Shown: in pieces, positions 1-64,000 of the stretch
How positions within the stretch are numbered: position 1 is the first letter of the stretch
Layout of the letters: the number at the start of each line of letters is the position of its first letter
Assembly (NCBI GenBank): GCA_003132585.1
Contig: PKYG01000097.1
Location: 1,790-65,789, forward strand
Source of the DNA: Actinomycetota bacterium
GTDB lineage: Bacteria; Actinomycetota; Thermoleophilia; UBA2241
DNA length: 64,000 bases
Reading direction: 5' to 3'
Made by a program: the position numbers and the translations under genes
The notes under the pieces: generated by a model
Seen by the model: the letters and a program-made list of their open reading frames with translations, nothing else
Told to the model about the DNA's origin: nothing
Databases searched by the model: none

Positions 1-1
1 G

Positions 2-1165
2 GTGTTTACGGGTACGTTCGCGTCTGTCGTCTGGCACTACGTCAACGCCCAGTATTGGTTGAAGAGCTACCCGTCGAGCACGTTCCTCTTCAAGCCCCGC
101 TACCGCCTCGGGGACTTCTTCGAGGTCTACCGGAACGCACGGCACTTCGGCGCGGCCGGGCAGGAGAACCTCGTCTACTCGCCCGTATTCCACGTCTTCA
201 CCAAGGTGATGACGGTGTTCCCCGACAAGCTCGCGCTGGGGCTCGTCGTCACTGCCTTTCTGGCGACGCTCGCGGCGATCGCGTGGAACTGGCTGACGCC
301 CGATTTCGGCGGACCGCTGGCGCGTCTGCCGCACACGCTCGTGCTGACGCTCTTCGCCTATCCGGTGCTCGTCGCCGTCGATCGCGGCAACCTCGAGATG
401 GTCGTCTTCGTGCTCCTGGCGGCGTTCTTCTACCTGTACTACGCCGCGCACTCGCGCTGGGCGTGGCTGCCGCTCGCCCTGGCGATCGCCGCCAAGTACT
501 ACTGGGCGACGCTGCTCGTGCTGCCGCTCTGCGACAAGCACTATCGGCAGCTGGTCTACAGCGTCGCGGGGGCGATCGCGAGCACGCTCCTGAGCGTGCT
601 CGCGATCGCCTGGTCCTCCGGTGTGGGCATCGGCAAGGTGCTGTCGATCACGGGCGGCACACTCAGAGGCCACGTGGAGATGGACAACACGCTGTTCACG
701 GTGCAGCACGGGCATAGCCTCTGGGGCGTCGTCTGTGTCATCGATCGCTGGACGGGCGGCGACATCCAACTGTGGCTGCTTGGCCGCAACAATATTCTCC
801 GGCTCTACGTGGTCGCGTGCCTGCTCGCGTTTCTGTGGATCTGCGGGCGGCTGCTCACCCACGAGCTCGCCGACTGGCAGCGCGCCACGGTGCTCGTCGT
901 CTGCGCGCTGCTGCTGCCGATGGAGAACCACGACTACACGCTGATCCACCTCTTCCTGCCCCTGGCGCTCTTCGTGCTCGCCGCCGGCCGGGTGCGCCGC
1001 TGGTGGCTGGTGGCGCTGCTGTTTGTGCTGCTGCTCGTGCCCATGGACTACGTATACTTCTCGTTCCAGAACTACGCGAACAGCGACGTGAGCACGTCGG
1101 TGCTGGTCTACCCGGCGGCGCTGGTGGGGTTGCTGGTCGTGGCGCTGAGAGGAGAACGCTCGTGA
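2..1165 (+). CDS. Polytopic membrane protein, 5'-truncated by the window edge. Possibly a GT-C/DUF2029-like polyprenyl-phosphate-sugar-dependent glycosyltransferase or polymerase.
   Basis: Open frame from window start. Many hydrophobic/aromatic TM-like segments (e.g. LEMVVFVLLAAFFYLYYAAH, WLPLALAIAAKYYWATLLVL). Stop overlaps next gene start (GTGA). Confidence 0.4.
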   Translation: MFTGTFASVVWHYVNAQYWLKSYPSSTFLFKPRYRLGDFFEVYRNARHFGAAGQENLVYSPVFHVFTKVMTVFPDKLALGLVVTAFLATLAAIAWNWLTPDFGGPLARLPHTLVLTLFAYPVLVAVDRGNLEMVVFVLLAAFFYLYYAAHSRWAWLPLALAIAAKYYWATLLVLPLCDKHYRQLVYSVAGAIASTLLSVLAIAWSSGVGIGKVLSITGGTLRGHVEMDNTLFTVQHGHSLWGVVCVIDRWTGGDIQLWLLGRNNILRLYVVACLLAFLWICGRLLTHELADWQRATVLVVCALLLPMENHDYTLIHLFLPLALFVLAAGRVRRWWLVALLFVLLLVPMDYVYFSFQNYANSDVSTSVLVYPAALVGLLVVALRGERS

Positions 1166-2049
1166 AGATCATCGTGACGGGCGGCAGCGGGTTCGTCGGC
1201 GCCGGCCTGGTGGCCGGGCTCGGCGCCGACGGCTCCGGCCACGAGCTGCTGGCGCCGACCCACGCCGAGCTCGAGCTGCTCGACGCGGCGGCGGTGCGCG
1301 CCTACCTCGAGGCGCAGCGCCCGGACGCCGTCGTGCACTGTGCCGTGCGCCCCGGTCATCGCAACGCCGCCGACCCGAGCGGGCAGCTCGAGCACAACAC
1401 GCGGATGTTCTTCAACCTCGCGCGCTGCGCCGGTCTCTACAGCCGGATGGTGTTCATGAGCTCCGGCGCCGTGTATGCGGCCGGGCACTACGCGCCGCAG
1501 ATGGACGAGTCGTACTTCGACCGCTTCGTGCCCGTCGACGAGCACGGCTTCTCCAAGTACATCTGCGCGAAGTACGCCGAAGGCCGGCCCGACATCGTCG
1601 AGCTGCGGCCCTTCGGCGTCTTCGGCCGCGGCGAGGACTACGCCGTCCGCTTCATCAGCAACGCGATCTGCAAGACGCTCTTCGACCTGCCGATCACGAT
1701 CAAGCAGAACCGGCGACTCGACTACGTGTACGTGGACGACCTGGCGGCGGTCGTCGACTACTTCTTGCGCGAAGGGCCGCGCCACGGCGCCTACAACGTG
1801 TGCAGCGGCCGCGCCCCTGAGTTGCTCGAGCTCGCCGAGCTCGTGCTCAGTGTGGCCGGCAAGCAGCTGCCGATCGCCGTCGCGCAACCGGGCATGGGCG
1901 AGGAGTACAGCGGCAGCAACGCGCGGCTGCGCGCCGAGTACCGCGACCTGCGCCTGACCCCGCTGGAGGCGGCGGTGGGCGCGCTCTACGCCTGGTACGC
2001 GAAGCGCAAGAAGAGCCTCAACCGCGAGCTGCTGTTGACCGACAAGTAA
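1162..2049 (+). CDS. NAD-dependent epimerase/dehydratase (extended SDR; nucleotide-sugar epimerase or reductase).
   Basis: Starts MKIIVTGGSGFVGAGL (Rossmann GxxGxxG) at GTG 1162, 4-bp overlap with upstream stop. The 772..2049 ORF-track N-extension is an Arg-rich overlap artefact. Confidence 0.8.
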   Translation: MKIIVTGGSGFVGAGLVAGLGADGSGHELLAPTHAELELLDAAAVRAYLEAQRPDAVVHCAVRPGHRNAADPSGQLEHNTRMFFNLARCAGLYSRMVFMSSGAVYAAGHYAPQMDESYFDRFVPVDEHGFSKYICAKYAEGRPDIVELRPFGVFGRGEDYAVRFISNAICKTLFDLPITIKQNRRLDYVYVDDLAAVVDYFLREGPRHGAYNVCSGRAPELLELAELVLSVAGKQLPIAVAQPGMGEEYSGSNARLRAEYRDLRLTPLEAAVGALYAWYAKRKKSLNRELLLTDK

Positions 2050-2082
2050 ACGGAGCGGCAGGATGCTCCGAAAGAGGTTGAC

Positions 2083-3963
2083 GTGATCAAGGTCTCCGAT
2101 TACATAGCGCGGCGGATCGCCGAACTCGGTGTGAAGCACGTGTTCCTGGTCACTGGGGGCGGCGCCATGCATCTCGACGACTCGCTCAGCCGCCGCCCTG
2201 AGCTGACCCTGGTCTGCAACCATCACGAGCAGGCGTGCGCGATCGCCGCCGAGGGCTACGCGCGCATCGGCGAGACGATCGGCGTGACCGTCGTCACGAC
2301 GGGGCCGGGCGGCACGAACACGATCACCGGCGTGCTCGGCCAGTGGCACGACTCGGTGCCGGCGCTCTACGTGTCGGGCCAGGTGCGCTTCGACACGACG
2401 GTCGCCAGCACCAAAGTGCCGCTGCGCCAGCTCGGCGACCAGGAGGCGAGCATCGTCGAGCTGGTACGGCCGATCACCAAGTACGCCCAGATGGTCGTCG
2501 ACCCGCGCACCGTGTGCTACCACTTCGACAAGGCGGTGTACCTGGCGCGCAGCGGGCGCCCCGGCCCGGTGTGGCTCGACCTGCCGTTCGACGTGCAGGC
2601 GGCGCAGGTGGACGAGGCGTCGCTGCCGGGCTTCAACCCCGCGGTGGAGCCGATGGCGCGCGGGGTGGACGACGTCGACCTCGCGCGCGTGCGCCGGCAG
2701 GCGGCCGATCTGGTGGAGCGTCTGCGCACCGCCGAACGGCCGGTGCTGCTCGGCGGCGGCGGCGTGCGCGTCGCCGGGGCTGCCGCCGACTTCCGCACCC
2801 TGGCTGAGCGTCTCGGCATACCGGTGGTGACCGCCTGGAACGCGCACGACCTGATGTATGAGGACCATCCGCTGTACGTCGGCAGGCCGGGCACCGTCGG
2901 CGACCGCGCCGGCAACTTCGCCGTGCAGAACGCCGACCTGCTGATCTCGGTCGGCTGCCGGCTAAACGTGCGCCAGATCGGTTACGAGTTCAAGGCCTTC
3001 GCGCGCCATGCGTACAAGGCGATCGTCGACATCGACGCAGCGGAGCTGCGCAAGCCGACGATCGCCCCCGACATGCCGATCCGCAGCGACGCGCGCGTCT
3101 TCGTGCGGGAGCTGCGAGCCGCCCTGGATGCGGCCGGGTGGCAGGCGGCTGGGGGGCGCGCCGCCGGCGATGCTGCGGCAGACCGCTCCGCGAGCGGCGC
3201 GACGCCGGCCGACTGGCTCGCCTGGTGCCTGGAGCGCAAGCGCCGCTACCCCGTGGTGCTGCCCGAGTACCGGGCCGAGCGCGGCGCCGTGAATCCCTAC
3301 GTGTTCGTCGACGTGCTGGCGGAGCACCTCGAGCACAGCGATGTGGTCGTCTGCGCCAACGGCGCCGCCTGCGTCGTCGCCTTTCAGGCGCTGCGCCTCA
3401 AGGACGGCCAGCGCCTGCTCGGCAACTCCGGCACCGCCGGCATGGGCTACGACCTGCCGGCGGCGATCGGCGCGGCGTTCGTCTGCGGCCACCGCGTCAT
3501 CTGCCTCGCCGGCGACGGCAGCATCCAGATGAACCTGCAGGAGCTGCAGACGATCGTGCACCACCACCTGCCGATCAAGATCTTCGTCTTCAACAACGGC
3601 GGCTACCTCTCGATCCGCCAGACCCAGGACAACCTGTTCGCCGGCCACCGGGTGGGCGAGGGGCCGGCAACCGGCGTCAGCTTCCCCGACATGGTGGCGA
3701 TCGCCGAGGCTTACGGCATCGAAGCGACACGGGTAGAGTCGCACGAGACGCTCGACGAGGCGATCGGCGCGACGCTCGAGAGCCGCGGACCGGCACTGTG
3801 CGACGTGGTCATGCCGGCCGAAGCGGTCTTCGCGCCCAAGGTCGCCGCCGCGCGCCGGCCCGACGGGCGCATCGTCAGCAAGCCGCTCGAGGACATGTCG
3901 CCCCTGTTGCAGAGAGACGAGTTTGCCGACAACATGCTGGTACCGGAGTGGGAGGCGGAATGA
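2083..3963 (+). CDS. Thiamine-diphosphate-dependent enzyme of the acetolactate-synthase large-subunit family. YerE-like candidate two-carbon branch donor or carboligase.
   Basis: 626 aa. N-terminal Pyr domain (HVFLVTGGGAMHLDD) and C-terminal PP domain (GTAGMGYDLPAAIGAA...CLAGDGSIQMNLQEL). AAAGAGG SD 6 nt upstream of GTG 2083. Confidence 0.8.
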   Translation: MIKVSDYIARRIAELGVKHVFLVTGGGAMHLDDSLSRRPELTLVCNHHEQACAIAAEGYARIGETIGVTVVTTGPGGTNTITGVLGQWHDSVPALYVSGQVRFDTTVASTKVPLRQLGDQEASIVELVRPITKYAQMVVDPRTVCYHFDKAVYLARSGRPGPVWLDLPFDVQAAQVDEASLPGFNPAVEPMARGVDDVDLARVRRQAADLVERLRTAERPVLLGGGGVRVAGAAADFRTLAERLGIPVVTAWNAHDLMYEDHPLYVGRPGTVGDRAGNFAVQNADLLISVGCRLNVRQIGYEFKAFARHAYKAIVDIDAAELRKPTIAPDMPIRSDARVFVRELRAALDAAGWQAAGGRAAGDAAADRSASGATPADWLAWCLERKRRYPVVLPEYRAERGAVNPYVFVDVLAEHLEHSDVVVCANGAACVVAFQALRLKDGQRLLGNSGTAGMGYDLPAAIGAAFVCGHRVICLAGDGSIQMNLQELQTIVHHHLPIKIFVFNNGGYLSIRQTQDNLFAGHRVGEGPATGVSFPDMVAIAEAYGIEATRVESHETLDEAIGATLESRGPALCDVVMPAEAVFAPKVAAARRPDGRIVSKPLEDMSPLLQRDEFADNMLVPEWEAE

Positions 3964-4775
3964 ACGAACTCGAACGGCGAATGGTCGAAGTGCTCGGCGA
4001 CCTGCGCGAGAACCATCACGTGAACGGAGTCAAGGCGGAGTTCGAGGCCGAAGGCACACGACTCGAAGAGGCGCTGCGGCTGAAGGAGGTCGTGTCGGCC
4101 GCCGGCCTCGGCCTGACGCTCAAGATCGGCGGCTGCGAGGCCGTGCGCGACATGTACGAGGCGCGCGTGATCGGTGTCGAGCGCATCGTCGGGCCGATGG
4201 TGGAATCGCCCTATGCGCTCACCAAGTACCTGCGCGCCGTCGCCCTGGCGTTCCCGCCGGACGAGCGCGAGCAGGTCGATTTCGCGATCAACGTGGAGAC
4301 GCTGACCGGATTCGCGAACTTCGACACGATGCTGGCGCTGCCGGAGATCGCGCAGCTCGACGGCATCGTGCTCGGCCGCGTCGACATGACCGGCTCGATG
4401 GGGCTGACGCGTGAAGACATCAACGACCCGCGCGTGTTCGCGATCGCCGAGGAGCTCTTCGTCAAGGCGAAGACGAAGAACCTGGAGACGGCGCTTGGCG
4501 GCGGCGTCGGCGCCGAGTCACTGCCGTTCATGCGCGAGCTGCCGGCGGGCACGATCGACCGCTACGAGACGCGCAAGGTGATCTTCAAGTGCCCCGAGGC
4601 GCTCGCCGACGACGCCGACAAGGGCATCCTCAAGGCGGTCGGCTTCGAGCTGATGTGGCTGAAGAACAAGCGCAGCTTCTACGGCCTGATCGCCGACGAA
4701 GACGCCAACCGCCTGCAGATGCTGCAGTCGCGCTACGATCACCTGATCGAGGCCGCCGGCGGCCGCTACAACTGA
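3960..4775 (+). CDS. HpcH/HpaI-family aldolase-like TIM-barrel protein (2-keto-3-deoxy-acid aldolase / citrate-lyase beta-like).
   Basis: ATG 3960 overlaps upstream stop (ATGA). VGPMVESPYALTKY and DGIVLGRVDMTGSMGL resemble HpcH LVPMVQNADEA / DGVFIGPADLSADMGY. The long upstream extension of ORF 3138..4775 is an artefact. Confidence 0.5.
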   Translation: MNELERRMVEVLGDLRENHHVNGVKAEFEAEGTRLEEALRLKEVVSAAGLGLTLKIGGCEAVRDMYEARVIGVERIVGPMVESPYALTKYLRAVALAFPPDEREQVDFAINVETLTGFANFDTMLALPEIAQLDGIVLGRVDMTGSMGLTREDINDPRVFAIAEELFVKAKTKNLETALGGGVGAESLPFMRELPAGTIDRYETRKVIFKCPEALADDADKGILKAVGFELMWLKNKRSFYGLIADEDANRLQMLQSRYDHLIEAAGGRYN

Positions 4776-4804
4776 CGGCCGCCGGCGCGCAAGGAGAGTG
4801 AACC

Positions 4805-5473
4805 GTGAACGGACGCACGGCGCTGGTCACAGGCGCATCCCGGGGTATCGGGTCGGCGATCGCGCAACGCTTCGCGGAGCTCGGCGCGCGTGTGCTGGCG
4901 CCGTCGCGCGCCGAGCTCGATCTCGCTGACGACGACTCGGTTGATGGGTACCTGGCCGACCTGCAGGGACCGGTCGACATCCTCGTCAACAACGCCGGTG
5001 TCAACTCCCTGGGCGCGGCCGCCGAGGCGAGCGACGAGGAGATCGCGGAGACGCTGCACGTGAATCTCGTGTCGCCGATGCGGCTGGCGCGCGCCGTCGC
5101 TCCGGTGATGGCGGCGCGCGGCTACGGCCGCATCCTCAACGTGAGCTCGATCTGGGCCGTGGTCGCCAAGCCGCGCCGCTTCGCCTATGCCGCCAGCAAA
5201 GCCGGTCTCAACGGCATGACACGCACACTGGCGGTGGAGGTGGCGTCTGCCGGCGTGCTGGTCAACGCCATCGCTCCCGGCTTCGTCGACACCGAGCTCA
5301 CGCGGGCCAACAACACGCGCGCCGAGCTCGCCGCCATCGTATCGGGCATCCCGCTGGGGCGGCTCGCGCAGCCGGCGGAGATCGCGGAGCTCGCCGCCTT
5401 TCTCTGCTCGTCGCGCAACTCGTTCGTCACCGGCCAAGTGATCGTCGCCGACGGGGGCTACACGTGCCTGTAG
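4805..5473 (+). CDS. Short-chain dehydrogenase/reductase (classical SDR).
   Basis: TALVTGASRGIGSAIA Rossmann motif. Catalytic Y-x3-K pattern AYAASKAGL. AAGGAGAG SD before GTG 4805. Confidence 0.8.
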   Translation: MNGRTALVTGASRGIGSAIAQRFAELGARVLAPSRAELDLADDDSVDGYLADLQGPVDILVNNAGVNSLGAAAEASDEEIAETLHVNLVSPMRLARAVAPVMAARGYGRILNVSSIWAVVAKPRRFAYAASKAGLNGMTRTLAVEVASAGVLVNAIAPGFVDTELTRANNTRAELAAIVSGIPLGRLAQPAEIAELAAFLCSSRNSFVTGQVIVADGGYTCL

Positions 5474-6537
5474 CCGGGTTGGCCGTACGGTCGCTGTTCG
5501 GCGACTACCGTGTGGAGCTCGCCGAATCGCCGGGTTTCGTCGGCGAGCTCGCCGCTCTGCCGCAGTCGTTCGTCATCGTCGACGAGAACGTATGGCGGTG
5601 TCACCGCGACGGCGTGCTCCGCCCGCTCGCCGATGCCGATGTGCACGTGCTGCCGATCGCCGAACAGCGCAAGGTGTTGGCGAGCGTCGAGGAGCTCTAC
5701 GCGGCGATGACGGCGCGCGCGGCCAAGCGCAACACCACGGTGATCTCGATCGGCGGCGGCATCACGCAGGACCTGACCGGCTTCCTCGCGTCGACCATCT
5801 ACCGCGGTGTCCCCTGGATCTTCGTGCCGACCACGCTGCTCGCGCAGGCGGACAGCTGCATCGGCAGCAAGACGTCGCTCAACTTCCGCCAGTTCAAGAA
5901 CCTCATCGGCACGCTTTACCCGCCCGAGCGCGTGCTTGTCTACCCGGGGTTCGTCGCCACGCAGGAGGAAGAGGATTACTTCAGCGGGCTCGGTGAAGTG
6001 CTGAAGCTCCACTTGATCGGCGGCGAGGAGGCGGCCGCGGTGTATGCGCGCGAAGCGCCCGCCCTGACCGGCCGCCGACCCGCCGCCGTCGGCGACGCGG
6101 TCTGGCGCTCGCTCGAGATCAAGCGCGCCTTCATCGAGGAGGACGAGCGCGACACGGGCCGCCGCCGGTGGCTCAACTTCGGCCACTGTTTCGGCCACGC
6201 GCTCGAGTCCGCTTCGGACTTCGCGCTGCCGCACGGTCAGGCGGTCGTCGCAGGGATGATCCTCGCCGGGCTGGTGGCGCGCGCCCGCGGGCGGCTCTCG
6301 GCGGCGACGGAAGAGCGCCTGCGGCGCGCGCTTCTGCGGCCGGCCCTGGTCGTGCCGCCCGACCGTCTCGCGCTCGACGCCGACACCGTGATCGGGGCGA
6401 TGGGGCAGGACAAGAAGCGTACGGGGCCGAAGCTGGCACTGGTGATGCTCTACGACGGCTTCGCGATGGAGGTCGTCGACGATCTCGGTGAGGATGAGGC
6501 CAGAGAAGCCTTGCGCGAGCTCCAGGGGGTGCTGTAA
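5464..6537 (+). CDS. 3-dehydroquinate-synthase-like (DHQS/sugar-phosphate cyclase superfamily) enzyme.
   Basis: IGGGITQDLTGF ... VPTTLLAQADSCIGSKTSLNFRQFKNLIGTLYPP matches DHQS metal/NAD-binding core (PTTLLAqvDSSvGGKT). GTG start overlaps SDR stop. Confidence 0.7.
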   Translation: MPVAGLAVRSLFGDYRVELAESPGFVGELAALPQSFVIVDENVWRCHRDGVLRPLADADVHVLPIAEQRKVLASVEELYAAMTARAAKRNTTVISIGGGITQDLTGFLASTIYRGVPWIFVPTTLLAQADSCIGSKTSLNFRQFKNLIGTLYPPERVLVYPGFVATQEEEDYFSGLGEVLKLHLIGGEEAAAVYAREAPALTGRRPAAVGDAVWRSLEIKRAFIEEDERDTGRRRWLNFGHCFGHALESASDFALPHGQAVVAGMILAGLVARARGRLSAATEERLRRALLRPALVVPPDRLALDADTVIGAMGQDKKRTGPKLALVMLYDGFAMEVVDDLGEDEAREALRELQGVL

Positions 6538-7284
6538 GTGGTCAGCGCCGTGGCCTTCGACCTCGACGGCATGCTCTACGTCGGCGAGCAGGCGCTGCCC
6601 GGCGCGGTCGAGGTCGTGGGCTGGTGCCGGCGACGCGGGTTGCGCGTGCTCTACCTGACCAATTCGACCGTGCGCACGCGCCAGCAGATCGCCGACAAGC
6701 TGGCGGCGATGGGCTTTGCGGCCGCGATAGAGGACGTGTACTGCTGCAGCAACGCGGCGGCGCGTTTCGCGCGGGAGAGCGGGTACTGGCAGGTGTACGT
6801 GATCGGTGCGCGCGCCCTGCGCGCCGAGATGACGGCGCAGGGCGTGCCGCTCACCGAGCAGATCGCGGCCGCCGACGCGCTCGTCGTCGGTCACGACCCC
6901 GAGTGGCACCTCGAGCTGTTCGGCGGATACACGCTGGCGCACGACGCCGCGTTCGTCGCCTGCAACCGCGACATGACCTATCCGGCGGCCGACGGTCGCC
7001 GGCTGCCGGGCTGTGGCGTCGTCGTCGAGCGCGTCGAGCGCGCCGTCGGCCGGCGCGCCAACGTCGTCGTCGGCAAGCCGGCGACGTACATGCTCGAGCT
7101 GATCGAGCGCGATCTCGGCTTCGCCGCGGCCGATGTGCTCGTCGTCGGCGATATGGAGGAGTCCGACATCGCGATGGCGCGCCGCGCCGGGGCGCCGGCG
7201 GCGCTCGTGGCAGGGGAGAGCGCGGTCGAAGTCGAAGGTGCAATGGTGATCGAATCGTTGGCGAAGCTCGAGGAGCTGTTGTGA
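6538..7284 (+). CDS. HAD-superfamily (subfamily IIA, NagD-like) sugar-phosphate phosphatase.
   Basis: N-terminal FDLDGMLY (DxDG) motif. Later VVGKPATYML and LVVGDMEESDIAMARRAGA motifs. Confidence 0.7.
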   Translation: MVSAVAFDLDGMLYVGEQALPGAVEVVGWCRRRGLRVLYLTNSTVRTRQQIADKLAAMGFAAAIEDVYCCSNAAARFARESGYWQVYVIGARALRAEMTAQGVPLTEQIAAADALVVGHDPEWHLELFGGYTLAHDAAFVACNRDMTYPAADGRRLPGCGVVVERVERAVGRRANVVVGKPATYMLELIERDLGFAAADVLVVGDMEESDIAMARRAGAPAALVAGESAVEVEGAMVIESLAKLEELL

Positions 7285-8330
7285 TCGACACGCCCGCCAA
7301 CCCGCTGGAGCCGCTCGGCCACGCCGAGCGCCGGGTCACCGACATGGGCGAGCGCGAGACGGCGCGGCGGGCGACGCGCGAAGCCGCGCACGGCGGCGGC
7401 CGCAAGCTCGTCAGCATCGTCACGCCGGCCTATAACGAAGAGGAGTGCATCGACGAGCTCTGCCGGCGGCTGCAACAGGTCTTCGCCGACAATCCCGACT
7501 ACGACTTCGAGGCGGTGGTTGTCGAGAACGGCTCGACCGACGGCACGCTGGCCAGGCTCACGGCGATCCGCGCGGCGGACGCGCGCTTCAAGATCCTCCG
7601 GCTGGCGCGCAACTTTCGCATGGACGGCGGCATCACCGCCGGGCTCGACTACGTCTCCGGCGACGCCTGCGTGATCATGACCGCCGACCTGCAGGACCCG
7701 CCGGAGCTGATCGGCGAGTTCATCCGTAAGTGGGAGGAGGGCTTCGACAACGTCTACATGAAGGTCACCCGGCGTGTCGGCACCGGCCCCGTGCGGCGGA
7801 TGAACGCGCAGATCTTCTACTGGCTGCTCGGGCGCATGACCGGCGGCGTGTTCCCGCGCAACGTCAGCGACTACCGCCTGGTCGACCGCAAGGTCTACGA
7901 GACCGTCAAGGGCATGCACGAGCGCAACCGCTTCATGCGCGGCATGTTCTACTGGGCGGGCTTCTCGAGCGTCGGCATCGAGCACGAGCGCCTGCCGCGC
8001 TTCGCCGGCGAGACCAAGGCGTACACGCTGCAGGTGATCGAGCTGGCGATCAAGGGCATCCTCAGCTTCAGCTACGTGCCGCTGCGGTTGATCACCTGGA
8101 TGGGCCTGGCGATGAGCGGCTTCGCCTTCGCCTTTCTCATCTACGTCGTCGTGCGCGCCTTCGTCTGGGGCGTGCCGTTCGCCGGGTTCGGCACGATCAT
8201 GGGCGTGATGCTCCTGCTCTTCGGCTTTCTCTTCACGATGCTCGGCGTGGTCGCCGAGTACGTCGGCCTCATCTACGACGAGGTCAAACAGCGGCCGAAC
8301 TACATCGTCCGCGATACCTTCGGCCTCTAG
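7281..8330 (+). CDS. GT2 polyprenyl-phosphate sugar synthase (GtrB/ArnC/DPM1-like) with C-terminal TM helices.
   Basis: VSIVTPAYNEE...VVVENGSTDGT...DADLQDPPE GT-A motifs plus two C-terminal TM segments. AGGAG SD 5 nt before GTG 7281 (alt ATG 7344). Long 6624..8330 extension rejected. Confidence 0.75.
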   Translation: MIDTPANPLEPLGHAERRVTDMGERETARRATREAAHGGGRKLVSIVTPAYNEEECIDELCRRLQQVFADNPDYDFEAVVVENGSTDGTLARLTAIRAADARFKILRLARNFRMDGGITAGLDYVSGDACVIMTADLQDPPELIGEFIRKWEEGFDNVYMKVTRRVGTGPVRRMNAQIFYWLLGRMTGGVFPRNVSDYRLVDRKVYETVKGMHERNRFMRGMFYWAGFSSVGIEHERLPRFAGETKAYTLQVIELAIKGILSFSYVPLRLITWMGLAMSGFAFAFLIYVVVRAFVWGVPFAGFGTIMGVMLLLFGFLFTMLGVVAEYVGLIYDEVKQRPNYIVRDTFGL

Positions 8331-8339
8331 AGCTCGCGC

Positions 8340-10544
8340 ATGGACCGCGTACCCGGTCTCCTGAAGCGGCACGAACAGCAGGTGCGCTACCTGCTGGTCG
8401 GCGGCTGGAACACGCTCTTCGGCTACGGCGTGTACGCGCTCCTCTACTGGCTGCTGCGCCGGCACATGTCGTACGTGCTGATCCTCGTGCCCGCCAACGT
8501 GATCGCGATCACGCAGAACTACTTCGGCTACAAATTCGTCGTCTTTCGCACGCACGGCAACTATCTGCGCGAGTACTTCAAGACCTACCTCGTGTACGGC
8601 GCCGCGTTCGTGGTCAATCTGGGCCTGCTGCCGCTGCTGCACGAGGTCGCCGGCTTGCCGGTGCTGGTCGCGCAGGCGGTGGCGATGGCGGTCACCGTGG
8701 TGCTCAGCTACTTCTTCTACAAGTACTTCGCCTTCCGGCCGGCGGACGGCGCAGGGGAGCGGTGGTCGCCGGCGGGGGAGCGCTGGTCGAGGCTCGACAT
8801 CGGTCTCGGCGCCGTCGCCGTCTTCGTCTTTCTCGCGGCGCTCGCCTTCACCTACAGCCGCCTCTACCGCGGCATCGACCTGCTCGACGAGAGCTTCTAC
8901 ATCGCCGTGCCGTATCGCTTCGCCCTCGGCGCGCGGCCGTTCGTCGACGAGGTCAACCTGCTGCAGCTCGCCGGGCTCGTCGTCTACCCGTTCGTCAAGG
9001 CGTTCGTGGCGATCAGCGGTGGGGCGACGGGGTTGATGCTCTATACGCGACACCTGTATCTGCTCTTCGCCCTCGGTGTCGCGACCTCGGTCTTCTGCCT
9101 GCTGCGTACGCTGATGCGCTGGCAGTACGCGGCGCTGGCGGCGACGCTCTACGTGAGCTACTTCGCCTTCGACCTGCCGCAACTCAACTACAACACGCTC
9201 GCCTCCGGGTTCCTGACGCTCGGCGTGGTCCTCGGGCTGTGGACGATCCTGCACGGACGCAGCCACTGGTACATGGTGGCGGCGGGCGTCTGTCACGGCG
9301 TCGCCGTGTTCGTGTTTCCGACGCTGATCGTGATCGTGCCGCTGTACGCGATCGCGGCGGCGCTCGTCAGCGCCGGGCGCCGGCGCGCGGCGTGGGCGTA
9401 CGTTGCCGGCGCCGGAGCCGCAGGCGCTGCCGGCGCCATCGTGCTCGTCTCCTTCGGCGTCGGCAATGTGCTGCGCAGCGTGCGCTTTCAGCTCGCCGAC
9501 GCCAAGCGCGTCGGCCAGGGCGGCGGGTTCGCGAAGGTCGGCAACGTGATCTCGGGCTGGGAGCGGCTGATGATGTCGCGCGCGCACCTGCTGGTCATTG
9601 CCGCGGTGCTCTATCTCATCTACCGGCGCTACCCGCGCGCGCGCCTGCTGCTGCTCGCCTACGTGCCGCCGTCGCTCTTCATGGGCGGCCTGCGCTGGCT
9701 GCTCGAGGCGGCGGGCTTTGCGATCGCCTTCATGTTCGTCAGCTTCTTCCTGCTGCTCTTCACCGATGCGCGCGATCGCAGCCTCGTCGTCAAGCTCGCC
9801 GCGTGGGGCCTCGTGCCGGCGCTCGCCGCCGGCATCATGACCGGGTACACGAGCGCCTCCAGCTTCGTCAACAGCGAGGTGGGGTTCCTCCCGGCGATGC
9901 TCTGTTGCGCGGCGCTGCTGGTGCTTGTCGCCGCGCCGCGCCCCGGCGAGCCGCAGGACCGGCTGGCGCGGGCGCTGCCGTGGCTCACGGCGGCGGCGCT
10001 CACGCTCACCGTCGCGGCGACGATCGTCTACCAGTTCGCGTACATCCCGCGGATGGTGCCGTACCGCACGCTCACAGTGCAGATGCGCGCGGGCCCCTAT
10101 GCGGGCATCTACACGACGGTCCCGCGCGCCGCCTTTCTCACCAAGTTCAGCGCCGACCTCGCCACGCTCGTGCGCCCCGACGAGCGCATCATCGTCTTCA
10201 ACGGCCTGCCGGCGGCGTACCTGATGTGGCCGCACGCCGCCGCCGCCAACACCGTGTGGATCACCACGTCCGGCGGGGCGCCGGGCGTGCTGCCGCCGGC
10301 CACCTGGGACTACTTCAAGCAGGCGGGCGTCGTGCCCGATGTCGTGATCCGCATCGCCAACCCTGCCGAGGCGACGCCGTGGGCGGTCGCGCACCAATTG
10401 AACGGGGGATTGCCGTACCCGCTCGTGCTTACCCGTACCGACGTGCTGCCGAACTACATCGTCTACCGGCGACCGGCGTGGTTCTCGATCGACACACTGC
10501 CGGCGCAGCCGACGCTGCCGCAGTCACCGGCGGCGACTCCCTAG
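8340..10544 (+). CDS. GtrA-like domain fused to a large GT-C-type polytopic membrane glycosyltransferase (ArnT/PMT-like).
   Basis: N-terminal ~130 aa LLVGGWNTLFGYGVYALLYW...YFGYKFVVF = GtrA family (4 TM), followed by ~600 aa with >12 predicted TM helices. ATG 8340. Confidence 0.7.
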   Translation: MDRVPGLLKRHEQQVRYLLVGGWNTLFGYGVYALLYWLLRRHMSYVLILVPANVIAITQNYFGYKFVVFRTHGNYLREYFKTYLVYGAAFVVNLGLLPLLHEVAGLPVLVAQAVAMAVTVVLSYFFYKYFAFRPADGAGERWSPAGERWSRLDIGLGAVAVFVFLAALAFTYSRLYRGIDLLDESFYIAVPYRFALGARPFVDEVNLLQLAGLVVYPFVKAFVAISGGATGLMLYTRHLYLLFALGVATSVFCLLRTLMRWQYAALAATLYVSYFAFDLPQLNYNTLASGFLTLGVVLGLWTILHGRSHWYMVAAGVCHGVAVFVFPTLIVIVPLYAIAAALVSAGRRRAAWAYVAGAGAAGAAGAIVLVSFGVGNVLRSVRFQLADAKRVGQGGGFAKVGNVISGWERLMMSRAHLLVIAAVLYLIYRRYPRARLLLLAYVPPSLFMGGLRWLLEAAGFAIAFMFVSFFLLLFTDARDRSLVVKLAAWGLVPALAAGIMTGYTSASSFVNSEVGFLPAMLCCAALLVLVAAPRPGEPQDRLARALPWLTAAALTLTVAATIVYQFAYIPRMVPYRTLTVQMRAGPYAGIYTTVPRAAFLTKFSADLATLVRPDERIIVFNGLPAAYLMWPHAAAANTVWITTSGGAPGVLPPATWDYFKQAGVVPDVVIRIANPAEATPWAVAHQLNGGLPYPLVLTRTDVLPNYIVYRRPAWFSIDTLPAQPTLPQSPAATP

Positions 10545-11281
10545 GAGCTCGACTCCGGGAACGCGTCGGCGACGGCTTTGCGGACGAAATCGAGCAGGTC
10601 GCCAGTCTTGTACAGGAAGCCCCTGATGCCGGCAGCCCCGGCCGCGGCCATGTCGCTCACCTTGTCGCCGATGAAGATGCAGTCGGAGGGCGCGGCGGCG
10701 AAGTCGGCCAGCGCCTGCAGAAGGAGTCCCGGTTGCGGCTTGCGCGCGGGGCAGTCGAGCCGGTAGGCGTCGAGCCCCGCCTCCGGATGGTGCGGGCAGT
10801 AGTACACAGCGGCGAGCGCCGCGCCGTCGGCGGCCAGGCGCTCGCCCACCCAGCCCATGAACTGCGCGAACTCCGCCTCCGTGTACAACCCGCGGCCGAT
10901 GCCCGCCTGGTTGGTGACGACGACGACGGTGAAGCCCCAGCGGTCGAGCCAGCGCACGGCCTCGACCGCGCCGGGCATCCAGACGAAGTCCTCGGGGCGG
11001 TGCACGTAGTCTCCGTCGACGTTGAGCACGCCGTCGCGGTCGAGGAAGGCGAGGCGGAGCTGGGCGGCGGCGACTCCGCCGCTGCCGGCGCCGATGGGAC
11101 GCGGATCGGTCGTGTCCCCCGAAACGATGGAGAGAGGAGGAGCCGGGGCACCGGAGCCCGCGGCCGCAGCGGTCACAGCCGCGGGCGCCGCGGCAGATGC
11201 GATCGCGGCAGCCGCAGCCTGAGCTGCCGCGGCCGCCGCGGCCGCGATCGCCTGAGCTGCCGCGCACGGCCGGATCAACAT
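10541..11281 (-). CDS. gmhB: D-glycero-D-manno-heptose 1,7-bisphosphate phosphatase (HAD, GmhB). N-terminal ~70 aa Ala-rich low-complexity stretch of doubtful reality; alt GTG start near 11176.
   Basis: FLDRDGVLN (DxDG), VVVVTNQAGIGRG, CPHHPE...CxCRKPxPG and FIGDKVSDMAAA motifs typical of GmhB. Confidence 0.7.
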   Translation of the reverse strand: MLIRPCAAAQAIAAAAAAAAQAAAAAIASAAAPAAVTAAAAGSGAPAPPLSIVSGDTTDPRPIGAGSGGVAAAQLRLAFLDRDGVLNVDGDYVHRPEDFVWMPGAVEAVRWLDRWGFTVVVVTNQAGIGRGLYTEAEFAQFMGWVGERLAADGAALAAVYYCPHHPEAGLDAYRLDCPARKPQPGLLLQALADFAAAPSDCIFIGDKVSDMAAAGAAGIRGFLYKTGDLLDFVRKAVADAFPESSS

Positions 11282-11844
11282 AGCGAGGCCTCGGCAAGCT
11301 CGCTGAGGATGTGCTCGATCACAATGTGTGCCTCCTGAGTGCGCGCGGTGTCGGTGCTGGGCACGGCGAGGAGCACGTCGCAGACGCCGGCGAGCCGGCC
11401 GCCGCCCTCGCCGGTGAGCGCGATCACCCTGAGGCCGCCGGCGCGCGCCGCGGCGGCGGCCTTGAGCACATTCGCGCTCTCGCCGCTGGTGGAGATCGCG
11501 AGCAGCACGTCGCCGGCGCGGCCGAGCGCCGCGACCTGCCGCGCGAAGACCTCGTCGAAGCCGTGGTCGTTGGCGACCGCCGTGACGATCGACGTGTTGG
11601 TCGTGAGTGCGATCGCCGGCAGGGCGCGGCGCTCGAGCCGGAAGCGGCCGACGAACTCGGCGGCGACGTGCTGGGCGTCGGCGGCGGAGCCGCCGTTGCC
11701 GCAGACCAGCAGCTTGCCGCCGGCCGAGAGCGAGTCGTGGATGAGCGCGTGCGCCCGGCAGATCTCGGCGCTCAGCGCCGAGACTGCCGCCATCACGCGC
11801 TCATGCTCCGCCAGGCGCTTGGCGACGATGCTCACACCGTCCAT
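11275..11844 (-). CDS. gmhA: Phosphoheptose isomerase (SIS domain).
   Basis: MDGVSIVAKRLAEHERVM... LLVCGNGGSAADAQHVAAEF... AISTSGESANVL SIS motifs. True start ATG at 11844. Longer ORF-track extension is an overlap artefact. Confidence 0.8.
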   Translation of the reverse strand: MDGVSIVAKRLAEHERVMAAVSALSAEICRAHALIHDSLSAGGKLLVCGNGGSAADAQHVAAEFVGRFRLERRALPAIALTTNTSIVTAVANDHGFDEVFARQVAALGRAGDVLLAISTSGESANVLKAAAAARAGGLRVIALTGEGGGRLAGVCDVLLAVPSTDTARTQEAHIVIEHILSELAEASLC

Positions 11845-12845
11845 GAGCGCACCCCCTCGTGCGTGAACTTGAAGTTGGCGATCTGCGCGCCGCCGCGCTG
11901 CAGCATGGCCTGCACGGCGAAGCGGCTGCCCGGCTTGCAGATGAAGAACATGAAGCCGCCGCCGCCGGCGCCGGGGATCTTGCCGCCGAGGGCGCCTGCC
12001 TTGCGCGCCTCGGCGTACAGCTCGTCGATCGGCGCCGTACTGATGCCGTCGGCCATCTGCTTCTTCGCCTCCCACGCCTCGTGCAGCAGCTCGCCGAGCG
12101 CCGGCACGCGGCCGAGCAGGAGCGCGTTCTTCATCTCGTAGGCGAGCGCCTTGAGGCGGTCCATGGCGGCGATCGCCGGGGCGTTGCCGGAGCGGTAGTT
12201 CTCCACCTGGCGGTCGATGATGTGCGCCGAGAAGTGGGTGCCGCCGACGTGCGCGAAGAGCAGGCTGTACTCGAGCTCGTAGAGCGTCTCCGGGCGCAGA
12301 CGCAGGGCGTTGACGATCGCGTGACCGTCGGCGAACTCGATGAAGTTGAAACCGCCGAAGGCGGTGGCGTACTGGTCCTGATGGCCACCGCCGATACCCG
12401 CCTCGATGCGCTCGATCTGATAGGCCTTCTCGGCGATCTGGTAGTCGTCGAGCGGCAGGCGCAGGTGCTGCGCCAGCGCCGCGATCAGCGCGACCGTGAC
12501 CGCCGAGGACGAGCCGAGGCCCGAACCGGGCGGCGCGTCGTTGTGGAGCAGCACCTCGAGACCGTCACTGAGACCGTGCTCCCGGCGAAAATGATCGAGC
12601 ACGGTCTTGGCCAGGTCGAGCTGCCCGTCGTAGACGAACTCCTCGTCGACCGAGCAGGCGACGCTGGAGTCGTAGTCGAGGCTCGAGATGCGCAGGTCCG
12701 GGCCGCCGGCGTCGAGCGTGGCGTAGGCGTAGCGGTCGATACTGGCGCTGAGCACGGCGCCGCCACGCTCGTCGCAGTACGGCGACACGTCGGTGCCGCC
12801 GCCGCCGAAGCTGATGCGCAGTGGCGCTCGCGCGCGGATGGTCAC
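11832..12845 (-). CDS. hddA: D-glycero-D-manno-heptose 7-phosphate kinase (GHMP kinase).
   Basis: GHMP motif PPGSGLGSSSAVTVALIAAL. GTG start at 12845 with GGAGGA SD 9 nt upstream. 13-bp overlap with gmhA. Confidence 0.8.
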   Translation of the reverse strand: MTIRARAPLRISFGGGGTDVSPYCDERGGAVLSASIDRYAYATLDAGGPDLRISSLDYDSSVACSVDEEFVYDGQLDLAKTVLDHFRREHGLSDGLEVLLHNDAPPGSGLGSSSAVTVALIAALAQHLRLPLDDYQIAEKAYQIERIEAGIGGGHQDQYATAFGGFNFIEFADGHAIVNALRLRPETLYELEYSLLFAHVGGTHFSAHIIDRQVENYRSGNAPAIAAMDRLKALAYEMKNALLLGRVPALGELLHEAWEAKKQMADGISTAPIDELYAEARKAGALGGKIPGAGGGGFMFFICKPGSRFAVQAMLQRGGAQIANFKFTHEGVRSWTV

Positions 12846-12895
12846 GCAGGGTCCTCCAATCGAGAAACGTGCATGGGCGCATTGTAGCAGGCGGG
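12707..12895. repeat. Copy A of a ~190-bp direct repeat: hddA 5' end (first ~46 codons) plus its RBS and upstream leader.
   Basis: ~94% identical to 14305..14493 by eye (CGTAGGCGTAGCG.TCGATACTGGCGCTGAGCACGGCGCCGCC...GTCACGCAGGGTCCTCCAATCGAGAAACGTGCATGGGCGCATT). Confidence 0.8.
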
Positions 12896-12967
12896 TGAGT
12901 GGGGGGCAGTGGTCGAGAAAGTGCCCACGAACTTCGAGTAGGTCTCAGCGCGCACTAGCGCGCTGCG

Positions 12968-14251
12968 TCAGCGAAGGGGCAGTGCGTAGCAGACCGTGTC
13001 GTCGATCTCCCGGCTGTAGTGCCTGAGGTACACACCGCTGCGCGGCATCAGCCGCTTGATGAGTAGAGGTATCGTCCACAGGTCGGTGGGAAAGTGATAG
13101 GCGGAGACGGCAAGGGTGGGTGCGGCGTCCGCGAGCAGGCGCGCCGCACCCAGGAGAGCCTCAGCCTCGGCGCCCTCGATGTCCATCTTGATCAACGACG
13201 GCGCGCGGCGGCCGTCGAAGTACTCGTCGAGGCCGACGACGGGCACGCTCTCACCTCCCAGCTCGTCGTCGCCGAGCAGCCGTGAGCCCGTACCAGCAGT
13301 GCTGAGGAGGCGCGCGCTGCTCATGTGGCGGGCGAGACCTGCCCGTATGGCGGTGATGCGCGCAGGGTCGGTTGCCGCGACATCGGCGAGTTTCGCAAAG
13401 CTCGCCCGGTCCGGCTCGAAGGCGACGTACGAGCGAAACCGCCCTGTGCAGCACACCAGGAACGATCTGAGGGTATCGCCGACGTAGGCACCTCCGTCGA
13501 CCACAACTTCGTCGACGCCGAGCTCATGCACGCTCGAATCGAAGTAGATGGTCGCCGCCGACGTGATCTCGTCCAGGCGCTCCTTGTCAAGGCTGACATA
13601 GAATGCGAGCTTGCCGGCGAACACGCGGCGTGACTCTTCGTCGGCGAGGAGGGCCTGCGCATCCTCGATGGCGGTGCGGTTGGCGGTGTCTGTGGCTGCC
13701 GCCCAGGCGCCCTCGTACTCCCGCGCCCGGAAGATCTCAGGCAGTCGCAGGTTCAAGTAGCCTGCCGGAACGACGGCCTCGCAGCCGAGCGCACGCAGAT
13801 CTTCACAGATCGCGGAGTCGAACATGGTGCTGGCTACGAGGACGGCGTCCCCTGAGTGGGCCGCGGCGACCTCGGTGGGGGAGAGTACCGGCAGGCCGTC
13901 GATGCGGCCGCCCTGCACCGCAGGGTCGCTGTCACCGAAAGCGACGACGCGCGCACCTTGCGCCGTCAGGCCCGCGGCTGCCTGACGGCCCATCCGGCCG
14001 GCTGGATAGACCACCGCAGGACGACGCCCGGCGAGAACCTCGTCAAGCACGCCGTAGCGTCTGTCCAGGGCTGCGCGCCACACTCGCGGGTCGCAGTCAA
14101 GGAGAGCGGCGAGGCGCGAGCCCGTGCTTGGGGCGTGCGCATCGCCGCGCGAGGACGAGCCTTCGTTCACGGCATCGTCGCCGGTGACAGACACTCGCCG
14201 ACGACGGAACACGGGCTCGCACGCCCGACCGACGTATGTCCGATGATGCAT
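12968..14251 (-). CDS. FkbM-family SAM-dependent methyltransferase with an N-terminal Rossmann-like domain (putative sugar O-methyltransferase).
   Basis: C-terminal VVDGGAYVGDTL...IKMDIEGAEAEAL...VSAYHFPTDLW matches FkbM (Methyltransf_21) family. ATG at 14251. Confidence 0.7.
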   Translation of the reverse strand: MHHRTYVGRACEPVFRRRRVSVTGDDAVNEGSSSRGDAHAPSTGSRLAALLDCDPRVWRAALDRRYGVLDEVLAGRRPAVVYPAGRMGRQAAAGLTAQGARVVAFGDSDPAVQGGRIDGLPVLSPTEVAAAHSGDAVLVASTMFDSAICEDLRALGCEAVVPAGYLNLRLPEIFRAREYEGAWAAATDTANRTAIEDAQALLADEESRRVFAGKLAFYVSLDKERLDEITSAATIYFDSSVHELGVDEVVVDGGAYVGDTLRSFLVCCTGRFRSYVAFEPDRASFAKLADVAATDPARITAIRAGLARHMSSARLLSTAGTGSRLLGDDELGGESVPVVGLDEYFDGRRAPSLIKMDIEGAEAEALLGAARLLADAAPTLAVSAYHFPTDLWTIPLLIKRLMPRSGVYLRHYSREIDDTVCYALPLR

Positions 14252-14266
14252 GATTCCATGGCCGTG

Positions 14267-14452
14267 CTATATCACGGGGCTTACGAGTCTCGGTGCGAGC
14301 AATACGCCACCGGCGTCGAGCGTCGCGTAGGCGTAGCGATCGATACTGGCGCTGAGCACGGCGCCGCCCCGCTCCTCGCAGTACGGCGACACGTCGGTGC
14401 CGCCGCCGCCGGAGCTGATGCGCAGTGGCGCTCGCGAGCGGATCGTCACGCA
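14267..14452 (-). pseudogene. Truncated duplicate of the hddA 5' end (hddA'). Potential 61-aa leader ORF directly upstream of the FkbM methyltransferase gene.
   Basis: [48 protein letters not shown] matches hddA residues 1-47, then diverges to a stop 15 nt before the fkbM start. Confidence 0.6.
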
Positions 14453-14493
14453 GGGTCCTCCAATCGAGAAACGTGCATGGGCGCATTCTAACA
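14305..14493. repeat. Copy B of the ~190-bp hddA 5'-end/leader direct repeat.
   Basis: See copy A. Includes the same GGAGGA SD and GTG start context. Confidence 0.8.
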
Positions 14494-14609
14494 GGCACAG
14501 GCTGACGAAGTTCTGATACCATTCGGCCGGATTCTGGATGAGGCTTCCAAGTTGGTTGCCCTGACATTCGTGAGAGGAACGTGCTCCTGAGCGTCCCAAG
14601 CGAGAAGCG

Positions 14610-15614
14610 GTGAAGGGTCACATCGTCGTGACTGGCTGCGCCGGGTTCATCGGGTCGCACCTGACCGACAGGCTGCTGGCCGACGGGCACACGGTGGTCG
14701 GCATCGACTCGTTCGAGGACTACTACCCGCGGGCGGTCAAAGAGGCGAACCTCGAAAGCGCGCGTGCCAACCCCGCCTTCACGCTGCATGAGGCGAACAT
14801 CCTCGACCTGGCCGCCGAGGCTGCGCCGGGCGGCCTCGAAGCAGGCGGCGCCAAGGGCTCCGCCCTCGCCGCCCTTCTGCGCGGCTGCGCCTGCGTTTAC
14901 CACCTCGCTGCCCAGGTTGGCGTGCGCGCCAGCTGGGGCATCTCGTTCGAGGTCTACACGCGCAACAACGTGCTGGCGACGCAGCAGCTGCTCGAGGAGT
15001 GCGTCGCTGCCGAGGTGCCCAAGGTGATCTACGCCTCATCTTCGTCGGTCTACGGCGACCAGGACGAGTTGCCGCTGCGCGAAGACATGCTGCCGCGGCC
15101 GCGCTCGCCCTACGGGGTGACCAAGCTGGCCGGCGAGCACCTCTGCGGCCTCTACCACGCCAATCACGGGCTCGACACGGTGTCGCTGCGCTTCTTCACC
15201 GTGTACGGCCCGCGGCAGCGCCCGGACATGGCCTTCCACAAGTTCATTAGGGCCACGCTCGAGGGCCGCGAGATCGTGATCTACGGCGACGGCACGCAGA
15301 CGCGCGACTTCACCTACGTGGACGACATCGTCGAGGGGCTGGTGCTGGCGCAGAACGCTCCGGCCGGCGCCGTGATGAACCTCGGCGGCGGCAACCGGGT
15401 GAGCCTTGACGAGGCGATCGCGACGCTCGGCGAGGTCATGGGGGCGGAGCCGAAGCTCGCTCGACAGCATGTGGAGGCAGGAGATGTGAGGGACACTCTG
15501 GCGGACGTGTGGAAGGCGGAGGAGTCGGTGGGCTACCGGCCTACGACAACGCTGGCAGGCGGACTGGCACAGGAATACACATGGCTGGCCGGGGAGAGGA
15601 GCGTGAGCTCATGA
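14610..15614 (+). CDS. NAD-dependent epimerase/dehydratase (nucleotide-sugar 4-epimerase or 4,6-dehydratase-like).
   Basis: [15 protein letters not shown] Rossmann. YASSSSVYG ... [11 protein letters not shown] (YxxxK) catalytic motif. GTG 14610. Confidence 0.8.
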
Positions 15615-16024
15615 CACCGTGGACCTCTGATTTCGAGATCATCGAGAAGGACGGCGCGGAACTGTGCTACGTCATCCGCGCCGAGCTCGCTCCCGACACC
15701 ACCACGTTCGTCACGCCATCCCACTACAAGCAGCAGGTGGGCTTCATCGCCTATCCCGCCGGCGGCGAAGTGCAGCGTCACCTGCACCTGCCCCTCGAGC
15801 GGCACCTCGTGGGCACGTCCGAGGTACTCTTCGTCCGCAAGGGTCGCTGCATTCTGGATGTGTACGACGACGCGAAGGAGCTTGTGGCCAGCCGTGAGGT
15901 CAAGGCCGGCGACCTTGTGCTGATGGTGGGCGGCGGCCATGGGTTCCGCATGCTCGAAGACACGCTCTTCCTCGAGGTGAAGCAGGGCCCATACCTCGAG
16001 TGCGAGGAGAAGGAGCGCTTCTGA
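15611..16024 (+). CDS. Cupin-fold protein (WxcM/FdtA-like sugar 3,4-ketoisomerase candidate).
   Basis: 137 aa, ATG 15611 in ATGA overlap with upstream stop. Small beta-barrel-type composition with His residues (QRHLHLPLERHL...GGGHGF). Confidence 0.55.
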   Translation: MTPWTSDFEIIEKDGAELCYVIRAELAPDTTTFVTPSHYKQQVGFIAYPAGGEVQRHLHLPLERHLVGTSEVLFVRKGRCILDVYDDAKELVASREVKAGDLVLMVGGGHGFRMLEDTLFLEVKQGPYLECEEKERF

Positions 16025-16959
16025 TGCACCCGATTCGTCATGCGAAAGCCCTCGTGCGTGAGCGCCTGACGAATGTCGTCCGTTCGGAGGTCCGGGCGGA
16101 GATGAGAACCACCGCCACTCTTGCCGCGCAGGTGGTCGAGGCACGCCAGGCTGGTGCAAGTCGTCTCGCTTCGACCTATGACCACACCAAGAGTCCCAGC
16201 GACGAGTTCTACGGCGATCTAGCTGAGAGGCTGCGGGGCGCCGGCGTGCATGTACAGACCAAACAGGTCGATGTGGCGCGCTTCTCGGACTGGGCCGAGG
16301 GACACCCCGGCCTCTGGGACTGCTATTACGGGGATCCTGCGACTCGCGTGGAGAAGCTGCTTGAGCACTTCCTCTCCGAGGAATCGACCCGTCTCACTGC
16401 GGGGATGGCCTACATCGATGTCGCGGCAGCCGGTGGTCACTGGGTCTCATGTCTGCGAGGTGCAGGACTGAATGCACTGGCCTTGGACCTGAGCTACCCG
16501 CAGGGAGTGCACGGGTGGCGCATCGGTGCAGATGCCCAGGAGATACCGCTTCCCAGTGGCTCGGTCGATGCCGTGTCCGCTCAGTGCGCGTTTGAATGCT
16601 TCCAGGGCGGTGCCGATGTTGGGTTCATGCGTGAGGCTGCGCGACTACTGCGCCTCGGAGGGAGGCTGGCGATCGTTCCCTTGTACGTGGAAGACGCTCA
16701 CTTCATCGCGACGAGTCCCTACACCATCGTCGAGCCGGGCTGTTTCGACGAGGGTGCAGCGGTGGTGTGGCGTGATGATGAGTACGATGAGCCGTTCGCT
16801 CGACACTACTCGCCGGAAGCTCTGGTCGATAGGCTGGGCGACGCACTCGGTCTGTTCTCGGAAACGAGAGTCGTGCACATGACCAATCTCGAGTCACTCC
16901 GAGAGCGTTGGCCCGGATCACGCCTGTACGCCTACTTCATGTTGGAGTGTCGCAAGTGA
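16024..16959 (+). CDS. Class I SAM-dependent methyltransferase.
   Basis: Methyltransf_11-like: IDVAAAGGHW (motif I-like) ... LLRLGGRLAIV (post-II). ATG 16024 overlaps upstream TGA (TGATG). Confidence 0.65.
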   Translation: MHPIRHAKALVRERLTNVVRSEVRAEMRTTATLAAQVVEARQAGASRLASTYDHTKSPSDEFYGDLAERLRGAGVHVQTKQVDVARFSDWAEGHPGLWDCYYGDPATRVEKLLEHFLSEESTRLTAGMAYIDVAAAGGHWVSCLRGAGLNALALDLSYPQGVHGWRIGADAQEIPLPSGSVDAVSAQCAFECFQGGADVGFMREAARLLRLGGRLAIVPLYVEDAHFIATSPYTIVEPGCFDEGAAVVWRDDEYDEPFARHYSPEALVDRLGDALGLFSETRVVHMTNLESLRERWPGSRLYAYFMLECRK

Positions 16960-16981
16960 CGCCCGACCTGCTGGTGAGCCG

Positions 16982-18097
16982 ATGATCCCGGTCAACGAGC
17001 CGGCGCTCGGCGAGCGCGAGATCGAGCTTGTCGCCGACTGCGTGCGCAGCGGCTGGGTATCGTCCGCAGGCCGCTACCTGGACGAGTTCGAGCGGCGCTG
17101 GGCGGAGTACTGCGACATGAAACACGGGGTCGCCGTTTCCAGCGGTACGGCGGCGCTGGATGTCGCTGTCAGCTGTCTCCGGCTGCAGCCGGGTGACGAG
17201 GTCATCCTGCCGTCGTTCACAATCATCTCGTGCGCCCAGGCGATCACTAAGCACGGTGGGCTGCCGGTGCTGGTGGACTGCGATCCGGACACATGGTGCC
17301 TGGACGTAGACCAAGTCGCCGCACGCATCACGCCGCGCACGCGCGCGGTCATGGCCGTGCACATGTATGGCCACCCCGCCGACATGGACCCCCTGCGCGA
17401 GCTGGCGGACCGTCATGGGTTGGTGCTCATCGAGGATGCGGCCGAGGCGCATGGGGCCGAGTACAAGAGGAAGCGCTGCGGAGGGCTAGGAGACATCTCG
17501 TGCTTCAGCTTCTACGCTAACAAGATCATCACGACGGGCGAGGGCGGCATGATCCTCACGGACCGCGACGACTGGGCGGCCCACGCGCGTGCGTATCGCA
17601 ACCTCTGCTTTGGCAGCGAGCGACGCTTCCACCACGAGGAGCTTGGCGAGAACTACCGTATGACCAACATGCAGGCGGCTCTCGGGGTGGCCCAGCTCGA
17701 CCGGGTGGACGAGATCGTGGCGCACAAGCGCGCCATGGCCGCGGCGTACACTGAGCGCCTGCAGTCGTGCAAGGCTCTGCGGCTCCCCACAGAGCGTGAG
17801 TGGGCGCGCAGCACGTTCTGGATGTACGGCGTGGTGCTCAAGGACGGCGGCCGCGGCGCTGCGGGTCTCGCGGTGGAGTTGGCGAAGCGGCTGCAGGCGC
17901 GCGGTGTGCAAACGCGGCCGTTCTTCCTGGGCATGCACGAGCAGCCGGCCTTCCACCGCATGGGCCTGTTCGCAGGCGAGGAGTACCCGGTCACGGAGAT
18001 GCTCGCCCGCCAAGGCCTGTACCTGCCGTCCGGGACGGCTCTGCAACTAAGCCAGGTGGACCAGGTCGCCGCCGCCGTCAACGAGGTGATGAGATGA
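16982..18097 (+). CDS. DegT/DnrJ/EryC1/StrS-family PLP-dependent sugar aminotransferase.
   Basis: VSSGTAALDVA ... IEDAAEAHGAEY ... FSFYANKIITTGEGGMI (Schiff-base Lys present). Confidence 0.85.
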   Translation: MIPVNEPALGEREIELVADCVRSGWVSSAGRYLDEFERRWAEYCDMKHGVAVSSGTAALDVAVSCLRLQPGDEVILPSFTIISCAQAITKHGGLPVLVDCDPDTWCLDVDQVAARITPRTRAVMAVHMYGHPADMDPLRELADRHGLVLIEDAAEAHGAEYKRKRCGGLGDISCFSFYANKIITTGEGGMILTDRDDWAAHARAYRNLCFGSERRFHHEELGENYRMTNMQAALGVAQLDRVDEIVAHKRAMAAAYTERLQSCKALRLPTEREWARSTFWMYGVVLKDGGRGAAGLAVELAKRLQARGVQTRPFFLGMHEQPAFHRMGLFAGEEYPVTEMLARQGLYLPSGTALQLSQVDQVAAAVNEVMR

Positions 18098-18161
18098 GCG
18101 CGTGGTTTGTCGGAGCCGTGTCTAGTACTGCGACGTTAACCGCAAGCGGGAGTGAGACCAG

Positions 18162-19100
18162 ATGACGCCGCGCATCCTAGTCACGGGCGCGGCGGGCTAC
18201 CTTGGGTCGGTCCTCGTCGGCCGGCTTCTCGACGGCGGCTTCGCGGTTCGCGCGGTCGATGCCCTGATCTATGGGCAAACGAGCCTGCTTCACTACTGCG
18301 GTCAAGCCGGTTTCGAGTTCGTCCGAGGCGACGTCAGAAACGAAGACCTCGTGCAACAGTCGCTTAGTGCTGTGGATGCCATCGTACCGCTGGCTGCACT
18401 CGTCGGTGCGCCCGTGTGCAGTCGCGATCCGTGGTCGGCCCGTGCGGTGAACTTCGAGGCCATCGCCATGCTGGCGCGTTTGCGGTCGCCATCGCAGCTG
18501 ATCGTGTTTCCGAACACCAACAGTATCTACGGGCACACTGCGTCTGGCTCGGTCTGTACCGAAGACTCGCCACTTGCTCCCGTGTCGGTGTACGCGCAGA
18601 CCAAATACGAGGCGGAGCAGACGGTGCTGGGGGCTGGGAACTCGCTCAGTCTGAGGATGGCGACGATGTTCGGTGCCTCGGCACGGATGCGCACCGATCT
18701 GCTCGTCAACGATTTCGTGTACTCCGCGTGCACCGCGCGTTCCATCGTGGTCTTCGACCACACCTTCCGCCGGAACTTCGTACACGTGCGCGATGCTGCG
18801 GACTGCATCACCCACTGCCTTGAGAACGCAGGGGACATGGCGGGTGGTGTCTATAACCTTGGTCTCGATGAGAGCAACCTTACAAAAGGCGAGCTTGCCA
18901 TGCGCGTTGCGAGCCACGTGCCCGGGTGCCATGTGGAGTTGGCGCAGATCGAGACTGACCCAGACAGACGCAGCTACACCATCTCGAGCGCGGCTCTCGC
19001 GGGAAAGGGCTTCGTTGCCAGGCGCTCCTTGGACGCGGGCATCGAGGAGCTCAAGACGGCATTCGAAATGTGGCCCCGCAGTCGCTTCGGCAACGTATGA
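18162..19100 (+). CDS. NAD(P)-dependent epimerase/dehydratase or reductase (extended SDR).
   Basis: ILVTGAAGYLGSVLV Rossmann. SVYAQTKYEAE (YxxxK). ATG 18162. Confidence 0.75.
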   Translation: MTPRILVTGAAGYLGSVLVGRLLDGGFAVRAVDALIYGQTSLLHYCGQAGFEFVRGDVRNEDLVQQSLSAVDAIVPLAALVGAPVCSRDPWSARAVNFEAIAMLARLRSPSQLIVFPNTNSIYGHTASGSVCTEDSPLAPVSVYAQTKYEAEQTVLGAGNSLSLRMATMFGASARMRTDLLVNDFVYSACTARSIVVFDHTFRRNFVHVRDAADCITHCLENAGDMAGGVYNLGLDESNLTKGELAMRVASHVPGCHVELAQIETDPDRRSYTISSAALAGKGFVARRSLDAGIEELKTAFEMWPRSRFGNV

Positions 19101-19936
19101 GCGATGGTACTTCCGGAGGAGGCGGCCGTGACTGGAGTGGGATCGTGAGCGGAATACCGTTCGGACCCGGTTATGCGTCTGCGTACGATGTGCTCTATGG
19201 CGACAAGGACTACGAGGCAGAGGTCGACATCCTCGAGGCTCTCTTTGCGCGGCACGCCTCATGCGCCGTCCATAGCGTGCTGGATCTGGGCTGTGGTACG
19301 GGGTCCCACGCGCTGCCGTTGGCGGGTCGCAGCTACGCTGTGACCGGAGTGGATGTTTCGTCGGACATGTTGGCTCGTGGCCGCAGCAAGCTGTCAGAGA
19401 CGGAGGTGGAGGTCGAGTTCCGCGAAGGCGACATCCGCAGTTACCGAGACGGGCGGGAATACGACGCGGTCATCATGATGTTCGCTGTGCTCGGCTACCA
19501 ACGCACCAACGCGGACGTTCTCGCCGCTCTCTCCACGGTCGCTGCTCATCTCCGCCCAGGTGGTGTGTTCGTTGCCGACTTCTGGTACGGGCCAGCGGTG
19601 CTGTCCTTGGGTCCCGGGAGTCGACAGAAGACGGCCATGCACGGGAACAGGCGGGTGTTCCGCTTCGCAAGCGGTGTTTGCGACGAGTCGCGTCACACCT
19701 GTGTGGTGGCGTACGACGTACTGACCACAGAGGGTGCGCACGTCTTGTCTGAGGCTCACGAGGACCACGAGATGCGGTTCTTCTTTCCCCTGGAGCTTGA
19801 CTTCGCGCTGGCAGATGCGGGCCTCTGTCGGCTAGCGCTCACCGCATACCCGGACGTGGAGAGTCCGCCCAGTGCCGCGGATTGGTGTGCCTGTCTCGTG
19901 GCACAGCTCGCCCCAGGCCGGTCAGCGTCGCGTTGA
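19097..19936 (+). CDS. SAM-dependent methyltransferase resembling TylM1/DesVI-type amino-sugar N,N-dimethyltransferases.
   Basis: YDVLYGDKDYEAEVDILEALF...VLDLGCGTGSHALPLAG...VTGVDVSSDMLA...EGDIRSY layout as in TylM1. ATG 19097 in ATGA overlap. Confidence 0.65.
   Translation: MSDGTSGGGGRDWSGIVSGIPFGPGYASAYDVLYGDKDYEAEVDILEALFARHASCAVHSVLDLGCGTGSHALPLAGRSYAVTGVDVSSDMLARGRSKLSETEVEVEFREGDIRSYRDGREYDAVIMMFAVLGYQRTNADVLAALSTVAAHLRPGGVFVADFWYGPAVLSLGPGSRQKTAMHGNRRVFRFASGVCDESRHTCVVAYDVLTTEGAHVLSEAHEDHEMRFFFPLELDFALADAGLCRLALTAYPDVESPPSAADWCACLVAQLAPGRSASR
19881..19907. repeat. Short diverged direct repeat (copy A) within the 3' end of the N-methyltransferase gene.
   Basis: ATTGGTGTGCCTGTCTCGTGGCACAGC vs CTTGGCGTGCGTGCCTCGTGGCACAGC at 21461..21487. 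Confidence 0.5.
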
Positions 19937-20140
19937 GAATGGACCCGGCCACCGTGCAGACCAGCCCAAGCGTCGCCTCGAGCCAAGGCGACACGACGCA
20001 ACGCCCCGACCAGGAGGATTGGACGCTCGTGATCCGGCCGAAGGGCCGGTTGGTCGACCTTCGCCTCCGCGAGCCCTGGGCGGCGAGGGAGCTCGTGTGG
20101 TTTAATGGGGGCGTCTCACTTGAGCGCGCCGGTCACCGCA

Positions 20141-20311
20141 ACCTACTGGCGTCTTTTCCTCATGCAGCGGGTGGTTGTGACCATTGCCAGCGTTTATTCG
20201 GCCGACAAAGTCAAGAACCGCATCCATCTGTCTCTCGGCCAGGAAGCCGTCGCTGCCAGGACGTGGTCGCGCAGTGAGCTCAAACGACCCCGTTCCGGAG
20301 TCCATCTGTAA
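20141..20311 (+). pseudogene. Decayed fragment of a PDH-E1-alpha-like (ThDP) gene N-terminus.
   Basis: TYWRLFLMQRVVVTIASVYSADKVKNRIHLSLGQEAVAA aligns to QVYRRLYLIRRVEETIVDIYPTDKVKSPVHLSLGQEAVAA of the intact gene at 21798. Followed by an ~8-codon deletion/frameshift and stop. Confidence 0.55.
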
Positions 20312-20447
20312 CAAGGCTGAAAGGCAACCTAACCAATCTGGAGCGTGCGACCCGCCAACGAGGTGATGGGCTGCGCGCCAACCAAGTAGGTTGGGCCGGG
20401 GCTCGCGTACAGGTTGACGGGGCTGGCGGGGAGGAGTGAAGGCAACG

Positions 20448-21416
20448 ATGGACCCAGCTGAAGAAAGAATCGAGATCATTCCACGCGATTGGCAGTCGGC
20501 TAGGACCTACCTCTGCGATCCGGGAGGATTCCTGAAGCAAGCTGCTGGGGTGGCGCGCAGGTCCATACTGGCAAGCAGAATGGGACGTCCGCTTCGCGCA
20601 GCAAAGCGGCAATACGGACTGATACGTAGTCTCAAGAGTACGCTGCTGTGGCCGTTTCATGATTTCTGGCTAAGCCCCCCGCCGATGACAGTCACCGTCA
20701 GGCGGTATACGCAGTTCTATAGGGACCTGAGGAGTTACTTTGGGTTGCCGGGTGCAGAGCCTTTTGACATCCGCTGGATGATCCCGCTCATCCACGACAA
20801 GTACTCTGATGCGGGGGATACTGGGCAGTATTTCTATCAAGACATCTGGGCAATGAAGCGCATCATGGAGACCAAAACAAGTTCACACGTAGACGTTGGC
20901 TCGAGAATGATTCTCGTCGGCATGATGAGTGCGATAACGCGTGTGACTTTTGTAGATGTCAGACCACTGCAGTGCAATCTGCCCAATCTGGAGAGCAGAA
21001 TTGGCGATATCACCAATATGCCCTACCCCGATAGCTCGATACCGTCGCTTTCGTGCTTGCATGTAGCTGAACACATCGGTCTAGGTAGGTATGGAGACAA
21101 GCTTGATCCCAAAGGAACCGAGAAGGCAGCTGCGGAGCTTGTTCGGGTTCTCGCGCCAAGTGGGAACCTGTTCTTCTCTGTACCCGTTGGGAACCCGGAG
21201 AGGGTGTATTTCAACTCGCACAGGATGTACTCAGTATCCACCATCATGGCGATGTTCTCAGACCTCGAGCTAGTCGAAGCATCGGGAATTGATGGCGAGA
21301 ACAACTTCATTGAGAATATAGACGTGCGACTGTTCGATGAAGTGAAACACCGTTGGGGTGGCGTGTGTCTGTTGTGGCTTAGGAAGCCTGCTGAAGTAGG
21401 TCGCTCCGATGGATAG
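20448..21416 (+). CDS. DUF268-like (methyltransferase-fold) protein of unknown function. Paralog of 44632..45465.
   Basis: YFYQDIWAMKRIM...HVDVGSR...VTFVDVRP...HVAEHIGLGRYGDKLDP...VLAPSGNLFFSVPVG, shared with the second copy. Confidence 0.55.
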   Translation: MDPAEERIEIIPRDWQSARTYLCDPGGFLKQAAGVARRSILASRMGRPLRAAKRQYGLIRSLKSTLLWPFHDFWLSPPPMTVTVRRYTQFYRDLRSYFGLPGAEPFDIRWMIPLIHDKYSDAGDTGQYFYQDIWAMKRIMETKTSSHVDVGSRMILVGMMSAITRVTFVDVRPLQCNLPNLESRIGDITNMPYPDSSIPSLSCLHVAEHIGLGRYGDKLDPKGTEKAAAELVRVLAPSGNLFFSVPVGNPERVYFNSHRMYSVSTIMAMFSDLELVEASGIDGENNFIENIDVRLFDEVKHRWGGVCLLWLRKPAEVGRSDG

Positions 21417-21460
21417 TCACAGCCTGGCCAGACGGCGCGATCAGCCGACAACCGTGCAGG

Positions 21461-21487
21461 CTTGGCGTGCGTGCCTCGTGGCACAGC
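21461..21487. repeat. Copy B of the N-methyltransferase 3'-end remnant repeat.
   Basis: Translates in one frame to AWRACLVAQPG, cf. DWCACLVAQLAPG at the N-methyltransferase C-terminus. Confidence 0.5.
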
Positions 21488-21797
21488 CGGGCGACGCCGA
21501 CACGGTTGCGCGTTGCTGGATGACCGTGGCTGCCCGACAGGTGGACCTGAACAAACGCGAGGGTCGAGTCGGTGTTTCGGGGCAGACTGATTGGCACAAG
21601 TGGACGCCGGTCATTTGTTCCGAGGCTGAGTGGTGCGACCATCGTCTCCGCGGACTCCTCCTGACAAGAGATCTGGGTTGGCTGTTCTTCTGTCGCGACT
21701 CTGTGGCTGCGCCCGAGCGACTGTCCTGTGCCGACATGTGGTATGCCTCCCGCTCTGTGCCAACGACGACTCTTTCAAGGTCAGGGTTGGTGGCTGA

Positions 21798-22805
21798 TTG
21801 ACCGAGGACATCGGATCGATCGGGCGCCATGAGGCGCATAGTCTTCTAGTGGGAGTTCGTAACTTGACCACTGACATACGGCAGGTCTACAGGCGTCTCT
21901 ACCTGATACGCCGGGTCGAAGAGACGATCGTCGACATCTACCCGACCGACAAGGTAAAGAGCCCCGTTCATCTGTCTCTTGGTCAGGAAGCCGTCGCCGC
22001 GGGGGTGTGCTCGGCATTGCGCCCCGAAGATGTCGTCTTTGGCTCCTATCGGGGTCACGCGAGCTACCTCGCCAAGGGCGGGAACCTCAATGCCATGATG
22101 GCCGAGCTCTTCGGCAAGGCGACTGGGTGCACCAAAGGCAGGGGCGGCTCGATGCATCTCGCCGACGCACGGGCCGGCGTGATGCCCACCTCGGCAATCG
22201 TCGGCTCGACGATAGCGAATGCGGCAGGATACGCCTTTGGGCTCCGTCGACTCGGTACGGATGCGGTGGTAGTCAGCTTTTTTGGTGACGGTGCCACCGA
22301 AGAAGGGGTGTTCTCGGAGGCGCTCAACTTCGCTGCTCTGAAGCGGCTCCCGGTCCTGTTCGTGTGCGAGAACAACAGCTATGCGATTCACACGCATGTG
22401 AGCCGCCGACAGTCGGCGCAGCGCCTGGTCGAGCGCGTCCGCACCTACGGCATTGCTGCTTCACGCGTCGCAGACGCAGATGTCCTGCGCATCGCCACGG
22501 AGGCGCAGGAGTGTGTGCAGGCATTGCGCGAAGGCCGCGGGCCGCGGTTTCTCGAGTGCGCGACGTATCGACTCAGGGAGCACGTGGGGCCGGGTGAGGA
22601 TTGGGACTTGGGCTACCGCTCGCGTGACGAAGCCCTACCCTGGATCCAGAGTGATCAGGTGACGCGACTTGGAGAAATGCTAGAGCCGCGAGAACGAGCG
22701 GCTCTTGAAGCGGCAGTGGAAGGGGAGATCACTGCCGCCGTGGCTTTTGCAGAGGAGAGCCCCTTCCCTGCCGCCAGCGACCTACAGAACGATGTGTTCG
22801 CATGA
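21798..22805 (+). CDS. ThDP-dependent 2-oxoacid dehydrogenase E1 component alpha-subunit-like (PdhA/AcoA-like).
   Basis: SYRGHAS...GGSMHLADARAG...FFGDGATEEGVFSEALNFAALKRLPVLFVCENNSYA (ThDP GDG-N motif). Start assigned to TTG 21798, uncertain. Confidence 0.75.
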   Translation: MTEDIGSIGRHEAHSLLVGVRNLTTDIRQVYRRLYLIRRVEETIVDIYPTDKVKSPVHLSLGQEAVAAGVCSALRPEDVVFGSYRGHASYLAKGGNLNAMMAELFGKATGCTKGRGGSMHLADARAGVMPTSAIVGSTIANAAGYAFGLRRLGTDAVVVSFFGDGATEEGVFSEALNFAALKRLPVLFVCENNSYAIHTHVSRRQSAQRLVERVRTYGIAASRVADADVLRIATEAQECVQALREGRGPRFLECATYRLREHVGPGEDWDLGYRSRDEALPWIQSDQVTRLGEMLEPRERAALEAAVEGEITAAVAFAEESPFPAASDLQNDVFA

Positions 22806-23854
22806 TTGAAGAACGCTCGCTGAGCCAGATAGACGCGATTCGCGAGGCCCTCTCGCAGGAGATGGAGCGGGATGATCGCGTTCTCGTGCTCGGCTTGGGC
22901 GTGGACGATCCGAAGGCGATACTCGGCAGCACGCGCGGTCTCGCGGAGCGCTTCGGCTCCGAGCGCGTGATGGACACGCCTCTCTCTGAGGATTGTATGA
23001 CCGGCGCATGCATAGGTATGGCGATGGCGGGCTTGCGTCCGGTTCATATCCACATTCGCGTCGATTTCCTCATGCTCGCCATGAACCAGATTGTGAATGT
23101 GGCGGCGAAGTCGATGTACATGTCCGGCGGCCAGCAACCCGTACCACTCGTTGTGCGGGCCATCATCGGGCGCAGCTGGGGTCAGGGCGCACAGCACTCT
23201 CAGGCGTTGCACAGCATGTTCATGCATGTGCCGGGCCTCAAGGTCGTGGCCCCCTCGACCCCGCTCGATGCGAAAGCCGCCCTGACCTACGCCATCCGCG
23301 ACGACAACCCCATCATCTTCATCGAGCACCGCATGCTGCATGGCTTCACGGGCGCGGTCCCAAGTGGCGAGGTCCTGAGAGGACCAGGTAGCTGCCGTGT
23401 TCTCAGGCGTGGGGGAGATCTGACCTTGGTGGGCATCTCCTATATGGTGCCCGAGTGCCTGCGCGCTGCAGAGTGGCTGTCCACCGTGGGCATCGAGTGC
23501 GAGGTCCTCGATCCCGTGTGGCTTAGCCCATTAGATGTCGAGGGCATCAACGCATCGGTCGCGAAGACAGGGCGTCTGCTCGTTGCCGACAACGCCTGGC
23601 TTGAGTGCGGCGCGAGCGCCGAGATTGTGGCGGGGGCCTGCGAGGCTTTGGGCTCGACGCGTCGCTTGGCCGTGGGGCGTGTGGGCTTCGCCGCGACCCC
23701 CTGTCCGACGACGCCTGCCCTCGAGGCGGTCTTCTACGCAAGCGCAGCCTCCATCGCGAGCGAGGCGTTCCGCCTGGTCAAGGGCGAGCTACCAGAGCGA
23801 GGCTGCGATCTCGACATGCCACGCGAGGTCCGGGAGTTCAGGGGGCCTTTCTGA
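22802..23854 (+). CDS. 2-oxoacid dehydrogenase E1 component beta-subunit-like (transketolase-like Pyr and C-terminal domains).
   Basis: MDTPLSEDCMTGACIGMAMAGLRP...GLKVVAPSTPLDAKA. ATG 22802 in ATGA overlap with alpha-subunit stop. Confidence 0.8.
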   Translation: MIEERSLSQIDAIREALSQEMERDDRVLVLGLGVDDPKAILGSTRGLAERFGSERVMDTPLSEDCMTGACIGMAMAGLRPVHIHIRVDFLMLAMNQIVNVAAKSMYMSGGQQPVPLVVRAIIGRSWGQGAQHSQALHSMFMHVPGLKVVAPSTPLDAKAALTYAIRDDNPIIFIEHRMLHGFTGAVPSGEVLRGPGSCRVLRRGGDLTLVGISYMVPECLRAAEWLSTVGIECEVLDPVWLSPLDVEGINASVAKTGRLLVADNAWLECGASAEIVAGACEALGSTRRLAVGRVGFAATPCPTTPALEAVFYASAASIASEAFRLVKGELPERGCDLDMPREVREFRGPF

Positions 23855-24894
23855 TGTCCTGTGAGAGTGCCGTCCGGCTTCTGCTTGAGGACGGAGAACT
23901 GGCTTCCCGTCACGCGGGCCTTCACCGGCTGGAGGGCGCCCGCCTACTCATCACGGGGGCCTCCGGCATCATCGGCCTTAATCTCCTTGCAGCCCTCGCG
24001 GCCGCGAGGGCTGCGGGCGTCTCGATGGACATCTACGCGAGCGTCCAGCGGCCGCCTTCCGACGCGCTCAACCGAGTGGCACATGCGGCGGGCGCCATCG
24101 TGGTGGCGAGCGACCTGTCGACGCCGCAGGGAGTGGAGGACTTGCCGATCGCGGACATCATCGTCCATGCCGCCGGCTCGGGCGACCCTGGCGTGTTCCT
24201 GGCAAGAAAAGCGGAGACCCTGTCGATCGGGGCTTGCGCGACCCTTGCCCTGATCCGCCGCCTTCCTCCTAACGGTCGGCTGTTGTTCCTCAGCTCATCA
24301 GAGGTGTACCAGGGCTTGGACGGCCGAATCGCGGACGAGTCCTTGTGTGGCACCACGACGCCGCAGCATCCCCGTGCTGCATATATCGAAGCCAAACGCG
24401 CGGGCGAGGCCGCCTGTGTGGTGGGCCGCGAAGCCGGACTGACAACCACGGTGGCCCGAATTGCGATCACCTACGGCCCTGGGGCTCGCTTGGGCGACAC
24501 GCGTGTCGTGAACGCGCTGATTGAGCGCTCTCTGCGACAGCCCACCACGCAGCTTCTGGATTCCGGGGCCGCCATCAGGACGTTGATCTACACGCGAGAC
24601 GCTGTGGAACTGCTGTGGCGCATCGCTTTGCAGGGGAGAGAGTCCATCTACAACGTAGCCGGGAAGACAGTGGTGACTGTCAAGGAGATGGCCGAGATCG
24701 TTGCTGGAGCGACACACAGTCGCCTCGAGTCGGGCCGCGGCGATGGTGCAGCGGGAGCTGCACGAGAGGTGCGCCTCGACCTAACACGTGTATTGACGGA
24801 GTTCCCCAAGACGGATTTCCTTGATCTTGAAGGCGGTATCGCGAGAACCGTTGAGTGGTACCGTTCTCTGCTGGAGGTGGATGCGCGGGCATGA
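23854..24894 (+). CDS. NAD(P)-dependent epimerase/dehydratase/reductase (extended SDR).
   Basis: LLITGASGIIGLNLL Rossmann. AAYIEAKRAGE (YxxxK). ATG 23854 overlaps upstream TGA. Confidence 0.75.
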   Translation: MSCESAVRLLLEDGELASRHAGLHRLEGARLLITGASGIIGLNLLAALAAARAAGVSMDIYASVQRPPSDALNRVAHAAGAIVVASDLSTPQGVEDLPIADIIVHAAGSGDPGVFLARKAETLSIGACATLALIRRLPPNGRLLFLSSSEVYQGLDGRIADESLCGTTTPQHPRAAYIEAKRAGEAACVVGREAGLTTTVARIAITYGPGARLGDTRVVNALIERSLRQPTTQLLDSGAAIRTLIYTRDAVELLWRIALQGRESIYNVAGKTVVTVKEMAEIVAGATHSRLESGRGDGAAGAAREVRLDLTRVLTEFPKTDFLDLEGGIARTVEWYRSLLEVDARA

Positions 24895-26078
24895 GGGACT
24901 ACAAGTGGAGACTGCAGGAGAACGTCATCAGTGACGCAGACCTGGAGCTGCTGGTGCACTTCATAAGGACGACCAAGCGTTTCACGCAGTTCACAAAGGT
25001 GCGTGAGTTCGAAGAGGCATTTGCTGCGTGGCAAGGATGCAAATACTGCATCATGGTCAACTCGGGCAGCTCCGCCAATCTCGTGGCCGTGGCCGTGGCC
25101 AAGGAGATGCATGGTTGGTCAAGCGGTGACGAAGTGCTCGTGCCTGCGGTGACCTGGCCAACTACGGTGACGCCGGTCATGCAGCTAGGCCTCAAGCCGG
25201 TCTTCGTCGACGTCAACCTGCGGGATCTTTCGTTCGACTACGATGCGCTGGAGAACGCAGTCACGCGTCAGACCAAGGCGGTCTTTGCACCGCACCTCCT
25301 TGGTTTTCCTGCAGATGTTGCCCGCCTCAAGGCCGTCTGCGCGAGTCACGGGCTGATTCTTCTTGAGGATTGCTGCGAATCTCAGGGTGCGGTGGTCGAA
25401 GGAGCCAAGGTCGGGAATCACGGTTTGGCCGGCACCTTTAGCTTCTACTGGGGCCACCATATGACTACGGTCGAGGGCGGGATGATCTGCACCAACGACG
25501 ACGAGGTCCGGGATCTTGCTCTGCTGAAACGCTCACACGGGCTGGCCCGAGAGCTGCCGCAGGACGCTCACGCTGCCTTGCGTCGGCGCTACTCAGACGT
25601 CGTGTTTGACTTCCTCTTCCTGACCGACGGCTTCAACGTTCGCAACACAGAGTTCAATGCTGTCCTCGGGTTGGCCCAGCTCGCTCGCTTGGACGACTTC
25701 ATCCGCATCCGCAACCGCAACTACACACGGTTCCTGGAGATCTGTACACCTTTTGAAGACGAACTTATTCTTCTTCGCGGTTTGGGCATGAGCGCGTTTG
25801 TGCTGCCTTTCGTCTTTCGCGACGTGGCTCGCAAGACGGCCTTTGAAGCCATTCTTCGGCGAGCGGGCATCGAATCACGCCCCTTGATCAGCGGTAATCT
25901 CCTGCGGCAGCCGGTGTTCTCGACGTTTGGCGAGAGCTGCGACTTCCCCAATGCGGAGTATCTGCATCTGCATGCTTTCTACATCGGGAACAACCAGTTC
26001 GTCGAGGCGGAGCGACTTGCGGCGCTTCAGGAGCTGATGGGAGCATTCTTCGCGCGCCCGACCGGGGTTGCCCGCTAG
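24891..26078 (+). CDS. DegT-family protein with His replacing the PLP-lysine. Candidate PMP-dependent sugar 3-dehydratase (E1/RfbH/ColD-like).
   Basis: MVNSGSSANLVAV ... FSFYWGHHMTTVEGGMI, contrasting with FSFYANK / FSFYPGK in the two bona fide aminotransferases of this window. ATG 24891 in ATGA overlap. Confidence 0.65.
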   Translation: MRDYKWRLQENVISDADLELLVHFIRTTKRFTQFTKVREFEEAFAAWQGCKYCIMVNSGSSANLVAVAVAKEMHGWSSGDEVLVPAVTWPTTVTPVMQLGLKPVFVDVNLRDLSFDYDALENAVTRQTKAVFAPHLLGFPADVARLKAVCASHGLILLEDCCESQGAVVEGAKVGNHGLAGTFSFYWGHHMTTVEGGMICTNDDEVRDLALLKRSHGLARELPQDAHAALRRRYSDVVFDFLFLTDGFNVRNTEFNAVLGLAQLARLDDFIRIRNRNYTRFLEICTPFEDELILLRGLGMSAFVLPFVFRDVARKTAFEAILRRAGIESRPLISGNLLRQPVFSTFGESCDFPNAEYLHLHAFYIGNNQFVEAERLAALQELMGAFFARPTGVAR

Positions 26079-26982
26079 CCATGACGAGAGCGCCTTGGGA
26101 CGGGCATCACTAGTGGGAGCTCATGCCGATACGGAAAGGCCAAGCGTCCCTTGGACCTATGTCGTCGGGCCCAAGAGAGGATGGTTTGACCTCCGCCTGC
26201 GAGCAGTGTGGGCTGCACGTGGACTCGTTCGGCTGTTCGTCTGGCGGGACTTCGTGGCCCTCTACAAGCAGACAGTGCTCGGGCCACTGTGGTACGTCGT
26301 GCAGCCATTGCTGACTACAGTGGTGTTCACAGTCGTATTTGGTCGAATCGCGAGTCTCCCCACCGATGAGTTGCCACAGTTCCTCTTCTATATGTCCGGC
26401 ATCGTGATATGGACCTACTTCGCGGGGTGCCTAACGAAAGTGTCCCTCACGTTCATCAGCAACACGCAGTTGTTCGGGAAGGTCTATTTCCCGCGCCAAA
26501 CGGTCCCGCTTTCGCTGGTGGTTTCGAACCTCATCACCTTTGCGGTCCAGTTGGCTCTCCTGATGGGCTTCATCGTTTACTTCGTGATCGTGGGAGGCGC
26601 GGTGCACCCCAATGCGTACGCTCTCTTACTCCCCGTATTGGTTCTGATGACGGCTGCACTTGGATTGGGCGCTGGACTGGTCGTGACGTCGGTCACGATC
26701 CGATATCGCGACCTTCAATACCTGCTTACCTTCGGCGTCCAGCTTGCGATGTTCCTGGCACCGGTTGTGATGCCGCTTTCGAGCGTTCATGGAAAGCTCC
26801 GATGGCTGATGATCGCCAACCCGATGACATCCATCGTGGAGAGTTTCCGCTTCGGACTTCTGGGCGCGGGGGAAGTCAACCCTTGGCAGTTGGCCTTTAG
26901 TGCCGGCGTTGCGGTGGCGTTATGCGTCGTAGGGTTGGGTCTGTTCAACCGAGTAGAGCGGACCTTTATGGACAGCGTATGA
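26068..26982 (+). CDS. wzm: ABC-2 type polysaccharide export permease.
   Basis: Six predicted TM helices (FLFYMSGIVIWTYFAGCL, LVVSNLITFAVQLALLMGFIVYFVIV, etc.), ABC-2 family layout. Start uncertain (TTG 26068 or GTG 26113). Confidence 0.75.
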   Translation: MPASHDESALGRASLVGAHADTERPSVPWTYVVGPKRGWFDLRLRAVWAARGLVRLFVWRDFVALYKQTVLGPLWYVVQPLLTTVVFTVVFGRIASLPTDELPQFLFYMSGIVIWTYFAGCLTKVSLTFISNTQLFGKVYFPRQTVPLSLVVSNLITFAVQLALLMGFIVYFVIVGGAVHPNAYALLLPVLVLMTAALGLGAGLVVTSVTIRYRDLQYLLTFGVQLAMFLAPVVMPLSSVHGKLRWLMIANPMTSIVESFRFGLLGAGEVNPWQLAFSAGVAVALCVVGLGLFNRVERTFMDSV

Positions 26983-28268
26983 CTCAGCATGCCGTTTCTG
27001 TTGAAGCCCTTTCGAAGTGCTATCAACTTGGCACTATCGGCACAGGCACGCTGCACGGCGATCTCAGCAGGGCGTGGGCGCGAGTTCGAAATAGGCCTGA
27101 TCCTTTCTCTGTGATTGGCAGTCAGGTACCCACTAAGACAGCCACGGGTCCGGCGTGGGCTTTGCGAGATGTGTCTTTCGAAGTCGCTGAAGGACAAGTC
27201 ATGGGAATCGTGGGTAGAAACGGTGCGGGCAAGACCACGCTTCTGAAGATCTTGGCTCGAATCACGGCGCCAACCTCGGGGGTGGCGAGAGTCCGTGGTC
27301 GGCTTGCCAGCCTCCTTGAGGTTGGAACCGGCTTCCACCCTGAGCTCACGGGTCGCGACAACGTGCTGTTGAGCGGCACACTTCTCGGGATGAGTAGGAG
27401 AGAGATAGCCGCGCGTTTGGACGAGATTGTGGAGTTCTCCGAGGTAGGCAAGTACTTGGACACGCCGGTCAAAAGGTATTCAAGCGGGATGTACGTGCGC
27501 CTCGCATTCTCGGTGGCTGCGCATCTGTCTGCTGAAGTGCTGCTACTTGATGAGGTCCTGGCAGTCGGGGATGTGGAATTCCAACGAAAGTGCCGAGCTC
27601 ACATACGGTCGCTCGCCGAAGATGAAGGTAGGACCATTCTCTTTGTCAGTCACAATCTGGCCGCCGTCTCTGAGCTTTGCCCACGAACGCTGCTGTTGGA
27701 TCAAGGTGCACTCGCGGCGAATGATTCAACGAGTGAGGTCTTGAGGTCATACGTTCAAGGACTGGGCTCAAGGGATCCCGGCGTGGATGTCTCGGATCCC
27801 GGACTGCGATCTCAGGCCTCTTTGGTGGATAGCTTGTTCAAATGGGTAGGTGTTGAAGTGCGCGGCATCGACGGCGAAATCCTGCCGGAAGTACCCTTCG
27901 GGCAGCCGTTTGAGGTGTCTCTGGTTGGCGAAGCCAGTGCCGATTGCCAGGACTTGCTGATCGGACTTGCGGTGGTGTCGAACATCAGAGGCGTCATTCT
28001 CACTACTCACCAGGCCTACAGCGGGCTGCCGACCTCATACGCCAAAGGACGGCACGAATTCCGCGTGCTGTTCGACCCGAATCTTCTCGCGCCAGGCGCC
28101 TATGACCTCACTGTCGACGTTTTGGGGCCAATGGTGAGGGATCAGATACCAGCGGCTCTTGAGCTGAGCATCATCGATGTCGGGGCCGGAACGCGCGGTA
28201 TCTGGGCAGTCCCAGGTAGAGACGGAATACTTGATGCCCCATGCTCCTGGGACCACTCGCGATGCTGA
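26979..28268 (+). CDS. wzt: ABC transporter ATP-binding protein Wzt with ~180-aa C-terminal carbohydrate-binding (Wzt_C-like) extension.
   Basis: Walker A GRNGAGKTTLLK, signature YSSGMYVRLAFS, Walker B LLLDEVLAVGD. Extra C-terminal beta-rich domain. ATG 26979 in ATGA overlap with wzm. Confidence 0.85.
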   Translation: MTQHAVSVEALSKCYQLGTIGTGTLHGDLSRAWARVRNRPDPFSVIGSQVPTKTATGPAWALRDVSFEVAEGQVMGIVGRNGAGKTTLLKILARITAPTSGVARVRGRLASLLEVGTGFHPELTGRDNVLLSGTLLGMSRREIAARLDEIVEFSEVGKYLDTPVKRYSSGMYVRLAFSVAAHLSAEVLLLDEVLAVGDVEFQRKCRAHIRSLAEDEGRTILFVSHNLAAVSELCPRTLLLDQGALAANDSTSEVLRSYVQGLGSRDPGVDVSDPGLRSQASLVDSLFKWVGVEVRGIDGEILPEVPFGQPFEVSLVGEASADCQDLLIGLAVVSNIRGVILTTHQAYSGLPTSYAKGRHEFRVLFDPNLLAPGAYDLTVDVLGPMVRDQIPAALELSIIDVGAGTRGIWAVPGRDGILDAPCSWDHSRC

Positions 28269-29553
28269 GTTGGCGCGTCGCGCCAAGCCTCGCTTTGAAG
28301 GTGACACAACAGTGACCGGCGACCTGTCCGCTAGAGTAGGGATTGTCTACCGTTCTCAGGACTTTGCCTTGGCCAATGGAGCCCTTTCCCTCAAGGCCTA
28401 TCATGCGGGGGAGCTGCGCAACTTGACGGGCGCGACTGGTCTCGACTACCTCAGTGTGTATGAGAGTCTCGGCCCCGTTGGGTTCGAGAAGTACGTCAAG
28501 AAGTGGGTCACTGACAACGAAATCCGCATCCTGTTCTTTGTCACCACCTTGTGGCTCGAGTTCGACACGGAGCTTCTGCTGTGGCTCTCGCAACGAGTCT
28601 TCATTGTTCATTGGATGTTCGACGATGTTACGGAGTTCGACGTGTTCTCTCGCTACTACGGTCAGTTCGCGGACCTAGTGTTGGTCGAGGACTACGTTAC
28701 TGCCCTGCGCTACGAGCAGATGGGGGTCAGTGCGCACTTTCGCACGCCGATCTACAGTGCCGAGATGTACAGCCCGATGGACCTGCCTCGCAGCGTGGAC
28801 GTGTCAATGGTTGGCATCCTGGCGGCGCAAGGGCGGGGTGAGTGCGTGCGTCGTCTCCGCCAAGAGGGTTTTGCCGTCGCGACCTACGGTGTCGATAGCC
28901 CGGCGGGACCCGTGTCACTTGAGCGGATGAGGGAGATCTTCTGCACGAGCAAAGTGAACCTTAACACGGCTGGAGTGACTCCTAGCAGGCGTGCTGCACG
29001 AGACCCTTCCGTGGCTCTTCGCAGACAGATCAAAGGCCGAATCACTGAAGTCGCGTTGACGCGATCCTTCGTCCTGACTGAGTATAGCCCAGGCCTTGAG
29101 CAAGCGTGGGGCATCGACACCGAAATCGGTGTTTTTCATACGCATGCGGAGCTGATCGCCAAGACTCGTTACTACTTGAGTCACGACGACGAGCGAGAGG
29201 CCATATCGTCTGCCGCATATGCGCGGGCCATTCGTGATTACGCTGGTCCCGCAGCCTTCGCTCGAGTCTTCGAGGAGGTGCTGGCACGGTTCTACGAGAC
29301 GGACTGGGCTGCAAAGCAGACTCGGACCAAACCCCCTCGCCTGGGCGAGGATGTGGGCCGAATCGTCGTAGCCAACCGCTTGGGGCGCTCCTGGCAGTTC
29401 GCGCGTGCCCATTCCTGGCGGGCGGCTGGTCAAGAAATGTCAATCGCTTGCACCGAGGCTTCTTCGGCTGCGCGCGCTCGTAGAGGCCGCGTTTGTCGCC
29501 CCGCTAGGTACCTGAAGATCGGTGCTAGGGCCGTGCTCGGACGGCTCCGGTAG
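28234..29553 (+). CDS. CgeB-like / DUF3880 glycosyltransferase-family protein (paralog 1 of 3).
   Basis: C-terminal region ...TRSFVLTEYSPGLEQAWGIDTEIGVFHTHAELIAKTRYYL resembles CgeB/GT1-like C-terminus shared with 29660 and 46933 genes. Start ATG 28234 uncertain. Confidence 0.45.
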   Translation: MPHAPGTTRDAELARRAKPRFEGDTTVTGDLSARVGIVYRSQDFALANGALSLKAYHAGELRNLTGATGLDYLSVYESLGPVGFEKYVKKWVTDNEIRILFFVTTLWLEFDTELLLWLSQRVFIVHWMFDDVTEFDVFSRYYGQFADLVLVEDYVTALRYEQMGVSAHFRTPIYSAEMYSPMDLPRSVDVSMVGILAAQGRGECVRRLRQEGFAVATYGVDSPAGPVSLERMREIFCTSKVNLNTAGVTPSRRAARDPSVALRRQIKGRITEVALTRSFVLTEYSPGLEQAWGIDTEIGVFHTHAELIAKTRYYLSHDDEREAISSAAYARAIRDYAGPAAFARVFEEVLARFYETDWAAKQTRTKPPRLGEDVGRIVVANRLGRSWQFARAHSWRAAGQEMSIACTEASSAARARRGRVCRPARYLKIGARAVLGRLR

Positions 29554-29659
29554 TGAGAGGAGAGTCGTTTGCGGTGAGGTCGGGGTCTTTGCCGCGAAAG
29601 CACGCATCTCCGTCTTGCAGCGCTTCGGCCATGCGGCGCAATCCGGTGAGGGTCGAAGG

Positions 29660-31021
29660 ATGATACCGCGGTCCGTACTCTTTCTGACCGTGAAGCCCTT
29701 TGGCGCAGGTCGGTTCCGAAAACCCGATCTGCTAATGCCCGCGCAGCTGGACTATGAGGTCACGTACGTGCAGCCACTTCGCCGCGTCTTCGCGGACGTG
29801 TCAACGTACGACTTCTGGACTGACTACGTTGTTCGTGGGCCCGCCAAGGCGAACCGGGGTTTAGTGGAGTGCGTCAAGTCAACTCTGCCTTCCTACGTGG
29901 TGTGGCCGGCACGCATGTATGAGGTTTTCGAATCAACCTTGCTAGGCCTCGCGGACGCCGGCGCAATCGTTGTCGGCTGGTTCTTCGATGATGACCTGCG
30001 ATTCCACGACTACACTGCTGGCTGGCTCCCCTACCTTGACTATTGCATGACGCATCAGAAAGGGGCTCTTCAGGCCTATCGTGCGGCGGGTGCGAGAGCC
30101 TTCCACCTTATCCCTGGCGCAAATGCTGACGTCTATATGCCGCTCAAGTTGGATTTGCGCTATGACGTCACATTCGCTGGGAGGCACATGCCCCATCGCG
30201 TAACCTGGCTTGCTGAGTTCGCTCGGGGTGGGATTTCGGCCCAGGCTTTTGGCCGCGGGTTCCCGAGCGGCTTTCTGTCGACGCCGGATCTCGTGAGACT
30301 TTTCAACGAATCGCGAATCAATCTCTGCTTGAGTCGCTCGTACCGGGACGGCGGCGGCGTTCAATTGAAAGCGCGAGTGTTCGAGATTTGCATGAGCGGC
30401 GGCTTCTGCTTGTGCGAATGGACACCTGATCTGGAGGAATACTTCGACGTTGGCCGGGAGATAGAGGCCTTCAGAACCGTGAGTGAGGCGGTAGAAAAGG
30501 CTCGCTTCTACCTGGACGACGAGGCTTGTAGGACGGCCATCGCGCATGCTGGTTTGGAGCGAGCTCAGCGATGCTATCGAGAAGATCTACTTCTGGGTCG
30601 TGTATTCAACGCCATAGAAGAGGATAGGCGCTCTCCCCATTGTCACCGGAGGCGTAGTGTCGTGCCAGGCGCCAGTATCCATTCGGCACCAAACGCTGCT
30701 TCGTGGCACGCGGGCGTCTCAAGGGGGCTCCTGATGAATGCTGCACCACGCGACCGTTGGTTGGAGGAGGCGCGGCTAGCTCTGGAGTATGCTCCCCGGA
30801 ATGCGGAAGCGTTGCGTCTTCTGCGATTGCGCGCTTTGCCACACCGCATCGCAACTCCGGCCTTGCAACTCTCGGAGCTCTTGGACCAGCTGCGTGGGGC
30901 CTTGGCAAGGGGCAAGCACCTCGTGCGCGAGTGCGGTGCCTTCGCTAGACACCGGCGAAGCAGTCGAGATAGGCGCGATCCCTCTGGCCCGCCAAACGAG
31001 AGCAAGGGGGCCGCCCGGTGA
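29660..31021 (+). CDS. CgeB-like / DUF3880 glycosyltransferase-family protein (paralog 2) with helical/TPR-like C-terminal tail.
   Basis: KARVFEICMSGGFCLCEWTPDLEEYFDVGREIEAFRTVSEAVEKARFYL (RxFE...G motif). ATG 29660 preceded by GAGGG. Confidence 0.5.
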   Translation: MIPRSVLFLTVKPFGAGRFRKPDLLMPAQLDYEVTYVQPLRRVFADVSTYDFWTDYVVRGPAKANRGLVECVKSTLPSYVVWPARMYEVFESTLLGLADAGAIVVGWFFDDDLRFHDYTAGWLPYLDYCMTHQKGALQAYRAAGARAFHLIPGANADVYMPLKLDLRYDVTFAGRHMPHRVTWLAEFARGGISAQAFGRGFPSGFLSTPDLVRLFNESRINLCLSRSYRDGGGVQLKARVFEICMSGGFCLCEWTPDLEEYFDVGREIEAFRTVSEAVEKARFYLDDEACRTAIAHAGLERAQRCYREDLLLGRVFNAIEEDRRSPHCHRRRSVVPGASIHSAPNAASWHAGVSRGLLMNAAPRDRWLEEARLALEYAPRNAEALRLLRLRALPHRIATPALQLSELLDQLRGALARGKHLVRECGAFARHRRSSRDRRDPSGPPNESKGAAR

Positions 31022-31512
31022 TCACAGTGGCCATACCCACTCTGGACCGCAAGCCGTATGCCCTCCGCGCGTTGAAGCCTTTGGCCCGGCAGACCGCCGA
31101 TGACTGCGCATCGTCCTGCCCATGTGCGGAGAAGGGACAACGATGACTTCCGAGCGAGTGTGCGGCCGTTGGGTGCCGGAGTCTCGGCTTGCGCGCTTCT
31201 GCTTGCGCGCTTCTGCCTTGGGCGTTGCGTGCGCATACAGGATGCATCTCCTGTTGTCGGGTCTACTCACCGCGGACCGACGCCGCGAACGGGCCAGCGC
31301 AACGTGGTTGCTGGGTTGGTGGGCAGTGCGCGCATCCTGTTCGTCGGCAGCCTCCTCGGTCTGCCAGATTCCCGGCGCTTCTGGATGATCGCGCGCTCGA
31401 TGAACGGCGCAGCCCGGCAGGTCTGCAGCCAGTATCGCCCCAGCATCCACGGCGCCATTGTTCGCGCCGCACCGGTCTCCGGTGATGGCTATCGGAGCGC
31501 GGCGGTGGCGGA

Positions 31513-33036
31513 ATGACTGGGCGCGTGCTCGTCCATTCTCGAGTTGCAACCGGGCTCTCGACACTCGTGGGTGGCTCGCTCCTTGCCGTCGTTTTGGGCT
31601 GGGCTGCGGTTGGTCACCACCAGAAGACCATCATCTTCCTGCTTGCTCCGCTGGCGCTGGCTCTGATTCTCCGAGCCGGCAGCAAGAACCGTTTTGCCAT
31701 CCTGTTGTTTGTGTCGGCGGCGATTCCCATTCTAAGCCGCAACATGCTTCCCTTGGGCGTGTTCTTCGGCTTGGCTCTGGTTGCTGCACTCGTCGTCGCG
31801 CATTGGACCAGTCGCGTCTCTTCCCGCGTCACCCACGGCATGGCCGTTGGCCTTCCACTCGTGCTCTTCTTGGGCTTGGGCATGGCGGCGATGCTCGTGA
31901 ACGGCGACGGCATGCGTGCCGGTGCGGTGTGCTTCACACCCGCGGTTTGGTACTTGGCTGCGGCAGCGTTCGTAAGGGGGCCACGTGAGGCTCTACGGGT
32001 CCAAGCGGCGTGCGCCATCGGGGGGTTGGTCTACTTGCTCATTGTGTTGGTTTCGGGGGCGCTGGGGTGGGGCGGCGCTTCTCTCTCGGCAGTGGCCGGT
32101 GATCCTGGGCAGACTGGGATGTCCAGATTGGGGGCGCAGGCCTGGACGCTGCACAGCAACTTGCTGGCCATCCAGTTCTATCCCACATGGCTCGCTACAC
32201 TTCTTGCTTTGGCGATGCCGGCAGCGTTTCTGCTGTTCTTTCGCGCGACCGGCCGTTGGGGCGCGAGGTTTTGGTGGGCCCTCGCCGGGCTGTCCTTGGC
32301 GTATGGTCTTCTTCTCACAGGCGCCCGAGCGGGAGCAACTGGCGCACTTGTCGGCACCAGCGTCACTCTGGTCGCTTCGGGGCGGTTCAGAATCCGTCGA
32401 GTACTGGTATGGTCGGCTACAGCAGCAGTTTCGGTCCTTGCCTTTGGCTTTCTCCTCATGCGCCTCCTGAGCAGCGTTGTGCCGTCCGCGAACGTGGCTC
32501 GCATTGTCGCGGTATTGTCCACCGCACACGACCCAACCGGGAATCTGGCAGGCAGGCTCAGGATCTTGCGCGAGACGCTGGCTCTCGCGAGCGGCGCCCC
32601 TTTGGGTCACGGCTTCGCCTACTGGAGTCTTCGTGGCAGAGACGATGCAATCGTCTTCGCGATGCTTCTCAATGGAGTGGGGCCTCTTGCGGTTCTCTGC
32701 ATGACCGCCCTGCTACTGGTTCTTCTGACGGCATTCGTCAGGCGGGCACGAGGTTCGGTTTCGGATGGGCGCGACGCAGTCGCGATAGGCTTGGGAGTGC
32801 TGGTTGCGGGGTTCTTAGCTGGAGTAGGCAGCCACAGCGTCCTCATTGAGCCGGTTCAGAGCTTCATCTTCTGGGGGTTCGCGATGACGGCGTACTGGGC
32901 GGCGCATCCGCTTGAGCCCATAGGATCGGCTCGATCCCTCCAGCTGAGCACCGGGGAGCTACGTCCCCAAGGAGTCGGCGGAGTGCGCACTGCCCCAGCC
33001 GGCAGCTCGGTCTCTGGCACAAGGCACAGGTCGTGA
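31513..33036 (+). CDS. O-antigen-ligase/polymerase-family (Wzy_C domain) polytopic membrane protein, copy 1.
   Basis: ~12 TM helices. LLLTGARAGATGALVG (Wzy_C signature-like) and periplasmic loop with HGFAYWSLRGRDDAIVFAMLLNGVGPLA. ATG 31513. Confidence 0.6.
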   Translation: MTGRVLVHSRVATGLSTLVGGSLLAVVLGWAAVGHHQKTIIFLLAPLALALILRAGSKNRFAILLFVSAAIPILSRNMLPLGVFFGLALVAALVVAHWTSRVSSRVTHGMAVGLPLVLFLGLGMAAMLVNGDGMRAGAVCFTPAVWYLAAAAFVRGPREALRVQAACAIGGLVYLLIVLVSGALGWGGASLSAVAGDPGQTGMSRLGAQAWTLHSNLLAIQFYPTWLATLLALAMPAAFLLFFRATGRWGARFWWALAGLSLAYGLLLTGARAGATGALVGTSVTLVASGRFRIRRVLVWSATAAVSVLAFGFLLMRLLSSVVPSANVARIVAVLSTAHDPTGNLAGRLRILRETLALASGAPLGHGFAYWSLRGRDDAIVFAMLLNGVGPLAVLCMTALLLVLLTAFVRRARGSVSDGRDAVAIGLGVLVAGFLAGVGSHSVLIEPVQSFIFWGFAMTAYWAAHPLEPIGSARSLQLSTGELRPQGVGGVRTAPAGSSVSGTRHRS

Positions 33037-34184
33037 TGTCACAGTTCGAGAGCCAGGCCTTGGAAGTATCCGTTGTTATTCCCACACGTAATCGAGCGCC
33101 GAGGGTTGCCGCTCTACTTGACTCGATCGCCAGGGTCCGCGAGACGCAACTCGCATGGGAAGTCATCGTCGTGGACAACGGATCGACCGACAGGACGGCT
33201 ACGGTTGTGCGTCAGGCTGCGAGTATGGCTCACATGCCGATCAGGTACGTGAGCGAGCCTGAGCCCGGACTCCACGCTGGCCGGCACCGCGGTGCTCGGG
33301 AGGCGCGCGGTGAGGTTGTCGCCTATCTGGACGACGACACGCAAGTGCACGAAGACTGGCTGCGAGGCGCAGAGCCTGTGCTCCGGGGGCTGGCCGACGC
33401 GGTGGCTTGCAGGATCCTTCCACAGTGGGAAGCGCCGGTCACCTCATGGCTCGAGGACCTGGTGAGCACGGGAGTGTACGGACCCCTCACCCTCTTGGAC
33501 CTTGGCGAGGAGCAACGTGAAGTAGAACCGGAGTTCGTCTGGGGTGCGGGCTTCTTCATCCGGAGGTCTCTTGTGTTCGACCTGAATGGTTTCCATCCCG
33601 ACAGCATGCCCGCTGAGCTCCTGCGGTTCCGGGGGGACGGCGAGAGCGGGCTCATGCGCAAGTTCGCGGCTGCGGGGCATCGTGCGTGGTACGACCCCTC
33701 GTCGGTGGTTGAGCATGCCATGTCCACTAAACGGATGACCCACCTGTACTTGCGCGAACGGTTCTATCGCCAAGGTATCAGTGACTCGTTCGCTGAGCTG
33801 CGCGCGGAGCTCCTATCGCGCGTTGACCTCGGACCAGCGGCTGGGCTTGCTGAGAGCCCGCGGCCGGCAGCCAGGACTCAGCCACGCGTTGCGCCTGAAG
33901 GCTTGCTCCATGTGACGCCGCGGCGGATGGCCGGCGGAATCCGGCGTGGTCGGGCCTGGGCTTCGCGCAACTTGACGGCGTCGCGCAGATCGAGGTTGCG
34001 GTTTGACGAAGACATGCGGCGTGCGGCCCTGCGAGGTCGTGATTTCCATCGGCGAGCAGCGGAAAGCGATACGGGTGTCATGGCGTGGGTGAGACTGCCG
34101 CACTACATCGACGTGTCGCTGTCTGATTTCTCCTCCTTCGCAGGGCCACTTGATTCCCATGACGTGACGCGACCCGAAGGATGA
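33033..34184 (+). CDS. GT2 (GT-A fold) glycosyltransferase, copy 1 of a paralogous pair.
   Basis: VSVVIPTRNRAPRVAALLDSI...VIVVDNGSTDRT...YLDDDT (DxD). Paralog of 38764..39804. Confidence 0.75.
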   Translation: MMSQFESQALEVSVVIPTRNRAPRVAALLDSIARVRETQLAWEVIVVDNGSTDRTATVVRQAASMAHMPIRYVSEPEPGLHAGRHRGAREARGEVVAYLDDDTQVHEDWLRGAEPVLRGLADAVACRILPQWEAPVTSWLEDLVSTGVYGPLTLLDLGEEQREVEPEFVWGAGFFIRRSLVFDLNGFHPDSMPAELLRFRGDGESGLMRKFAAAGHRAWYDPSSVVEHAMSTKRMTHLYLRERFYRQGISDSFAELRAELLSRVDLGPAAGLAESPRPAARTQPRVAPEGLLHVTPRRMAGGIRRGRAWASRNLTASRRSRLRFDEDMRRAALRGRDFHRRAAESDTGVMAWVRLPHYIDVSLSDFSSFAGPLDSHDVTRPEG

Positions 34185-34220
34185 ATGCGTGAGCGGCATT
34201 CGGGCTGAGGAAAAGACTCG

Positions 34221-34514
34221 ATGAAGAAGGCAGATGAGGCTGGTCACCGGAGACTGGCCCTGTTCTACCCGTACCGGTACTGGGCGACGTTCGCCGCGCT
34301 CGACGACCTGGGTGCACTCCTGGGGCAGGCGGGGTGGCAGATCGATCTCTTGGCGCCGGCAACGCCCGATCCCGCAAGTCACGTCGAAGGTTCGTTTCGT
34401 GGGATCAAGTCAGGAGCGAGCTTGGCTGCAGCAAGGCCCAGGACAGTGCCCGCTGCTACAGCCCAACGAATCCGCGGAGACATGAGGCGGCCGCAGGATG
34501 CCAAGGTGCCGTAG
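34221..34514 (+). pseudogene. N-terminal fragment of a GT1-like glycosyltransferase paralogous to 39970..41190 (truncated after ~97 codons).
   Basis: LALFYPYRYWATFAALDDLGALLGQAGWQIDLLAP vs VGVIYPYAWPLPNLVDVGALLRDRGYVVDLLAA. Premature stop, no remaining C-terminal domain. Confidence 0.4.
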
Positions 34515-34559
34515 GGGCCTCAGCCAACCAACATTCGACGAGCGAGACCGACAAAGGAA

Positions 34560-35071
34560 TCACCGTTTCCTCCGAATTCGAACGTGAAGCCAGTCGGTGT
34601 CATGATGGTTCTGCCGTTCAAGCAAGAGCAGGTCGGCCTCTGGCAGGCTCCCGAGTACGTTTTCGTATCGAATGGAGCGATTCCATGCAAGAAACTCGTT
34701 GCCCCTAGCGCTGAAGTTCCATTGATGAAGCTCTCGATAGCCTTCCTTTTCCCCCTCGTTTTCGACTTGCCAGATCGCCAACCAGCAAGAAGGTCTGACA
34801 ACGTGCAGGCAGGCGCGAAAGGCCTGCAGAGGGTCGTGTCCGTGATCGAGTGAGTTGTGGGCGACGACGAGGTCAAATGACGACTCAGGGAAGGCCGAGT
34901 CGATGCTCTCTGCATCGCCCGGCATGACGGGCACCAGCTGCTGCAATGGAAGGCGAGCAAGGATACGTTCGTAGTCGCTGGCCAGCGGGTCGACCGCTGT
35001 GATTTCAATAAGCCGTTCCGGCCATTCCTTCCCGATGACGGTGAAAGGTCCTGAGCCAACATCTAGTATTT
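34560..35071 (-). pseudogene. 3' portion of a small class I SAM-methyltransferase gene interrupted by the IS21-family element. 5' portion (start ATG at 37312) lies on the other side of the IS.
   Basis: Frame opens immediately with motif I LDVGSGPFTVIG right at the IS boundary. Downstream FDLVVAHNSLDHGHDP...VVRPSCWL (motifs II/III). No start codon upstream of motif I. Confidence 0.55.
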
Positions 35072-35160
35072 TGTGTCACTGCCGGTGTGAAACTGACCCA
35101 CTATTGTGTCAACGCCGCCCCAATCCTGAACAGTTTTCGCCGCTCCAATTCTGAACACTC

Positions 35161-35931
35161 TCAGCCGTCGACCTCACCCTGTAGCACCTCCTTGCCCTTG
35201 CCTTTGAGCCGGTAGCTGTCGCCGCGCAGGACGAGCACCTCGGCGTGGTGCACGAGACGGTCGACCAATGCCGCCACGGCCACCGGATCGCCGAAGATCT
35301 CCGCCCAGCCCGAGAACGTTTTGTTCGAGCTCACGATGATCGAAGAGCGCTCGTAGCGGCTCGAGACCAGCGCGAAGAACAGCGCCGCCGCCTCGGGGTC
35401 GAAGGGGATGTAGCCGACCTCGTCGACGACGATCAGCGGCAGACGGCCGATGCGCTCGAGCTCCTCGTCGAGACGGCCCTGTCGTTTGGCGGCGGCAAGG
35501 CGCGCCACCCATTGCTGCGCCGAGGCAAAGGCCACCCGGTGGCCGCGGCGCGCGGCCTGCACCCCGAGGGCGATCGAGAGGTGCGTCTTGCCGGTGCCCG
35601 GCGGCCCTAAGAAGATCACGTTCTTGTGCTCGATCAGGAAGTCGAGCTGGGTGAGGTGCAGGACGGCCTCGCGCTTCAGCGAGCGCTGGAAGGCAAAGTC
35701 GAAGTCGTCGAGCGTCTTCACCTGGGGGAAGCGTGCCGCCTTGACGCGCGCCGCACCGCCGTGGCTCTCACGCGCGGCGACCTCCTCACCGAGCACCGCC
35801 GCCAGGTAGGCCTCGTAGCTCCAGCCCTCCTCGCGGGCGCGCTCGGCCAGCGTCTCGGCCAACTCGCGCACCCGCGGCGCCTTCAGGGCCCGGGCGCAGA
35901 AGGCGACCTCGCTGGCCGCCTTGGCGCTCAC
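35161..35931 (-). CDS. istB: IS21-family transposition helper ATPase IstB.
   Basis: Walker A GPPGTGKTHL, Walker B LIVVDEVGY. GTG start in GTGA overlap with istA stop. Confidence 0.85.
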   Translation of the reverse strand: MSAKAASEVAFCARALKAPRVRELAETLAERAREEGWSYEAYLAAVLGEEVAARESHGGAARVKAARFPQVKTLDDFDFAFQRSLKREAVLHLTQLDFLIEHKNVIFLGPPGTGKTHLSIALGVQAARRGHRVAFASAQQWVARLAAAKRQGRLDEELERIGRLPLIVVDEVGYIPFDPEAAALFFALVSSRYERSSIIVSSNKTFSGWAEIFGDPVAVAALVDRLVHHAEVLVLRGDSYRLKGKGKEVLQGEVDG

Positions 35932-37152
35932 GAGCTCACCCCGAGCAGAGCGTCGTAGCGGGCGAGATCGACCGCCTCAAGCTCGGGCTCGCCGCCCTTG
36001 AGGCGTCGCTGGGCCTCCTGCGCAGCGGCCAGAGCTCTCATGTGCTCGTGGTCGCGCACCACGTCGGCCGGCACGTAGCTGTGCGCATGGCGGGCAATCT
36101 GGCGCGCTTCGCAGAACAGGGAGAGCTCAGAGAGGCCGAGGTGCACGCACACCCGCCGCCCGGCGTAGCCCGGCGGCAGCGAGTAGTCGACGCCGGCCAC
36201 GCGCGCGAAGCCGTCGCGGCTCACCCGCACCTCGAGGCGCCGGTCGGTGGCCGGCGCCGGGTCGGGCAGAGGGGCGAGCTCGGCGCGCTCGACGGCGAGC
36301 GCCTCCGCCACCCGCGCGCCGAGACGCCGGAGGTAGCGCGTCCAGGCGACCTCGCGCGTCCAGGCATCGCTCTGCGCCTGCAAGGTCGGCGAGGCCGGCA
36401 AAGCGGCGCAGCGGCAAGAACGAGCTCTCCAAGTAGCCGTTGGTGCGCTCCACCGATCCCTTGCTCTGCGGGCGCGCGGGGGGCAGCACGATGCAGCCCA
36501 TGGCGAGCGCGCCGAGCAGGCCGGCGAGCTCGTCGACGGGGCGCGGACGTGCATGGCCACGACGCACGACGAGGCTCGTGTCGTTGTCGACGACCAGCTT
36601 CGCCGGCACGCCGCCGAGGCGCGCGAGGCAGCCGAAGAGGGCGGGCACCGCGTCGGCCGTGGTCTGCGAGTGCGTGTAGACCACGGCGTGGGCGGCCGAG
36701 AAGGGCAGCGTGGCGACCAGGCCGTGGGCGCGACGGCGCGCGCCCTTGCCCACGGGCACGTCGATGCCGGTATCCCACCAGTCGGCCTGCAAAAGCTCGC
36801 CCGGCGCGTAGCTCGTGCGCCCGAAGTCACGGGCGGCCTTGAACTGCGGGCGCACCGCCGCCAGGTAGTCCTTCAAGATGGTGATGCCGCCAGCGTAGCC
36901 GGCGCGTTGCAGATGCTCGCGGATCACCGTCGCCGGCACGCTTGCATCTTCGCTGAGCATCTCGAGCACGGCACCCTTGAACGGGTCGAGCAGAGATGCG
37001 GCCGGTTCGCGCTCGTAGGCTGGGGGCTCTGCCAGGGCCAGCAGCCGGTAGACCGTCGTGCGGCTCATCTCCAGCCGCCTGGCGATCGCTCGCTTGGAGA
37101 GGCCTTCGCGATCGAGCCTGCGGGCCTCCGACCAATCATGCACCTGATACAC
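35928..37152 (-). pseudogene. istA: IS21-family transposase IstA, disrupted by a +1 frameshift near 36380.
   Basis: N-terminal frame (HTH plus DDE core ...SKGSVERTNGYLESSFLPLRRFAGLADL) switches to another frame for the C-terminal part (QAQSDAWTREVAWTRYLRR...). Junction sequence GCCGACCTTGCAGGCGCAG. Confidence 0.75.
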
Positions 37153-37275
37153 CCCTTCCTCCCTTGTGCGCCTTGAAGTTCACACAAGGGTTCGTCACCA
37201 GTCCTTCACTGCGGCGTGGACTGTCCAGTTTTCGACCGGCGAAGAGTGTTCAGTTTTGCAGCGGCGTCGACACAA

Positions 37276-37312
37276 GGGCCGTGCTCTCGTCTGATGGCCA
37301 GAGAAGAGTCAT
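37276..37312 (-). pseudogene. 5' end (MTLLWPSDESTA) of the IS-interrupted methyltransferase gene.
   Basis: ATG at 37312 reads in frame into the 34560..35071 segment if the 2204 bp between the IS inverted-repeat termini are removed. Confidence 0.45.
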
Positions 37313-37363
37313 CGCACTTGCAAGGGTGTTACGACAAGAAGCCGTGGGCGGGGTGAAACTGCC

Positions 37364-38767
37364 ATGACCGCTGGAGCAATCGGCCGCCTGCGGATGCCAG
37401 CGTATCTGGCTATGACGATTCTGATGGCCCTCATTGCCCTGCGTGTGGGTTGGGCGGTCTCCGGTCAGCACTACAAGGTCCTCGGTGGCCTGCTGCTCGT
37501 CCCCGCGTTGGCCGCTCTGGGGTTGCTGGGGCGGAGCGTGCGCTTCAAGCTTCTGCTTCTCGCGGCTGCGCTGACCCCTCTTCAGACGCCCTCTCTCCTT
37601 CCCTACGGCTTGTCGATGAGTGAGCTGCTCCTGCTCGGCCTAATCGCTGTGCAATGGACTCCCGCGGTGTCCCGCCGCCTCAGCAGAGGCCTGGGGGTGC
37701 TGGTCCCCCTGATGTTCTTTCTTACGCTGGGTCTGCTCGCCGGCTACCTGCACGGAGAGCTCGGTGCATCGCAAGTCGTGTGCGTCACCCCGTTACTCTG
37801 GTTTCTGGCCGCAGCTGTCTTCGTCAGGAGTCCGCGAGACGCGTTGAGAGTCCAGGTAGCGTGCATTTTGAGCGCGGCCCTCTATGTTGCCATCGTGCGT
37901 CTTGCCTCGGCCCTCGGTTATGGCGGGACGGTGTTCGCCGTCGCGGCTGGGTCCGCATCTCGACTGGGGGCAGCGGGTTGGGCACTTGACGTCGGGCCGG
38001 TGTCCGTGCGGTTCTGGTCCACATGGCTTGCCGCGCTCGTGGGTGTAGCAATGCCAGGCGCGGCGCTCTTTTTCGTGCGCGCCAAAGGCCATGCTTTGGC
38101 GAGGTACTCGTGGCTCGCGATCATGGCGCTCTTCGTATACGCAATCGTGCTGAGCGCAGGTCGAGGCGGCGCCCTGGGTGGAGCCATCGGCATCGCAGTC
38201 GCTCTTCTCACTTGTGGGCGGTTGTCACCGAGGCGCGTGCTCTTGGCATCAGCCGGGCTTGGGGTCTTTGGAATGGTTTTTCAGTCCATCCTTACGAAGG
38301 CGGCACTCAGCGTCTTGCCAGGCTCGAACCTGTCGCGTATCGGGACCCTCCTGAGATTCTCGACTGACCAGACGGGCAACTTCCAGTACCGCGTCAGAGT
38401 GTTGCAGGAGACTGTTGCCGGCGTGGCGGAGGCTCCTTTTGGCCGCGGTTTCAACTATTGGTACAGCCGTGGCGTGGATGATCCGATTGCGTATGCCATG
38501 CTCTTGAACGGCGTCGGAGTGCTGGGTGTTCTCGCCTTCGGTGCGCTCATCGCCGTGCTGGCAGCGACCTACATGCGACGAGTGGCACATGCGACTGGTG
38601 CTGCGCGGGATGCTATAGCGGTCGCCCTTGGCACGTTGGTGGCTGCCATGGTGGCCGGCGGCTCGAGCCACACTGTCTGGATCGCGCCAGTGCATACGTT
38701 CCTTTTCTGGGGTATCTTGATGAGCACCTACTGGGGCGTCGTCACCCAAGCGAGGCGCTCGGATTGA
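37364..38767 (+). CDS. O-antigen-ligase/polymerase-family (Wzy_C domain) polytopic membrane protein, copy 2.
   Basis: Collinear similarity to 31513 gene (VRSPRDALRVQVACILSAALYVAIV vs VRGPREALRVQAACAIGGLVYLLIV; VLSAGRGGALGGAIG vs LLTGARAGATGALVG). Confidence 0.6.
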   Translation: MTAGAIGRLRMPAYLAMTILMALIALRVGWAVSGQHYKVLGGLLLVPALAALGLLGRSVRFKLLLLAAALTPLQTPSLLPYGLSMSELLLLGLIAVQWTPAVSRRLSRGLGVLVPLMFFLTLGLLAGYLHGELGASQVVCVTPLLWFLAAAVFVRSPRDALRVQVACILSAALYVAIVRLASALGYGGTVFAVAAGSASRLGAAGWALDVGPVSVRFWSTWLAALVGVAMPGAALFFVRAKGHALARYSWLAIMALFVYAIVLSAGRGGALGGAIGIAVALLTCGRLSPRRVLLASAGLGVFGMVFQSILTKAALSVLPGSNLSRIGTLLRFSTDQTGNFQYRVRVLQETVAGVAEAPFGRGFNYWYSRGVDDPIAYAMLLNGVGVLGVLAFGALIAVLAATYMRRVAHATGAARDAIAVALGTLVAAMVAGGSSHTVWIAPVHTFLFWGILMSTYWGVVTQARRSD

Positions 38768-39804
38768 TTACCGTGGCCGTTCCAACCTATCGTCACCCAG
38801 ATTACGCGATGGATGCACTACGGAGCTTGGTCGACCAGCGGTTCGCCCCCGCCTTCGAGATTCTCGTGTTGGACAATGCATGCGACGAGCGGCTCGCACA
38901 GCGCGTGAGACGGATGGCCGAGCGAAGCAGCGCACGGGTCGAGTACGTCGGCGTGCCGGCGATTGGCCTGCACAGAGGTCGGCACGAGGCTGCCCGCAGA
39001 GCCCTTGGGGACGTTCTGGCGTACGTGGACGACGATGTCATTGCCGAGGAAGGCTGGCTCGCTGGCCTTGCTGAGGCTTTTGAGGATCCGAGCGTGCATC
39101 TGGTGGGCGGCCGAAATCTGCCGCTGTTCGAAGCGGAAGTGCCGTCATGGCTGGGAGCCTTCTGGTCCCCCGGCGCACAGCAGTGCGGGCTGCTGACACT
39201 GATCGACCTGGGCAGCGAATCGAAGGATGTGGATCCTCTGCTTGTATGGGGTGCGAACTTCGCGATCCGCAAGGCCACGCTGCATCAAGTCGGTGGTTTT
39301 CACCCTGATGGTTTCCCGTGGGAACTGTGCAGGTTCCGTGGCGATGGGGAGACGGCAGTCTCAAGAGAGATCGCGCGCCTACGGCTGCGAGCCGTGTATT
39401 GCCCACAGGCTACGATCCATCACCGGGTGTCGCCGGACCGGCTGACCGAAGCGTACTTCAAGCGACGTGAGTTCCTGCAGGGTGTGTCTGACTCGTATTT
39501 CGCAGCGCGCCTGAGCGGAGGCAAGCCGGCGGCAGTGCCTCGGACGTCGCGGATCCGCGCGTTGGCAAGCGGAGGCAAGGCTGCCATGCGAAGCTGCTTC
39601 CCGGTCAATGGAGTGCCGTCTCAGTGGCGCGCAGTCCGTGAGCGAGTCTGGAGGACACACTCGGAGGGCTATCGGTACCACCAGGAGGTGCTCCGGAGGG
39701 ACGAGAGCCTGCGGGCTTGGGTGACCTTGCCGGACTACTGGACGTCCGACGTGTCTCGATTCGACGGCAAGGCGCCCAGCCCGGGGGGGACACATGCGAG
39801 TTGA
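38764..39804 (+). CDS. GT2 (GT-A fold) glycosyltransferase, copy 2.
   Basis: VAVPTYRHPDYAMDALRSL...ILVLDNACDE...YVDDDV. TTG start overlapping upstream TGA. Confidence 0.75.
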   Translation: MITVAVPTYRHPDYAMDALRSLVDQRFAPAFEILVLDNACDERLAQRVRRMAERSSARVEYVGVPAIGLHRGRHEAARRALGDVLAYVDDDVIAEEGWLAGLAEAFEDPSVHLVGGRNLPLFEAEVPSWLGAFWSPGAQQCGLLTLIDLGSESKDVDPLLVWGANFAIRKATLHQVGGFHPDGFPWELCRFRGDGETAVSREIARLRLRAVYCPQATIHHRVSPDRLTEAYFKRREFLQGVSDSYFAARLSGGKPAAVPRTSRIRALASGGKAAMRSCFPVNGVPSQWRAVRERVWRTHSEGYRYHQEVLRRDESLRAWVTLPDYWTSDVSRFDGKAPSPGGTHAS

Positions 39805-39969
39805 GCTGGATGGCGTCGCGCTGGGCTTGGCCTGCCTGATGCGATGTAGCCACCCCATGAGAGGCCTCGCTGCAGCACCTGTGTCGGGGGTCTACTCCGG
39901 CGGCAGGTATCCTTGGGTCTACCCAGTCGCTGCGACGGCCGGCAACCGACGATCACCGCGAGGTCTCTG

Positions 39970-41190
39970 ATGGATCGAGTCGGCGTGATATATCCGTACG
40001 CGTGGCCCCTCCCGAATCTCGTCGACGTTGGGGCTTTGCTTCGCGACCGCGGGTACGTCGTCGATCTTCTTGCTGCGCGAGAGGCGGTCGGCAGTTCCTC
40101 CGAATGGAGCGGTCAGCTTTCGTGCGATCTTGTCGGCCATCCGGGCGTCATGACTGGACGTTTCGTGCATGCGCCAGGCTGGATGCGGGGTAGAGCGCAG
40201 AGGCCGTATCGGCGTGCCGCATTCCTCGTCGGTCGCGCGTCGCTTGTCCACAGGATGCGACATCGCCACGAGTCTGACCGCTACGTGGCGCTGGTCGGGT
40301 GCGATGCAGAGGGCGTCCTTGAGGCGGCGCGACTGGCCAAAACGCTGCCCGTCCCGTATCTCTATTGGTCGCTAGAGATAGCTACATTCCACGCGGACAT
40401 GACACCGGCGGAGCGTGCGTTGAAGGATCTAGAAACGGTAGTCAGTCGAAACGCGGCGGCCGTCATCGTTCAAGATCAATGGCGGGCCCGGTTGCTCGCG
40501 ACGGAGAACGGACTCGAGGGAGTCAGGACTGTCTACTTGCCCAACTCACGACGGCAAGTGACACGCCTGCCTCGAGAGACCTCGACGCTACGAGCGCGCC
40601 TAGGCATTCCGCAGGATGTGCATCTGGTTATCTACACGGGCTTTCTGGCTGACTGGGCAGAGTGTCGGGGCATTGCCCAGAGCGCCGCTCATTGGCCCAA
40701 CGGAACAGCACTCCTGTTGAATTCCCGAGCCGCCGCTGACAGGTCGCTTGCCGACACGTTCAGGAGCCTGGCACCACCGGGGCGCGTGTATGTCAATCTC
40801 GACCCGGTACCCGACTCGGAGTACGGGGCTCTGCTGCGCTGTGCGTCCGCCGGCGTCGCCCTGTACTCCCCAAAGGAGTCGCCGGCAGGCTTCAGAGAGA
40901 ACCTGGAGGTCGTTGGCTTTTCCTCGGGCAAGATCGCCGCCTACCTGCAGTTCGGATTGCCCGTGATCGTCGGCATGAACACAGGTCCGCGGGAATTGGT
41001 TGAGGAGTTCGACTGTGGAGTCTGCGTGGAGGATCCGCACGGGATAGGGGCCGCCCTCCGCCGAATACTCGCGGACCGTCCGGCATTCTCCGAGCGAGCG
41101 CGTACCTGCTTCGCCCAGAGGCTCGCACTCGAGCCTGGCGTGAGCGCTCTTGCGGATTGCCTGGACTCCTTGCGTGATCAGAGATGCTGA
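39970..41190 (+). CDS. GT1/GT-B-like glycosyltransferase.
   Basis: 406 aa, ATG 39970. Two-Rossmann-like organisation with C-terminal ...GLPVIVGMNTGPRELVEEFDCGVCVED (GT-B nucleotide-binding-like). Confidence 0.55.
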   Translation: MDRVGVIYPYAWPLPNLVDVGALLRDRGYVVDLLAAREAVGSSSEWSGQLSCDLVGHPGVMTGRFVHAPGWMRGRAQRPYRRAAFLVGRASLVHRMRHRHESDRYVALVGCDAEGVLEAARLAKTLPVPYLYWSLEIATFHADMTPAERALKDLETVVSRNAAAVIVQDQWRARLLATENGLEGVRTVYLPNSRRQVTRLPRETSTLRARLGIPQDVHLVIYTGFLADWAECRGIAQSAAHWPNGTALLLNSRAAADRSLADTFRSLAPPGRVYVNLDPVPDSEYGALLRCASAGVALYSPKESPAGFRENLEVVGFSSGKIAAYLQFGLPVIVGMNTGPRELVEEFDCGVCVEDPHGIGAALRRILADRPAFSERARTCFAQRLALEPGVSALADCLDSLRDQRC

Positions 41191-41404
41191 CCTCGCTGTC
41201 ACTGGGACCGGCGCGTTCGACCGGGGCATTGCCGGCACGGGGAAACGACCGCGACGATCGGCGCGCCATCCTGTGGAGGGGGTTGCTCGACTGGTCACGG
41301 CCGCTTTCGGGCAGCGGCTGGGCATGGGGAGCGCCCCTCAGCCGCACGCAGCACACGATCTCGGACTTTGTTGAGTCCGAAGCTGCGGATGCGCAGCGAC
41401 AGCC

Positions 41405-42016
41405 ATGAGCGCTCGCATCATTCGATGCCTCTGGCTCGTGTGGGATCAGATTCGAGCCCAGCGGAATGCTCAGGTCGTGGACGCGATACGCTCAAGCCTT
41501 GCTTCCTGCGGCCCCGAGACCCTGATCCATCCGTCTGTTGTCGTCGTGGCTCCCGAGAACGTCCGCATCGGTGAACATGTGCTGGTCGGCCCCGGAGGGT
41601 GGATCTCGGCGGTCAATACGTCCATTAACAACATAGGTGGGCACGTGATGATGGCGCCACAGGTCGCTCTGGTGGCAGGAAACCACAACACCTCGGTCGT
41701 CGGGCGCTTCATGGACGAAGTGGACGAGAAGCGTCCTGAGGATGACCAGCCCATCGTCATCGAGGATGATGTGTGGCTCGGCATGCGCGCGATCGTGCTC
41801 AAGGGGGTGACAATCGGCCGAGGCTCTGTTGTCTCAGCCGGATCCGTCGTGACCCACGACGTTGCCCCGTACTCCGTGGTCGCCGGGGTTCCCGCGCGCT
41901 TGGTGCGCGTGCGCTTTGACCGGGAGCAGGTCGAAAGCCACGAGCGAGTATTGTATAGCCAAGTGATCACGATGACGACGAATCCCGATAGGCCGCCAGT
42001 TGGTGATACTCCGTGA
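41405..42016 (+). CDS. Hexapeptide-repeat (left-handed beta-helix) acyl/acetyltransferase (sugar O-acetyltransferase candidate).
   Basis: Repeated [LIV]-G-x-x-x-x hexads: IGEHVLVGPGGWISAV, VWLGMRAIVLKGVTIGRGSVVSAGSVV. Confidence 0.75.
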   Translation: MSARIIRCLWLVWDQIRAQRNAQVVDAIRSSLASCGPETLIHPSVVVVAPENVRIGEHVLVGPGGWISAVNTSINNIGGHVMMAPQVALVAGNHNTSVVGRFMDEVDEKRPEDDQPIVIEDDVWLGMRAIVLKGVTIGRGSVVSAGSVVTHDVAPYSVVAGVPARLVRVRFDREQVESHERVLYSQVITMTTNPDRPPVGDTP

Positions 42017-43302
42017 AGGTCCTTCACCTCACCTGCAACGATGCTCGGACTGGCGGTGCCAACGCACTGCACAGGCTCCACGTATCATTGTTGGCCGCGG
42101 GCGTTGACTCACGTGTCATTCTGGGGGCCGACGAGGACAAGAGCCCGAGCGAACGACACATTCCGCGCTCGTTTGCCTGGAGGATCGCCGACAAGCCGTT
42201 CCGGATCATAGCTGAGCATACCGGTCTACACGGTGTTGTTCGGCCCTCGTTCCGACTGTGGTGTAGAGCCATTGACGCTTTCAACCCGGATGTCGTCCAC
42301 ATCCACTGGACGTACTCGGGTGGCACGCCTCCGCTGGTCAGCCTGCGAAGTCTTGCCGCTGCGTATCCGATCGTATGGACCTTCCACGACATGTGGGCCT
42401 TCACGGGTGGCTGCACAATCTCCAAAGGCTGCGAGCGTTGGCTATCAGGATGTGGCTCGTGTCCTCTGCTAGCAACAGGCGAAGGATCCAGCGCGATGAT
42501 GCCGATGCCGTGGGACCTGACCGCCGTCCAGTGGAAGATCAAGAGGTGGGCCTTTCGAGGGATTCCGGTGACGGTCGTCGCACCATCGCCGTGGATGGCC
42601 GACCTTGTGCTCCGCAGTCCCATCATGAGCGGGGCCATGGTGGAGTGTGTGCCCAACCCGCTCGATACTGCCGTGTTTGCGCCGCGCGACAGAAGAGCGG
42701 TGCGCGTGCGCCTCGGCCTGCCATTGTCGGCCAAGGTGGTTTTCTACATCGGGAAGCCAGAGCCTGGCAGTGTGTTCTCGTATGAGGGTAGGGTGCCGCT
42801 CTTGCTTGAGACCCTGAGGCTTGTGCGAGTTGACGATCCCGACCTGGCGCGCAACATGCAGCTGCTCATTGTGGGAGGGATGGGGGAGGAACTCATCCGC
42901 TCATCGGGCTATCAAGGGGTGGCAATTGGTTCACTGAACGATGAATCAGAGATGGCCGATTGCTTGTCGGCAGCCGACGTGATGATCAACACCACCCAAT
43001 ATGACAATCTGCCGGGTGTCGTCCAAGAGGCGATGAGTTCCGGGCTAGCCGTCGTGGCCTCCAGGGTCGGAGGCCTGCCGAACATGATCGACAATGGGGT
43101 CTCGGGCATCTTGGTCGACCATACCTCCCCTCGGGCTTTCGCGGACGCGGTCCAGATGGTATTGACGGATACTGATCTCCGCAACCGGCTGGGGTCGCAA
43201 GCCCGCGTGGTGGCCATAGAACGCTATGATTTCGGTCGCGTCGCGGCTGACATGATCTCGGCCTATGAGCGGTCCCGCGAAACACGCGCAGACATTGCCT
43301 AG
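42013..43302 (+). CDS. GT4 (GT-B, 'glycosyl transferases group 1') glycosyltransferase.
   Basis: MKVLHLTCNDARTGGANALHRL ... C-terminal EGLPNMIDNGVSGILV (E-x7-E-like motif). GTG 42013 in GTGA overlap. Confidence 0.8.
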   Translation: MKVLHLTCNDARTGGANALHRLHVSLLAAGVDSRVILGADEDKSPSERHIPRSFAWRIADKPFRIIAEHTGLHGVVRPSFRLWCRAIDAFNPDVVHIHWTYSGGTPPLVSLRSLAAAYPIVWTFHDMWAFTGGCTISKGCERWLSGCGSCPLLATGEGSSAMMPMPWDLTAVQWKIKRWAFRGIPVTVVAPSPWMADLVLRSPIMSGAMVECVPNPLDTAVFAPRDRRAVRVRLGLPLSAKVVFYIGKPEPGSVFSYEGRVPLLLETLRLVRVDDPDLARNMQLLIVGGMGEELIRSSGYQGVAIGSLNDESEMADCLSAADVMINTTQYDNLPGVVQEAMSSGLAVVASRVGGLPNMIDNGVSGILVDHTSPRAFADAVQMVLTDTDLRNRLGSQARVVAIERYDFGRVAADMISAYERSRETRADIA

Positions 43303-43632
43303 TGGCCTGTCGGTCTCGACCGCATCGCATGCCATCATCGCCATGGGCGACTTCGGTTCAGTGATGCCTGACGACGGGCCGGTGGGAATGTGTTGGAGTA
43401 TCTTCTCAGGGTGCCTCCTGGGGCTCCAGTCGACGTGAGCTGCCGGTGGCCGGCGATTCGAGGGGGCGAGGAGTTGTGAGTGGTGAGCGCGGCGAAGACC
43501 TGCTGATGGGGGGACATGGCCGCCAGGCTTTGACATACTCAAGCTCAAGCGCTGGCGTCGCTGGGGCTGGCGAGGCAGGAGTCGTTCCCGGAGCAGCACG
43601 CTCCGCACGGCATCGGCCGACACACGCAAGGG

Positions 43633-44412
43633 ATGTGCACCAAGGTGCTTAGTCAGAAAGGTGTCGGTCTGCGCAAACGCATCAAGGAGATGCTGGCGCG
43701 CAAGAACGTCAGGGACGACTTCGACTGGAACAGATACTCAACCGAGTATCAAGAGCAGCTGGAGGAAATCGCGCGGGTTCATACTGAGGTTCTCACGGCC
43801 GGCGACTACGTCTTCCAGAACGACCGGCTTCAGTTGAGACGGGACATACTGCCGCTGCATCCAAACCATCAGCTGCTGTACGAGACCGTGCTCCAGATGA
43901 ACCCGTCTTCAGCTATGGAGATTGGCTGCGGAAGCGGTGACCATCTCCACAACCTCGGCCTCCTTGACCCCAGCATCGACCTGTATGGGGTAGACAGGTC
44001 AGCTGAGCAGATCAGACTCCTCCACAAGCGGCACCCCGGCATTGCAGCCAACGTCGTAAGGATGGACGCCACCGTAGTGCAGGGCGCCAGAACCGTGTGT
44101 GACCTCGCCTTCACGCAGGCCGTGATCATGCACATTCAGACCAAGACGCATCACCTGGTTGCCTTGGAGAACCTCTTCAGGTGTGCACGCAGACATGTTG
44201 TTCTGATGGAGAATTGGACGCGACATGCGTTCATGGACGACATCAGGGGACTCTTCGAAGGTGGACGAATACCGTGGAGCGACCTGCACTTCCATTACCG
44301 CGCGTCCGAGACGGATGCCGCGACACGCATCATGGTTCTGTCGGCTATGGACCTCGCTGACTATCCCACACTCACAGACTACGATACGCTCCTTGCACAC
44401 TCCGAGGGTTAG
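43633..44412 (+). CDS. Class I SAM-dependent methyltransferase.
   Basis: Motif I MEIGCGSGDHLHNL, motif II LYGVDRS, post-I/III AFTQAVIMH. Alt start ATG 43690. Confidence 0.65.
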   Translation: MCTKVLSQKGVGLRKRIKEMLARKNVRDDFDWNRYSTEYQEQLEEIARVHTEVLTAGDYVFQNDRLQLRRDILPLHPNHQLLYETVLQMNPSSAMEIGCGSGDHLHNLGLLDPSIDLYGVDRSAEQIRLLHKRHPGIAANVVRMDATVVQGARTVCDLAFTQAVIMHIQTKTHHLVALENLFRCARRHVVLMENWTRHAFMDDIRGLFEGGRIPWSDLHFHYRASETDAATRIMVLSAMDLADYPTLTDYDTLLAHSEG

Positions 44413-44631
44413 TCGGGATGGAGGCGACATGAGCGGTAGGCTTCGACGTGCTTTGGCCCAGGTTCACTGGCGGCTAGTGGAGGTTGGGGACTTACACGGT
44501 ACGTCGGCTGGCCTTTCGCTCCCTTCACTACCCTCCAACTGGAGTCCAGCCAAGAACCTGGCTGGTGGCTTGGCTGCCCACGGGCGGTGGTTTGCCGAGT
44601 TCCACGGTCCGCATGGGATGGTACAGCACTG

Positions 44632-45465
44632 ATGGAAGCAGTGCCCGGAGGTGTGCGCCGCACCGCAGTACTCAAGCGCTTCTGCAGCGCGAGTCCAGGG
44701 CTGCGCCATGTAGCCGCTGTTGCCGAATTGCAGGGCCTCAATGTTGTGCAGATGACCAAGAGCCTGGTGGGAGTGCCCCGGTTCCTACGGGATTTGGCTG
44801 CCTACTGTCGTGAGGCGAGAGCGGATGACTCGTTTAGGCCGTCCCTCAGAGAGTTGCTGCCCGTCATGTTTGAGTGGGGCAGTCAAGCCGGTATTGCCAA
44901 GGGCCACTACTTCCATCAAGATCTCTGGGCAGCCCGGATGATTTGGCACGCGATGCCGCGTTCCCACGTCGATGTCGGGTCGCGCATCGACGGCTTCGTC
45001 GCCCACCTCCTCGTGTTCACTCAAGTGACAGTTGTGGACGTTCGACCGGTTTCAAGCTCTGTCGAGGGTTTGACGTACGTAGCCGATGATGCGCGGTACC
45101 TCGCGTCTTTCCCAAGTGGGAGCGTGGAATCGTTGTCTAGCCTCCACGCTGTAGAGCACTTCGGTTTGGGCCGCTACGGCGACTCCATCGATCCCGCGGC
45201 GTGGCGCAGTGCATTGCGGGCATATGAGCGGGTGCTGTCGCCCGGCGGACGCCTTTATCTCGGCGTTCCAGTCGGACGTCAGCGGCTGCTCTTCAATGCC
45301 CATAGGGTATTCCGACCACAGACTATCCTCGAGGAGTTGTCTGCCCTTCGGTTGGTTTCGTTCGCTGCCGTAGATGACAATGGCGACCTGAAGCTGGACG
45401 CATCCCCCCGCGATTACGAGAACGCCGACTATGCCTGTGGGCTCTTCGAGTTCGCGAAGGTATGA
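44632..45465 (+). CDS. DUF268-like (methyltransferase-fold) protein, paralog 2.
   Basis: YFHQDLWAARMIW...HVDVGSR...VTVVDVRP...HAVEHFGLGRYGDSIDP...VLSPGGRLYLGVPVG. Alt start 44587. Confidence 0.55.
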   Translation: MEAVPGGVRRTAVLKRFCSASPGLRHVAAVAELQGLNVVQMTKSLVGVPRFLRDLAAYCREARADDSFRPSLRELLPVMFEWGSQAGIAKGHYFHQDLWAARMIWHAMPRSHVDVGSRIDGFVAHLLVFTQVTVVDVRPVSSSVEGLTYVADDARYLASFPSGSVESLSSLHAVEHFGLGRYGDSIDPAAWRSALRAYERVLSPGGRLYLGVPVGRQRLLFNAHRVFRPQTILEELSALRLVSFAAVDDNGDLKLDASPRDYENADYACGLFEFAKV

Positions 45466-45719
45466 GATGTCGGCGCGGTGGTGAGCGACGTGATGATGTG
45501 TTCGGGAGGCGGGGATGCTGGGGTGGCGCAGGAAGTGGTGATCCGGCCACAGAAGGCCTGGGCTGCAATCGAGTTGGCTGATTCGCGGCGCAACAGGTGA
45601 CTTCTCTCTGTTCTCACGTTGCGAGGCATCCCCATGCGCAGGTGGTCGGCTGCGACGACTCTGAAGCTTGGACTGGAGAAGACCTACCGTTGGATCGAGA
45701 ATCGAGTGCGTGACGAGTC

Positions 45720-46811
45720 GTGAGTAGCATGGCGTCGGTGCGGCGAGACACGCGGGTGATTCTGCTCAGCTACCCGGGGGATCCCGAGTCAGACCTGTTC
45801 AATGCTTCTGCGAGAGACAACTGCTGCCAGCCGTTCCTGATGCTGAGGGCAGAGCTGGCGAAGCGGGGGTTCGTCATAGAGCAGGTGTCTGATCAGCCGT
45901 TGCGGCAATGCGCATGCATCGTCTATTGGAACGTCAACAATCTGCGGCTATCAGGTGGCCTGCGTGGCGTTGCACGACGGCTCAGGTCCGATACCCGCGG
46001 GGCTGCGCGTGACCTGATTTCCGAGGCTCGCAGGCAGGGCCTGACCGAGCGGTTGGCTCTGGTGCTATGGGAGCCGCCGTCCGTGTGTCCGGAAAACTGG
46101 GACCTTAAGACCCACGATCACTTTCCGAGAATTCTCACGTGGAACGACGAGCTAGTTGACGGGGTTCGGTATCACAAGTTCAGACCGCCAGTACCGTCAA
46201 GCTTTCCAGTCGTTCCTGCCAGGCCGTTCGAGTCGAAGAAGCTGCTCACGATGATTGCGATGAACAAGGTCTCCAGTTACCCGAGCGAGTTGTATTCGGC
46301 CAGGGAGCGCTCAATCACCTACTTCGAGACTCATCATCCGGCGGATTTCGACCTATACGGCATAGGCTGGGACGATTCCCCGCAAGTGCCGTCTGGCACG
46401 GGCTCGACACGCTCGGGGCACAGAGCCTCCCAGCGACATCCCTCCTACCGGGAACCGGTGGCAAACAAGTGGAATGTGTTTCCCATATACCGTTTCGCAC
46501 TCTGCTACGAGAACGTGTTCGATCAGTCTGGCTGGGTCACTGAGAAACTCTTCGATTGCATGAGGGCGGATTGTGTCCCCGTGTATTGGGGTGCGCCGAA
46601 TGTCGATGAATACGTTGACAGCCGCGCGTACATCGACAGACGTCGGTTTCAATCGGACTCCGAATTGGCCAGCTACCTCGCCGGAATGTCGGAAGCGCGC
46701 TACGAGGAATACCGGACGGCCGTTCGACAGTATCTCCAGAGTGAAGCCTTCCATCTGTTCGAATCCCCAGCATTTGTCGTAAGTATGTTGCGGGGGCTGG
46801 GCCTATGCTGA
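45720..46811 (+). CDS. GT10-family (alpha-1,3/4-fucosyltransferase-like) glycosyltransferase.
   Basis: YRFALCYENVFDQSGWVTEKLFDCMRADCVPVYWGAPNV corresponds to the GT10 YKFxLxFENS...YxTEKx...VPVxxG C-terminal signature. Confidence 0.6.
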   Translation: MSSMASVRRDTRVILLSYPGDPESDLFNASARDNCCQPFLMLRAELAKRGFVIEQVSDQPLRQCACIVYWNVNNLRLSGGLRGVARRLRSDTRGAARDLISEARRQGLTERLALVLWEPPSVCPENWDLKTHDHFPRILTWNDELVDGVRYHKFRPPVPSSFPVVPARPFESKKLLTMIAMNKVSSYPSELYSARERSITYFETHHPADFDLYGIGWDDSPQVPSGTGSTRSGHRASQRHPSYREPVANKWNVFPIYRFALCYENVFDQSGWVTEKLFDCMRADCVPVYWGAPNVDEYVDSRAYIDRRRFQSDSELASYLAGMSEARYEEYRTAVRQYLQSEAFHLFESPAFVVSMLRGLGLC

Positions 46812-46932
46812 GGCGAGGGGACCCTCCCGGATTGAACGTGGCCGTTCTGGCGGGGGTCTACCACGAGATTGGCCAGGGAACCCCCCAGATGGTGGGTCGC
46901 GGGGTCGACGCGACTTTGCCGCGAGAGGCCCG

Positions 46933-48126
46933 ATGCCACAGCCATGTTGGCCAAGTCAGTGGCTGCGTCGGCGCATGAACGAAAGGCTCCGCATCCTGAT
47001 GATCCTGGCTTCGTCCACGAACGACGCCGTCCCGTACAACACCGTCTGGCGGCGGAATCTCTACGACACGTTGTGCAAGATGGGGCACGACGTTGTGCTC
47101 CTGGCGGCCGAGCCAGGCCGGCGGGCGATGGTGACGCGTGATGCCAAGGCACGCGAAGCATTCAGCGAGGCGGTCCTCACACGGTTCAAGCGCGAACACG
47201 CGAAGAGGCCGTTCGATCTGCTTTTCGGCTACCTCATGGACGGCATGATCGATCCCGCAGTCATCGACGAGATACGCCGTGCCGGTGTGCCGACCTGCAA
47301 CTTCTCCTGCAACAACGTACACCAGTTCGATCTCGTCGACGGGTTGTCCCCGCATTTCGACTTCAACCTGCATTCTGAACGCGACGTCGGTGACAAGTTC
47401 CGTCGAATCGGGGCTACGCCACTCTGGTGGCCGATGGCGTCGAATCCCCAATTCGCGCACCCGGTCGATACTCCGCGCACGCTGGGGGCGTCGTTCGTCG
47501 GAGGCAACTACGGTCTGCGTGCCGACTATGCGCTTCATTTGCTCGAGAACGGCGTGGACCTTCACCTTTACGGGCCCGGCTGGATGTTGTCCGGCCGCAT
47601 CGCCCGCGCCAAGCGCAGACTGCATCGCGACCTCACCATGGGCGCTGCGCTGTTTGCCCCGTCGCTGGCTACCCAAGCGACGCTTACTGCTCGAGCCGCG
47701 CGGATGGACATGATGCGCAGGCTCGCCGCTGCGCATCCCGGCAACGTCCACCAGCCCGTGTCTGATGATGAGGTGATACGCCTCTACAGCAGGAGCAACG
47801 TGTCCCTAGGCTTTCTTGAGGTCTTCGATCATCACGATCCGAGCGGACCGGTCCTGCAGCATCTTCACCTCCGCGAGTTCGAAGGTCCCATGAGCGGCGC
47901 ACTGTACCTGACGAACTACTCCGATGAACTCGCGGAGATGTTCGAACCTGACAAGGAAGTTCTCGTGTGGCGCAACCGCCACGAGCTGCTCGAGAAGGCC
48001 CGGTTCTATGCGGAGCACCCGGAGGCAGGCGACAAGATCCGAGCGGCCGGTCGCAAGAGAGCGCTCGCCTGCCACACCTATCGACATCGGTTTGAGCAGC
48101 TGTTCGAGAAGATCGGGCTGGTCTGA
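46933..48126 (+). CDS. CgeB-like / DUF3880 glycosyltransferase-family protein (paralog 3).
   Basis: LHLREFEGPMSGALYLTNYSDELAEMFEPDKEVLVWRNRHELLEKARFYAEHPE. Alt start ATG 46975. Confidence 0.5.
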   Translation: MPQPCWPSQWLRRRMNERLRILMILASSTNDAVPYNTVWRRNLYDTLCKMGHDVVLLAAEPGRRAMVTRDAKAREAFSEAVLTRFKREHAKRPFDLLFGYLMDGMIDPAVIDEIRRAGVPTCNFSCNNVHQFDLVDGLSPHFDFNLHSERDVGDKFRRIGATPLWWPMASNPQFAHPVDTPRTLGASFVGGNYGLRADYALHLLENGVDLHLYGPGWMLSGRIARAKRRLHRDLTMGAALFAPSLATQATLTARAARMDMMRRLAAAHPGNVHQPVSDDEVIRLYSRSNVSLGFLEVFDHHDPSGPVLQHLHLREFEGPMSGALYLTNYSDELAEMFEPDKEVLVWRNRHELLEKARFYAEHPEAGDKIRAAGRKRALACHTYRHRFEQLFEKIGLV

Positions 48127-48127
48127 C

Positions 48128-49057
48128 ATGTTGCAGGGGTCGCAAGGCAGGAATCGACGTGCGCCGACCGTCCGGGCTGGCGGCGGAGTTGCCAGGGTCA
48201 TGTCGGCCCTGTCGACCCAGTGGTGCGTCGAGGATGCGATCCACGACTATCGCGATGTGTATCTGAAGCTGGTGGGGCGCCTCGAGGAGCTCGTGCACGG
48301 GCGGTCACTCAGCGACGCGCGCATCCTTGAGCTGGGGTGCGGCTATTCGTATCCGAACGTTGCCCTCTTCCATGCCAACGGGCTCGATGCGTGCGGCGTG
48401 GATATCGAGAGAGTCTTCTACCGGGACGGTCGCGTCGCGACGCTCCGGGCTCGGCTTCGAGAGAAGGGACTCTTGCGCGCCATCTATCATGCAGGACCGC
48501 TGTACAGCGGCTACGGGCGCTTCTTTGCGACGCTCTCGGCGTTGGCTCAAACGACTATCGACCACGCCGCCTTGTCGATTCACACCTATGACGGGCAGAG
48601 GTTGCCGTTCCCCGATGAGTCTTTCGATGCAGTGTGCTCAAATGCAGTCCTTGAGCATGTGCACGATATGGGCTCATTCGTTGGCGAGGCAGCGAGAGTG
48701 CTGAGGCCTGGCGGTGTCGTCGACATGGTGTGGCACAACTTCTTCAGCCCGTCCGGCGGGCATCGCACAGAGACCGAAGTCGCACGTTCTCCCTGGGGCC
48801 ACATCACCGGGGATTCCCCACCCTCCTGTTACCTGAATCGAATGCGGCCAAACGAGATCAGGGAAGCGTTCGACCGGTGCTTCACCGTCCTTGACGTTGC
48901 GGGCATCGACCGGGTCTACTCGCTCAAGGGACAAGAGGGCTACATGCCTGAAGGCGCAGAGCTGCTGAGCCCGGAATGGAGGCGGCGGCTACCGGCTTTT
49001 GCCGACGACCTCCTGGCCACTCGCGGTTTTCTCCTTCAGGCAGTGCGCGACAGGTAG
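48128..49057 (+). CDS. Class I SAM-dependent methyltransferase (Methyltransf_11-like).
   Basis: ILELGCGYSYPN (motif I), GVDIER, FDAVCSNAVLEHV, LRPGGVV. ATG 48128 directly after upstream TGA. Confidence 0.7.
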   Translation: MLQGSQGRNRRAPTVRAGGGVARVMSALSTQWCVEDAIHDYRDVYLKLVGRLEELVHGRSLSDARILELGCGYSYPNVALFHANGLDACGVDIERVFYRDGRVATLRARLREKGLLRAIYHAGPLYSGYGRFFATLSALAQTTIDHAALSIHTYDGQRLPFPDESFDAVCSNAVLEHVHDMGSFVGEAARVLRPGGVVDMVWHNFFSPSGGHRTETEVARSPWGHITGDSPPSCYLNRMRPNEIREAFDRCFTVLDVAGIDRVYSLKGQEGYMPEGAELLSPEWRRRLPAFADDLLATRGFLLQAVRDR

Positions 49058-49105
49058 CTCCATGAGAGCCTACTTGATCAAGATCGAAAGGAGTGACCCA
49101 GGGCG

Positions 49106-50014
49106 ATGCCTCGCGTCACCGTGATCACTGCCGCGTACAATGCGGCAGAGTACCTGGCTGAGACCATCGAGAGCGTCCTGGCGCAAACGTACTCCGACTT
49201 CGAGTACATCGTTGTGGACGACGGCTCGGATGACGCGACGCCTGACATCATTGCGGAATACGCCTCACGAATCGTTAGCCTTCGCCAGCCGAACGCTGGC
49301 GAAGGCGCCGCGAGGAATCGTGGATTTGAGATCGCCACCGGAGAGTACGTCGCTATCGTCGATGCCGACGATGTCTGGGCTCAAGAGAAGCTCGAGTGCC
49401 AGGTCCTGGCGATGGAAAGTCAGCCTGACGCAGGACTCTGCTACACGAACGGCTCCTCCATTCGGGCCGATGGTTCCGTCTTGGAAGCTGTCTTGGTTCC
49501 GCCACACTCGCGGCTAACCTGCCTGCGAGCGATGACAGGGCAGAACCCGCTTGTGACGTCTTCCGTGATGTACCGCCGCAGATTCCTGGAGGCGCGCCCA
49601 TACCGAAGCTTGCCTGTCGCAGCGGACTTCTATGTCCATTTGAAAGTTCTCTGGAGAGCTTGCGAGCAATCGGTTTTCGTTGATGAGCCGCTTGTGCGCT
49701 ATCGGGTTGTGGAGACGTCGGTGTTGCGCCAGGTCGACGCTTGGGAGAGAGGACGTCTGACCCTGAAAGCGGTGGAGGCGTTCATCGACGACATGCGCTC
49801 TGAGAAACCGGTGCCGCAAGATCTTCAGCGCCGGGGAGTCGCCTACTCGCGCTTCCTGTGGGCGTGGTACTGCATCGATGGGCGAACGCGCTACCGCTTC
49901 GCGATTGGTCAGCTGGTGTGGGCAGTCCGAGACGACCCCAGACTCGCGTGGCGCGCGGGCCGCCAGGTGGCCAAGCTCACTCGGAACGCGCTTCTTGGTG
50001 CAAGGGGATCCTAG
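49106..50014 (+). CDS. GT2 (GT-A fold) glycosyltransferase.
   Basis: VTVITAAYNAAEYLAETIESVLAQTY..YIVVDDGSDD...IVDADD (DxD). AAGGAG SD upstream of ATG 49106. Confidence 0.8.
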   Translation: MPRVTVITAAYNAAEYLAETIESVLAQTYSDFEYIVVDDGSDDATPDIIAEYASRIVSLRQPNAGEGAARNRGFEIATGEYVAIVDADDVWAQEKLECQVLAMESQPDAGLCYTNGSSIRADGSVLEAVLVPPHSRLTCLRAMTGQNPLVTSSVMYRRRFLEARPYRSLPVAADFYVHLKVLWRACEQSVFVDEPLVRYRVVETSVLRQVDAWERGRLTLKAVEAFIDDMRSEKPVPQDLQRRGVAYSRFLWAWYCIDGRTRYRFAIGQLVWAVRDDPRLAWRAGRQVAKLTRNALLGARGS

Positions 50015-50015
50015 T

Positions 50016-51260
50016 TTGGTCTCACCGATCGCCATTGCCTACGTCACTGACACCTGGCGGCGCCAGGGAGGGGGCGGAGCCGAGAAAGCACTGTTCTCGC
50101 TCATCTCGGGGCTCGACCGTCGCCAGTTTCGCCCACTACTCGTCTCAGTTGCCGGCGACGGAAGCAGCGACTACTTCCGACTCGCTCGCGAAGCGGGCGT
50201 GCCAACTGTTCTGCTGCCAATGACCTTGCGCGAGGGGCGCTGTCGGTCCGCGTCCAACTTCCTGCGTCTTGTCCGGCTTCTCAGACGTCATCGTGTGCGT
50301 ATCGTGCACAGCACACAGGATCAAGGCGCAGGAATTCTCGCAGGCGCCATTGTGGGCGTTGGCGCGCGTTTGTACACGACTCACTGCGTTCTGCCGACAC
50401 CCAGCATGCAACGCTACTTGCTGTCGCGAGCCGTTGTTGCTCATGCCGCCTCGAGGAACATCGCCGTGTCGCAGGTTGTGTCAGGGCATCTTGTCGATCG
50501 CTATCGCGTAGATCCCGCCCGCGTGACCGTGATCTACAACGGCGTGCGAGCAGCCGCGGGCACAAGGCTGGATGCAGCGGTGCAGTGCGAAGCCGAGCGG
50601 CGAGATGCCCCGCCGACGGTGGTCAGTGTGGGCAGGCTCTCTTGGGAGAAAGGAGTCGATATCTTGCTGGACGCGATGGCTGTCGTGGTCGCTCAAGTGG
50701 GGGGTGCGCGCTTGATCGTGGTCGGCGATGGACCAGAGCGTACCGCGCTCGAGTGCCGCGCGGCGGATCTCGGGATCAGCGACAGCGTTCGTTTTGTCGG
50801 ACACCAGACAGAGATCGCGAGCTGGCTGAACCAAGCCACAGTTCTTGCCATGCCGTCTCGATCTGAGGGCATGGGCATGTCGGCGGCAGAAGCACTTGCA
50901 TACGGCATTCCCGTGGTCTGCTCGGGCGCCGGCGGCCTTCCTGAGGTCGTGGAGGATGGCCGCTGCGGCACCGTCGTGGCGGGACCCACGATTGGGGAGG
51001 CCATCGAAGTAGACCCAAGAGCGCTCGCCGAGGCCCTGCTCGTCCTCCTGACCGATCGCGACCGCGCCCAGCGCCTCGGCGCAAACGGGAAAGCGCGGTA
51101 CGATGCCCTCTTCACCGAGGAGGAGTTCCTGCGCCGACACGTCGAGACATACCTCGATGAGCTCGAGCGCACCCGGCGGCGTCGTGCGCGGTCGTGGGCG
51201 CTGTCGTCGTCAACTGACCCCTGCCCTACTGACCAAGGCCCGCCGTGCGCATCGTCGTAG
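50016..51260 (+). CDS. GT4 (GT-B) glycosyltransferase.
   Basis: VVSVGRLSWEKGVDILLDAM...EGMGMSAAEALAYGIPVVCSGAGGLPEVVEDG. Start (TTG 50016) uncertain. Confidence 0.7.
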   Translation: MVSPIAIAYVTDTWRRQGGGGAEKALFSLISGLDRRQFRPLLVSVAGDGSSDYFRLAREAGVPTVLLPMTLREGRCRSASNFLRLVRLLRRHRVRIVHSTQDQGAGILAGAIVGVGARLYTTHCVLPTPSMQRYLLSRAVVAHAASRNIAVSQVVSGHLVDRYRVDPARVTVIYNGVRAAAGTRLDAAVQCEAERRDAPPTVVSVGRLSWEKGVDILLDAMAVVVAQVGGARLIVVGDGPERTALECRAADLGISDSVRFVGHQTEIASWLNQATVLAMPSRSEGMGMSAAEALAYGIPVVCSGAGGLPEVVEDGRCGTVVAGPTIGEAIEVDPRALAEALLVLLTDRDRAQRLGANGKARYDALFTEEEFLRRHVETYLDELERTRRRRARSWALSSSTDPCPTDQGPPCASS

Positions 51261-52474
51261 CCAGCAGCTTCCACTACAGGCGCGGCGGCGATTCTGCCCA
51301 CTTCCTCGATCTCATCGCTGCGCTGGAGAGCCGCGGTCATGAAGTCGCCGTGTTCTCCATGCAACACCCGCTCAATCTGCCGTCTGCTTGGTCTGAGTAC
51401 TGGGTGCCATACATCGAGTATCGGGGCGATCTGAGGCAAGCAGAGCGGCTGCGGGCTGGATGGCGCAGCATCCACACGGCTGAGAGCGCCCGTTGCATGA
51501 GTCGCCTGCTAAGCGATTTCCAGCCCGCTGTCGTCCACTTCCACAGCGTGCAGCATCACCTGACGCTAGGCGCGGTCGAAGCCTGTGTGTCCGCGCATAC
51601 CCCGGTGGTGTGGACCCTCCACGATTACCGGACGGTGTGTCCGGCTACTTCGCTGCTGCGCGGCACCGAGGTCTGCGAGCGTTGTGCGAACGGTCACTTC
51701 TGGCACGGGGTCGCAGGGCGCTGCAAGTCGGGTGAGCTCTCGCGCAGCGTCGCGGCGGTGGTTGAGTCATACGTGACGCGGGCGCGCGGCACACTCGGCG
51801 CGGTGGATTGCTACGTGGCGCCGAGTCAATTCCTAGCGCGCACAGTTGTTGGAATGGGTCTGCCGGCAAAGAGAATCGAGGTAGTACCGAACGCGGTCTT
51901 TGATGAGACCATGCCGATGGCCGCAGGTCATTCGGGCGGCCTGCTCTACGTCGGGCGCCTCTCGGCGGAGAAGGGTGTGGACTGCCTGATCCGTGCCGCA
52001 GCAGGTCTGCCCGAGGTACCCCTGCGCATCGTAGGCGACGGGCCGGGGGCAGAGAGCCTCAAGGCACTTGCGCTGCGTCTAGGCGCCGACGTTGTGTTCG
52101 AAGGATGGGTGGATAAGGTCGGCGTACTTGCTCGCATGTCTGCGGCCGAGCTGCTTTGTGTCCCTTCGATCTGGTACGAGAACTGCCCCGGAGTAGTGCT
52201 GGAGGCAATGGTCGCAGGTCTGCCGATCGTCGCCAGCGATCTTGGCGGCCTCCCTGAACTCCTTGAAGGAGGCCAGGCGGGCTGGCTTGCCCCGGCGGGC
52301 GATGTGGGAGCTCTGCGCTGCGTCATCCGCAGAGCACTCGATGACAAGGCACGCACGGCGCAGCAGGCAGCGCGTGCTCGGTCTCGCGTACTCTTGCGCC
52401 ACGACCCTGACAGATTCGTTTCGCGCATAGAGGGCATCTACCGTTCGCTGGAGACTCCCAATCGAAGGTCGTAG
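51245..52474 (+). CDS. GT4 (GT-B) glycosyltransferase.
   Basis: MRIVVASSFHYRRGGDSAHFL ... YVGRLSAEKGVD...ENCPGVVLEAMVAGLPIVASDLGGLPEL. Confidence 0.8.
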   Translation: MRIVVASSFHYRRGGDSAHFLDLIAALESRGHEVAVFSMQHPLNLPSAWSEYWVPYIEYRGDLRQAERLRAGWRSIHTAESARCMSRLLSDFQPAVVHFHSVQHHLTLGAVEACVSAHTPVVWTLHDYRTVCPATSLLRGTEVCERCANGHFWHGVAGRCKSGELSRSVAAVVESYVTRARGTLGAVDCYVAPSQFLARTVVGMGLPAKRIEVVPNAVFDETMPMAAGHSGGLLYVGRLSAEKGVDCLIRAAAGLPEVPLRIVGDGPGAESLKALALRLGADVVFEGWVDKVGVLARMSAAELLCVPSIWYENCPGVVLEAMVAGLPIVASDLGGLPELLEGGQAGWLAPAGDVGALRCVIRRALDDKARTAQQAARARSRVLLRHDPDRFVSRIEGIYRSLETPNRRS

Positions 52475-52564
52475 CCGCCCTCAGGATCCATGACGCGCTG
52501 GAGGCCGCGCCTCACGGTGGCCAACAGCCACCAGCGTTGTCGCCGGTGAAGTAAAGTACCGGGC

Positions 52565-53539
52565 ATGGACGCCGCCATCATCACCACATATCGCTGCAAC
52601 GCCCGTTGCCGCATGTGTAAGACGTGGCAGTTTCCGACGACGCCGACCGAGGAGTTCGAGCCCGAGCTGCTCCAGAAGCTCCCGGACGGTCTCGGACGCG
52701 TCAATATCACCGGTGGCGAGCCGCTGATCCGGCAGGACCTCCCCGAGATCGTCGACATCCTGGCGCCCAAGGCTAAGCGGCTTGAGATCTCGACCAACGG
52801 CTACTTCACTGACCGACTTGTGGCCATCGCTCGCCGCCACCCCGACCTCACAATCCGTATCAGCATCGAGGGTCTGGCTGAGACCAATGACGGCGTGCGC
52901 GGCATTCGCGACGGCTTCGAACGGGCGATCCGCTCGTTCCACGCGTTGCGAGACGTCGGCGTCGAGGACCTCGGCTTTGCCGTGACCATTCAGGACGACA
53001 ACGCGCACGACCTCCTGAACCTCTACGAGTTCGTCTCAGCCGAGGGCGCGGAGTTCGCTCAGGCCGTGCCGCACAACAGCTACTACTTCCACACGAACGA
53101 GAACGAGATCCGTGACGTGGCGGCAGTCCAGTCGGCCATACGGGGGCTCATGGAAGCATTCCTGCGTTCCCGCAAGCCCAAGGAGTGGTTCCGGGCCTAC
53201 CTGAACCGCGGTTTGGTCGACTATGTTGGCGGGGCTGAGCGGCGCTTCGCATGTACGGCCGCGACCGACATCTTCTTTCTCGACCCGTTCGGCGAGGTGT
53301 ACCCGTGCAACGGCTGGGACCTGAGCATGGGCAACCTGCACGACTCCTCGTTCGATCAGATCTGGACGGGGGAGAGGGCAGAGGCGGTGCGCGCGCAGGT
53401 CGCGGGCTGCGAGCGCCGCTGCTGGATGACGGGCACGGCGGTGCCGGCGATGAAGCATCACTTGCCGTCGGTGGCATGGTGGGTGGCGCGCAACAAGGTG
53501 CGTGTGGCGCTCGGCAAGCCCGTCGACCTGGGGGACTGA
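52565..53539 (+). CDS. Radical SAM enzyme with C-terminal Cys-rich SPASM/twitch-like domain.
   Basis: N-terminal CNARCRMC (CxxxCxxC) 11 residues from ATG. C-terminal CTAATDIFFLDPFGEVYPCNGW...CERRCWMTG cysteine cluster. Confidence 0.75.
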   Translation: MDAAIITTYRCNARCRMCKTWQFPTTPTEEFEPELLQKLPDGLGRVNITGGEPLIRQDLPEIVDILAPKAKRLEISTNGYFTDRLVAIARRHPDLTIRISIEGLAETNDGVRGIRDGFERAIRSFHALRDVGVEDLGFAVTIQDDNAHDLLNLYEFVSAEGAEFAQAVPHNSYYFHTNENEIRDVAAVQSAIRGLMEAFLRSRKPKEWFRAYLNRGLVDYVGGAERRFACTAATDIFFLDPFGEVYPCNGWDLSMGNLHDSSFDQIWTGERAEAVRAQVAGCERRCWMTGTAVPAMKHHLPSVAWWVARNKVRVALGKPVDLGD

Positions 53540-53543
53540 CGCC

Positions 53544-54698
53544 GTGCGCATCGCCCACATCGGGTCCAAAGGCATCCCGTCCAAGGGCGGGACCGAACGT
53601 GTTGTCGAGGCCATTGCGACGCGCCACGCCCGTGAGCACCAGGTCACCGTGTACGGGAGTGCGCGCGTCTGTTCGACCGGGATGCACCGAGGCGTGCGCG
53701 TGCTCGCGATCCCTGCGCCCGCGGCCAAGCACGTGGGCCCCGTGGTCCTGCAGCTGCGCGCTGCGCTGCACGCGCTGACGCGGGAGCGCTACGACCTCGT
53801 CCACGTCCACGCGTCTGAGAACGGTTTCATTGTGCCGCTGCTGCGGCTTCGCTACCCGGTGGTGACGACCAACCATGGACCTGCCTACGAGCGCGAGAAG
53901 TGGGGAGCTGTCGCTCGCTGGCTCATCCGCGCCAACGAGCGCTTCTCAGTCAAGCAAGCGACGATCGCGACCGCCGTCGCGGCGACTCAGGCGCGATCGC
54001 TGTCCGAGCGCTACCGGCGGCCGGTGGAGCACATTCCCAACGGCGTGGATGCAAGCGAGCCCAGCGCGAGTACCGAAGCACTCGATCTGCTCGAACGCTA
54101 CGGCCTCAGGAGCCGGGGCTATGTCCTCTTCGCTGCCGCGCGGGTGGACCGGACGAAGGGGTGCCACACGCTTCTCGGGGCGTGTCGCCTCATGCACGCG
54201 CCTCCCGCGGTGCTCGTGGTCGGCGACCTTTATCACGCGCCGGGGTATGAAGCCCAGCTTCGAGAGCTGGCCAATGGCCTGCCGGTCACGTTCCTGCCTC
54301 GCCTTGATGAGAAAGCGGTGCTGATGGGCCTCCTGCAGCACTGCCGCGTGTTCGTCTTCCCGTCGACGGTCGAGGCCATGTCGATGATGTTGCTCGAGGC
54401 GCTCGCCGTGGGCACCGTCGGCATCGCCAGCGACATCCCCGAGAACACGTCGATCCTGCCCGAGGGATACCCGACGTTCGCGGCCGGGGACTCCGCCGCG
54501 CTGTGCCGGCAATTCGAGGGGGTTCTCGAGTGGGATGACGCGGCGCGTGCAGCGTTCATTGAGCGGGGCAGGGAGTGGGTGCGAGGCCGCTACGACTGGG
54601 GCGGCATCGCGACCCAGTACGAAGCACTCTACCGTCAGGCCTGCATTGGCGTTGACGCAGGAGCCGGGCGAGCCCCTGAGGAAGTAGGTAGCAACTAA
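53544..54698 (+). CDS. GT4 (GT-B) glycosyltransferase.
   Basis: VRIAHIGSKGIPSKGGTERVVEAI ... FPSTVEAMSMMLLEALAVGTVGIASDIPEN. GTG 53544 with GGGGGAC SD. Confidence 0.75.
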   Translation: MRIAHIGSKGIPSKGGTERVVEAIATRHAREHQVTVYGSARVCSTGMHRGVRVLAIPAPAAKHVGPVVLQLRAALHALTRERYDLVHVHASENGFIVPLLRLRYPVVTTNHGPAYEREKWGAVARWLIRANERFSVKQATIATAVAATQARSLSERYRRPVEHIPNGVDASEPSASTEALDLLERYGLRSRGYVLFAAARVDRTKGCHTLLGACRLMHAPPAVLVVGDLYHAPGYEAQLRELANGLPVTFLPRLDEKAVLMGLLQHCRVFVFPSTVEAMSMMLLEALAVGTVGIASDIPENTSILPEGYPTFAAGDSAALCRQFEGVLEWDDAARAAFIERGREWVRGRYDWGGIATQYEALYRQACIGVDAGAGRAPEEVGSN

Positions 54699-54735
54699 TC
54701 CGTTCGTTCGTTACGACCAAGGGGGGTACGTCGCT

Positions 54736-55866
54736 GTGACGATTGTGCCGTTCGTCGATCTTCGCGCGCAGGCGCGCGACCTGCACGACGAGTTCCACGA
54801 GGTGTTCGAGTCGGTCACCTCGCGCGCCGCCTACACGATGGGGCCGGAGCTCAAGGAGTTTGAGGCCGCCTTCGCCGCGTTCTGTGGCTGCGAATGCGCC
54901 GTTGGAGTCAGTTCGGGTACAGACGCGGTCAAGCTGGCGCTGCTCGGGGCGAATGTGCGACCGGGGGACGAGGTGTTTGTCCCAGCGAACACGTTCATCG
55001 CCACCGCCGAGGCCGTGAGCCACGTCGGCGCCGTGCCCGTGTTCGTCGACTGCCTGGAGGAGACGGCGCTGATGGACGCGGCCGCCCTGGAGGCGGCCGC
55101 TGCGGAGCACGAGGGCAGTGCCACGGCCGTCATACCGGTACACCTCTACGGCCAGCCGTGCGACATGGATGCGATCCAGGAGGTCGCCGACCGCCACGGG
55201 CTTGCGGTGGTGGAGGACGCCTGCCAGGCGCATGGAGCGACCTATAAGGGGCGGCCGTGCGGCAGCATGGGCGTCACGGCCGCCTTCAGCTTCTACCCGG
55301 GCAAGAACCTGGGAGCGCTCGGCGACGGCGGCGCGGTCACAACCAACAGCGCCGAGCTGGCCGAGCGCCTGCGCCTGCTGCGCAACCACGGCCAGGCCGA
55401 CAAATACACCCACACGCTGATCGGCTACTGCGACCGGTTGCACAACCTGCAGGCGGCGTTGTTGAGCGTGAAGCTAGCTCGTCTGGCCGGCTGGAACGAG
55501 GCGCGGCGAGCGGCCGCCGAACGCTACGCACGAACACTTCAAGCAATCGCGGGGGTACGGCCGATTGGCAGAAGCGACGATGCTACTCCTGTTTTTCACC
55601 TCTACGTCGTGCGCCTTCTCGGTCGGTCCGCCGCCTTCCGCGACGCCGTCCGCGAGCGCCTCGTCGAGGCGGGCGTGGAGAGCGGCATCCACTACCCCGT
55701 GCCGCTGCACCTGCAGCCCGCCTACGCGCATCTTGGCTACCGTCCGGGTGACTTCCCCGTGGCCGAGCGCCTGGCCGCCGAGATCCTCTCGCTGCCGATG
55801 TTCCCGGAGATCACGGAGGAGCAGCAGGACCATGTGGCCTCGGCATTGGCGGCGGCGCTGCACTGA
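54736..55866 (+). CDS. DegT/DnrJ/EryC1-family PLP-dependent sugar aminotransferase (WbpE/PglE-like).
   Basis: VSSGTDAVKLAL ... VEDACQAHGATYKG ... FSFYPGKNLGALGDGGAV (Lys present). Confidence 0.85.
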   Translation: MTIVPFVDLRAQARDLHDEFHEVFESVTSRAAYTMGPELKEFEAAFAAFCGCECAVGVSSGTDAVKLALLGANVRPGDEVFVPANTFIATAEAVSHVGAVPVFVDCLEETALMDAAALEAAAAEHEGSATAVIPVHLYGQPCDMDAIQEVADRHGLAVVEDACQAHGATYKGRPCGSMGVTAAFSFYPGKNLGALGDGGAVTTNSAELAERLRLLRNHGQADKYTHTLIGYCDRLHNLQAALLSVKLARLAGWNEARRAAAERYARTLQAIAGVRPIGRSDDATPVFHLYVVRLLGRSAAFRDAVRERLVEAGVESGIHYPVPLHLQPAYAHLGYRPGDFPVAERLAAEILSLPMFPEITEEQQDHVASALAAALH

Positions 55867-55869
55867 GGC

Positions 55870-55942
55870 TTGTACAAAACGGCGTTAGCCCTGTGACAAT
55901 ACTCTATTCTCCATCCGCAGCACCTGATATGCTGCATCTCCT
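55870..55942 (+). promoter_or_regulatory. AT-richer intergenic stretch upstream of the phosphoglycosyl transferase. Candidate promoter (TTGTAC ... ~18 nt ... GACAAT/AATACT).
   Basis: Locally low GC relative to surroundings. Hexamers only loosely match sigma-70 consensus. Confidence 0.2.
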
Positions 55943-57433
55943 TTGCCTAGGCGGCAACACACGCGCCGGGGGACACTGCTGCACAGGGGACCAAGAGTGA
56001 TCAGGAGACTGCCGCGCATCGTCGGTTCTGCCATCTTGGATGGCACAGCGCTCGCTGCCGCCTACTTCATCGCCCTCGCTATCCGCGACGGCATGCCTTC
56101 CGGGCAGTACCTCTCGCAGGGCACCTACGTCACCGACTGGTCGCTCTGCGTCATGCTCGTGGCCACCGCGGTCTCCTTCGCCGCCTTCGGCCTGTACACG
56201 GCCGAGGTCTACGTGTACCGGCCGCTGCTGCTCCGCACGCTCGTCAAGGGCTGGGCCAGCGCGCTCATCGTCTCCGCGGTCACGGTGTACTTCGTTAAGT
56301 CGCCCCACATAAACCAGTCGCGCTTCCTGCTGCTCGCCACCTTCGGCCTGTTCGCGCTGTTCAGTGCCTTGCTGCGCCTGTCGATCCATGCCCGCGCGTA
56401 CCGGCGCAAGGTCGCCGAGCAGAAGCCGATAGTGTTGGTGGTCGGCCAGTCGGCGCGCTCAGAAGTGCTCAAGAGCCACCTCAGCGATCTTTGCGGCTTC
56501 AGCCGCTGGAAGGCCATTGTCTGCCCAGGCGGCGCTCGCGAGTACTCTCTCGCGGTCACGGCGGCCCTCGACGGCGCGGCCGCTAACGGTCGCGTCGTGC
56601 AGGCCGTCATCATCGACGTGGGTGGCATGCCGTTGCAGGGCGTGCTGCCGGTGGTGCAGCAGGTACGCGCACGCCGCTGCTGCGAGGTCTACATGCTCTC
56701 CGAGCTTGCCTGGCCCTTGCGACCTACGCCGCTGCTCGGCGAGCTCTTCGCGGCACCGGTGGTGCGCGTGCGCCGTCGGGCGCCCAACGGCGCCGAGCGC
56801 CGCGCCAAGCGCGTGCTCGACATCCTGCTCTCGTCACTGGGTCTCGCCGCTTTCGCCCTGCCCATGGGCGCCATCGCGGTGGCGATCGAGCTCAGCTCGC
56901 CCGGCCCGCTCTTCCACCGCCAGGAGCGCATCGGTCTGCGCGGCCGCAGCTTCCACTTCGTCAAGTTCCGCAGCATGGTGGTCGGCGACCACCAGCAGCG
57001 CCACCGTGAGTACGTGCAGGCGCTGATCGCCGGTGAAACGGAAGGGTGTGATCAGGGGGACCCGGAGGAGCACGTCAGGGTCCTCAAGATGACCGAGGAC
57101 GATCACGTTACACGGGTGGGCCGCTTCCTCCGCCGCTATTCGCTCGATGAGCTGCCACAGCTCTGGAACGTGCTGCGCGGCGACATGAGCCTGGTGGGGC
57201 CGCGCCCGCCGCTTCCTTACGAGGTCGACGCCTACACCGGCTGGCACCGCCAGCGGCTGCAGTCGCTGCCCGGCCTCAGCGGCCTGTGGCAGGTCGGCGG
57301 CCGTAGTCGCGTCACCTTCGACGAGATGGTCTTCCAGGACCTGCTGTATGCCACCAACCAATCGCCGCTGCTCGACCTGGCCATCTGCCTGCGCACGGTG
57401 CCGGCGATCATCAATGGCCACGGGGCAGCGTGA
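55943..57433 (+). CDS. Polyprenyl-phosphate glycosyl-1-phosphate transferase (WbaP/WcaJ 'bacterial sugar transferase' family), initiating enzyme.
   Basis: N-terminal TM helices plus C-terminal KRVLDILLSSLGLAAFALP...SPGPLFHRQERIGLRGRSFHFVKFRSM...DELPQLWNVLRGDMSLVGPRP. Start TTG 55943 or GTG 55997. Confidence 0.8.
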   Translation: MPRRQHTRRGTLLHRGPRVIRRLPRIVGSAILDGTALAAAYFIALAIRDGMPSGQYLSQGTYVTDWSLCVMLVATAVSFAAFGLYTAEVYVYRPLLLRTLVKGWASALIVSAVTVYFVKSPHINQSRFLLLATFGLFALFSALLRLSIHARAYRRKVAEQKPIVLVVGQSARSEVLKSHLSDLCGFSRWKAIVCPGGAREYSLAVTAALDGAAANGRVVQAVIIDVGGMPLQGVLPVVQQVRARRCCEVYMLSELAWPLRPTPLLGELFAAPVVRVRRRAPNGAERRAKRVLDILLSSLGLAAFALPMGAIAVAIELSSPGPLFHRQERIGLRGRSFHFVKFRSMVVGDHQQRHREYVQALIAGETEGCDQGDPEEHVRVLKMTEDDHVTRVGRFLRRYSLDELPQLWNVLRGDMSLVGPRPPLPYEVDAYTGWHRQRLQSLPGLSGLWQVGGRSRVTFDEMVFQDLLYATNQSPLLDLAICLRTVPAIINGHGAA

Positions 57434-57455
57434 TCGTGTCGTGAGCCTTGATCAA

Positions 57456-58481
57456 GTGAAGACGCTAGCGCTCATCGGCTCTGGCTACTGGGGACCCAAC
57501 CTATTACGCAACTACATGGACATCCCCGATGTGAACCTCAAGTGGGTCTGCGATCTGCTCCCGGCGGTTCTCGACAAAGCACATAGCCTCTGTCCGACGG
57601 TACAGACGACCACCTCGGTCGACGATGTGCTCCGCGACCCCGAGGTAGACGGCGTGCTCATCGCCACGCCCATCGGTACGCACTATCAGCTCAGCAAGGC
57701 AGCCCTGCTTGCCGGCAAGCACGTGTTCGTAGAGAAGCCGCTCACCACGTCGGCCACGCAGTGCGCCGATCTCACGGTGCTCGCCGCCGAGCGGAAGCTC
57801 ACGCTCATGGTGGGCCACACCTTCATCTACAGCCCGCCGGTGCGCAAGGTCAAGGAGCTCATCGATGCGGGCGAGCTCGGCGAGGTGCGTTTTGTGACCA
57901 TGCAGCGCGTCAACCTCGGTCTGCACCAGAAAGACGCCAGCGTCATCTGGGACCTCGCCGCTCACGACCTGTCCATCCTCGACTACTGGCTGGAGGAGAT
58001 GCCCTGCGTCGTCGACTCCATCGGTCGCGACTGCATGCGTAACGGCATTCCGGACGTCGCCTTTGTCAACCTGCAGTACCCCTCCGGCGTGGTGGCTCAG
58101 GTCACTGTCTCCTGGCTCTCTCCCGTCAAGCTGCGGCGCACCGTGGTGGTCGGGGACCGCAAGATGCTCGTCTACGACGACACGGAGCCGGTGGAGAAAG
58201 TCAAGGTGTTCGACCACGGCGCTGAGTTCAAGGAACCGGAGTCGTTCGCCGAGTTCCAGATGGTCTACCGCACCGGCGACATCATCAGCCCGAAGATCGG
58301 CAACGCGGAGCCGCTACGGCTAGAGGCCGAGCACTTCCTGGACTGCATCGGCAATGGGCACAACCCGATCACCAACGGTGAGATGGGCCTGCGCGTGGTC
58401 GCCGTCTTGGAGGCCGCCGATGCCTCCTTGCGCGAAGGCGTCCGCAAGACCGTCGAGCTCGGACCGAGCGTCCTTGCCTGA
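57456..58481 (+). CDS. Gfo/Idh/MocA-family NAD(P)-dependent oxidoreductase (WbpB-like nucleotide-sugar 3-dehydrogenase candidate).
   Basis: Start chosen at GTG 57456, giving MKTLALIGSGYWGPN Rossmann N-terminus. Downstream HVFVEKPL, MVGHTFIY typical of the family. Confidence 0.7.
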   Translation: MKTLALIGSGYWGPNLLRNYMDIPDVNLKWVCDLLPAVLDKAHSLCPTVQTTTSVDDVLRDPEVDGVLIATPIGTHYQLSKAALLAGKHVFVEKPLTTSATQCADLTVLAAERKLTLMVGHTFIYSPPVRKVKELIDAGELGEVRFVTMQRVNLGLHQKDASVIWDLAAHDLSILDYWLEEMPCVVDSIGRDCMRNGIPDVAFVNLQYPSGVVAQVTVSWLSPVKLRRTVVVGDRKMLVYDDTEPVEKVKVFDHGAEFKEPESFAEFQMVYRTGDIISPKIGNAEPLRLEAEHFLDCIGNGHNPITNGEMGLRVVAVLEAADASLREGVRKTVELGPSVLA

Positions 58482-58506
58482 GCCCGCCGTATACGACGGG
58501 GTACAG

Positions 58507-59145
58507 GTGGCGCCGGGCGTGGTCATCGGACCGGGCGCCGACCTGCAGGCACCCTGCATCCTCGGCAAGGCGCCACGCGGGGCGGCCGACGGAGAGCTGC
58601 CGCTCGTCATCGGCGCCAACGCCGTCGTTCGGCCCTTCACCACGATCTATGCCGGCAGCACCTTCGGCGATCGCCTGCAGACCGGCCAGGGCGCCAGCAT
58701 CCGCGAAGACAACGTCGTCGCCGACGACGTCTCTATCGGCGCCAATGCCGTTCTGGAGTTCGGAAACAGAATAGGCAGCCGGGTGCGCATCCACTCCGGC
58801 TGCTTCCTCGAGATGGTGACGATCGAAGACGACGTGTTCGTAGGTCCCCACGTCGTCTTCACCGACGACCCTCACCCCATGAACTGTCCGCGCTACAAAG
58901 ACTGCAAGGGTGGCCCGGTGGTGCGCCGTCTGGCCCGCATCGGTGCCAATGTCACCATCCTGCCGGGTGTGGTCGTCGGCGAGAACGCTCTCGTGGGGGC
59001 CGGCTCGGTCGTTGTCGACGATGTCCCGCCGGGGGCCGTCGTCGTCGGCAACCCGGCCCGGGTGGTCAAGTACGTCGGCGACCTCACCTGCGGTCCAGGC
59101 CTTGTCGCCAGGCCCTTCGACTGGCCCCCGTACGCGGGCGTGTGA
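58507..59145 (+). CDS. Hexapeptide-repeat acetyltransferase (WbpD-like amino-sugar N-acetyltransferase candidate).
   Basis: Left-handed beta-helix repeats (VVIGPGADL, VIGANAVVRPFTTI, SIGANAVLEFGNRIGSRVRIHSGCFL, ARIGANVTILPGVVVGENALVGAGSVV). GTG 58507 with GACGGGG SD. Confidence 0.7.
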   Translation: MAPGVVIGPGADLQAPCILGKAPRGAADGELPLVIGANAVVRPFTTIYAGSTFGDRLQTGQGASIREDNVVADDVSIGANAVLEFGNRIGSRVRIHSGCFLEMVTIEDDVFVGPHVVFTDDPHPMNCPRYKDCKGGPVVRRLARIGANVTILPGVVVGENALVGAGSVVVDDVPPGAVVVGNPARVVKYVGDLTCGPGLVARPFDWPPYAGV

Positions 59146-59240
59146 CGGCATGCTGCTACTGATAGGATGATGATGCTTCATCCCTCGATCCCCCGGAGAT
59201 CAGCTTGACTGAGGTGAACGGCCTCAACGGTGAGCCGCAG

Positions 59241-60878
59241 GGCATGACACTACGCGACTACGCTCAGGTGATCGTGCGGCGACTGTGGCTGATTCTCCTC
59301 ATCGTCGCGGTCGCCACCGGCGCGGCGTTCTTCTTCTCCTCGCGACAGACGAAGATGTACGCGGCGACCGCCAAGATCATGTACACGGCCTCGCTCAATG
59401 TGGCCGATCCGCTGACCGGGCAATCCTATGTCGATCCGAATGCGCGGGCAGCCGATCTGGCGAGCGTCGCCACCGTCATCAGCAGCCCAGACATGCAGCA
59501 GCGCGGTGCCGCCTTGGTGCGCACGCAGGAGCCTGCGCCCGCCGCATTCAGCGTCACGGCCGTGGTGCAGAGTGACAGCACCACCGTGAACACGGGCACG
59601 AACACGGTCGTCGACATCAACGGCACCAGCAGCGCCCCCGCGACAGCCGAGATCGCCGCCAACGCCTATGCGAAATCGTTCATCGAGTGGCGCAAGGAGA
59701 TAGAGAGAGCGCAGATCGGCAGCGCGCTCGATGCGTTGAAGACGCGCATGGCCGAGTTCAAGACGGCCGTCGCCCAACAAAGCACCGAGTACCTCATCCT
59801 CGTCCAGCGCGTCCAGGACCTGGAGATCCGCAAGGCAACGGTCACGGGCAACTTCAGCTTCGTCGTGCCCGCCTCGCTGCCTGCGGCGCCGTACGCACCG
59901 AAACCGCTGCGCAGCGCCATCCTCGGCCTGGCCGTGGGCCTCTTCGCCGCCATCGGCCTCGCCTTCCTGCTCGAGCAGCTCGACACGAGCATCCGCACCG
60001 AGGATCGGCTCCTCGGCATCATGCGCCAGCCGATCCTCGGGCGCATCCCGCGCATCGCCAAGAAGGCGCTCGAGCACGGCGTGCTGCTCACGATCAGCGC
60101 GCCGACCAGCGCGGCGGCGGAGGCGTTTCGCATGCTGCGCAGCAACCTCGACTTCACGCAGGTCGACGGCGATCTTTCGTCGGTGCTCGTGACCAGCTCG
60201 GTGCAGGGCGAGGGCAAGTCCGTCACCGCCTGCAACCTCGGCGTCTCGCTGGCGCTTGCCGGCAAGCGCATCGTCGTCGTCGACGGCGACCTGCGTCGGC
60301 CACGCGTGCACGCCTACTTCGGTCTCAGCAACGAGACTGGCGTCTCCACCGTGGCCTCGGGCAGGACCAAGCTCACCGACGCCCTGCAAGCCGTGTGGCT
60401 GCGGCCGGGCAACGACAACGGACCGGCCGCCGCCGCGTCGCTCGCCGACGGCGGCTCGGCGAACGTCCCGAAGCTGTACGTGCTGTCCAGCGGCCCGCTG
60501 CCGCCGAACCCCGGCGAGGTCGTCGCCTCCAAGCGCTTCGCGGCGATCGTCAAGCAGCTCGAGCGGGAGGCCGACCTTGTCATCGTCGACTCGCCGGCGA
60601 TGCTCGCCGTGGGCGACACGGCGGAGTTGGCGAGCAAGGTCGACGGCATGGTCTACCTCGTCGACATGAAGCTCATGCGCCGTCCGATGTTGGAGGAGGC
60701 GGTACGCCGGCTCGGCCAGGTGCCCTGCCGCAAGCTGGGGCTCGTCGTCATCCGTCACTCTCAGAACTCGGCCTACTACCGCCGGCACTACTACTACTAC
60801 ACGTACGGCCAGGACGGCGGCAAGCAGGTCAAGTCGCGCTTCGGCGAGAAGCGGGAGAAGGCGCCGGTCGAGTCGTAG
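59241..60878 (+). CDS. Polysaccharide co-polymerase / tyrosine autokinase (Wzc/BY-kinase-like: Wzz-type periplasmic domain plus P-loop kinase plus Tyr cluster).
   Basis: N-terminal TM plus coiled region. Walker A-like SSVQGEGKSV, VVVDGDLRRP, DLVIVDSPA. C-terminal YYRRHYYYYTYGQ. Alt start TTG 59205. Confidence 0.8.
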   Translation, partial: GMTLRDYAQVIVRRLWLILLIVAVATGAAFFFSSRQTKMYAATAKIMYTASLNVADPLTGQSYVDPNARAADLASVATVISSPDMQQRGAALVRTQEPAPAAFSVTAVVQSDSTTVNTGTNTVVDINGTSSAPATAEIAANAYAKSFIEWRKEIERAQIGSALDALKTRMAEFKTAVAQQSTEYLILVQRVQDLEIRKATVTGNFSFVVPASLPAAPYAPKPLRSAILGLAVGLFAAIGLAFLLEQLDTSIRTEDRLLGIMRQPILGRIPRIAKKALEHGVLLTISAPTSAAAEAFRMLRSNLDFTQVDGDLSSVLVTSSVQGEGKSVTACNLGVSLALAGKRIVVVDGDLRRPRVHAYFGLSNETGVSTVASGRTKLTDALQAVWLRPGNDNGPAAAASLADGGSANVPKLYVLSSGPLPPNPGEVVASKRFAAIVKQLEREADLVIVDSPAMLAVGDTAELASKVDGMVYLVDMKLMRRPMLEEAVRRLGQVPCRKLGLVVIRHSQNSAYYRRHYYYYTYGQDGGKQVKSRFGEKREKAPVES

Positions 60879-60932
60879 CCGATCTCGCTCTTGCTGCCGG
60901 TCACGACCGAAGTTGTCACGCTGTTGCTTTCG

Positions 60933-62402
60933 TCAGTACGCGCCGCGGCTCGAGAAAACGGTCCCCAGCGTCTTGAAGAAGATCGCGATATCGGTGCCCA
61001 GCGACCACGTGTCGATGTAGTGGAAGTCGAGCGTCACCATGTCGTCGAAGCCGAGGTTGCTGCGCCCGCTGATCTGCCACAGGCCGGTGAGACCGGGCAG
61101 TACCACGTGACGGCGCTTGCACCAGTCCTCCATCAGGCGGTTGTCGCGCAGCGACAGCGGTCGCGGCCCCACGATGCTCATGTCGCCCTTGAGCACGTTG
61201 AAGAGCTGTGGTAGCTCGTCGAGACTGAAGCGCCGCAGCGTACGACCGGCGCGTGTGATCCGCGGATCGCCGGTCATCTTGAAGATCGCTCCCGTCGCCT
61301 CGTTGAGCTCCTCGAGCTCGGCCTGCCGGACGTCGGCGTTGGCGTGCATGGTGCGGAACTTGTAGCACTTGAAGAGGCGCTGCCCGAGGCCGACGCGCTC
61401 GCTTGCATAGATCACCGGACCCGGAGAGGTGAGCTTGACGACGAGAGCGACGGCGAGCAGAAGCGGTGCTGCGACGACGACCATCAGCGACGCGAAGAGC
61501 AGGTCCATCGCGCGCTTGGCGACGAACTGGCTGGCGCGACTCGGTGGTCCGCTCACCGCGAACAGCGGCGAGGAGAAACCGGGGAGGAAGGCGACGCGCT
61601 CCGGCGCGAGGTCGCTGGGCGGCGCCACTTTGAGCGTCACATGGCGCCGCTGGCAACTGAAGATGATCCCCTCCAGGTACTCGCGCACGAGGTCCGTGTC
61701 GGCGAGCACGACCTCGTCCGGCATGTGTTGTTCGAGGATGTCGTCAAAACGCTCGAGCGCTCCCAGCGACGGCAGGCCGGTGAGCTCCTGCCAGCGCCGC
61801 GGCAGCGGCGTGTCGCTGAGCACGCCGAGCAGCTTGTAGCGCATGCCGGGCGTTGCCGCCGGCAGCATCTCGCGCACGCGCTCGCACTCCACGGCCGAGC
61901 CGACGAGGACCACACGGCGAACGTCGAGGCCTGGTCCGAGGAACGCGTCGAGCATCAGGTCATAGGCTCGCCGGAGACTCAGGAAGACGATCACGGCGAG
62001 CAGCCACATAAGCAGCAGCGAGCCGCTCGTCACGTGCGTTGCGAAGACGCCAAGGAGCAGGGCGAGGATGAAGAGCACCCAGAACGCCGCGTGCATAACG
62101 CGCAGCCGGTTGCGGCGAGTCCCACGCAGGCCGTAGAGCCCGAGCCCGCCGGCGACTGCCACGGTGAGCACCGCGGCCATCAGCACCGCCGGCATCGACG
62201 GCGGCGTGACGTGCAGGCGCGGGATGCGGTTCCAAAGAGGGTCGGCGGCATAGGCGGCGACAAAGACGGCGGCGACGTCGAAGAGGACCAACGCGAGAAT
62301 GCTCAGCGTGCGGCCCAGGACGAACTGGTGGAGGATCGCGTCGACCGACACGCGGTAGGGCGATCGGACATCGCGATCGAGAACTACTTCGCGGACAGAC
62401 AC
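60933..62402 (-). CDS. Second polyprenyl-phosphate glycosyl-1-phosphate transferase (WbaP/WcaJ family).
   Basis: AKRAMDLLFASLMVVVAAPLLL...SPGPVIYASERVGLGQRLFKCYKFRTM...DELPQLFNVLKGDMSIVGPRP. GTG start at 62402. Confidence 0.8.
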   Translation of the reverse strand: MSVREVVLDRDVRSPYRVSVDAILHQFVLGRTLSILALVLFDVAAVFVAAYAADPLWNRIPRLHVTPPSMPAVLMAAVLTVAVAGGLGLYGLRGTRRNRLRVMHAAFWVLFILALLLGVFATHVTSGSLLLMWLLAVIVFLSLRRAYDLMLDAFLGPGLDVRRVVLVGSAVECERVREMLPAATPGMRYKLLGVLSDTPLPRRWQELTGLPSLGALERFDDILEQHMPDEVVLADTDLVREYLEGIIFSCQRRHVTLKVAPPSDLAPERVAFLPGFSSPLFAVSGPPSRASQFVAKRAMDLLFASLMVVVAAPLLLAVALVVKLTSPGPVIYASERVGLGQRLFKCYKFRTMHANADVRQAELEELNEATGAIFKMTGDPRITRAGRTLRRFSLDELPQLFNVLKGDMSIVGPRPLSLRDNRLMEDWCKRRHVVLPGLTGLWQISGRSNLGFDDMVTLDFHYIDTWSLGTDIAIFFKTLGTVFSSRGAY

Positions 62403-62612
62403 TGTTCCCGCTTCTTTCCGCCGAGAGAGGCCCCTCAGCCCGCGCTAAGGGGTCCCAACATTATATGCACGCTACCTGCGCGCGACAAGAAAACCGCGAA
62501 GCGTTGGCCCAAATGGCGTTTACTGCGCTGGCGACACGCAGCGGCGCGAGCGCCCATCGCGCTGCCTGTCATATCCCTCCGGCGCGGGTGACGCTCTGGT
62601 ACAATCGCGGCG

Positions 62613-63581
62613 ATGTCGAGCCTCACCCGCATCCTCGTCGCCGGTCACACCGGCCTTGTCGGCAGCGCCGTCGTGCGCGCCCTGCACGCGCGTGGCTACG
62701 AGAATCTCGTCTGCCGCGACATCGCCGATGTCGATCTGACCAATCAAGCCGCCACGCGCGCTCTTTTCGCCGAGGAGCGTCCCGACGTCGTCGTGCTCGC
62801 CGCCGCCAAGGTCGGCGGCATCCTCGCCAACTCGGAGCAGCCCTACGAGTTCATCGACGTCAACCTCGGCATCGAGCTCAACGTCGTCGGCGAGGCGTTC
62901 CGTCACGAGGTCAAGCGGCTGATCTTCCTCGGCAGCTCCTGCATCTATCCCAAACTGGCGCCGCAGCCGCTCAAGGAGGAGTTCCTCCTGACCGGCCTGC
63001 TCGAGGAGACGAACCGCGCGTATGCGATCGCCAAGATCGCCGGCATCGAGCTGTGCCGCAGTCTCAACCGTGAGTACGGCACCGACTACCTGTCGCTGAT
63101 GCCGACCAACCTTTACGGCCCCGGCGACAACTTCGATCTGAAGACGAGCCACGTGCTCCCGGCGATGATCCGCAAGTTCCACGAGGCCAAGCTCGGCCTG
63201 CCGGACGAAGAGGGGCGCGAGCGCGCGCCGCAGTCGGCGGTCGTCCTGTGGGGGAGCGGCACGCCGCGGCGCGAGCTGCTGCACGTCGACGACCTCGCCG
63301 CGGCGATCGTCTTCCTGCTCGAGGGCGTGCATGCCGGCGACGTGCCCGACGCGCTGGTCAACGTCGGCACAAGTCGCGACCAGACCATCCGCGACCTGGC
63401 CGCCATCGTCCAGCGCGTCGTCGGCCACACCGGCCCGGTCGAATGGGACGCCAGCCGGCCCGACGGCGCGCCACAGAAACTGCTCGACGTGAGCCGCATC
63501 ACGGCGCTGGGCTGGACGCCGACGATCGGGCTCGAAGAGGGCATCCGTAGCACCTACGAGTGGTACTGCGCGCGAGCTTGA
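62613..63581 (+). CDS. fcl: GDP-L-fucose synthase (GDP-4-keto-6-deoxy-D-mannose 3,5-epimerase/4-reductase).
   Basis: [15 protein letters not shown]...LGSSCIYP...[12 protein letters not shown]...[15 protein letters not shown], the characteristic Fcl motifs. Confidence 0.85.
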
Positions 63582-63591
63582 GGAGGGCGCG

Positions 63592-64000
63592 ATGGCAAAG
63601 ACCGCACTGATCACCGGCATCACCGGCCAGGACGGGGCATATCTGGCGGAGCTGCTGCTCGAGAAAGGCTACATAGTGCACGGCATCAAGCGTCGCGCCA
63701 GCCTCTTCAACACGCACCGGGTCGACCATCTCTACTCCGATCCGCACAACACGGGCGTGCGCTTCTTCATGCACTACGGAGACATGACCGACGCCACCAA
63801 CCTGATCCGCATCGTGCAGGAGACGCAGCCCGACGAGATCTATAACCTCGCGGCACAGTCTCACGTGCTGGTGAGCTTCGAGACGGCCGAGTACACGGCC
63901 AACGCCGACGCGCTGGGCACACTGCGGCTGCTCGAGGCGATGCGCATCTGCGGCCTCGAGCACACGTCGCGCTTCTACCAGGCGTCGACGTCCGAGATGT
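63592..64000 (+). CDS. gmd: GDP-mannose 4,6-dehydratase, 3'-truncated by window end.
   Basis: [41 protein letters not shown]...YNLAAQSHV...[18 protein letters not shown] before ATG 63592. Confidence 0.85.

Follow-up and report, generated by a model that had tools for sequence, protein, structure and literature searches.

Gene content of the locus

The window, by which we mean the whole 64-kb stretch of DNA that was analysed, is a glycan locus, of the polysaccharide type by its look, with ABC transporter and Wzy-type genes. The host organism is represented by metagenome-derived sequence only. Gene families were assigned by Pfam and NCBIfam profile searches, and the following genes were found at the beginning of the window:

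2-1165, +: GT87-like polytopic membrane glycosyltransferase (Pfam GT87); 5' end outside the window
1162-2049, +: extended SDR, 295 aa (Pfam Epimerase PF01370, 1.8e-29)
2083-3963, +: YerE-like ThDP carboligase, 626 aa (Pfam TPP_enzyme N, M and C domains; GDG motif)
3960-4775, +: divergent HpcH/HpaI-like class-II pyruvate aldolase, 271 aa (Pfam HpcH_HpaI, borderline)
4805-5473, +: classical SDR, FabG-like, 222 aa (Pfam adh_short_C2, 6e-53)
5464-6537, +: DHQS-like, TIGR04425-type paralogue of AroB, 357 aa (Pfam DHQ_synthase and DHQS_C)
6538-7284, +: HAD-IIA phosphatase, 248 aa (Pfam Hydrolase_6; TIGR01460)
7281-8330, +: GT2 polyprenyl-phosphate glycosyltransferase, GtrB/ArnC/PgfS-like, 349 aa (Pfam Glycos_transf_2; NCBIfam)
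8340-10544, +: GtrA::GT-C fusion, 734 aa (Pfam GtrA_DPMS_TM; AlphaFold2/Foldseek)

The six plus-strand ORFs between 1162 and 7284 were all present where the earlier note had placed them, and a second gene caller, run independently on the public contig L085, gave the same genes. Contig and window aligned over 14,775 nt with 0 mismatches, window position 1 corresponding to position 6042 of L085. The genes overlap by GTGA at 1162-1165, by ATGA at 3960-3963, where the aldolase gene starts within the end of the ThDP gene, and by GTGA at 7281-7284 between the HAD-IIA and GT2 genes; the classical SDR and DHQS-like genes share 10 nt (5464-5473), and the HAD-IIA gene follows the DHQS-like gene with a gap of 0 nt (6537/6538). 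ORFs, junctions and Pfam/NCBIfam matches thus confirm the six tightly coupled genes that had been claimed. The arrangement is far above chance expectation, since the same genes also sit together in other genomes across many phyla.

Genes for RfbF, RfbG and RfbH, decisive for the interpretation but out of sight of the earlier note, lie immediately upstream, past the left window edge, on the identical contig L085. Scores were 425 bits for RfbF (cut-off 300), 466 for the CDP-glucose 4,6-dehydratase (278) and 681 for RfbH (423), and by these family assignments the three proteins provide CDP-4-keto-3,6-dideoxyglucose as acceptor. The E3 reductase needed by RfbH was found neither in the window nor in the 6 kb upstream.

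The ThDP enzyme had its best PDB match in 8rph, the YerE-like JanthE, with 443 bits, compared to 253 bits for the best acetolactate synthase, and it scored 333 on the acetolactate synthase model TIGR00118 (cut-off 538). We therefore classify it, on sequence grounds, as YerE-like and not as an acetolactate synthase, in agreement with the YerE-type branching that had been suggested for it. The extended SDR contains a TGGSGFVG NAD-binding site and YxxxK, and its nearest matches in the PDB (E 1e-12 to 1e-9) are NDP-ketosugar reductases and epimerases; we propose that it may reduce the C-1' ketone of the branch in a YerF-like role.

On the glycosyltransferase side, the complete GT87-like gene encodes 415 aa (L085 5959-7206), and the protein scored 27.4 bits against Pfam GT87 (cut-off 25). 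The GT2 protein (7281-8330) matched PgfS with 230 bits and ArnC with 135 bits in NCBIfam. In the fusion protein, residues 16-132 form the GtrA domain (Pfam GtrA_DPMS_TM, 3e-18), and the C-terminal 594 aa had no Pfam match. The full-length protein was modelled with AlphaFold2 (pTM 0.78; pLDDT mostly above 85 in the C-terminal domain), and all of the 14 best Foldseek matches were GT-C enzymes (STT3, AftA, DPY19, ArnT). The fusion also carries a conserved loop motif, G178-x-D180-L-x-x-E184. The GtrB and GtrA::GT-C genes described earlier downstream of the cassette are thus borne out by profile and fold, and from these families and folds the sugar probably goes to a lipid carrier and is then transferred by a GT-C enzyme, as the earlier note had it.

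The aldolase and the proposed phosphate-removing modules

The aldolase barely exceeded the Pfam HpcH_HpaI cut-off (25.6 bits, cut-off 25). Its AlphaFold2 model had a pLDDT of 94, with HpaI, HpcH and YfaU as best fold matches (TM about 0.55, 14% identity), and the stretch with the metal ligands aligned to PDB 7v8t. A search with this protein gave 255 matching stretches, from which 80 loci were retained; aldolase identity among these across phyla was 64-82%. Sufficient sequence 3' of the aldolase gene was available for 67 loci from other genomes, and 44 loci had wide flanks. A ThDP gene was present in 43 of the 44 wide-flank loci, an extended SDR homologue in 35, RfbH in 32 and a GT2 gene within 9 kb in 32, and the linkage to RfbF, RfbG and RfbH was kept across phyla. 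Of all partners of the ThDP gene in the survey, the aldolase was the best conserved and the most regularly present. A divergent aldolase subfamily (44% identical) also occurs within an SDR-DHQS-ThDP-aldolase block.

Downstream of the aldolase gene, the 67 loci carried either SDR and DHQS-like genes (37 loci), a HAD-IIA gene (15) or a HAD-IA gene (11), and a DHQS-like gene together with a HAD gene occurred in 0 of 67. A classical SDR gene stood beside the aldolase gene only where the DHQS-like gene was present (37 of 67), apart from 1 locus with the SDR alone. This pattern indicates that the aldolase-side intermediate bears a phosphate that has to be removed by either route. No alignment column of the aldolase separates DHQS-type from HAD-type loci, and mean identity was 68% within a locus type and 66% between types. 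The aldolase sequences are thus alike in both, which suggests that the difference between the types lies downstream of the aldolase step; judged from these alignments, the enzyme probably catalyses the same reaction in both, and we propose that it makes a 3-deoxy-2-ulosonate phosphate.

The DHQS-like protein had its best NCBIfam match in TIGR04425 (357.5 bits, under the cut-off of 400) and scored 258 bits against aroB (cut-off 305); homologues from other cassettes ranged from 326 to 401 and from 247 to 271, respectively. Its similarity to DHQS proteins of known structure is about 40%, and similarity to sedoheptulose-7-phosphate cyclases was lower (ValA 119 and DDGS 66 bits, compared to 154 bits for DHQS). 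All DHQS active-site residues were invariant in 39 members of the DHQS-like family: R130, D146, K152, N162, E194, K197, K250, R264, N268, H271, H275, H287 and K356 (Aspergillus nidulans numbering). Of these, K250 and R264 presumably contact the carboxylate end of the substrate, as in DHQS structures, and we take the roles of all 13 to be those given in Carpenter et al. 1998. Changes specific to the family are G102Q, F118W, S132C and T242C (DSS to DSC, GHT to GHC, RGVxF to RGVxW). The complete DHQS active site favours a DAHP-like substrate. The classical SDR, with the motifs TGASRGIG and YAASK, is proposed to reduce a 6-keto group arising from phosphate elimination.

The HAD-IIA protein exceeded the TIGR01460 HAD-SF-IIA cut-off (105 bits, cut-off 100) and contains, in order, the motifs DLDG, GKP and GD-x4-D. 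It is 40-46% identical to the HAD-IIA proteins encoded after the aldolase in HAD-type loci L003, L004, L006 and L010, and its gene is missing from the closest relative, locus L081. It may represent an alternative phosphate-removing step that leaves a CH2OH end instead of a methyl group. The window is unusual in combining both modules, SDR plus DHQS-like and HAD-IIA, in one cassette. This co-presence is not what a simple either/or model would predict.

Proposed pathway and alternative readings

Taken together, the cassette is very likely of the caryophyllose type, devoted to a branched sugar, and it is likely, if somewhat less so, that cassette and upstream genes form a biosynthesis-and-transfer operon that follows the entire series of steps set out here. 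RfbF, RfbG and RfbH would supply CDP-4-keto-3,6-dideoxy-D-glucose, as their families indicate. The aldolase would join pyruvate to a phosphorylated aldose, most simply, as a guess, D-erythrose-4-phosphate, to give a DAHP-like 3-deoxy-heptulosonate 7-phosphate. The AroB paralogue would then carry out the first half of the DHQS reaction (C-5 oxidation by NAD+, beta-elimination of phosphate, re-reduction), and reduction of the 6-keto group by the classical SDR would yield a 3,7-dideoxy-heptulosonate that ends in a methyl group; alternatively, plain dephosphorylation by the HAD-IIA protein would leave CH2OH. The ThDP enzyme, assigned by family and with substrates suggested by ErwE, MMAR_2332 and MyGE, would decarboxylate the 2-keto acid and attach the resulting acyl anion at the ketone on C-4 of the CDP-sugar, and the new side-chain ketone would be reduced by the extended SDR in the manner of YerF. 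Finally, the GT2 protein would place the sugar on polyprenyl phosphate, and the GT87-like protein, the GtrA::GT-C fusion or both would pass it on, outside the membrane, to an acceptor glycan. By analogy, the product would be a 3,6-dideoxyhexose with a long polyhydroxyalkyl chain on C-4.

For the phosphate-removing step itself, we only tentatively favour, at slightly less than an even chance, that the DHQS-like protein and the SDR strip the phosphate from the branch precursor and that no carbocycle is closed. The same product could arise in another order, with the two enzymes turning free tetrose-4-phosphate into 4-deoxy-tetrose, the aldehyde "28" postulated by Steitz et al. (PMC9306805), before the aldolase joins pyruvate to the unphosphorylated aldehyde; HAD-type phosphatases would likewise act before the aldolase. 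This order is equally consistent with the mutually exclusive modules, and Steitz et al. show a non-phosphorylated aldehyde in the aldol step (PMC9306805). However, the family keeps all DAHP-site residues, although a four-carbon substrate would need neither K250 nor R264, and the aldehyde would vary with the locus type, yet the aldolase residues do not. We consider this order unlikely.

Quite improbable is a true cyclase, yielding a carbocycle in the style of carbasugars, bradyrhizose or caryose, either as a free quinate-like acid or by closure of the side chain after ThDP coupling. The full set of catalytic residues is present, and TIGR04425 is labelled "(cyclizing)" in NCBIfam. Burkholderia caryophylli produces caryophyllose and also the carbocyclic sugar caryose. 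Bartlett and Knowles reportedly found that the enol-pyranose freed by true DHQS closes to dehydroquinate spontaneously, so that a paralogue with the full catalytic set might still cyclise. However, closure at C-2 would remove the 2-keto acid needed by the ThDP enzyme and leave the SDR plus DHQS-type loci without a donor, and in 26 of the 67 loci a plain phosphatase stands in for the DHQS-like/SDR pair. In Mycobacterium marinum, the caryophyllose locus includes a DHQS-family gene and yet gives an acyclic side chain, the presumed carboxylate contacts K250 and R264 disfavour a bulky CDP-sugar as substrate, and ValA and DDGS score below DHQS.

A yersiniose-like C2 branch, with the ThDP enzyme using pyruvate and the aldolase, SDR, DHQS-like and HAD proteins making an unrelated second component, is very improbable. 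YerE and JanthE do take pyruvate, but ErwE and MMAR_2332 favour gamma-hydroxy keto acids, the aldolase is the steadiest and best conserved partner of the ThDP gene, and M. marinum lacking its aldolase gene loses caryophyllose (PMC5706390). A chance neighbourhood of housekeeping AroB, IlvB and phosphoglycolate phosphatase, suggested superficially by family names, is refuted by AroB and acetolactate synthase scores below the equivalog cut-offs, by the absence of an acetolactate synthase small subunit and of shikimate genes, by the surrounding 64-kb glycan locus and by the Rfb clustering kept across phyla. Placement with AroB and the amino-acid enzymes, which the earlier note had named as counting against its reading, is not what these scores show.

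Comparison with known systems

The closest counterpart is M. marinum MMAR_2327-2336, the caryophyllose part of its LOS cluster, matched through RefSeq product names and three primer-derived peptides rather than full sequences. Annotated there are a "glycosyltransferase family 87 protein" (MMAR_2327), a "3-dehydroquinate synthase family protein" (MMAR_2329), an "aldolase/citrate lyase family" protein (MMAR_2331), a ThDP enzyme (2332), GT2 (2333), RfbF (2334), RfbH (2335) and CDP-glucose 4,6-dehydratase (2336), all shared with the window and its upstream genes. A primer for mmar_2331 encodes GGCEAM, which matches 5 of 6 residues at aldolase positions 57-62, spanning the invariant motif G57-A61; a random hexamer would do so in about 0.24% of cases. 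An assigned role for MMAR_2329 was not found in the literature that could be searched. Knockouts of MMAR_2331, MMAR_2332 and MMAR_2333 lose caryophyllose (PMC9306805, PMC5706390), a C12 branched surface sugar in which a 3,6-dideoxyhexose bears on C-4 an acyclic 1,3,4,5-tetrahydroxyhexyl chain that is 2'-deoxy and CH3-terminated (PMC5706390). This chain matches exactly the outcome expected from pyruvate plus tetrose-4-phosphate, phosphate elimination and reduction, and thereby supports the pathway. The two loci differ in gene order; the mycobacterial aldolase seemingly belongs to a subfamily only about 44% identical to that of the window, which additionally has the HAD-IIA phosphatase and the GtrA::GT-C fusion and resembles a polysaccharide locus, whereas that of M. 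marinum is an acyltrehalose LOS locus.

The shared parts list, with RfbF/G/H upstream, supports the earlier reading as a surface-glycan sugar pathway with YerE-type branching. Its carbocyclic, bradyrhizose-like or plain C8-C10 chain-extended product finds no support; the counterpart makes a C12 sugar with an acyclic branch. Nor is the enzyme combination without precedent, given MMAR_2327-2336 and the published "unifying scheme" of aldolase, YerE-like ThDP enzyme and reductase for long acyl-branched sugars (PMC9306805).

With YerE/YerF (yersiniose A), ErwE/ErwF/ErwI/ErwJ (erwiniose) and JanthE, the proposed pathway shares ThDP acyl-anion addition to CDP-4-keto-3,6-dideoxyglucose followed by ketoreduction, with the extended 2-keto acid coming from an aldolase, as it does for erwiniose. 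The erwiniose aldolase ErwI is of the BphI type and partnered by an acetaldehyde dehydrogenase, whereas the HpcH-like aldolase of the window is paired with phosphate-removing enzymes, which points to a longer, sugar-phosphate-derived branch. The DHQS-like protein shares all NAD, metal and DAHP-site residues with AroB of the shikimate pathway; unlike AroB, it lies in a glycan operon, always with a classical SDR, is interchangeable with a phosphatase, and its proposed product is acyclic. HAD-type loci may be likened to the KDO-8-phosphate and sialic-acid-9-phosphate synthase/phosphatase pairs, in which a 3-deoxy-2-ulosonate phosphate is formed from a C3 unit and a sugar phosphate and is then dephosphorylated by a HAD phosphatase. 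However, those synthases are PEP-dependent and of unrelated families, and their product is activated as a CMP-sugar and not decarboxylated onto a second sugar. Like Gtr-type and ArnC/ArnT-type lipid-linked glycosylation systems, the locus combines a GT-C transferase with a GtrA-family protein and a GT2 polyprenyl-phosphate glycosyltransferase, but in the window GtrA is fused to GT-C, a second GT-C-type gene (GT87-like) is present, and a CDP-linked C12 branched sugar would serve as donor.

The six-gene cassette and its acceptor sugar

The earlier note had described six tightly coupled genes at the left end of the window, and ORF and family searches bore out this description in coordinates, families and junctions. 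The source organism is known from metagenome contigs only. Window positions 1-14775 are identical in a public metagenome contig (L085), where independent gene calling gave the same genes; window position 1 corresponds to L085 position 6042. The left edge of the window falls inside a gene for a GT87-like membrane protein, and L085 supplies the genes just 5' of it. The junctions of the cassette genes are, in order, GTGA, ATGA, a 10-nt overlap, a 0-nt gap and GTGA, and its G+C content is 68-72%.

Genes of the cassette and genes adjoining it (window positions unless stated; assignments from family searches)
L085, just 5' of the GT87-like gene: glucose-1-phosphate cytidylyltransferase, RfbF (TIGR02623, 425 bits vs 300)
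L085, just 5' of the GT87-like gene: CDP-glucose 4,6-dehydratase, RfbG (TIGR02622, 466 bits vs 278)
L085, just 5' of the GT87-like gene: RfbH (E1) (NF011936, 681 bits vs 423)
1162-2049, +: extended SDR
2083-3963, +: three-domain ThDP enzyme
3960-4775, +: HpcH/HpaI protein, borderline (PF03328, 25.6 bits vs cut-off 25)
4805-5473, +: classical SDR
5464-6537, +: DHQS-fold protein (best NCBIfam model TIGR04425)
6538-7284, +: HAD-IIA hydrolase
7281-8330, after the cassette: GT2 resembling PgfS and ArnC
8340-10544, after the GT2 gene: 734-aa protein with an N-terminal GtrA domain

The ThDP enzyme had its best PDB match in 8rph, the YerE-like carboligase JanthE, whose products are tertiary alcohols (443 bits vs 253 for the best acetolactate synthase), and it scored far under the acetolactate synthase equivalog (333 bits, cut-off 538). 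It is a YerE-like carboligase rather than an acetolactate synthase, as a YerE-type pathway requires. Such a pathway also requires the genes for the acceptor sugar in the same cluster, and RfbF, RfbG and RfbH all scored above their equivalog cut-offs. The three enzymes together form a predicted route to CDP-4-keto-3,6-dideoxy-D-glucose, the sugar that YerE-type enzymes use as acceptor. An E3 reductase partner of RfbH was not found in the window or in the 6 kb upstream. The extended SDR gene adjoins the ThDP gene, and its product, with cofactor and YxxxK motifs intact, is a candidate YerF-like reductase of the branch ketone. A phosphonate pathway (PEP mutase, Ppd, Fe-ADH) was dropped in view of the YerE-like ThDP enzyme, the HpcH-like TIM-barrel protein and the linkage of RfbF/RfbG/RfbH.

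The aldolase-like protein only just clears the gathering score of the HpcH/HpaI class II aldolases. Its NVET and RVDM stretches, with the metal-binding Glu and Asp, line up with VQVE and GPADL of PDB 7v8t, and neither E113 nor D142 varies in the family. The AlphaFold2 model (pLDDT 94) has HpaI, HpcH and YfaU as its nearest folds, at a TM score of only ~0.55 and 14% identity; the modelled protein thus represents a distant branch of the pyruvate-aldolase group, without a solved member. The family match and the fold both agree with a class II pyruvate aldolase, making the protein a candidate supplier of an extended 2-keto acid. A scan of species-representative genomes yielded 255 matching stretches, from which 80 loci were kept, with strikingly conserved aldolases (64-82% identical). 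Their hosts belong to Actinomycetota, Chloroflexota, Bacteroidota, Desulfobacterota, Elusimicrobiota, Margulisbacteria, Spirochaetota, Alphaproteobacteria and others. The wider family comprises 266 clusters at 50% identity (E <= 1e-30). A homologue search from an alphaproteobacterial aldolase, aimed at R. palustris CGA009, returned no named Rhodopseudomonas or Mycobacterium protein among the best 120 matches.

Exchange of phosphate-removing modules and the DHQS-like protein

The conservation of the cassette was assessed in the 44 loci with at least 7 kb upstream and at least 4 kb downstream of the aldolase gene. The ThDP enzyme was present in 43 of these and the extended SDR in 35, RfbH and GT2 each occurred in 32/44, and RfbF and RfbG each in 29/44. 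Downstream, 67 loci had enough sequence to determine which module follows the aldolase gene: SDR plus DHQS-like protein (37/67), a HAD-IIA phosphatase (15/67), a HAD-IA phosphatase (11/67), SDR alone (1/67) or none of these (3/67). A DHQS-like gene together with a HAD gene was absent from all 67. This pattern indicates that the classical SDR travels with the DHQS-like gene and that a plain phosphatase can stand in for the two; most simply read, the intermediate on the aldolase side would carry a phosphate needing removal. When the aldolases of DHQS-type and HAD-type loci were compared, no alignment column discriminated between them, and mean identity was 68% within a locus type vs 66% between types. 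As the aldolases are so alike, they probably run the same reaction in both locus types, with the divergence coming later.

The window carries both the HAD-IIA gene and the SDR/DHQS-like pair, whereas its closest relative (L081, 90% aldolase identity) lacks the HAD gene, and this coexistence was seen in none of the 80 genome loci. The same arrangement recurs on other public metagenome contigs (L086 and L087 among them; nine contigs carry the aldolase) and is therefore no assembly artefact. Two branch variants might be the outcome.

The DHQS-like protein scored best on TIGR04425 ('AroB-related putative sugar phosphate phospholyase'), with 357.5 bits against a cut-off of 400. Proteins at the same position in other loci reached 326-401 bits, two of them passing the cut-off (L016, 400.2; L044, 400.9). 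On AroB (TIGR01357), the window protein obtained 258.3 bits, missing the equivalog cut-off of 305; its homologues likewise remained under it (247-271 bits), and all those tested scored best on TIGR04425. In an alignment of 39 family members with three solved DHQS sequences, the residues lining the active site of DHQS (NAD, metal and DAHP) were invariant in all 39. In window numbering these are R114, D130, K136, N146, E178, K181, K220, R234, N238, H241, H245, H257 and K317, which we take to be equivalent, in order, to R130, D146, K152, N162, E194, K197, K250, R264, N268, H271, H275, H287 and K356 of the Aspergillus nidulans enzyme; the mapping and roles of the latter reportedly go back to Carpenter et al. 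1998. Fixed differences of the family from DHQS are G102Q, F118W, S132C and T242C.

The earlier note had also considered a carbocyclic sugar in the style of bradyrhizose, a reading that would draw on the ring-closing activity of the DHQS superfamily. Among solved relatives, the protein matched DHQS at 124-154 bits, ValA (4p53) at 119, DOIS at 97 and DDGS (5tpr) at 66, and by bit score it was not closer to the sedoheptulose-7-P cyclases (EEVS, DDGS, EVS) or to DOIS than to DHQS. With the DHQS site retained, the homologues best on TIGR04425 and these cyclases more distant, the substrate is most likely DAHP-like, that is, a 3-deoxy-2-ulosonate with a terminal phosphate. The carbocycle was rejected as main explanation, and the cassette probably encodes no carbocycle pathway. 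In true DHQS the enol-pyranose intermediate cyclises spontaneously, and a non-cyclising outcome therefore needs experimental proof.

Transfer genes and the surrounding glycan region

The 734-aa protein encoded behind the GT2 gene was modelled as a whole with AlphaFold2 (pTM 0.78), the C-terminal domain being the confidently folded part. All 14 of the 14 best structure matches were GT-C enzymes (STT3, AftA, DPY19, ArnT). Pfam returned nothing for the C-terminal 594 aa, even at E = 5, and the putative assignment to GT-C comes from structure prediction only. On this assignment, a GT2 polyprenyl-phosphate glycosyltransferase, GtrA and a GT-C enzyme are all present, as in Gtr-type three-component systems. 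Large membrane proteins follow the GT2 after the cassette in other phyla too: a GtrA fusion ending in TPR repeats at its C-terminus in Bacteroidales (L034, 12449-15022), and a DUF6311 protein in Coriobacteriia (L083, 12598-14430). A lipid-linked transfer step appears conserved across phyla, but with differing transferases. In the window, the GtrA::GT-C fusion, the GT2 and the GT87-like protein suggest that polyprenyl phosphate serves as carrier for transfer to an acceptor outside the membrane.

A divergently oriented candidate heptose trio lies beside the cassette (10541-12845, -) and encodes a GmhB-like phosphatase (148 bits vs 150), GmhA (211 bits vs 209) and an HddA-like GHMP kinase (265 vs 600), with no nucleotidyltransferase gene beside it. 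The adjacency of this trio had prompted heptose-7-P as a substrate of the aldolase. Among the 80 loci, an HddA-like match occurred only in L050 and a GmhA-like one only in L078, all three occurred in none, and the whole trio was found in the closest relative, L081, only. The trio is therefore no part of the core, and heptose-7-P was rejected.

The remainder of the window is one large surface-glycan region. It holds Wzm/Wzt-type ABC transporter genes, many glycosyltransferase and methyltransferase genes, aminotransferase genes, two phosphoglycosyl transferase genes and one Wzz/kinase-like gene. The G+C content drops to 58-62% at 20000-34000 and 42000-50000, in glycosyltransferase/methyltransferase blocks, which in comparison with the cassette suggests a mosaic locus. 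A pair of genes at 21798-23854 (+) encodes PDH-E1-alpha-like and E1-beta-like proteins (TIGR03182, 282 bits; PRK09212, 260 bits). The two-subunit 'alpha-KADH2' type of ThDP enzyme adds acetyl branches to NDP-ketosugars in antibiotics (review PMC12247030); the pair is of this type and represents a second ThDP-dependent sugar-branching candidate of the locus. Around it (14610-21416, 24855-26078) are a 4,6-dehydratase-like gene, an epimerase/reductase gene, three methyltransferase genes and two DegT-family genes, one of them RfbH-like at 235 bits. The pair and its neighbours suggest a second branched deoxysugar.

An IS21-type element (35161-37152, -; IstB at 3e-73 plus an HTH_7-domain gene) lies between paralogous pairs of Wzy_C-like and GT2 genes (31513-34184, 37364-39804), the Wzy_C-like copies being 42% and the GT2 copies 36% identical. 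A GT10 (fucosyltransferase-like) C-terminal domain is encoded at 45720-46811 (+; 1e-12), and a radical SAM/SPASM protein at 52565-53539 (+), among GT4 glycosyltransferase genes and a DegT aminotransferase gene. Towards the right end, two Bac_transf phosphoglycosyl transferase paralogues, 39% identical, flank a Wzz/GNVR/P-loop (BY-kinase-like) gene (group at 55943-57433, +; 59205-60878, +; 60933-62402, -). As there are two such paralogues, the locus may start two different glycans.

Relation to the caryophyllose pathway

To our knowledge, caryophyllose and its relatives are known from few bacteria only (Mycobacterium marinum, Burkholderia caryophylli, R. palustris). M. marinum carries caryophyllose on its lipooligosaccharides, which shape macrophage uptake. 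A unifying scheme for long acyl-branched sugars has been proposed and partly demonstrated (Steitz et al., PMC9306805): the functionalised 2-keto acid comes from an aldolase and is coupled to CDP-4-keto-3,6-dideoxyglucose by a YerE-like ThDP enzyme, after which a reductase completes the branch. Caryophyllose itself is 3,6-dideoxy-4-C-(D-altro-1,3,4,5-tetrahydroxyhexyl)-D-xylo-hexopyranose, and knockouts of MMAR_2331, 2332 and 2333 accumulate LOS-II*, without caryophyllose (PMC5706390). [quoted passage not shown]

In the M. marinum caryophyllose locus, RefSeq names MMAR_2327 a GT87 family protein, 2332 a ThDP-binding protein, 2333 a GT2, 2335 RfbH and 2336 a CDP-glucose 4,6-dehydratase (PMC12395582, supplementary table). 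Compared by RefSeq product names, MMAR_2327, 2329 (DHQS family), 2331 (aldolase/citrate lyase family), 2332, 2333, 2334 (RfbF), 2335 and 2336 are the parts list of the window and its upstream flank, so that the same gene families are gathered in one locus in both organisms. The aldolases were compared through peptides encoded by published primers. One of these, the antisense primer for in-vitro-transcribed mmar_2331, yields GGCEAM, with 5/6 matches at the invariant aldolase motif G57-A61, a level that a random hexamer reaches ~0.24% of the time. A qPCR primer encodes VHFELL (4/6 matches to VGFELM, positions 227-232), and a third primer peptide, RWKVLN, resembles the C-terminal RWKVL of P0330, a protein of the divergent subfamily. 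GGCEAM, VHFELL and RWKVL recur in more divergent family members ~44% identical to the window protein, one of which sits in an SDR-DHQS-ThDP-aldolase block. Primer peptides of MMAR_2329 matched the window protein at chance level only (3/6 residues). Literature searches found no published role for MMAR_2329 and nothing relevant linking dehydroquinate synthase to YerE, LOS or MMAR_2329.

Reading the caryophyllose side chain backwards gives a 3,7-dideoxy-hept-2-ulosonic acid as the donor. In the mechanism we propose, the aldolase would join pyruvate to a tetrose-4-phosphate, the putative aldehyde, to form a DAHP-like acid. The AroB paralogue would perform oxidation, beta-elimination of phosphate and re-reduction, as in the DHQS mechanism, and the classical SDR would reduce the 6-ketone left behind. 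The ThDP enzyme would decarboxylate the donor acid onto the CDP-ketosugar, followed by reduction at C-1' by the extended SDR. In loci of the HAD type, plain hydrolysis of the phosphate would leave a hydroxylated terminus. According to this tentative proposal, against which the balance still tips slightly, the AroB paralogue of the TIGR04425 type is a lyase that eliminates phosphate without cyclising; it would make the CH3 end together with the SDR and swap with HAD phosphatases, and the presence of both in the window would give two variants.

If true, the aldolase-made DAHP-like acid would be converted to 3,7-dideoxy-heptulosonate by the AroB paralogue and SDR, yielding the methyl terminus of caryophyllose-type side chains and accounting for the terminal deoxy group, whose origin the published scheme leaves open. 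The SDR/DHQS-like pair and the HAD phosphatases would act as exchangeable 'tail-editing' modules (CH3 vs CH2OH end), and caryophyllose-like C12 sugars would be encoded in many bacterial phyla, most of these known from metagenome-assembled genomes only. Because the aldolase matches and family clusters are so numerous and span many phyla, 3,6-dideoxy sugars with long branches may be common on bacterial surfaces and have been overlooked.

Taken together, the cassette is probably a new, uncultured-actinobacterial member of the caryophyllose-type branched-sugar pathway and no new kind of pathway. The branched-sugar part of the earlier note's interpretation stands with this gene set; the enzyme combination, which the note set apart from the textbook pathways, is not without precedent, the same families being present in the M. 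marinum locus. What the analysis adds is the spread of the cassette across phyla, the exchange of DHQS-like/SDR modules for phosphatases, and a specific function, open to testing, for TIGR04425, a curated family of unknown function, and for MMAR_2329, which would add to the known DHQS-fold enzymes one that halts before ring closure.

Follow-up and report, generated by a model that had tools for sequence, protein, structure and literature searches.

A probable scar of inter-strain recombination at the border of a conserved heptose operon and a strain-variable glycan block

Analysis of a 64,000-nucleotide stretch of DNA (the window) revealed a direct repeat of the 5' end and leader of an hddA-like gene, with a gene for a putative FkbM-family methyltransferase enclosed between the two copies. 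The locus marks the boundary at which a block of glycan genes that varies among strains meets the conserved heptose operon hddA-gmhA-gmhB, and the sequence comparisons point to recombination between strains as its probable origin. It is a recombination scar of a known, ordinary kind, reconstructable in unusual detail, and represents no new kind of system.

The repeat, the heptose operon and the fkbM fragment

The features of the locus are as follows.

10541..11850, minus strand: gmhA (11275-11844/11850) and gmhB (10541-11281), gene calls of the JGI type
11832..12845, minus strand: intact hddA-like GHMP kinase gene, 337 aa (PF00288, E=7.5e-22; PF08544, E=4e-12)
12702..12892, minus strand: repeat copy A, with the leader motif TGCTACAAT at 12881-12889, GGAGGA at 12852-12857, GTG at 12843-12845 and codons 1-48 of the intact hddA
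12893..12908, minus strand: right junction from the fkbM block to copy A, 16 nt, TGCCCCCCACTCACCC
12909..12941, plus strand: stub of a convergent glycosyltransferase gene, last 10 codons and stop, homologous to loci L176, L177 and L179
12946..12965, minus strand: GC-rich hairpin, 8-bp stem and 4-nt loop, immediately past the fkbM stop codon
12968..14194, minus strand: putative FkbM-family methyltransferase gene, 408 aa from GTG 14194 (longest ORF, 427 aa from ATG 14251)
14167..14205, minus strand: stub of a radical-SAM/SPASM gene, last 12 codons, VVGECLSPATMP*, overlapping the probable fkbM start by 28 nt
14209..14305, minus strand: filler DNA at the left junction, 97 nt, holding ATG 14251 (in frame with fkbM) and ATG 14259
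14267..14449, minus strand: hddA' remnant ORF, 60 aa (48 HddA residues and 12 from the filler), GTG 14449 to TAG 14267
14306..14496, minus strand: repeat copy B, with the motif TGTTAGAAT at 14485-14493, GGAGGA at 14456-14461, GTG at 14447-14449 and hddA codons 1-48
14497..14609, minus strand: ancestral intergenic region, upstream of the hddA leader and contiguous with copy B
14610..15614, plus strand: NAD-dependent epimerase/dehydratase gene (SDR epimerase; PF01370, E=3.5e-57), divergent neighbor

A repeat search and blastn aligned 12702-12892 with 14306-14496 over 191 nt without gaps (181 of 191 positions identical, 94.8%; 10 mismatches). The copies are 1604 nt apart and share identical runs of 24 to 43 nt. 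Read on the minus strand, each begins with a 47-nt leader, in which the motif TG(C/T)TA(C/G)AAT and GGAGGA are found, and continues with 48 codons (144 nt) from the start of the GHMP-kinase gene hddA; the GTG start lies at 12845 in copy A and at 14449 in copy B. The initial annotation had described a duplication of about 190 bp of this region, and the precise alignment agrees with it, with GGAGGA and GTG in both copies. A degenerate 41-nt leader pattern matched twice in the 64-kb window, both times at the repeat copies, with 0 matches expected from 100 shuffles. The insertion of fkbM into the hddA 5' region, which had also been proposed, was borne out, with the hddA 5' region present on both sides of fkbM.

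The product of 11832-12845 aligned over its full length (1-337 of 338) with the HddA model NF049969, by far its best family. It scored 264.9 bits against an equivalog cutoff of 600 and is therefore called HddA-like. Comparison of the gene with other strains gave dN/dS values of 0.12 to 0.21. GmhA scored above the cutoff of TIGR00441 (210.8 versus 209.45 bits), and GmhB reached 148 to 165 bits with GmhB models, just under their cutoffs. The reading frames of hddA, gmhA and gmhB overlap, and the three genes therefore form an operon. An hddC nucleotidyltransferase gene was not found in the window or in close strains; gmhA and the gmhB-like gene directly follow hddA. On the other side of the locus, the epimerase gene is the first gene of the strain-variable glycan block. 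Its first 208 nt, together with the intergenic region, are 89% identical to positions 2285-2597 of L086.

The ORF at 12968-14251 matched PF05050 (E=1.5e-12; 48.4 bits, cutoff 22.7; residues 249-393) and TIGR01444 (58.6 bits, cutoff 37.7). Its product is 86%, 83% and 78% identical to the homologues P0137, P0138 and P0140 (404 to 421 aa), and 120 homologues of about 390 to 420 aa cover 87 to 96% of the protein. An N-terminal region of about 215 aa followed by the FkbM domain is common to close family members. By domain and architecture, the product is assigned as a putative FkbM-family methyltransferase. The ORF is intact, and dN/dS against the three homologues was 0.22 to 0.27 in both halves. 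Judging from the homologues and from nucleotide homology, translation probably starts at GTG 14194 and not at ATG 14251. The former lies 72 nt past the hddA' stop codon; the latter lies 15 nt past it, within filler DNA. The spacing of 15 nt between hddA' and fkbM given in the initial annotation thus holds for ATG 14251 and becomes 72 nt for the likely start.

Comparison at the nucleotide level pointed to the source of the fragment. Window positions 14202-12909 are 87%, 86% and 80% identical to L176, L177 and L179, respectively; the homology begins at about 14202-14208 and reaches 12909. In these three loci, fkbM follows a radical-SAM/SPASM gene with an overlap of 28 nt, and a convergent GT2 gene lies opposite. 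Stubs of both neighbors are present in the window. The 28-nt overlap is the same in the native operon, and the last 11 residues of the radical-SAM stub (VGECLSPATMP*) are identical to the C terminus encoded by the gene upstream of fkbM in L176. The gene matching the plus-strand stub in L179 is a GT2 glycosyltransferase gene. These comparisons show that the 1.3-kb fkbM block derives from a TPP-enzyme/oxidoreductase/radical-SAM/FkbM operon. The hairpin at 12946..12965 is inherited from the native gap between the convergent genes. None of the native partner genes (radical SAM, GFO/IDH/MocA, TPP enzyme) was found within the window, and fkbM is the sole gene of the insert. The earlier description of a gene insertion therefore holds insofar as fkbM is inserted; what was inserted is no clean gene but a 1.3-kb fragment with two gene stubs and 97 nt of filler.

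The hddA' ORF, which JGI gene callers also list, is a pseudogene stub and no gene. Its length, given earlier as 61 aa, is corrected to 60 aa. It had no match in Pfam, and a protein search with it returned only the same stub (P0256) and many short HddA N-terminal fragments. Neither the window nor any of the loci fetched contains a second copy of the 97-nt filler, and comparison of the filler with the hddA continuation and with the radical-SAM 3' end gave no significant similarity. An apparent match of 12 of 19 to the next hddA codons was no better than chance and was rejected. ATG 14259 opens a 30-codon mini-ORF that reaches into the radical-SAM stub. At the right junction, a possible CCTG microhomology to the native fkbM flank was not significant.

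A transposon or IS target-site duplication would likewise leave direct repeats of target sequence around an insert. Such duplications measure 2 to 14 nt, whereas the repeats here span 191 nt and are 95% identical, and transposase and terminal inverted repeats are lacking at the insert. A transposon/IS or integron-like insertion was rejected, as mobility genes and inverted repeats are absent.

Ancestral arrangement in related strains

An assembly artefact, in which a chimeric contig joins co-occurring strains through shared hddA k-mers, was considered. In its favor, L088 and L181, divergent strains that share the hddA 5' region, are present together in at least one sample, JGI 3300050015. However, the 5.3-kb region is 100% identical in JGI 3300050141, 3300050139 and 3300050015 and in ENA ERZ19974443, and the same structure was present at 100% identity in at least five independent metagenome assemblies. 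The inner junctions (copy B to filler, fkbM flank to copy A) are unique sequence and are crossed by a 1516-nt Logan contig present in four runs. The outer junctions are the same in the JGI, ENA and NCBI pipelines from different samples. In addition, assemblers have 10 differing sites by which to keep the copies apart. An artefact is therefore very unlikely.

In the related strains L092, L172 and L181, which are without fkbM, the hddA 5' region occurs once, as the initial annotation had predicted for such relatives, and it adjoins the intergenic sequence found next to copy B. Identity was 94.2% to L092 (window 14600-14306), 93.1% to L172 (14567-14306) and 90.6% to L181 (14570-14305), and L086 shares the intergenic region up to about 14503. 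In a comparison of L086, L092, L172, L181 and L173, the block conserved in all strains (85 to 95.6% identity) starts at window positions 12892-12898, which is the edge of copy A. Because the sister strains without fkbM join their single hddA 5' region to the intergenic sequence of copy B, this comparison places copy B in the ancestral position, and copy A, before the intact hddA, is the new junction. The copy on the fkbM side had been taken for the duplicate; these roles are reversed.

L086 has a different insertion of 7.35 kb at the same spot, and the edge of the duplication lies within about 10 nt of independent junctions in L086 and L173. Four upstream contexts, namely, the ancestral intergenic region, the fkbM block, the 7.35-kb surface-protein gene of L086 and a methyltransferase gene in L173, meet within about 10 nt. 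There is a slim chance that the few nucleotides upstream of the TGnTAnAAT motif of hddA are a preferred "slot" for new glycan genes and that the repeats let fkbM pop out. If so, homologous recombination between the 191-nt repeats would make glycan methylation heritably switchable between on and off.

A search of 80 genome loci revealed no fkbM homologue within 10 kb of hddA, and none lay upstream of hddA in the sister-strain contexts read for gene content, the sampling as a whole being thin. A scan of GTDB representatives with HddA gave best matches of 62 to 69% identity in Coriobacteriia and "Eubacteriales" MAGs, and the species of the window was absent from it. The corresponding metagenome scan yielded only two close contigs, L092 and L093.

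Allelic differences between the copies and the route of insertion

The differences between copies A and B were compared with the variation among strains over the exact 191 nt, a test that rests on 10 differences and five comparison strains. Seven of the 10 differences are polymorphisms of which both states occur in the intact hddA of other strains; in simulations, new mutations would produce 0.7 to 1.3 such matches (P about 5e-5; most conservative bound, 0.03). The coding differences comprise five synonymous and three nonsynonymous changes (P=0.04 against neutral decay), and the dS of 0.139 falls inside the between-strain range of 0.07 to 0.25. All three strain-unique changes lie in copy B, namely, F13S in the invariant RISFGGGGTD motif, D25E and one synonymous change. 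Copy A shows no such change, and its 48 codons differ from those of L092 at a single nucleotide. Because most differences are polymorphic elsewhere and synonymous changes dominate, the copies behave, at the level of sequence, as two population alleles and not as a decayed in situ duplicate. The earlier proposal of a simple duplication followed by divergence does not fit these counts.

The leaders tell a different part of the history. Over the 43 nt from -38 to +5 they do not differ, and both have -31 C and -3 T, two states absent from the other strains. This favors sisterhood or gene conversion, so that the history is a mosaic of more than one event under any model. Since A and B are different population alleles, recombination between strains is the most likely origin, and duplication in situ is less likely. 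The divergent strain L181 co-occurs with the window strain in one sample.

We infer the following course of events. A 1.3-kb fkbM fragment would have been torn from its TPP-enzyme/oxidoreductase/radical-SAM/FkbM operon and set between the resident hddA promoter region and an intact hddA. Copy B, joined to the ancestral intergenic region, would then head the dead 60-codon hddA' stub, followed by fkbM, and copy A would head the intact hddA-gmhA-gmhB operon. The most likely route is a homologous crossover in or downstream of hddA combined with an illegitimate join in the resident hddA at codon 48, resembling homology-facilitated illegitimate recombination (HFIR). HFIR combines one homologous anchor with one illegitimate join (PMC3240628; de Vries & Wackernagel 2002 and Prudhomme et al. 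2002, cited in PMC5361080). As in that process, one side of the foreign DNA runs on into a homologous block; here, copy A and an hddA-gmhA-gmhB block 95% identical to other strains come after the fkbM block. The other side would have been joined without homology inside a resident gene, with the resident sequence kept, a duplication and filler at the joint. The resident hddA is broken after codon 48, and the 97 nt of filler that follow mask the original joint. In contrast to the HFIR cases described there, the evidence here is from sequence and not from experiments, no donor was found among the loci searched, the closest fkbM genes lie in another operon, and the two leaders are identical, contrary to what would be expected from a plain donor/recipient model.

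A single event in situ is an alternative. The fkbM fragment would have entered the resident hddA with a 191-nt target duplication, produced, for instance, when widely staggered breaks were filled in or when the replication template was switched, and point mutations would have followed. The identical 43 nt and the two shared unique states favor it, filler and gene stubs at junctions are typical of illegitimate or template-switch events, and no donor with fkbM adjoining hddA was found. The allele-like pattern would then stem from the replacement of part of copy A in a later round of homologous recombination. This alternative is rather unlikely, because far more differences match polymorphisms of other strains than expected, synonymous changes are in excess, and copy A lacks unique changes and nearly equals L092. 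Moreover, the near-coincidence of the duplication edge with the L086 and L173 junctions would be left unexplained.

Another route is a Campbell-type integration, by a single crossover, of a 1.6-kb circle composed of fkbM and an hddA 5' homology arm. Direct repeats of a homology segment around an insert are the product of a single crossover, a feature common to other models as well, and the identical runs of up to 43 nt between the repeats would suit it. RecA-mediated pop-out would still be possible and would lead to on/off variation of glycan methylation. However, an integrase, a replication function and mobility genes are all absent from the insert, which instead retains the ends of two unrelated chromosomal genes. 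A contig with the B/A chimera expected after pop-out was not found; L181, from the same sample and without fkbM, is a different strain, 90 to 95% identical. A circle is thus very improbable.

Recombination between strains, the preferred reading, has precedents in other surface-glycan loci. Salmonella groups B1, D1 and D3 have wzy remnants and a partial wzy duplication in their polysaccharide clusters (PMC3715488). In those clusters, as here, a variable surface-glycan cluster lies beside conserved sugar-pathway genes, inter-lineage recombination left truncated stubs and partial duplications at block junctions, and stubs reveal the ancestral arrangement. The present locus differs in that its stub comes from the 5' end of a pathway gene that is conserved, and was duplicated along with the leader and the probable promoter, in that no IS or H-repeat lies at the junction, and in that the organism is an uncultured high-GC bacterium known from metagenomes only. 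Displacement arrays, in which orphan immunity genes or Rhs/CDI 3' ends are inserted repeatedly behind a conserved anchor (PMC5361080), share the conserved anchor segment, the displacement and not replacement of resident sequence, and tandem orphan fragments. Growth in those arrays, however, takes place at the 3' end of a conserved gene, and their immunity genes stay functional, whereas the present locus retains a 5' stub with the functional gene copy downstream of it.

Promoter signals and implications

A scan of 12600-14700 for sigma-70 promoters (-35/-10 hexamers with 16- to 18-nt spacing) found none, because the -35 element is absent. No intrinsic terminator was found by scan between fkbM and copy A; the hairpin after fkbM has no U-tail, its fold z-score of -1.85 was not significant, and it was kept only as a possible terminator. 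Rfam covariance models gave two chance-level matches on the leaders (E=0.31 and 0.69), and the leaders fold no better than shuffled sequences. As the canonical promoter and terminator scan was empty, comparative conservation of motifs was relied upon. Of 34 related loci, 17 have the motif TG[CT][GT]A[GC]AAT before hddA, at a distance of 43 to 112 nt and in most cases at -43 to -49. Only 3 further matches, 20 in all, occurred in the 784 kb searched (both strands counted). By its conservation, the TGnTAnAAT element is a candidate marker for the promoter of hddA across this clade. Three nucleotides separate the element from the upstream end of the repeat, and so each copy probably carries a promoter of the extended -10 (TGn) type, a Shine-Dalgarno sequence and a start codon.

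The initial annotation had proposed that fkbM is driven by the duplicated hddA promoter and leader. The repeat contains a promoter-like element, a Shine-Dalgarno sequence and a start codon, which is consistent with this proposal; transcription itself is inferred. Lacking its own upstream operon, fkbM would be transcribed from the resident extended -10-type promoter in copy B, and ribosomes would reach it through the strong Shine-Dalgarno sequence and GTG of the stub ORF. It may also be silent or without a substrate here. As hddA-gmhA-gmhB would keep its own promoter, Shine-Dalgarno sequence and start in copy A, the insertion would not be polar on heptose synthesis.

For annotation, the 60-aa ORF is to be read as a stub, and the fkbM start is probably GTG 14194. 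More broadly, the locus illustrates, base by base, a way in which uncultured bacteria may add single tailoring genes to their surface-glycan loci. Such a gene would arrive as an operon fragment at the border of conserved sugar-pathway genes and a variable block and would come under a promoter already in place, and the essential operon downstream would retain its own promoter copy.

Direct repeat around the fkbM gene

A repeat search revealed one long direct repeat at positions 12702-12892 (copy A) and 14306-14496 (copy B), which was 191 nt long and 95% identical, with a spacing of 1604 nt. Alignment of the two copies by blastn was ungapped, with 181/191 positions matching. A 41-nt leader pattern had only two sites in 64 kb, copies A and B, and none in 100 shuffles. 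The repeat reported in the initial annotation is thus present as described. On the minus strand, each copy contains a 47-nt leader and the first 48 codons of a GHMP-kinase gene. The leader carries TG(C/T)TA(C/G)AAT and the Shine-Dalgarno sequence GGAGGA, positioned 6 nt before the GTG start codon. Copy A precedes the intact hddA gene, and copy B precedes the FkbM-family methyltransferase gene (fkbM). The 5' stub of hddA in copy B (hddA'), given initially as a 61-aa peptide, is an ORF of 60 aa, consisting of 48 HddA residues and 12 residues read from unrelated DNA.

Gene layout of the repeat region
10541-11281, minus strand, gmhB-like gene
11275-11850, minus strand, gmhA
11832-12845, minus strand, HddA-like kinase gene
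12968-14251, minus strand, FkbM-family methyltransferase gene (longest ORF)
14267-14449, minus strand, hddA' ORF (60 aa)
14610 (start), plus strand, SDR epimerase gene, divergent from hddA' and fkbM

At its N terminus, the gmhB-like protein is extended by about 75 Ala-rich, low-complexity residues (11060-11281, minus strand), encoded by GC-rich internal repeats (families D5 and D7, 11158-11263); phosphatase models cover only residues 76 to 228. In more distant relatives (L001-L008), an hddC-like nucleotidyltransferase gene lies between gmhA and gmhB (e.g., L003:11583-12309). No such gene was found between them in the window (10541-12845) or in close sister strains, and tblastn gave no hddC match in any part of the 64 kb, which leaves the heptose pathway without an assigned gene for its activation step.

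The same 5.3 kb was found with 100% identity in contigs of the three JGI metagenomes 3300050141, 3300050139, and 3300050015 and of the ENA assembly ERZ19974443, and a 691-kb NCBI/ENA contig encodes the same proteins as the repeat region. A 1516-nt Logan contig from four sequencing runs begins within copy B and ends within copy A, so that both inner junctions are covered. Its end, 31 nt past the last A-specific base, is as expected for a k=31 graph breaking in the repeat. A chimera created during assembly is contradicted by these independent assemblies and is extremely improbable; the case that the repeat structure is no assembly artifact is strong but not final.

Sister strains and source of fkbM

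The genome collection does not include the species of the window; the nearest HddA in it was 69% identical, and no fkbM gene was found near hddA among 80 genome loci. A 90% cluster of 16 HddA variants in the protein database led, through their contigs, to five sister strains. The sister-strain loci L092, L172, and L181 have a single hddA, the leader of which is contiguous with the intergenic sequence found upstream of copy B. From the intergenic region through codon 48, their identity to the copy B side was 94%, 93%, and 91%, respectively. L086 (GCA_936421705.1) shares this intergenic sequence with the window, along with the initial 208 nt of the epimerase gene, and this stretch is separated from the hddA leader by 7.35 kb that holds the gene for a 2305-aa MBG_2/YDG-repeat protein. 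In L173-L175, hddA has yet another neighbor, a methyltransferase gene. The conserved block hddA-gmhA-gmhB (85 to 95.6% identity) begins in every strain at 12892-12898, which is the upstream edge of copy A. Since copy B occupies the single-copy position of the strains lacking fkbM, copy B is in the ancestral position and copy A is the new junction. The initial annotation had predicted a single hddA 5' region adjacent to the 14610 epimerase gene in relatives without fkbM, and this prediction held. Together with the repeat, these strains support its proposal that fkbM was inserted with hddA 5' region on both sides. It had exchanged the roles of the two copies: the promoter region in front of fkbM is the resident one, and the second copy belongs to the intact hddA.

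The L086 insertion (L086:2001-9951, CAKZEB010000001.1) is located within about 10 nt of the same spot, between intergenic TTCGTCA and the hddA leader. Its MBG_2/YDG-repeat gene encodes a surface protein. The epimerase gene called next to this gene comprises only 163 aa, and just its first 208 nt match the epimerase gene of the window. The upstream edge of copy B (14494-14505, minus strand) shows a 6-nt tandem, GCCTGT GCCTGT, followed by TAGAAT. The tandem is common to L092 and L172 (second unit GCCTGC in L172) and reads GCATGT GCCTGT in L181; in copy A, L086, and L173, only one unit is present, and the DNA upstream of it is different. The variable block at 14610-24000 (plus strand) encodes the epimerase, a WbuC-like cupin, several methyltransferases, a DegT aminotransferase, DUF268, and an E1 dehydrogenase/transketolase-like pair. 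Its gene set differs in each sister strain: L172 and L173 have ABC-transporter Wzm/Wzt genes together with other FkbM genes, and L181 has acetyltransferase genes. Short HddA N-terminal fragments of 44 to 105 aa are numerous in the database (e.g., P0257, P0287, P0297, P0272, P0273, P0286, and P0312), several of them on contigs of 13 to 147 kb, and the tails of some depart from the family consensus after residue 45 to 60. Such fragments may represent additional hddA 5' stubs from other lineages, or they may be genes truncated at the end of a contig.

FkbM homologs are typically 390 to 420 aa in size. The three closest (86%, 83%, and 78% identity) are all encoded at the end of an operon, after genes for a TPP-dependent enzyme, a GFO/IDH/MocA oxidoreductase, and a radical-SAM/SPASM protein. 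In this native operon, the end of the radical-SAM gene and the start of fkbM share 28 nt, and fkbM is followed by a convergent gene for a GT2 glycosyltransferase. This conserved operon recurs in several metagenomes (L177:750-4117; L179:145-5371) and looks like an uncharacterized sugar-tailoring module. Nucleotide homology to the native fkbM loci (87%, 86%, and 80%) spans 14202-12909. It includes the last 12 radical-SAM codons (the final 11 residues, VGECLSPATMP before the stop, are identical to those of L176), the native 8-bp GC hairpin after the fkbM stop, and the last 10 codons and stop of the convergent GT2 gene. These native features indicate that fkbM came as a 1.3-kb fragment cut from another operon. 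No radical-SAM or close oxidoreductase partner of fkbM was found in the window. Between hddA' codon 48 and the fkbM block lie 97 nt of filler (14209-14305), a sequence without a second copy that could not be related to the DNA on either side; at the right joint, 16 nt separate the fkbM block from copy A. Judged by alignment with the ATG of L176, fkbM probably starts at GTG 14194, the start supported by the homologs, and not at the initially annotated ATG 14251, which lies inside the filler and would add 19 residues. The gene is intact, and its dN/dS versus homologs of 0.22 to 0.27 shows past constraint, not present function. A weak resemblance (E=5e-4, with a score far below the cutoff of TIGR03570) links residues 80 to 141, in the N-terminal half of the protein, to the N-terminal domain of sugar acetyltransferases of the NeuD/PglB/VioB type; PF22674 is a precomputed match on some FkbM homologs.

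Divergence of the two copies and route of the insertion

The ten A/B differences are located at -42, -39, +6, +13, +38, +75, +81, +111, +126, and +141. At 7/10, each of the two states is found in intact hddA genes of other strains. At the other three, the B state is seen in no other strain (F13S, which falls in the invariant motif RISFGGGGTD, D25E, and a synonymous change), and no state is unique to A. New mutations after a duplication would be expected to coincide with polymorphisms at 0.7 to 1.3 sites, versus the 7 observed (P ~5e-5); counting all polymorphic non-constrained sites as coincidences gave a conservative bound of P=0.03. Within the 48 codons, 5 differences are synonymous and 3 nonsynonymous (P=0.04 versus neutral decay). 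The dS of 0.139 lies inside the between-strain range of 0.07 to 0.25 for the whole hddA gene. Over these codons, A is 1 nt from L092 and B is 9 to 13 nt from every strain. The polymorphism and dS pattern indicates that most of the divergence arose in working hddA genes of different lineages; copy B has since gained a few decay mutations. Given the shared polymorphisms and the synonymous excess, the copies are best read as alleles rather than as a fresh duplicate.

Based on these data, the arrangement is likely a recombination scar, wiring included, left when the glycan locus gained an orphan fkbM fragment at the boundary between its conserved and variable parts. The scar would have arisen by between-strain recombination in which an illegitimate join inside the resident hddA was paired with a homologous crossover either in hddA or beyond it, resembling homology-facilitated illegitimate recombination (HFIR), which combines one homologous anchor with one illegitimate join. 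This route is favored and carries the larger share of that likelihood, about an even chance by itself, because it explains the allele-like differences and the position of the copy A edge at the universal block boundary. Sample 3300050015 contains both the window strain and L181, a divergent sister strain, so recombination partners were available.

The A and B leaders are identical from -38 to +5 and share -31 C and -3 T, seen in no other strain. We estimate that a 43-nt identical run is expected by chance with ten differences in 191 nt, but the shared unique states are not. As sequence features, the identical leaders and these states speak against a clean donor/recipient story. They would fit an insertion in situ with a 191-nt duplication that was later patched by homologous recombination, as would the fact that no donor was found; this course is nevertheless unlikely, given the polymorphism pattern of the ten differences and breakpoints that coincide with those of L086 and L173. 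Whichever route was taken, the 191-nt segment is a mosaic, and between-strain recombination or between-copy conversion was involved. There is a small probability that the promoter edge serves as a slot where insertions preferentially land, whether or not fkbM is also switched on and off through the repeats. The geometry also fits a Campbell-type circle or programmed pop-out, which is very unlikely because the insert contains chromosomal gene stubs, mobility genes are lacking, and no excised form was seen. Transposon- or integron-type insertion was rejected because a transposase and inverted repeats are absent and the repeat measures 191 nt.

Predicted expression and relation to known junction scars

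A simple scan found no sigma-70 promoter in the region, and an Rfam scan found no leader RNA. The motif TG[CT][GT]A[GC]AAT is located 43 to 112 nt upstream of hddA, mostly at -43 to -49, in 17/34 related loci, which hold 17 of the 20 matches in the 784 kb searched (both strands counted). It reads GTGCGAGAATAGGCG in relatives with only 62 to 69% HddA identity. In L001, L003, L008, L094, L096, L097, L101, L102, L104, and L105, a nearly invariant GTGCGAGAATAGGCG box is found 43 to 80 nt upstream of hddA, and the remainder of their leaders differs. This box and TGCTAGAAT of the window are likely one and the same promoter or operator element. Elsewhere in the window, the motif is matched twice more, on the minus strand at 50342 and on the plus strand at 55892.

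In form, the motif corresponds to an extended -10 promoter, in which TGn precedes the -10 hexamer, and such promoters can work without a -35 element. The repeat starts 3 nt upstream of TGnTAnAAT, and each copy probably supplies a promoter, a strong Shine-Dalgarno sequence, and a start codon. The initial proposal that these signals are shared holds for the conserved promoter-like motif, the Shine-Dalgarno sequence, and the start codon, all present in both copies; actual promoter use is plausible. Since only the divergent epimerase gene lies upstream of copy B, fkbM transcription most probably starts there. Read from its sequence, fkbM has been parted from its translationally coupled gene and has no good Shine-Dalgarno sequence of its own. 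The stub ORF stops 15 nt before ATG 14251 and 7 nt before ATG 14259, the start of a 30-codon ORF that is read in the radical-SAM frame and overlaps GTG 14194 by 28 nt, as in the native operon. This proximity suggests reinitiation after the stub as the likeliest route of fkbM translation. Copy A would keep hddA-gmhA-gmhB expressed irrespective of events upstream. The inherited hairpin 3' of fkbM could lower read-through; it is without a U-tract, was not called by a terminator scan, and was not significant in a fold test.

Block junctions of O-antigen loci are well known to contain partial duplications and remnants of truncated genes, from which ancestry has been inferred; wzy remnants and one partial wzy duplication in Salmonella are examples (PMC3715488). 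HFIR is described in PMC3240628 as an established way to gain foreign DNA with one homologous anchor, and it was proposed for displacement arrays in type VI secretion loci (PMC5361080). The window case is the same kind of thing. Particular to it are that the duplicated piece comprises a conserved pathway gene's promoter, leader, and 5' end, that the source operon of the incoming gene can be named, and that three gene stubs plus filler mark the joints. To a specialist, the scar would be no surprise; it is useful as a worked example and for annotation.

Follow-up and report, generated by a model that had tools for sequence, protein, structure and literature searches.

Several described pathways resemble the six-gene operon (g1 to g6) that we analysed within a 64,000-nucleotide stretch of DNA, here called the window. 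In dTDP-mycaminose and dTDP-desosamine synthesis (Tyl1a/TylB/TylM1, DesVI), a small cupin, a DegT aminotransferase and an N-methyltransferase, all with counterparts in the operon, act on a nucleotide-4-keto sugar. GDP-perosamine is made by Gmd and Per/RfbE in Caulobacter, V. cholerae O1 and E. coli O157; this route works without a cupin, and the amine receives an N-acyl rather than an N-methyl group. In the synthesis of GDP-mycosamine for the polyene macrolides (AmphDIII/AmphDII), a perosamine-synthase-like enzyme aminates the product of Gmd, and a 3,4-ketoisomerisation is proposed to come first. GDP-4-keto-6-deoxymannose has no identified isomerase, and its 3,4-ketoisomerisation is considered to be spontaneous (PMC8944477). 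The capsular heptose of C. jejuni is modified by the C4-dehydrogenase Cj1427, the cupin epimerase Cj1430 and the reductase Cj1428, with hddA/gmhA/hddC. In the septacidin L-heptosamine pathway (SepI/SepJ/SepA/SepG), C4 oxidation, epimerisation and transamination of a heptose yield a 4-amino-4-deoxy-heptose (PMC9978623).

The operon shares features with each of these systems. As with mycaminose and desosamine, a 4,6-dehydratase gene is adjacent in relatives of the operon; however, the operon itself lacks one, its evidence points to GDP, and its product would enter a Wzm/Wzt-exported surface glycan, not a macrolide. With GDP-perosamine it has in common an aminotransferase closest to Per, Gmd beside the corresponding genes in related loci, and an O-antigen-like, ABC-transporter-dependent glycan cluster, but the aminotransferase gene of these loci nearly always has a cupin gene ahead of it and often a TylM1-like methyltransferase gene behind it. 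The dedicated cupin, a putative isomerase, also separates it from GDP-mycosamine synthesis. As in C. jejuni, a Cj1427 homolog adjoins GDP-heptose genes and the cupin is expected to act on a GDP-4-keto sugar, although the window lacks hddC, and transamination with N-methylation would take the place of reduction of the keto sugar. The septacidin reactions follow the sequence proposed for the operon, but they are carried out by an FAD-dependent GMC oxidase, a TIM-barrel epimerase and a VOC epimerase, act on an adenine-attached heptose and include no N-methylation.

Organization of the operon and its surroundings

The operon spans 14610-19936 on the plus strand, exactly as originally delimited, and is followed by a gene remnant:

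14610..15614, plus strand: g1, extended SDR, UDP-glucuronate 4-epimerase-like
15611..16024, plus strand: g2, 137-aa putative cupin, distant relative of WbuC
16024..16959, plus strand: g3, divergent class I methyltransferase-like protein
16982..18097, plus strand: g4, PLP-dependent sugar aminotransferase, GDP-perosamine-synthase-like
18162..19100, plus strand: g5, extended SDR, Cj1427-like
19097..19936, plus strand: g6, SAM-dependent N-methyltransferase, TylM1/DesVI type
19938..20097, plus strand: remnant of a wzm 5' end (tblastn, 77% identity over 66 codons)

The original prediction described six translationally coupled genes. Overlaps are present in the sequence at three of the five junctions (ATGA at g1/g2 and g5/g6, TGATG at g2/g3), but gaps of 22 nt and 64 nt separate g3 from g4 and g4 from g5. 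An independent Thermoleophilia MAG shares the same g1-g6 order, as do metagenome contigs, at approximately 70-92% amino-acid identity, and the arrangement is therefore not due to chance; in the syntenic MAG (L001) g5 overlaps g4. By tblastn, the remnant matches the N-terminus of the Wzm that comes after g6 in that MAG. It thus appears to mark an ancestral g1-g6-wzm-wzt order that was later altered by insertion or rearrangement.

Other genes of the window that bear on the pathway are:

10541-11281, minus strand: gmhB (NCBIfam GmhB TIGR00213, 148.4 bits, under the cutoff of 149.6)
11275-12075, minus strand: gmhA (NCBIfam GmhA TIGR00441, 209.8 bits, cutoff 209.45), whose true start is probably downstream of 12075, nearer 11,800
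11832-12845, minus strand: hddA-like kinase (NCBIfam HddA, 265 bits, full length)
12968..14251, minus strand: FkbM-family methyltransferase (PF05050, 48 bits)
26068-26982, plus strand: Wzm, glycan ABC exporter (assigned, with Wzt, from PF01061, PF00005 and Wzt_C)
26922-28268, plus strand: Wzt, glycan ABC exporter
62613-63581, plus strand: fcl, GDP-L-fucose synthase (NF047922, 427 bits)
~63598 to the window end (63999), plus strand: 5' part of gmd (Gmd TIGR01472, 229 bits over 134 residues)

The three heptose-nucleotide genes (10541..12845) lie upstream of the operon and are transcribed divergently from it. The FkbM-family gene is the first of this divergent operon and shares a 358-nt intergenic region with g1. 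The operon had been placed in a glycan export cluster, and the surroundings bear this out, with Wzm/Wzt, about 12 glycosyltransferases, Wzy_C-like proteins, a Wzz/kinase-like protein and two Bac_transf genes.

Assignment of the gene products

The two central enzymes were readily assigned. The g4 protein is a bona fide DegT aminotransferase, as first described (PF01041, 383 bits), and carries the Schiff-base lysine motif FSFYANK. Its best PDB relative is the perosamine synthase of C. crescentus (3bn1/3dr4/3dr7; E 2e-92, residues 3-370), with ArnB far behind at only ~1e-49 to 1e-51; its best NCBIfam match is LegC, at 329 bits under the cutoff of 420. The g6 protein is a class I methyltransferase in which the predicted YDVLYG and LDLGCGTG motifs are present. 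By phmmer it matches DesVI (3bxo, 5.7e-24, residues 25-243) and TylM1 (3pfg, 3e-21), and a profile of its family matches both over their full length (E 1.9e-33 and 2e-28). No other matches are full length and include the C-terminal substrate region. The g6 family thus groups with sugar N,N-dimethyltransferases, as predicted, and not with non-sugar methyltransferases.

No Pfam or PDB sequence match was found for g2. Its only detectable sequence relation is to the WbuC cupins of O-antigen clusters (NCBIfam TIGR04366), with which it shares small size, an HxH...H pattern and glycan-cluster context; in the papers that we found, WbuC serves only as an annotation label, and no function is demonstrated for it. 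The g2 protein scores 27.6 bits against a cutoff of 42, and all 24 of the 24 family members sampled match below the cutoff (best E 6e-9). Together with an AlphaFold (AF2) model (pLDDT 80), for which Foldseek returned weak matches to RmlC, Cj1430/MlghB, an FdtD domain and generic cupins, this sub-threshold match suggests that g2 is a cupin. Across phyla its 2673 homologs retain 65-70% identity; three histidines (H57, H59 and H110) are invariant in the family and E63 nearly so. The resemblance to FdtA/WxcM ketoisomerases that had been proposed was not borne out, since g2 gives no FdtA (PF05523) signal and has no detectable relation to FdtA, WxcM or Tyl1a; hhalign likewise gave no match to the RmlC/Cj1430 family. 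We propose g2 as a candidate NDP-4-keto-sugar isomerase or epimerase, for which a ketoisomerase role is plausible.

Both SDRs were considered as 4,6-dehydratases and rejected. The g1 protein (PF01370, 194 bits) reads ASSSSVYG, lacks the catalytic Thr-Asp/Glu-Glu (TDE) motif and is epimerase-like: its best PDB relative is the UDP-GlcA 4-epimerase of B. cereus (6zl6; E 7.9e-78, 47% identity over 304 aligned residues), followed by MoeE5 (2e-68), and a 12-residue motif with the Arg185 equivalent is preserved. It probably belongs to a different sugar, most likely by supplying UDP-GalA for the same glycan. Relatives at least 57% identical lie directly upstream of the cupin in six loci (L032, L038, L040, L044, L050 and L114), including a Methanomassiliicoccales contig (L032, 57%). 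UDP-GalA supply alone leaves this recurrent, tight linkage of g1 to the cupin unexplained.

The g5 protein (PF01370 extended SDR) reads PNTNSIYG, also without the Thr-Asp/Glu-Glu motif, and is C4-dehydrogenase-like. It matches Cj1427, the GDP-heptose C4-dehydrogenase of Campylobacter jejuni (6vo6/6vo8), at E 2.5e-88 over residues 1-311 (45% identity, 299 bits), and the next PDB match reaches only 94 bits. We checked the reference at the C. jejuni locus, where the 6vo6 chain is a 313-aa protein encoded between a Cj1428-like SDR gene and hddA/gmhA/hddC. The g5 protein is a specific, full-length relative of Cj1427.

The g3 protein shows a weak Methyltransf_11 match (33.5 bits) and a match under the cutoff to the DVU_1556 family (38.5 bits), and no PDB sequence relative was found. 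The gene occurs in the close lineage alone (L001, L033-L041), where it invariably sits between those for the cupin and the aminotransferase; a putative O-methylation role is possible.

A conserved cupin, aminotransferase and N-methyltransferase module

We surveyed gene context in 80 metagenome loci. Of 62 informative loci, 49 have a g4-like aminotransferase directly behind the cupin; of the 28 informative for what comes after the aminotransferase, 19 have an N-methyltransferase there. This order is kept across phyla, and the three genes form a conserved module. Twelve of the 80 loci contain Gmd (PF16363, ~500 bits), either immediately behind the N-methyltransferase gene or no more than a few kb away. 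The original prediction invoked the logic of dehydratase, isomerase, aminotransferase and dimethyltransferase; the module does adjoin a 4,6-dehydratase in related loci, although the SDRs of the operon are not dehydratases. Since the module pairs with Gmd outside this lineage, its usual substrate is probably GDP-4-keto-6-deoxymannose.

Candidate pathways

The similarity of g4 to GDP-perosamine synthase, the presence of Gmd beside the module, and the occurrence of gmd/fcl and GDP-heptose genes in a window where no RmlA, RmlB or nucleotidyltransferase motif was found argue for GDP-based chemistry. We put at roughly three in four the probability that a GDP-keto-sugar passes through the cupin, the aminotransferase and the N-methyltransferase. 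The best reading of its origin is GDP-heptose via g5 or, alternatively, GDP-mannose via Gmd. Entry through g5 is favoured, tentatively, because hddA, gmhA and gmhB lie divergently upstream, because neither SDR has a dehydratase motif and the window lacks RmlA/RmlB, and because g5 sits between g4 and g6, overlapping g6 here and g4 in the syntenic MAG. The relationship of g5 to Cj1427 also counts for it, as do the three Cj1427-family loci sampled (C. jejuni, Nitrospirae, Bacillota), all of which adjoin GDP-heptose synthesis genes (GHMP kinase, SIS or NTP-transferase genes in the latter two). Against heptose entry are the usual substrate of the module, the recurrent linkage of g1 to the cupin and the 45% identity of g5 to Cj1427, low beside the 65-69% of many environmental homologs. 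In addition, no guanylyltransferase (HddC or ManC) was found in the window, and in the syntenic MAG the corresponding operon has gmd and fcl 6 kb upstream, while neither the 10 kb preceding the cupin nor the 10 kb following g6 showed any heptose genes. A block of E1-alpha/beta, SDR and 3-dehydrase genes always accompanies g5, which could feed that pathway instead, as may be the case in Nitrospirae locus L117, where a Cj1427 homolog adjoins E1-alpha/beta genes and no aminotransferase is close by.

A 6-deoxyhexose product we consider possible but doubtful. Gmd would make GDP-4-keto-6-deoxy-D-mannose from GDP-mannose, and g2, g4 and g6 would convert it to an N-methyl or N,N-dimethyl amino-dideoxyhexose, perosamine-type with the amine at C4 or mycosamine-type with it at C3; g5 and the heptose genes would serve another sugar, such as that of the E1-alpha/beta branched-chain pathway. 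Such a product would accord with the 12 loci with Gmd, the identity of g2 (62-70%) and g4 (55-67%) to their counterparts in other loci, the presence of gmd and fcl in both the window and the MAG, and the gene context in L117. However, gmd lies 44 kb away and forms a pair with fcl that, with a GT10 gene, suggests fucose synthesis, and the position of g5 would be hard to explain if it were irrelevant there. Entry through g1, with release of a 4-keto-hexuronate or, after decarboxylation, a 4-keto-pentose, would lead via g2 and g4 to an amino-uronic acid or amino-pentose methylated by g6. The g1/cupin/aminotransferase order does recur in distant loci, including the Methanomassiliicoccales contig, and among loci with the cupin, g1-like SDRs (9 loci) and Gmd (12 loci) are never found in the same one, as would be expected if they were alternative entry enzymes. 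This route is nevertheless unlikely: g1 keeps the non-releasing, non-decarboxylating residues of BcUGAepi (Arg185 equivalent, Ser/Thr carboxylate grip), g4 is far from ArnB, and g2 and g4 would have to serve UDP sugars in some loci and GDP sugars in others despite 65-70% identity.

The pathway first proposed, to a dTDP-mycaminose-, desosamine- or ravidosamine-type sugar from dTDP-glucose, with RmlA/RmlB encoded elsewhere, one SDR as dehydratase and the cupin as an FdtA-like 3,4-ketoisomerase, now seems very improbable. The homology of g6 to dTDP-sugar N,N-dimethyltransferases and a gene order mirroring Tyl1a/TylB/TylM1 are in its favour, but the SDRs are closest to an epimerase and a C4-dehydrogenase, the dehydratase beside the module is Gmd rather than RmlB, and the affinities of g2 and g4 lie elsewhere. 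There is equally little to commend the idea that the genes are co-expressed but unrelated glycan functions, g6 methylating a non-sugar amine or a finished glycan residue. The best NCBIfam match of g6 is a daptide (peptide-amine) methyltransferase (71 bits, under cutoff), its top phmmer PDB match is an uncharacterised Pyrococcus methyltransferase, and g1 probably serves a different sugar; yet the methyltransferase follows the aminotransferase across phyla, and only DesVI and TylM1 match g6 through the substrate region.

In the preferred pathway, with heptose entry, g5 would oxidise C4 to give GDP-4-keto-heptose, and g2 would rearrange the keto sugar by 3,4-ketoisomerisation or C3/C5 epimerisation. 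Transamination by g4 would use glutamate as donor and, if g5 works as Cj1427 does, the resulting 2-oxoglutarate would re-oxidise g5-bound NADH. The new amine would be methylated once or twice by g6, and g3 would probably add one further methyl group. The original prediction regarded a dimethylamino sugar in a glycan as unusual outside secondary metabolism. This is overstated: the searches returned 2673 cupin and 2135 methyltransferase homologs, and the contexts sampled are largely bacterial Wzm/Wzt glycan clusters, with a Methanomassiliicoccales contig among them. We regard an N-methylated, GDP-activated amino sugar, destined for a Wzm/Wzt-exported surface glycan, as the most likely product of the operon.

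The operon and its surface-glycan setting

Six genes of a predicted N-methyl amino-sugar operon (g1 to g6), all on the + strand, were found in the window sequence at exactly the positions originally reported.

Genes of the predicted amino-sugar operon
14610-15614, + strand: g1, UDP-GlcA 4-epimerase-like SDR, 334 aa
15611-16024, + strand: g2, cupin, 137 aa
16024-16959, + strand: g3, divergent methyltransferase, 311 aa
16982-18097, + strand: g4, DegT aminotransferase, 371 aa
18162-19100, + strand: g5, Cj1427-like SDR, 312 aa
19097-19936, + strand: g6, TylM1/DesVI-like methyltransferase, 279 aa

All six had been described as translationally coupled; three of the junctions do overlap (ATGA, TGATG and ATGA), but the other two are gapped, by 22 and 64 nt. 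The exact sequences of g1, g2, g5 and g6, four of the six products, are already on record as called proteins. The nearest genome match is an uncultured Thermoleophilia MAG (the syntenic MAG), in which the order of the six genes is kept with ~70-92% identity. A scan of 14.2-21.9 kb for promoters and terminators was uninformative.

The window is a single large surface-glycan cluster. It encodes the exporter Wzm/Wzt (26068-28268), about 12 glycosyltransferases, two Wzy_C-like proteins, one Wzz/kinase-like protein and two Bac_transf initiating transferases. GC content is high throughout (0.58-0.72), falling to 0.58-0.65 across the glycan cluster at 18000-52000 with flanks of 0.67-0.72, a dip that would fit a cluster acquired horizontally or put together as a mosaic. 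Directly after g6, at 19938-20097 (+ strand), lies a remnant of a wzm 5' end, which shares 77% identity over 66 codons with the Wzm encoded after g6 in the syntenic MAG. It does not derive from the functional Wzm at 26068, a separate copy with only 49% identity to it; an insertion or rearrangement of approximately 6 kb (20.1-26.0 kb, GC down to 0.58) thus appears to have separated g6 from the exporter. An IS21 element is also inserted within the cluster.

IS21 element
35161-35931, - strand: istB
36127-37152, - strand: HTH-containing ORF, taken as istA

The element separates two paralogous pairs, each a Wzy_C-like membrane protein and a GT2 (31513-34184 and 37364-39804), with 42% and 36% amino-acid identity between the paralogs.

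Upstream of g1 and divergent from it is a minus-strand operon encoding an FkbM methyltransferase, an HddA-like heptose-7-phosphate kinase (265 bits), GmhA (TIGR00441, 209.8 bits, level with the cutoff) and GmhB (148.4 bits, cutoff 149.6). The listed gmhA ORF (11275-12075, - strand) overlaps hddA by ~240 nt and its SIS domain begins only at residue 93 at the earliest; translation probably starts at a codon within the ORF, near 11,800. At its far end the window carries fcl (427 bits) and the first part of gmd (229 bits over 134 residues). Neither RmlA nor RmlB was present among the window genes scanned, and a regex search of the window for a nucleotidyltransferase motif found none in any plausible gene.

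Several other blocks of the window appear to encode sugar modification. One of them, lying between g6 and the exporter, is the probable source of a yersiniose-like sugar, 3-deoxy and with a two-carbon branch.

Second sugar-modification block
21798-22805, + strand: PDH-type E1 alpha
22802-23854, + strand: E1 beta
about 23905-24894, + strand: UXS/RmlB-like SDR
24855-26078, + strand: RfbH/ColD-like PLP 3-dehydrase

Another, at 2083-10544 (+ strand), has genes for a TPP enzyme resembling acetolactate synthase, an SDR, a sugar-phosphate cyclase related to AroB (357 bits to TIGR04425, cutoff 400) and a HAD phosphatase; after them come a GT2 and a protein of 734 aa whose N-terminal part is a GtrA domain. 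This block has the look of a module for a cyclitol or an unusual sugar that is coupled to glycosylation at the membrane. A gene for a radical-SAM/SPASM protein (52565-53539, + strand) is flanked by glycosyltransferase genes and the gene of a third DegT aminotransferase (54736-55866), after which come a GFO/IDH/MocA oxidoreductase and a hexapeptide acyltransferase; the region is reminiscent of a module for a diamino or acetamido sugar that includes an unusual radical-SAM step. The cluster contains at least seven methyltransferase genes (12968-14251, 16024, 19097, 20436-21416, 43633-44412, 44587-45465 and 47924-49057), among them two DUF268-like paralogs (36% identity) and one of the FkbM type, and the glycan is probably heavily methylated.

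Assignment of the individual proteins

All functions were assigned from homology and gene neighbourhood, and the enzyme families are individually known, with the exception of the cupin. The aminotransferase g4 matches PF01041 with 383 bits and has the FSFYANK Schiff-base lysine motif (DegT fold-type I). It reaches no NCBIfam equivalog cutoff; among solved proteins it is by far most similar to the GDP-perosamine synthase Per (3bn1, E 2.3e-92, residues 3-370). A legionaminic or pseudaminic acid pathway (LegB, LegC and PseC are among the NCBIfam matches) was rejected: none of these matches reaches its cutoff, a NeuB-type synthase is absent from the window, and g4 fits Per far better.

The methyltransferase g6 carries LDLGCGTG, the core of a GxGxG-type class I SAM methyltransferase, and matches Methyltransf_25 with 76.7 bits. 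Searched against the PDB as a single sequence, it finds DesVI (5.7e-24, residues 25-243) and TylM1 (3e-21); a profile of 24 family members extends these matches to E 1.9e-33 for DesVI (positions 6-232 of 257) and E 2e-28 for TylM1 (positions 5-230). Identity to g6 is only ~30%, over matches that are full-length and include the C-terminal substrate-binding region. The further characterised neighbours, CalS10, a second PDB N-methyltransferase, CypM and a daptide methyltransferase, are likewise amine N-methyltransferases. Together these matches argue against a grouping of g6 with non-sugar methyltransferases, and they bear out its earlier classification as a TylM1/DesVI-type enzyme.

The assignment of the cupin g2 to the FdtA/QdtA/Tyl1a ketoisomerases was not upheld by sequence: there is no PF05523 match and no significant similarity to solved members. 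No usable Pfam match was obtained in scans at E up to 10, nor any PDB sequence relative with the single sequence or the family profile. Membership of the RmlC/Cj1430 family (PF00908) was rejected on the same Pfam result, and an hhalign comparison with C. jejuni Cj1430 covered 14 columns at E 0.26. The sole sequence link, present in 24 of 24 sampled family members, is a sub-threshold match to WbuC cupins, which carry no assigned function. The family is large (2673 homologs returned) and strongly conserved, with 65-70% identity between this actinobacterium, Anaerolineae and a Methanomassiliicoccales MAG; H57, H59 and H110 do not vary, and E63 hardly does. An AlphaFold model (pLDDT 80) is a cupin, and Foldseek searches with it gave weak matches (E ~1e-4, TM 0.5-0.59) to a mixture of RmlC, the GDP-heptose 3,5-epimerases Cj1430/MlghB, the ketoisomerase domain of FdtD and unrelated metallo-cupins. 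The match to the FdtD domain (4zu4, TM ~0.5) is no better than those to RmlC/Cj1430-type epimerases, where the likeness is one of weak fold similarity alone (TM 0.53-0.59). The fold thus suits an NDP-4-keto-sugar isomerase or epimerase, without telling which. In an hhalign comparison with an FdtA sequence, H57, H59 and E63 fall in register with HAH...E, at a non-significant probability of 4% (E 0.011), and we give this match no weight. We lean slightly toward a ketoisomerase, given the size of g2 and its HxH(x)3E...H pattern, both of which we take to be FdtA-like, and the gene order cupin-aminotransferase-methyltransferase.

One of the operon's SDRs had been expected to be a 4,6-dehydratase. 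Neither g1 nor g5 has the Thr-Asp/Glu-Glu motif, the residues at that position being SSSS and NTNS; with the RmlB model (TIGR01181, cutoff 365) they score 120 and 62 bits, and with the Gmd model (cutoff 415) g1 scores 51 bits. The operon thus lacks the dehydratase of the original scheme. Instead, g1 aligns over its full length with the B. cereus UDP-GlcA 4-epimerase BcUGAepi (6zl6, E 7.9e-78, 47% identity), sharing SSSSVYG, YGVTK (YxxxK), the Ser/Thr carboxylate grip and a 12-residue motif with the equivalent of Arg185, which holds the substrate carboxylate in BcUGAepi (PMC12338863). It thus has every sequence feature looked for in a UDP-glucuronate 4-epimerase. The full-length match of g5 is to 6vo6/6vo8 (2.5e-88, 299 bits, 45% identity over 311 aa), with the next PDB match at 94 bits. 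The 6vo6 chain is a 313-aa C. jejuni protein encoded between a Cj1428-like SDR and hddA/gmhA/hddC, and because of this location we identify it as Cj1427. A single-sequence AlphaFold model of g5 had a pLDDT of 32, and a Foldseek search from it was meaningless. The remaining protein, g3, is a weak, divergent methyltransferase match with no solved relative in the PDB.

A conserved module in other genomes

With the cupin as bait, 80 metagenome loci were fetched and their neighbours scored. Many of these loci are short, so that a missing neighbour is often a contig end.

Neighbours of the cupin in the surveyed loci
Cupin with a g4-like aminotransferase (55-67% identity) as the next gene: 49 of 62 informative loci
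This aminotransferase with a g6-like methyltransferase as the next gene: 19 of 28 informative loci
GDP-mannose 4,6-dehydratase (Gmd, ~500 bits to PF16363) immediately following the methyltransferase or close by: 12 loci
g1-like SDR (>55% identity) in the locus: 9 loci
Gmd and g1-like SDR both in the locus: 0 loci

The cupin, the Per-like aminotransferase and the TylM1-like methyltransferase constitute a conserved functional module, which is also found in Bradyrhizobium, other proteobacterial MAGs and Anaerolineae, with Wzm/Wzt as common neighbours. Together with Gmd it is a four-gene cassette in many organisms, in which the logic of mycaminose synthesis is repeated on a GDP sugar. This context suggests a GDP-amino sugar as the substrate of g6, and the near-obligatory presence of the cupin beside the aminotransferase suggests that the latter does not act on the unmodified Gmd product. 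The mutual absence of the g1-like SDR and Gmd is the pattern expected of alternative entry enzymes, which conflicts with the appearance of g1 as an ordinary UDP-GlcA 4-epimerase. Among the sampled loci, g3 and g5 are limited to the close lineage.

Source of the sugar and implications

Passage of a GDP-keto sugar through the cupin, the transaminase and the N-methyltransferase is the reading that we favor, with a probability of about 0.75. Two sources of a GDP-4-keto sugar may be considered: oxidation of GDP-heptose by g5, or dehydration of GDP-mannose by Gmd. Entry through g5 is possible, at somewhat less than even odds. The g5 gene lies inside the operon, overlapping g6 (and also g4 in the syntenic MAG), gmhA, hddA and gmhB are divergently upstream, and three other Cj1427-family loci examined also sit with heptose-nucleotide genes. 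However, hddC is missing from the window, and the syntenic MAG has gmd/fcl, and no heptose genes, within ~10 kb on either side of its operon. In addition, g5 always co-occurs with the block of PDH-E1 alpha/beta, SDR and RfbH/ColD-like 3-dehydrase, and in a Nitrospirae locus a Cj1427 homolog is found beside E1 alpha/beta together with hddA/hddC/gmhA; g5 might therefore feed the second sugar block instead. Gmd is the general partner of the module elsewhere, adjacent to it in 12 related loci, but here gmd is 44 kb from the operon and paired with fcl, and we regard a 6-deoxyhexose made by this route as rather unlikely.

The other alternatives carry less weight. A route initiated by g1 on a UDP-uronate is improbable. 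In its favor, a g1-like SDR immediately precedes the cupin in the close lineage and in three more distant loci, one of them a Methanomassiliicoccales contig; against it, g4 resembles a GDP-sugar enzyme. The dTDP-linked dimethylamino-deoxyhexose pathway of the original prediction had the enzymatic logic right, as the conserved module indicates, but not the nucleotide, which is most likely GDP, nor the roles of the SDRs, and as a model for this operon it is very unlikely. It is equally unlikely that the six genes do not form one pathway.

If the favored reading through a GDP-keto sugar is correct and g5 behaves like Cj1427, a cofactor coupling would be predicted in which 2-oxoglutarate released by the transaminase g4 is the oxidant that recycles the dehydrogenase. 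A more specific proposal, which we consider unlikely as a whole, is that the g2 family would represent a 3,4-ketoisomerase devoted to GDP-4-keto sugars (GDP-4-keto-6-deoxymannose and, here, GDP-4-keto-heptose), the first such enzyme and one for which searches in mycosamine biosynthesis have failed, giving mycosamine-type GDP-3-amino sugars that a TylM1-like enzyme N,N-dimethylates; the product here would be a dimethylamino-deoxy-heptose. To our knowledge such a sugar does not occur in any described glycan. Literature searches found no description of a GDP-type module combining perosamine synthase, cupin and methyltransferase, and nothing relevant on natural dimethylamino sugars in O-antigens. 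According to a review, no 3,4-ketoisomerase for GDP-4-keto-6-deoxymannose has been identified, and in vitro synthesis of GDP-mycosamine with only Gmd and the synthase has not been achieved (PMC8944477). The g2 cupin is thus a testable candidate for this enzyme.

The finding would be of greater interest if the cupin is a GDP-sugar ketoisomerase or the product an N-methylated amino-heptose. The Cj1427-type dehydrogenase and the heptose genes predict an amino-heptose so far undescribed in cell-envelope glycans. A very conserved, unannotated 137-aa cupin, nearly always accompanied by a perosamine-synthase-like aminotransferase, marks the one step without known enzymology. It has more than 2000 homologs, and the contexts sampled lie mainly in surface-glycan clusters from Actinomycetota, Chloroflexota and Proteobacteria, with one Methanomassiliicoccales contig besides. 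If the reading holds, the succession of keto sugar, cupin, aminotransferase and N-methyltransferase, an "antibiotic-type" logic, would have a GDP-sugar version as well.
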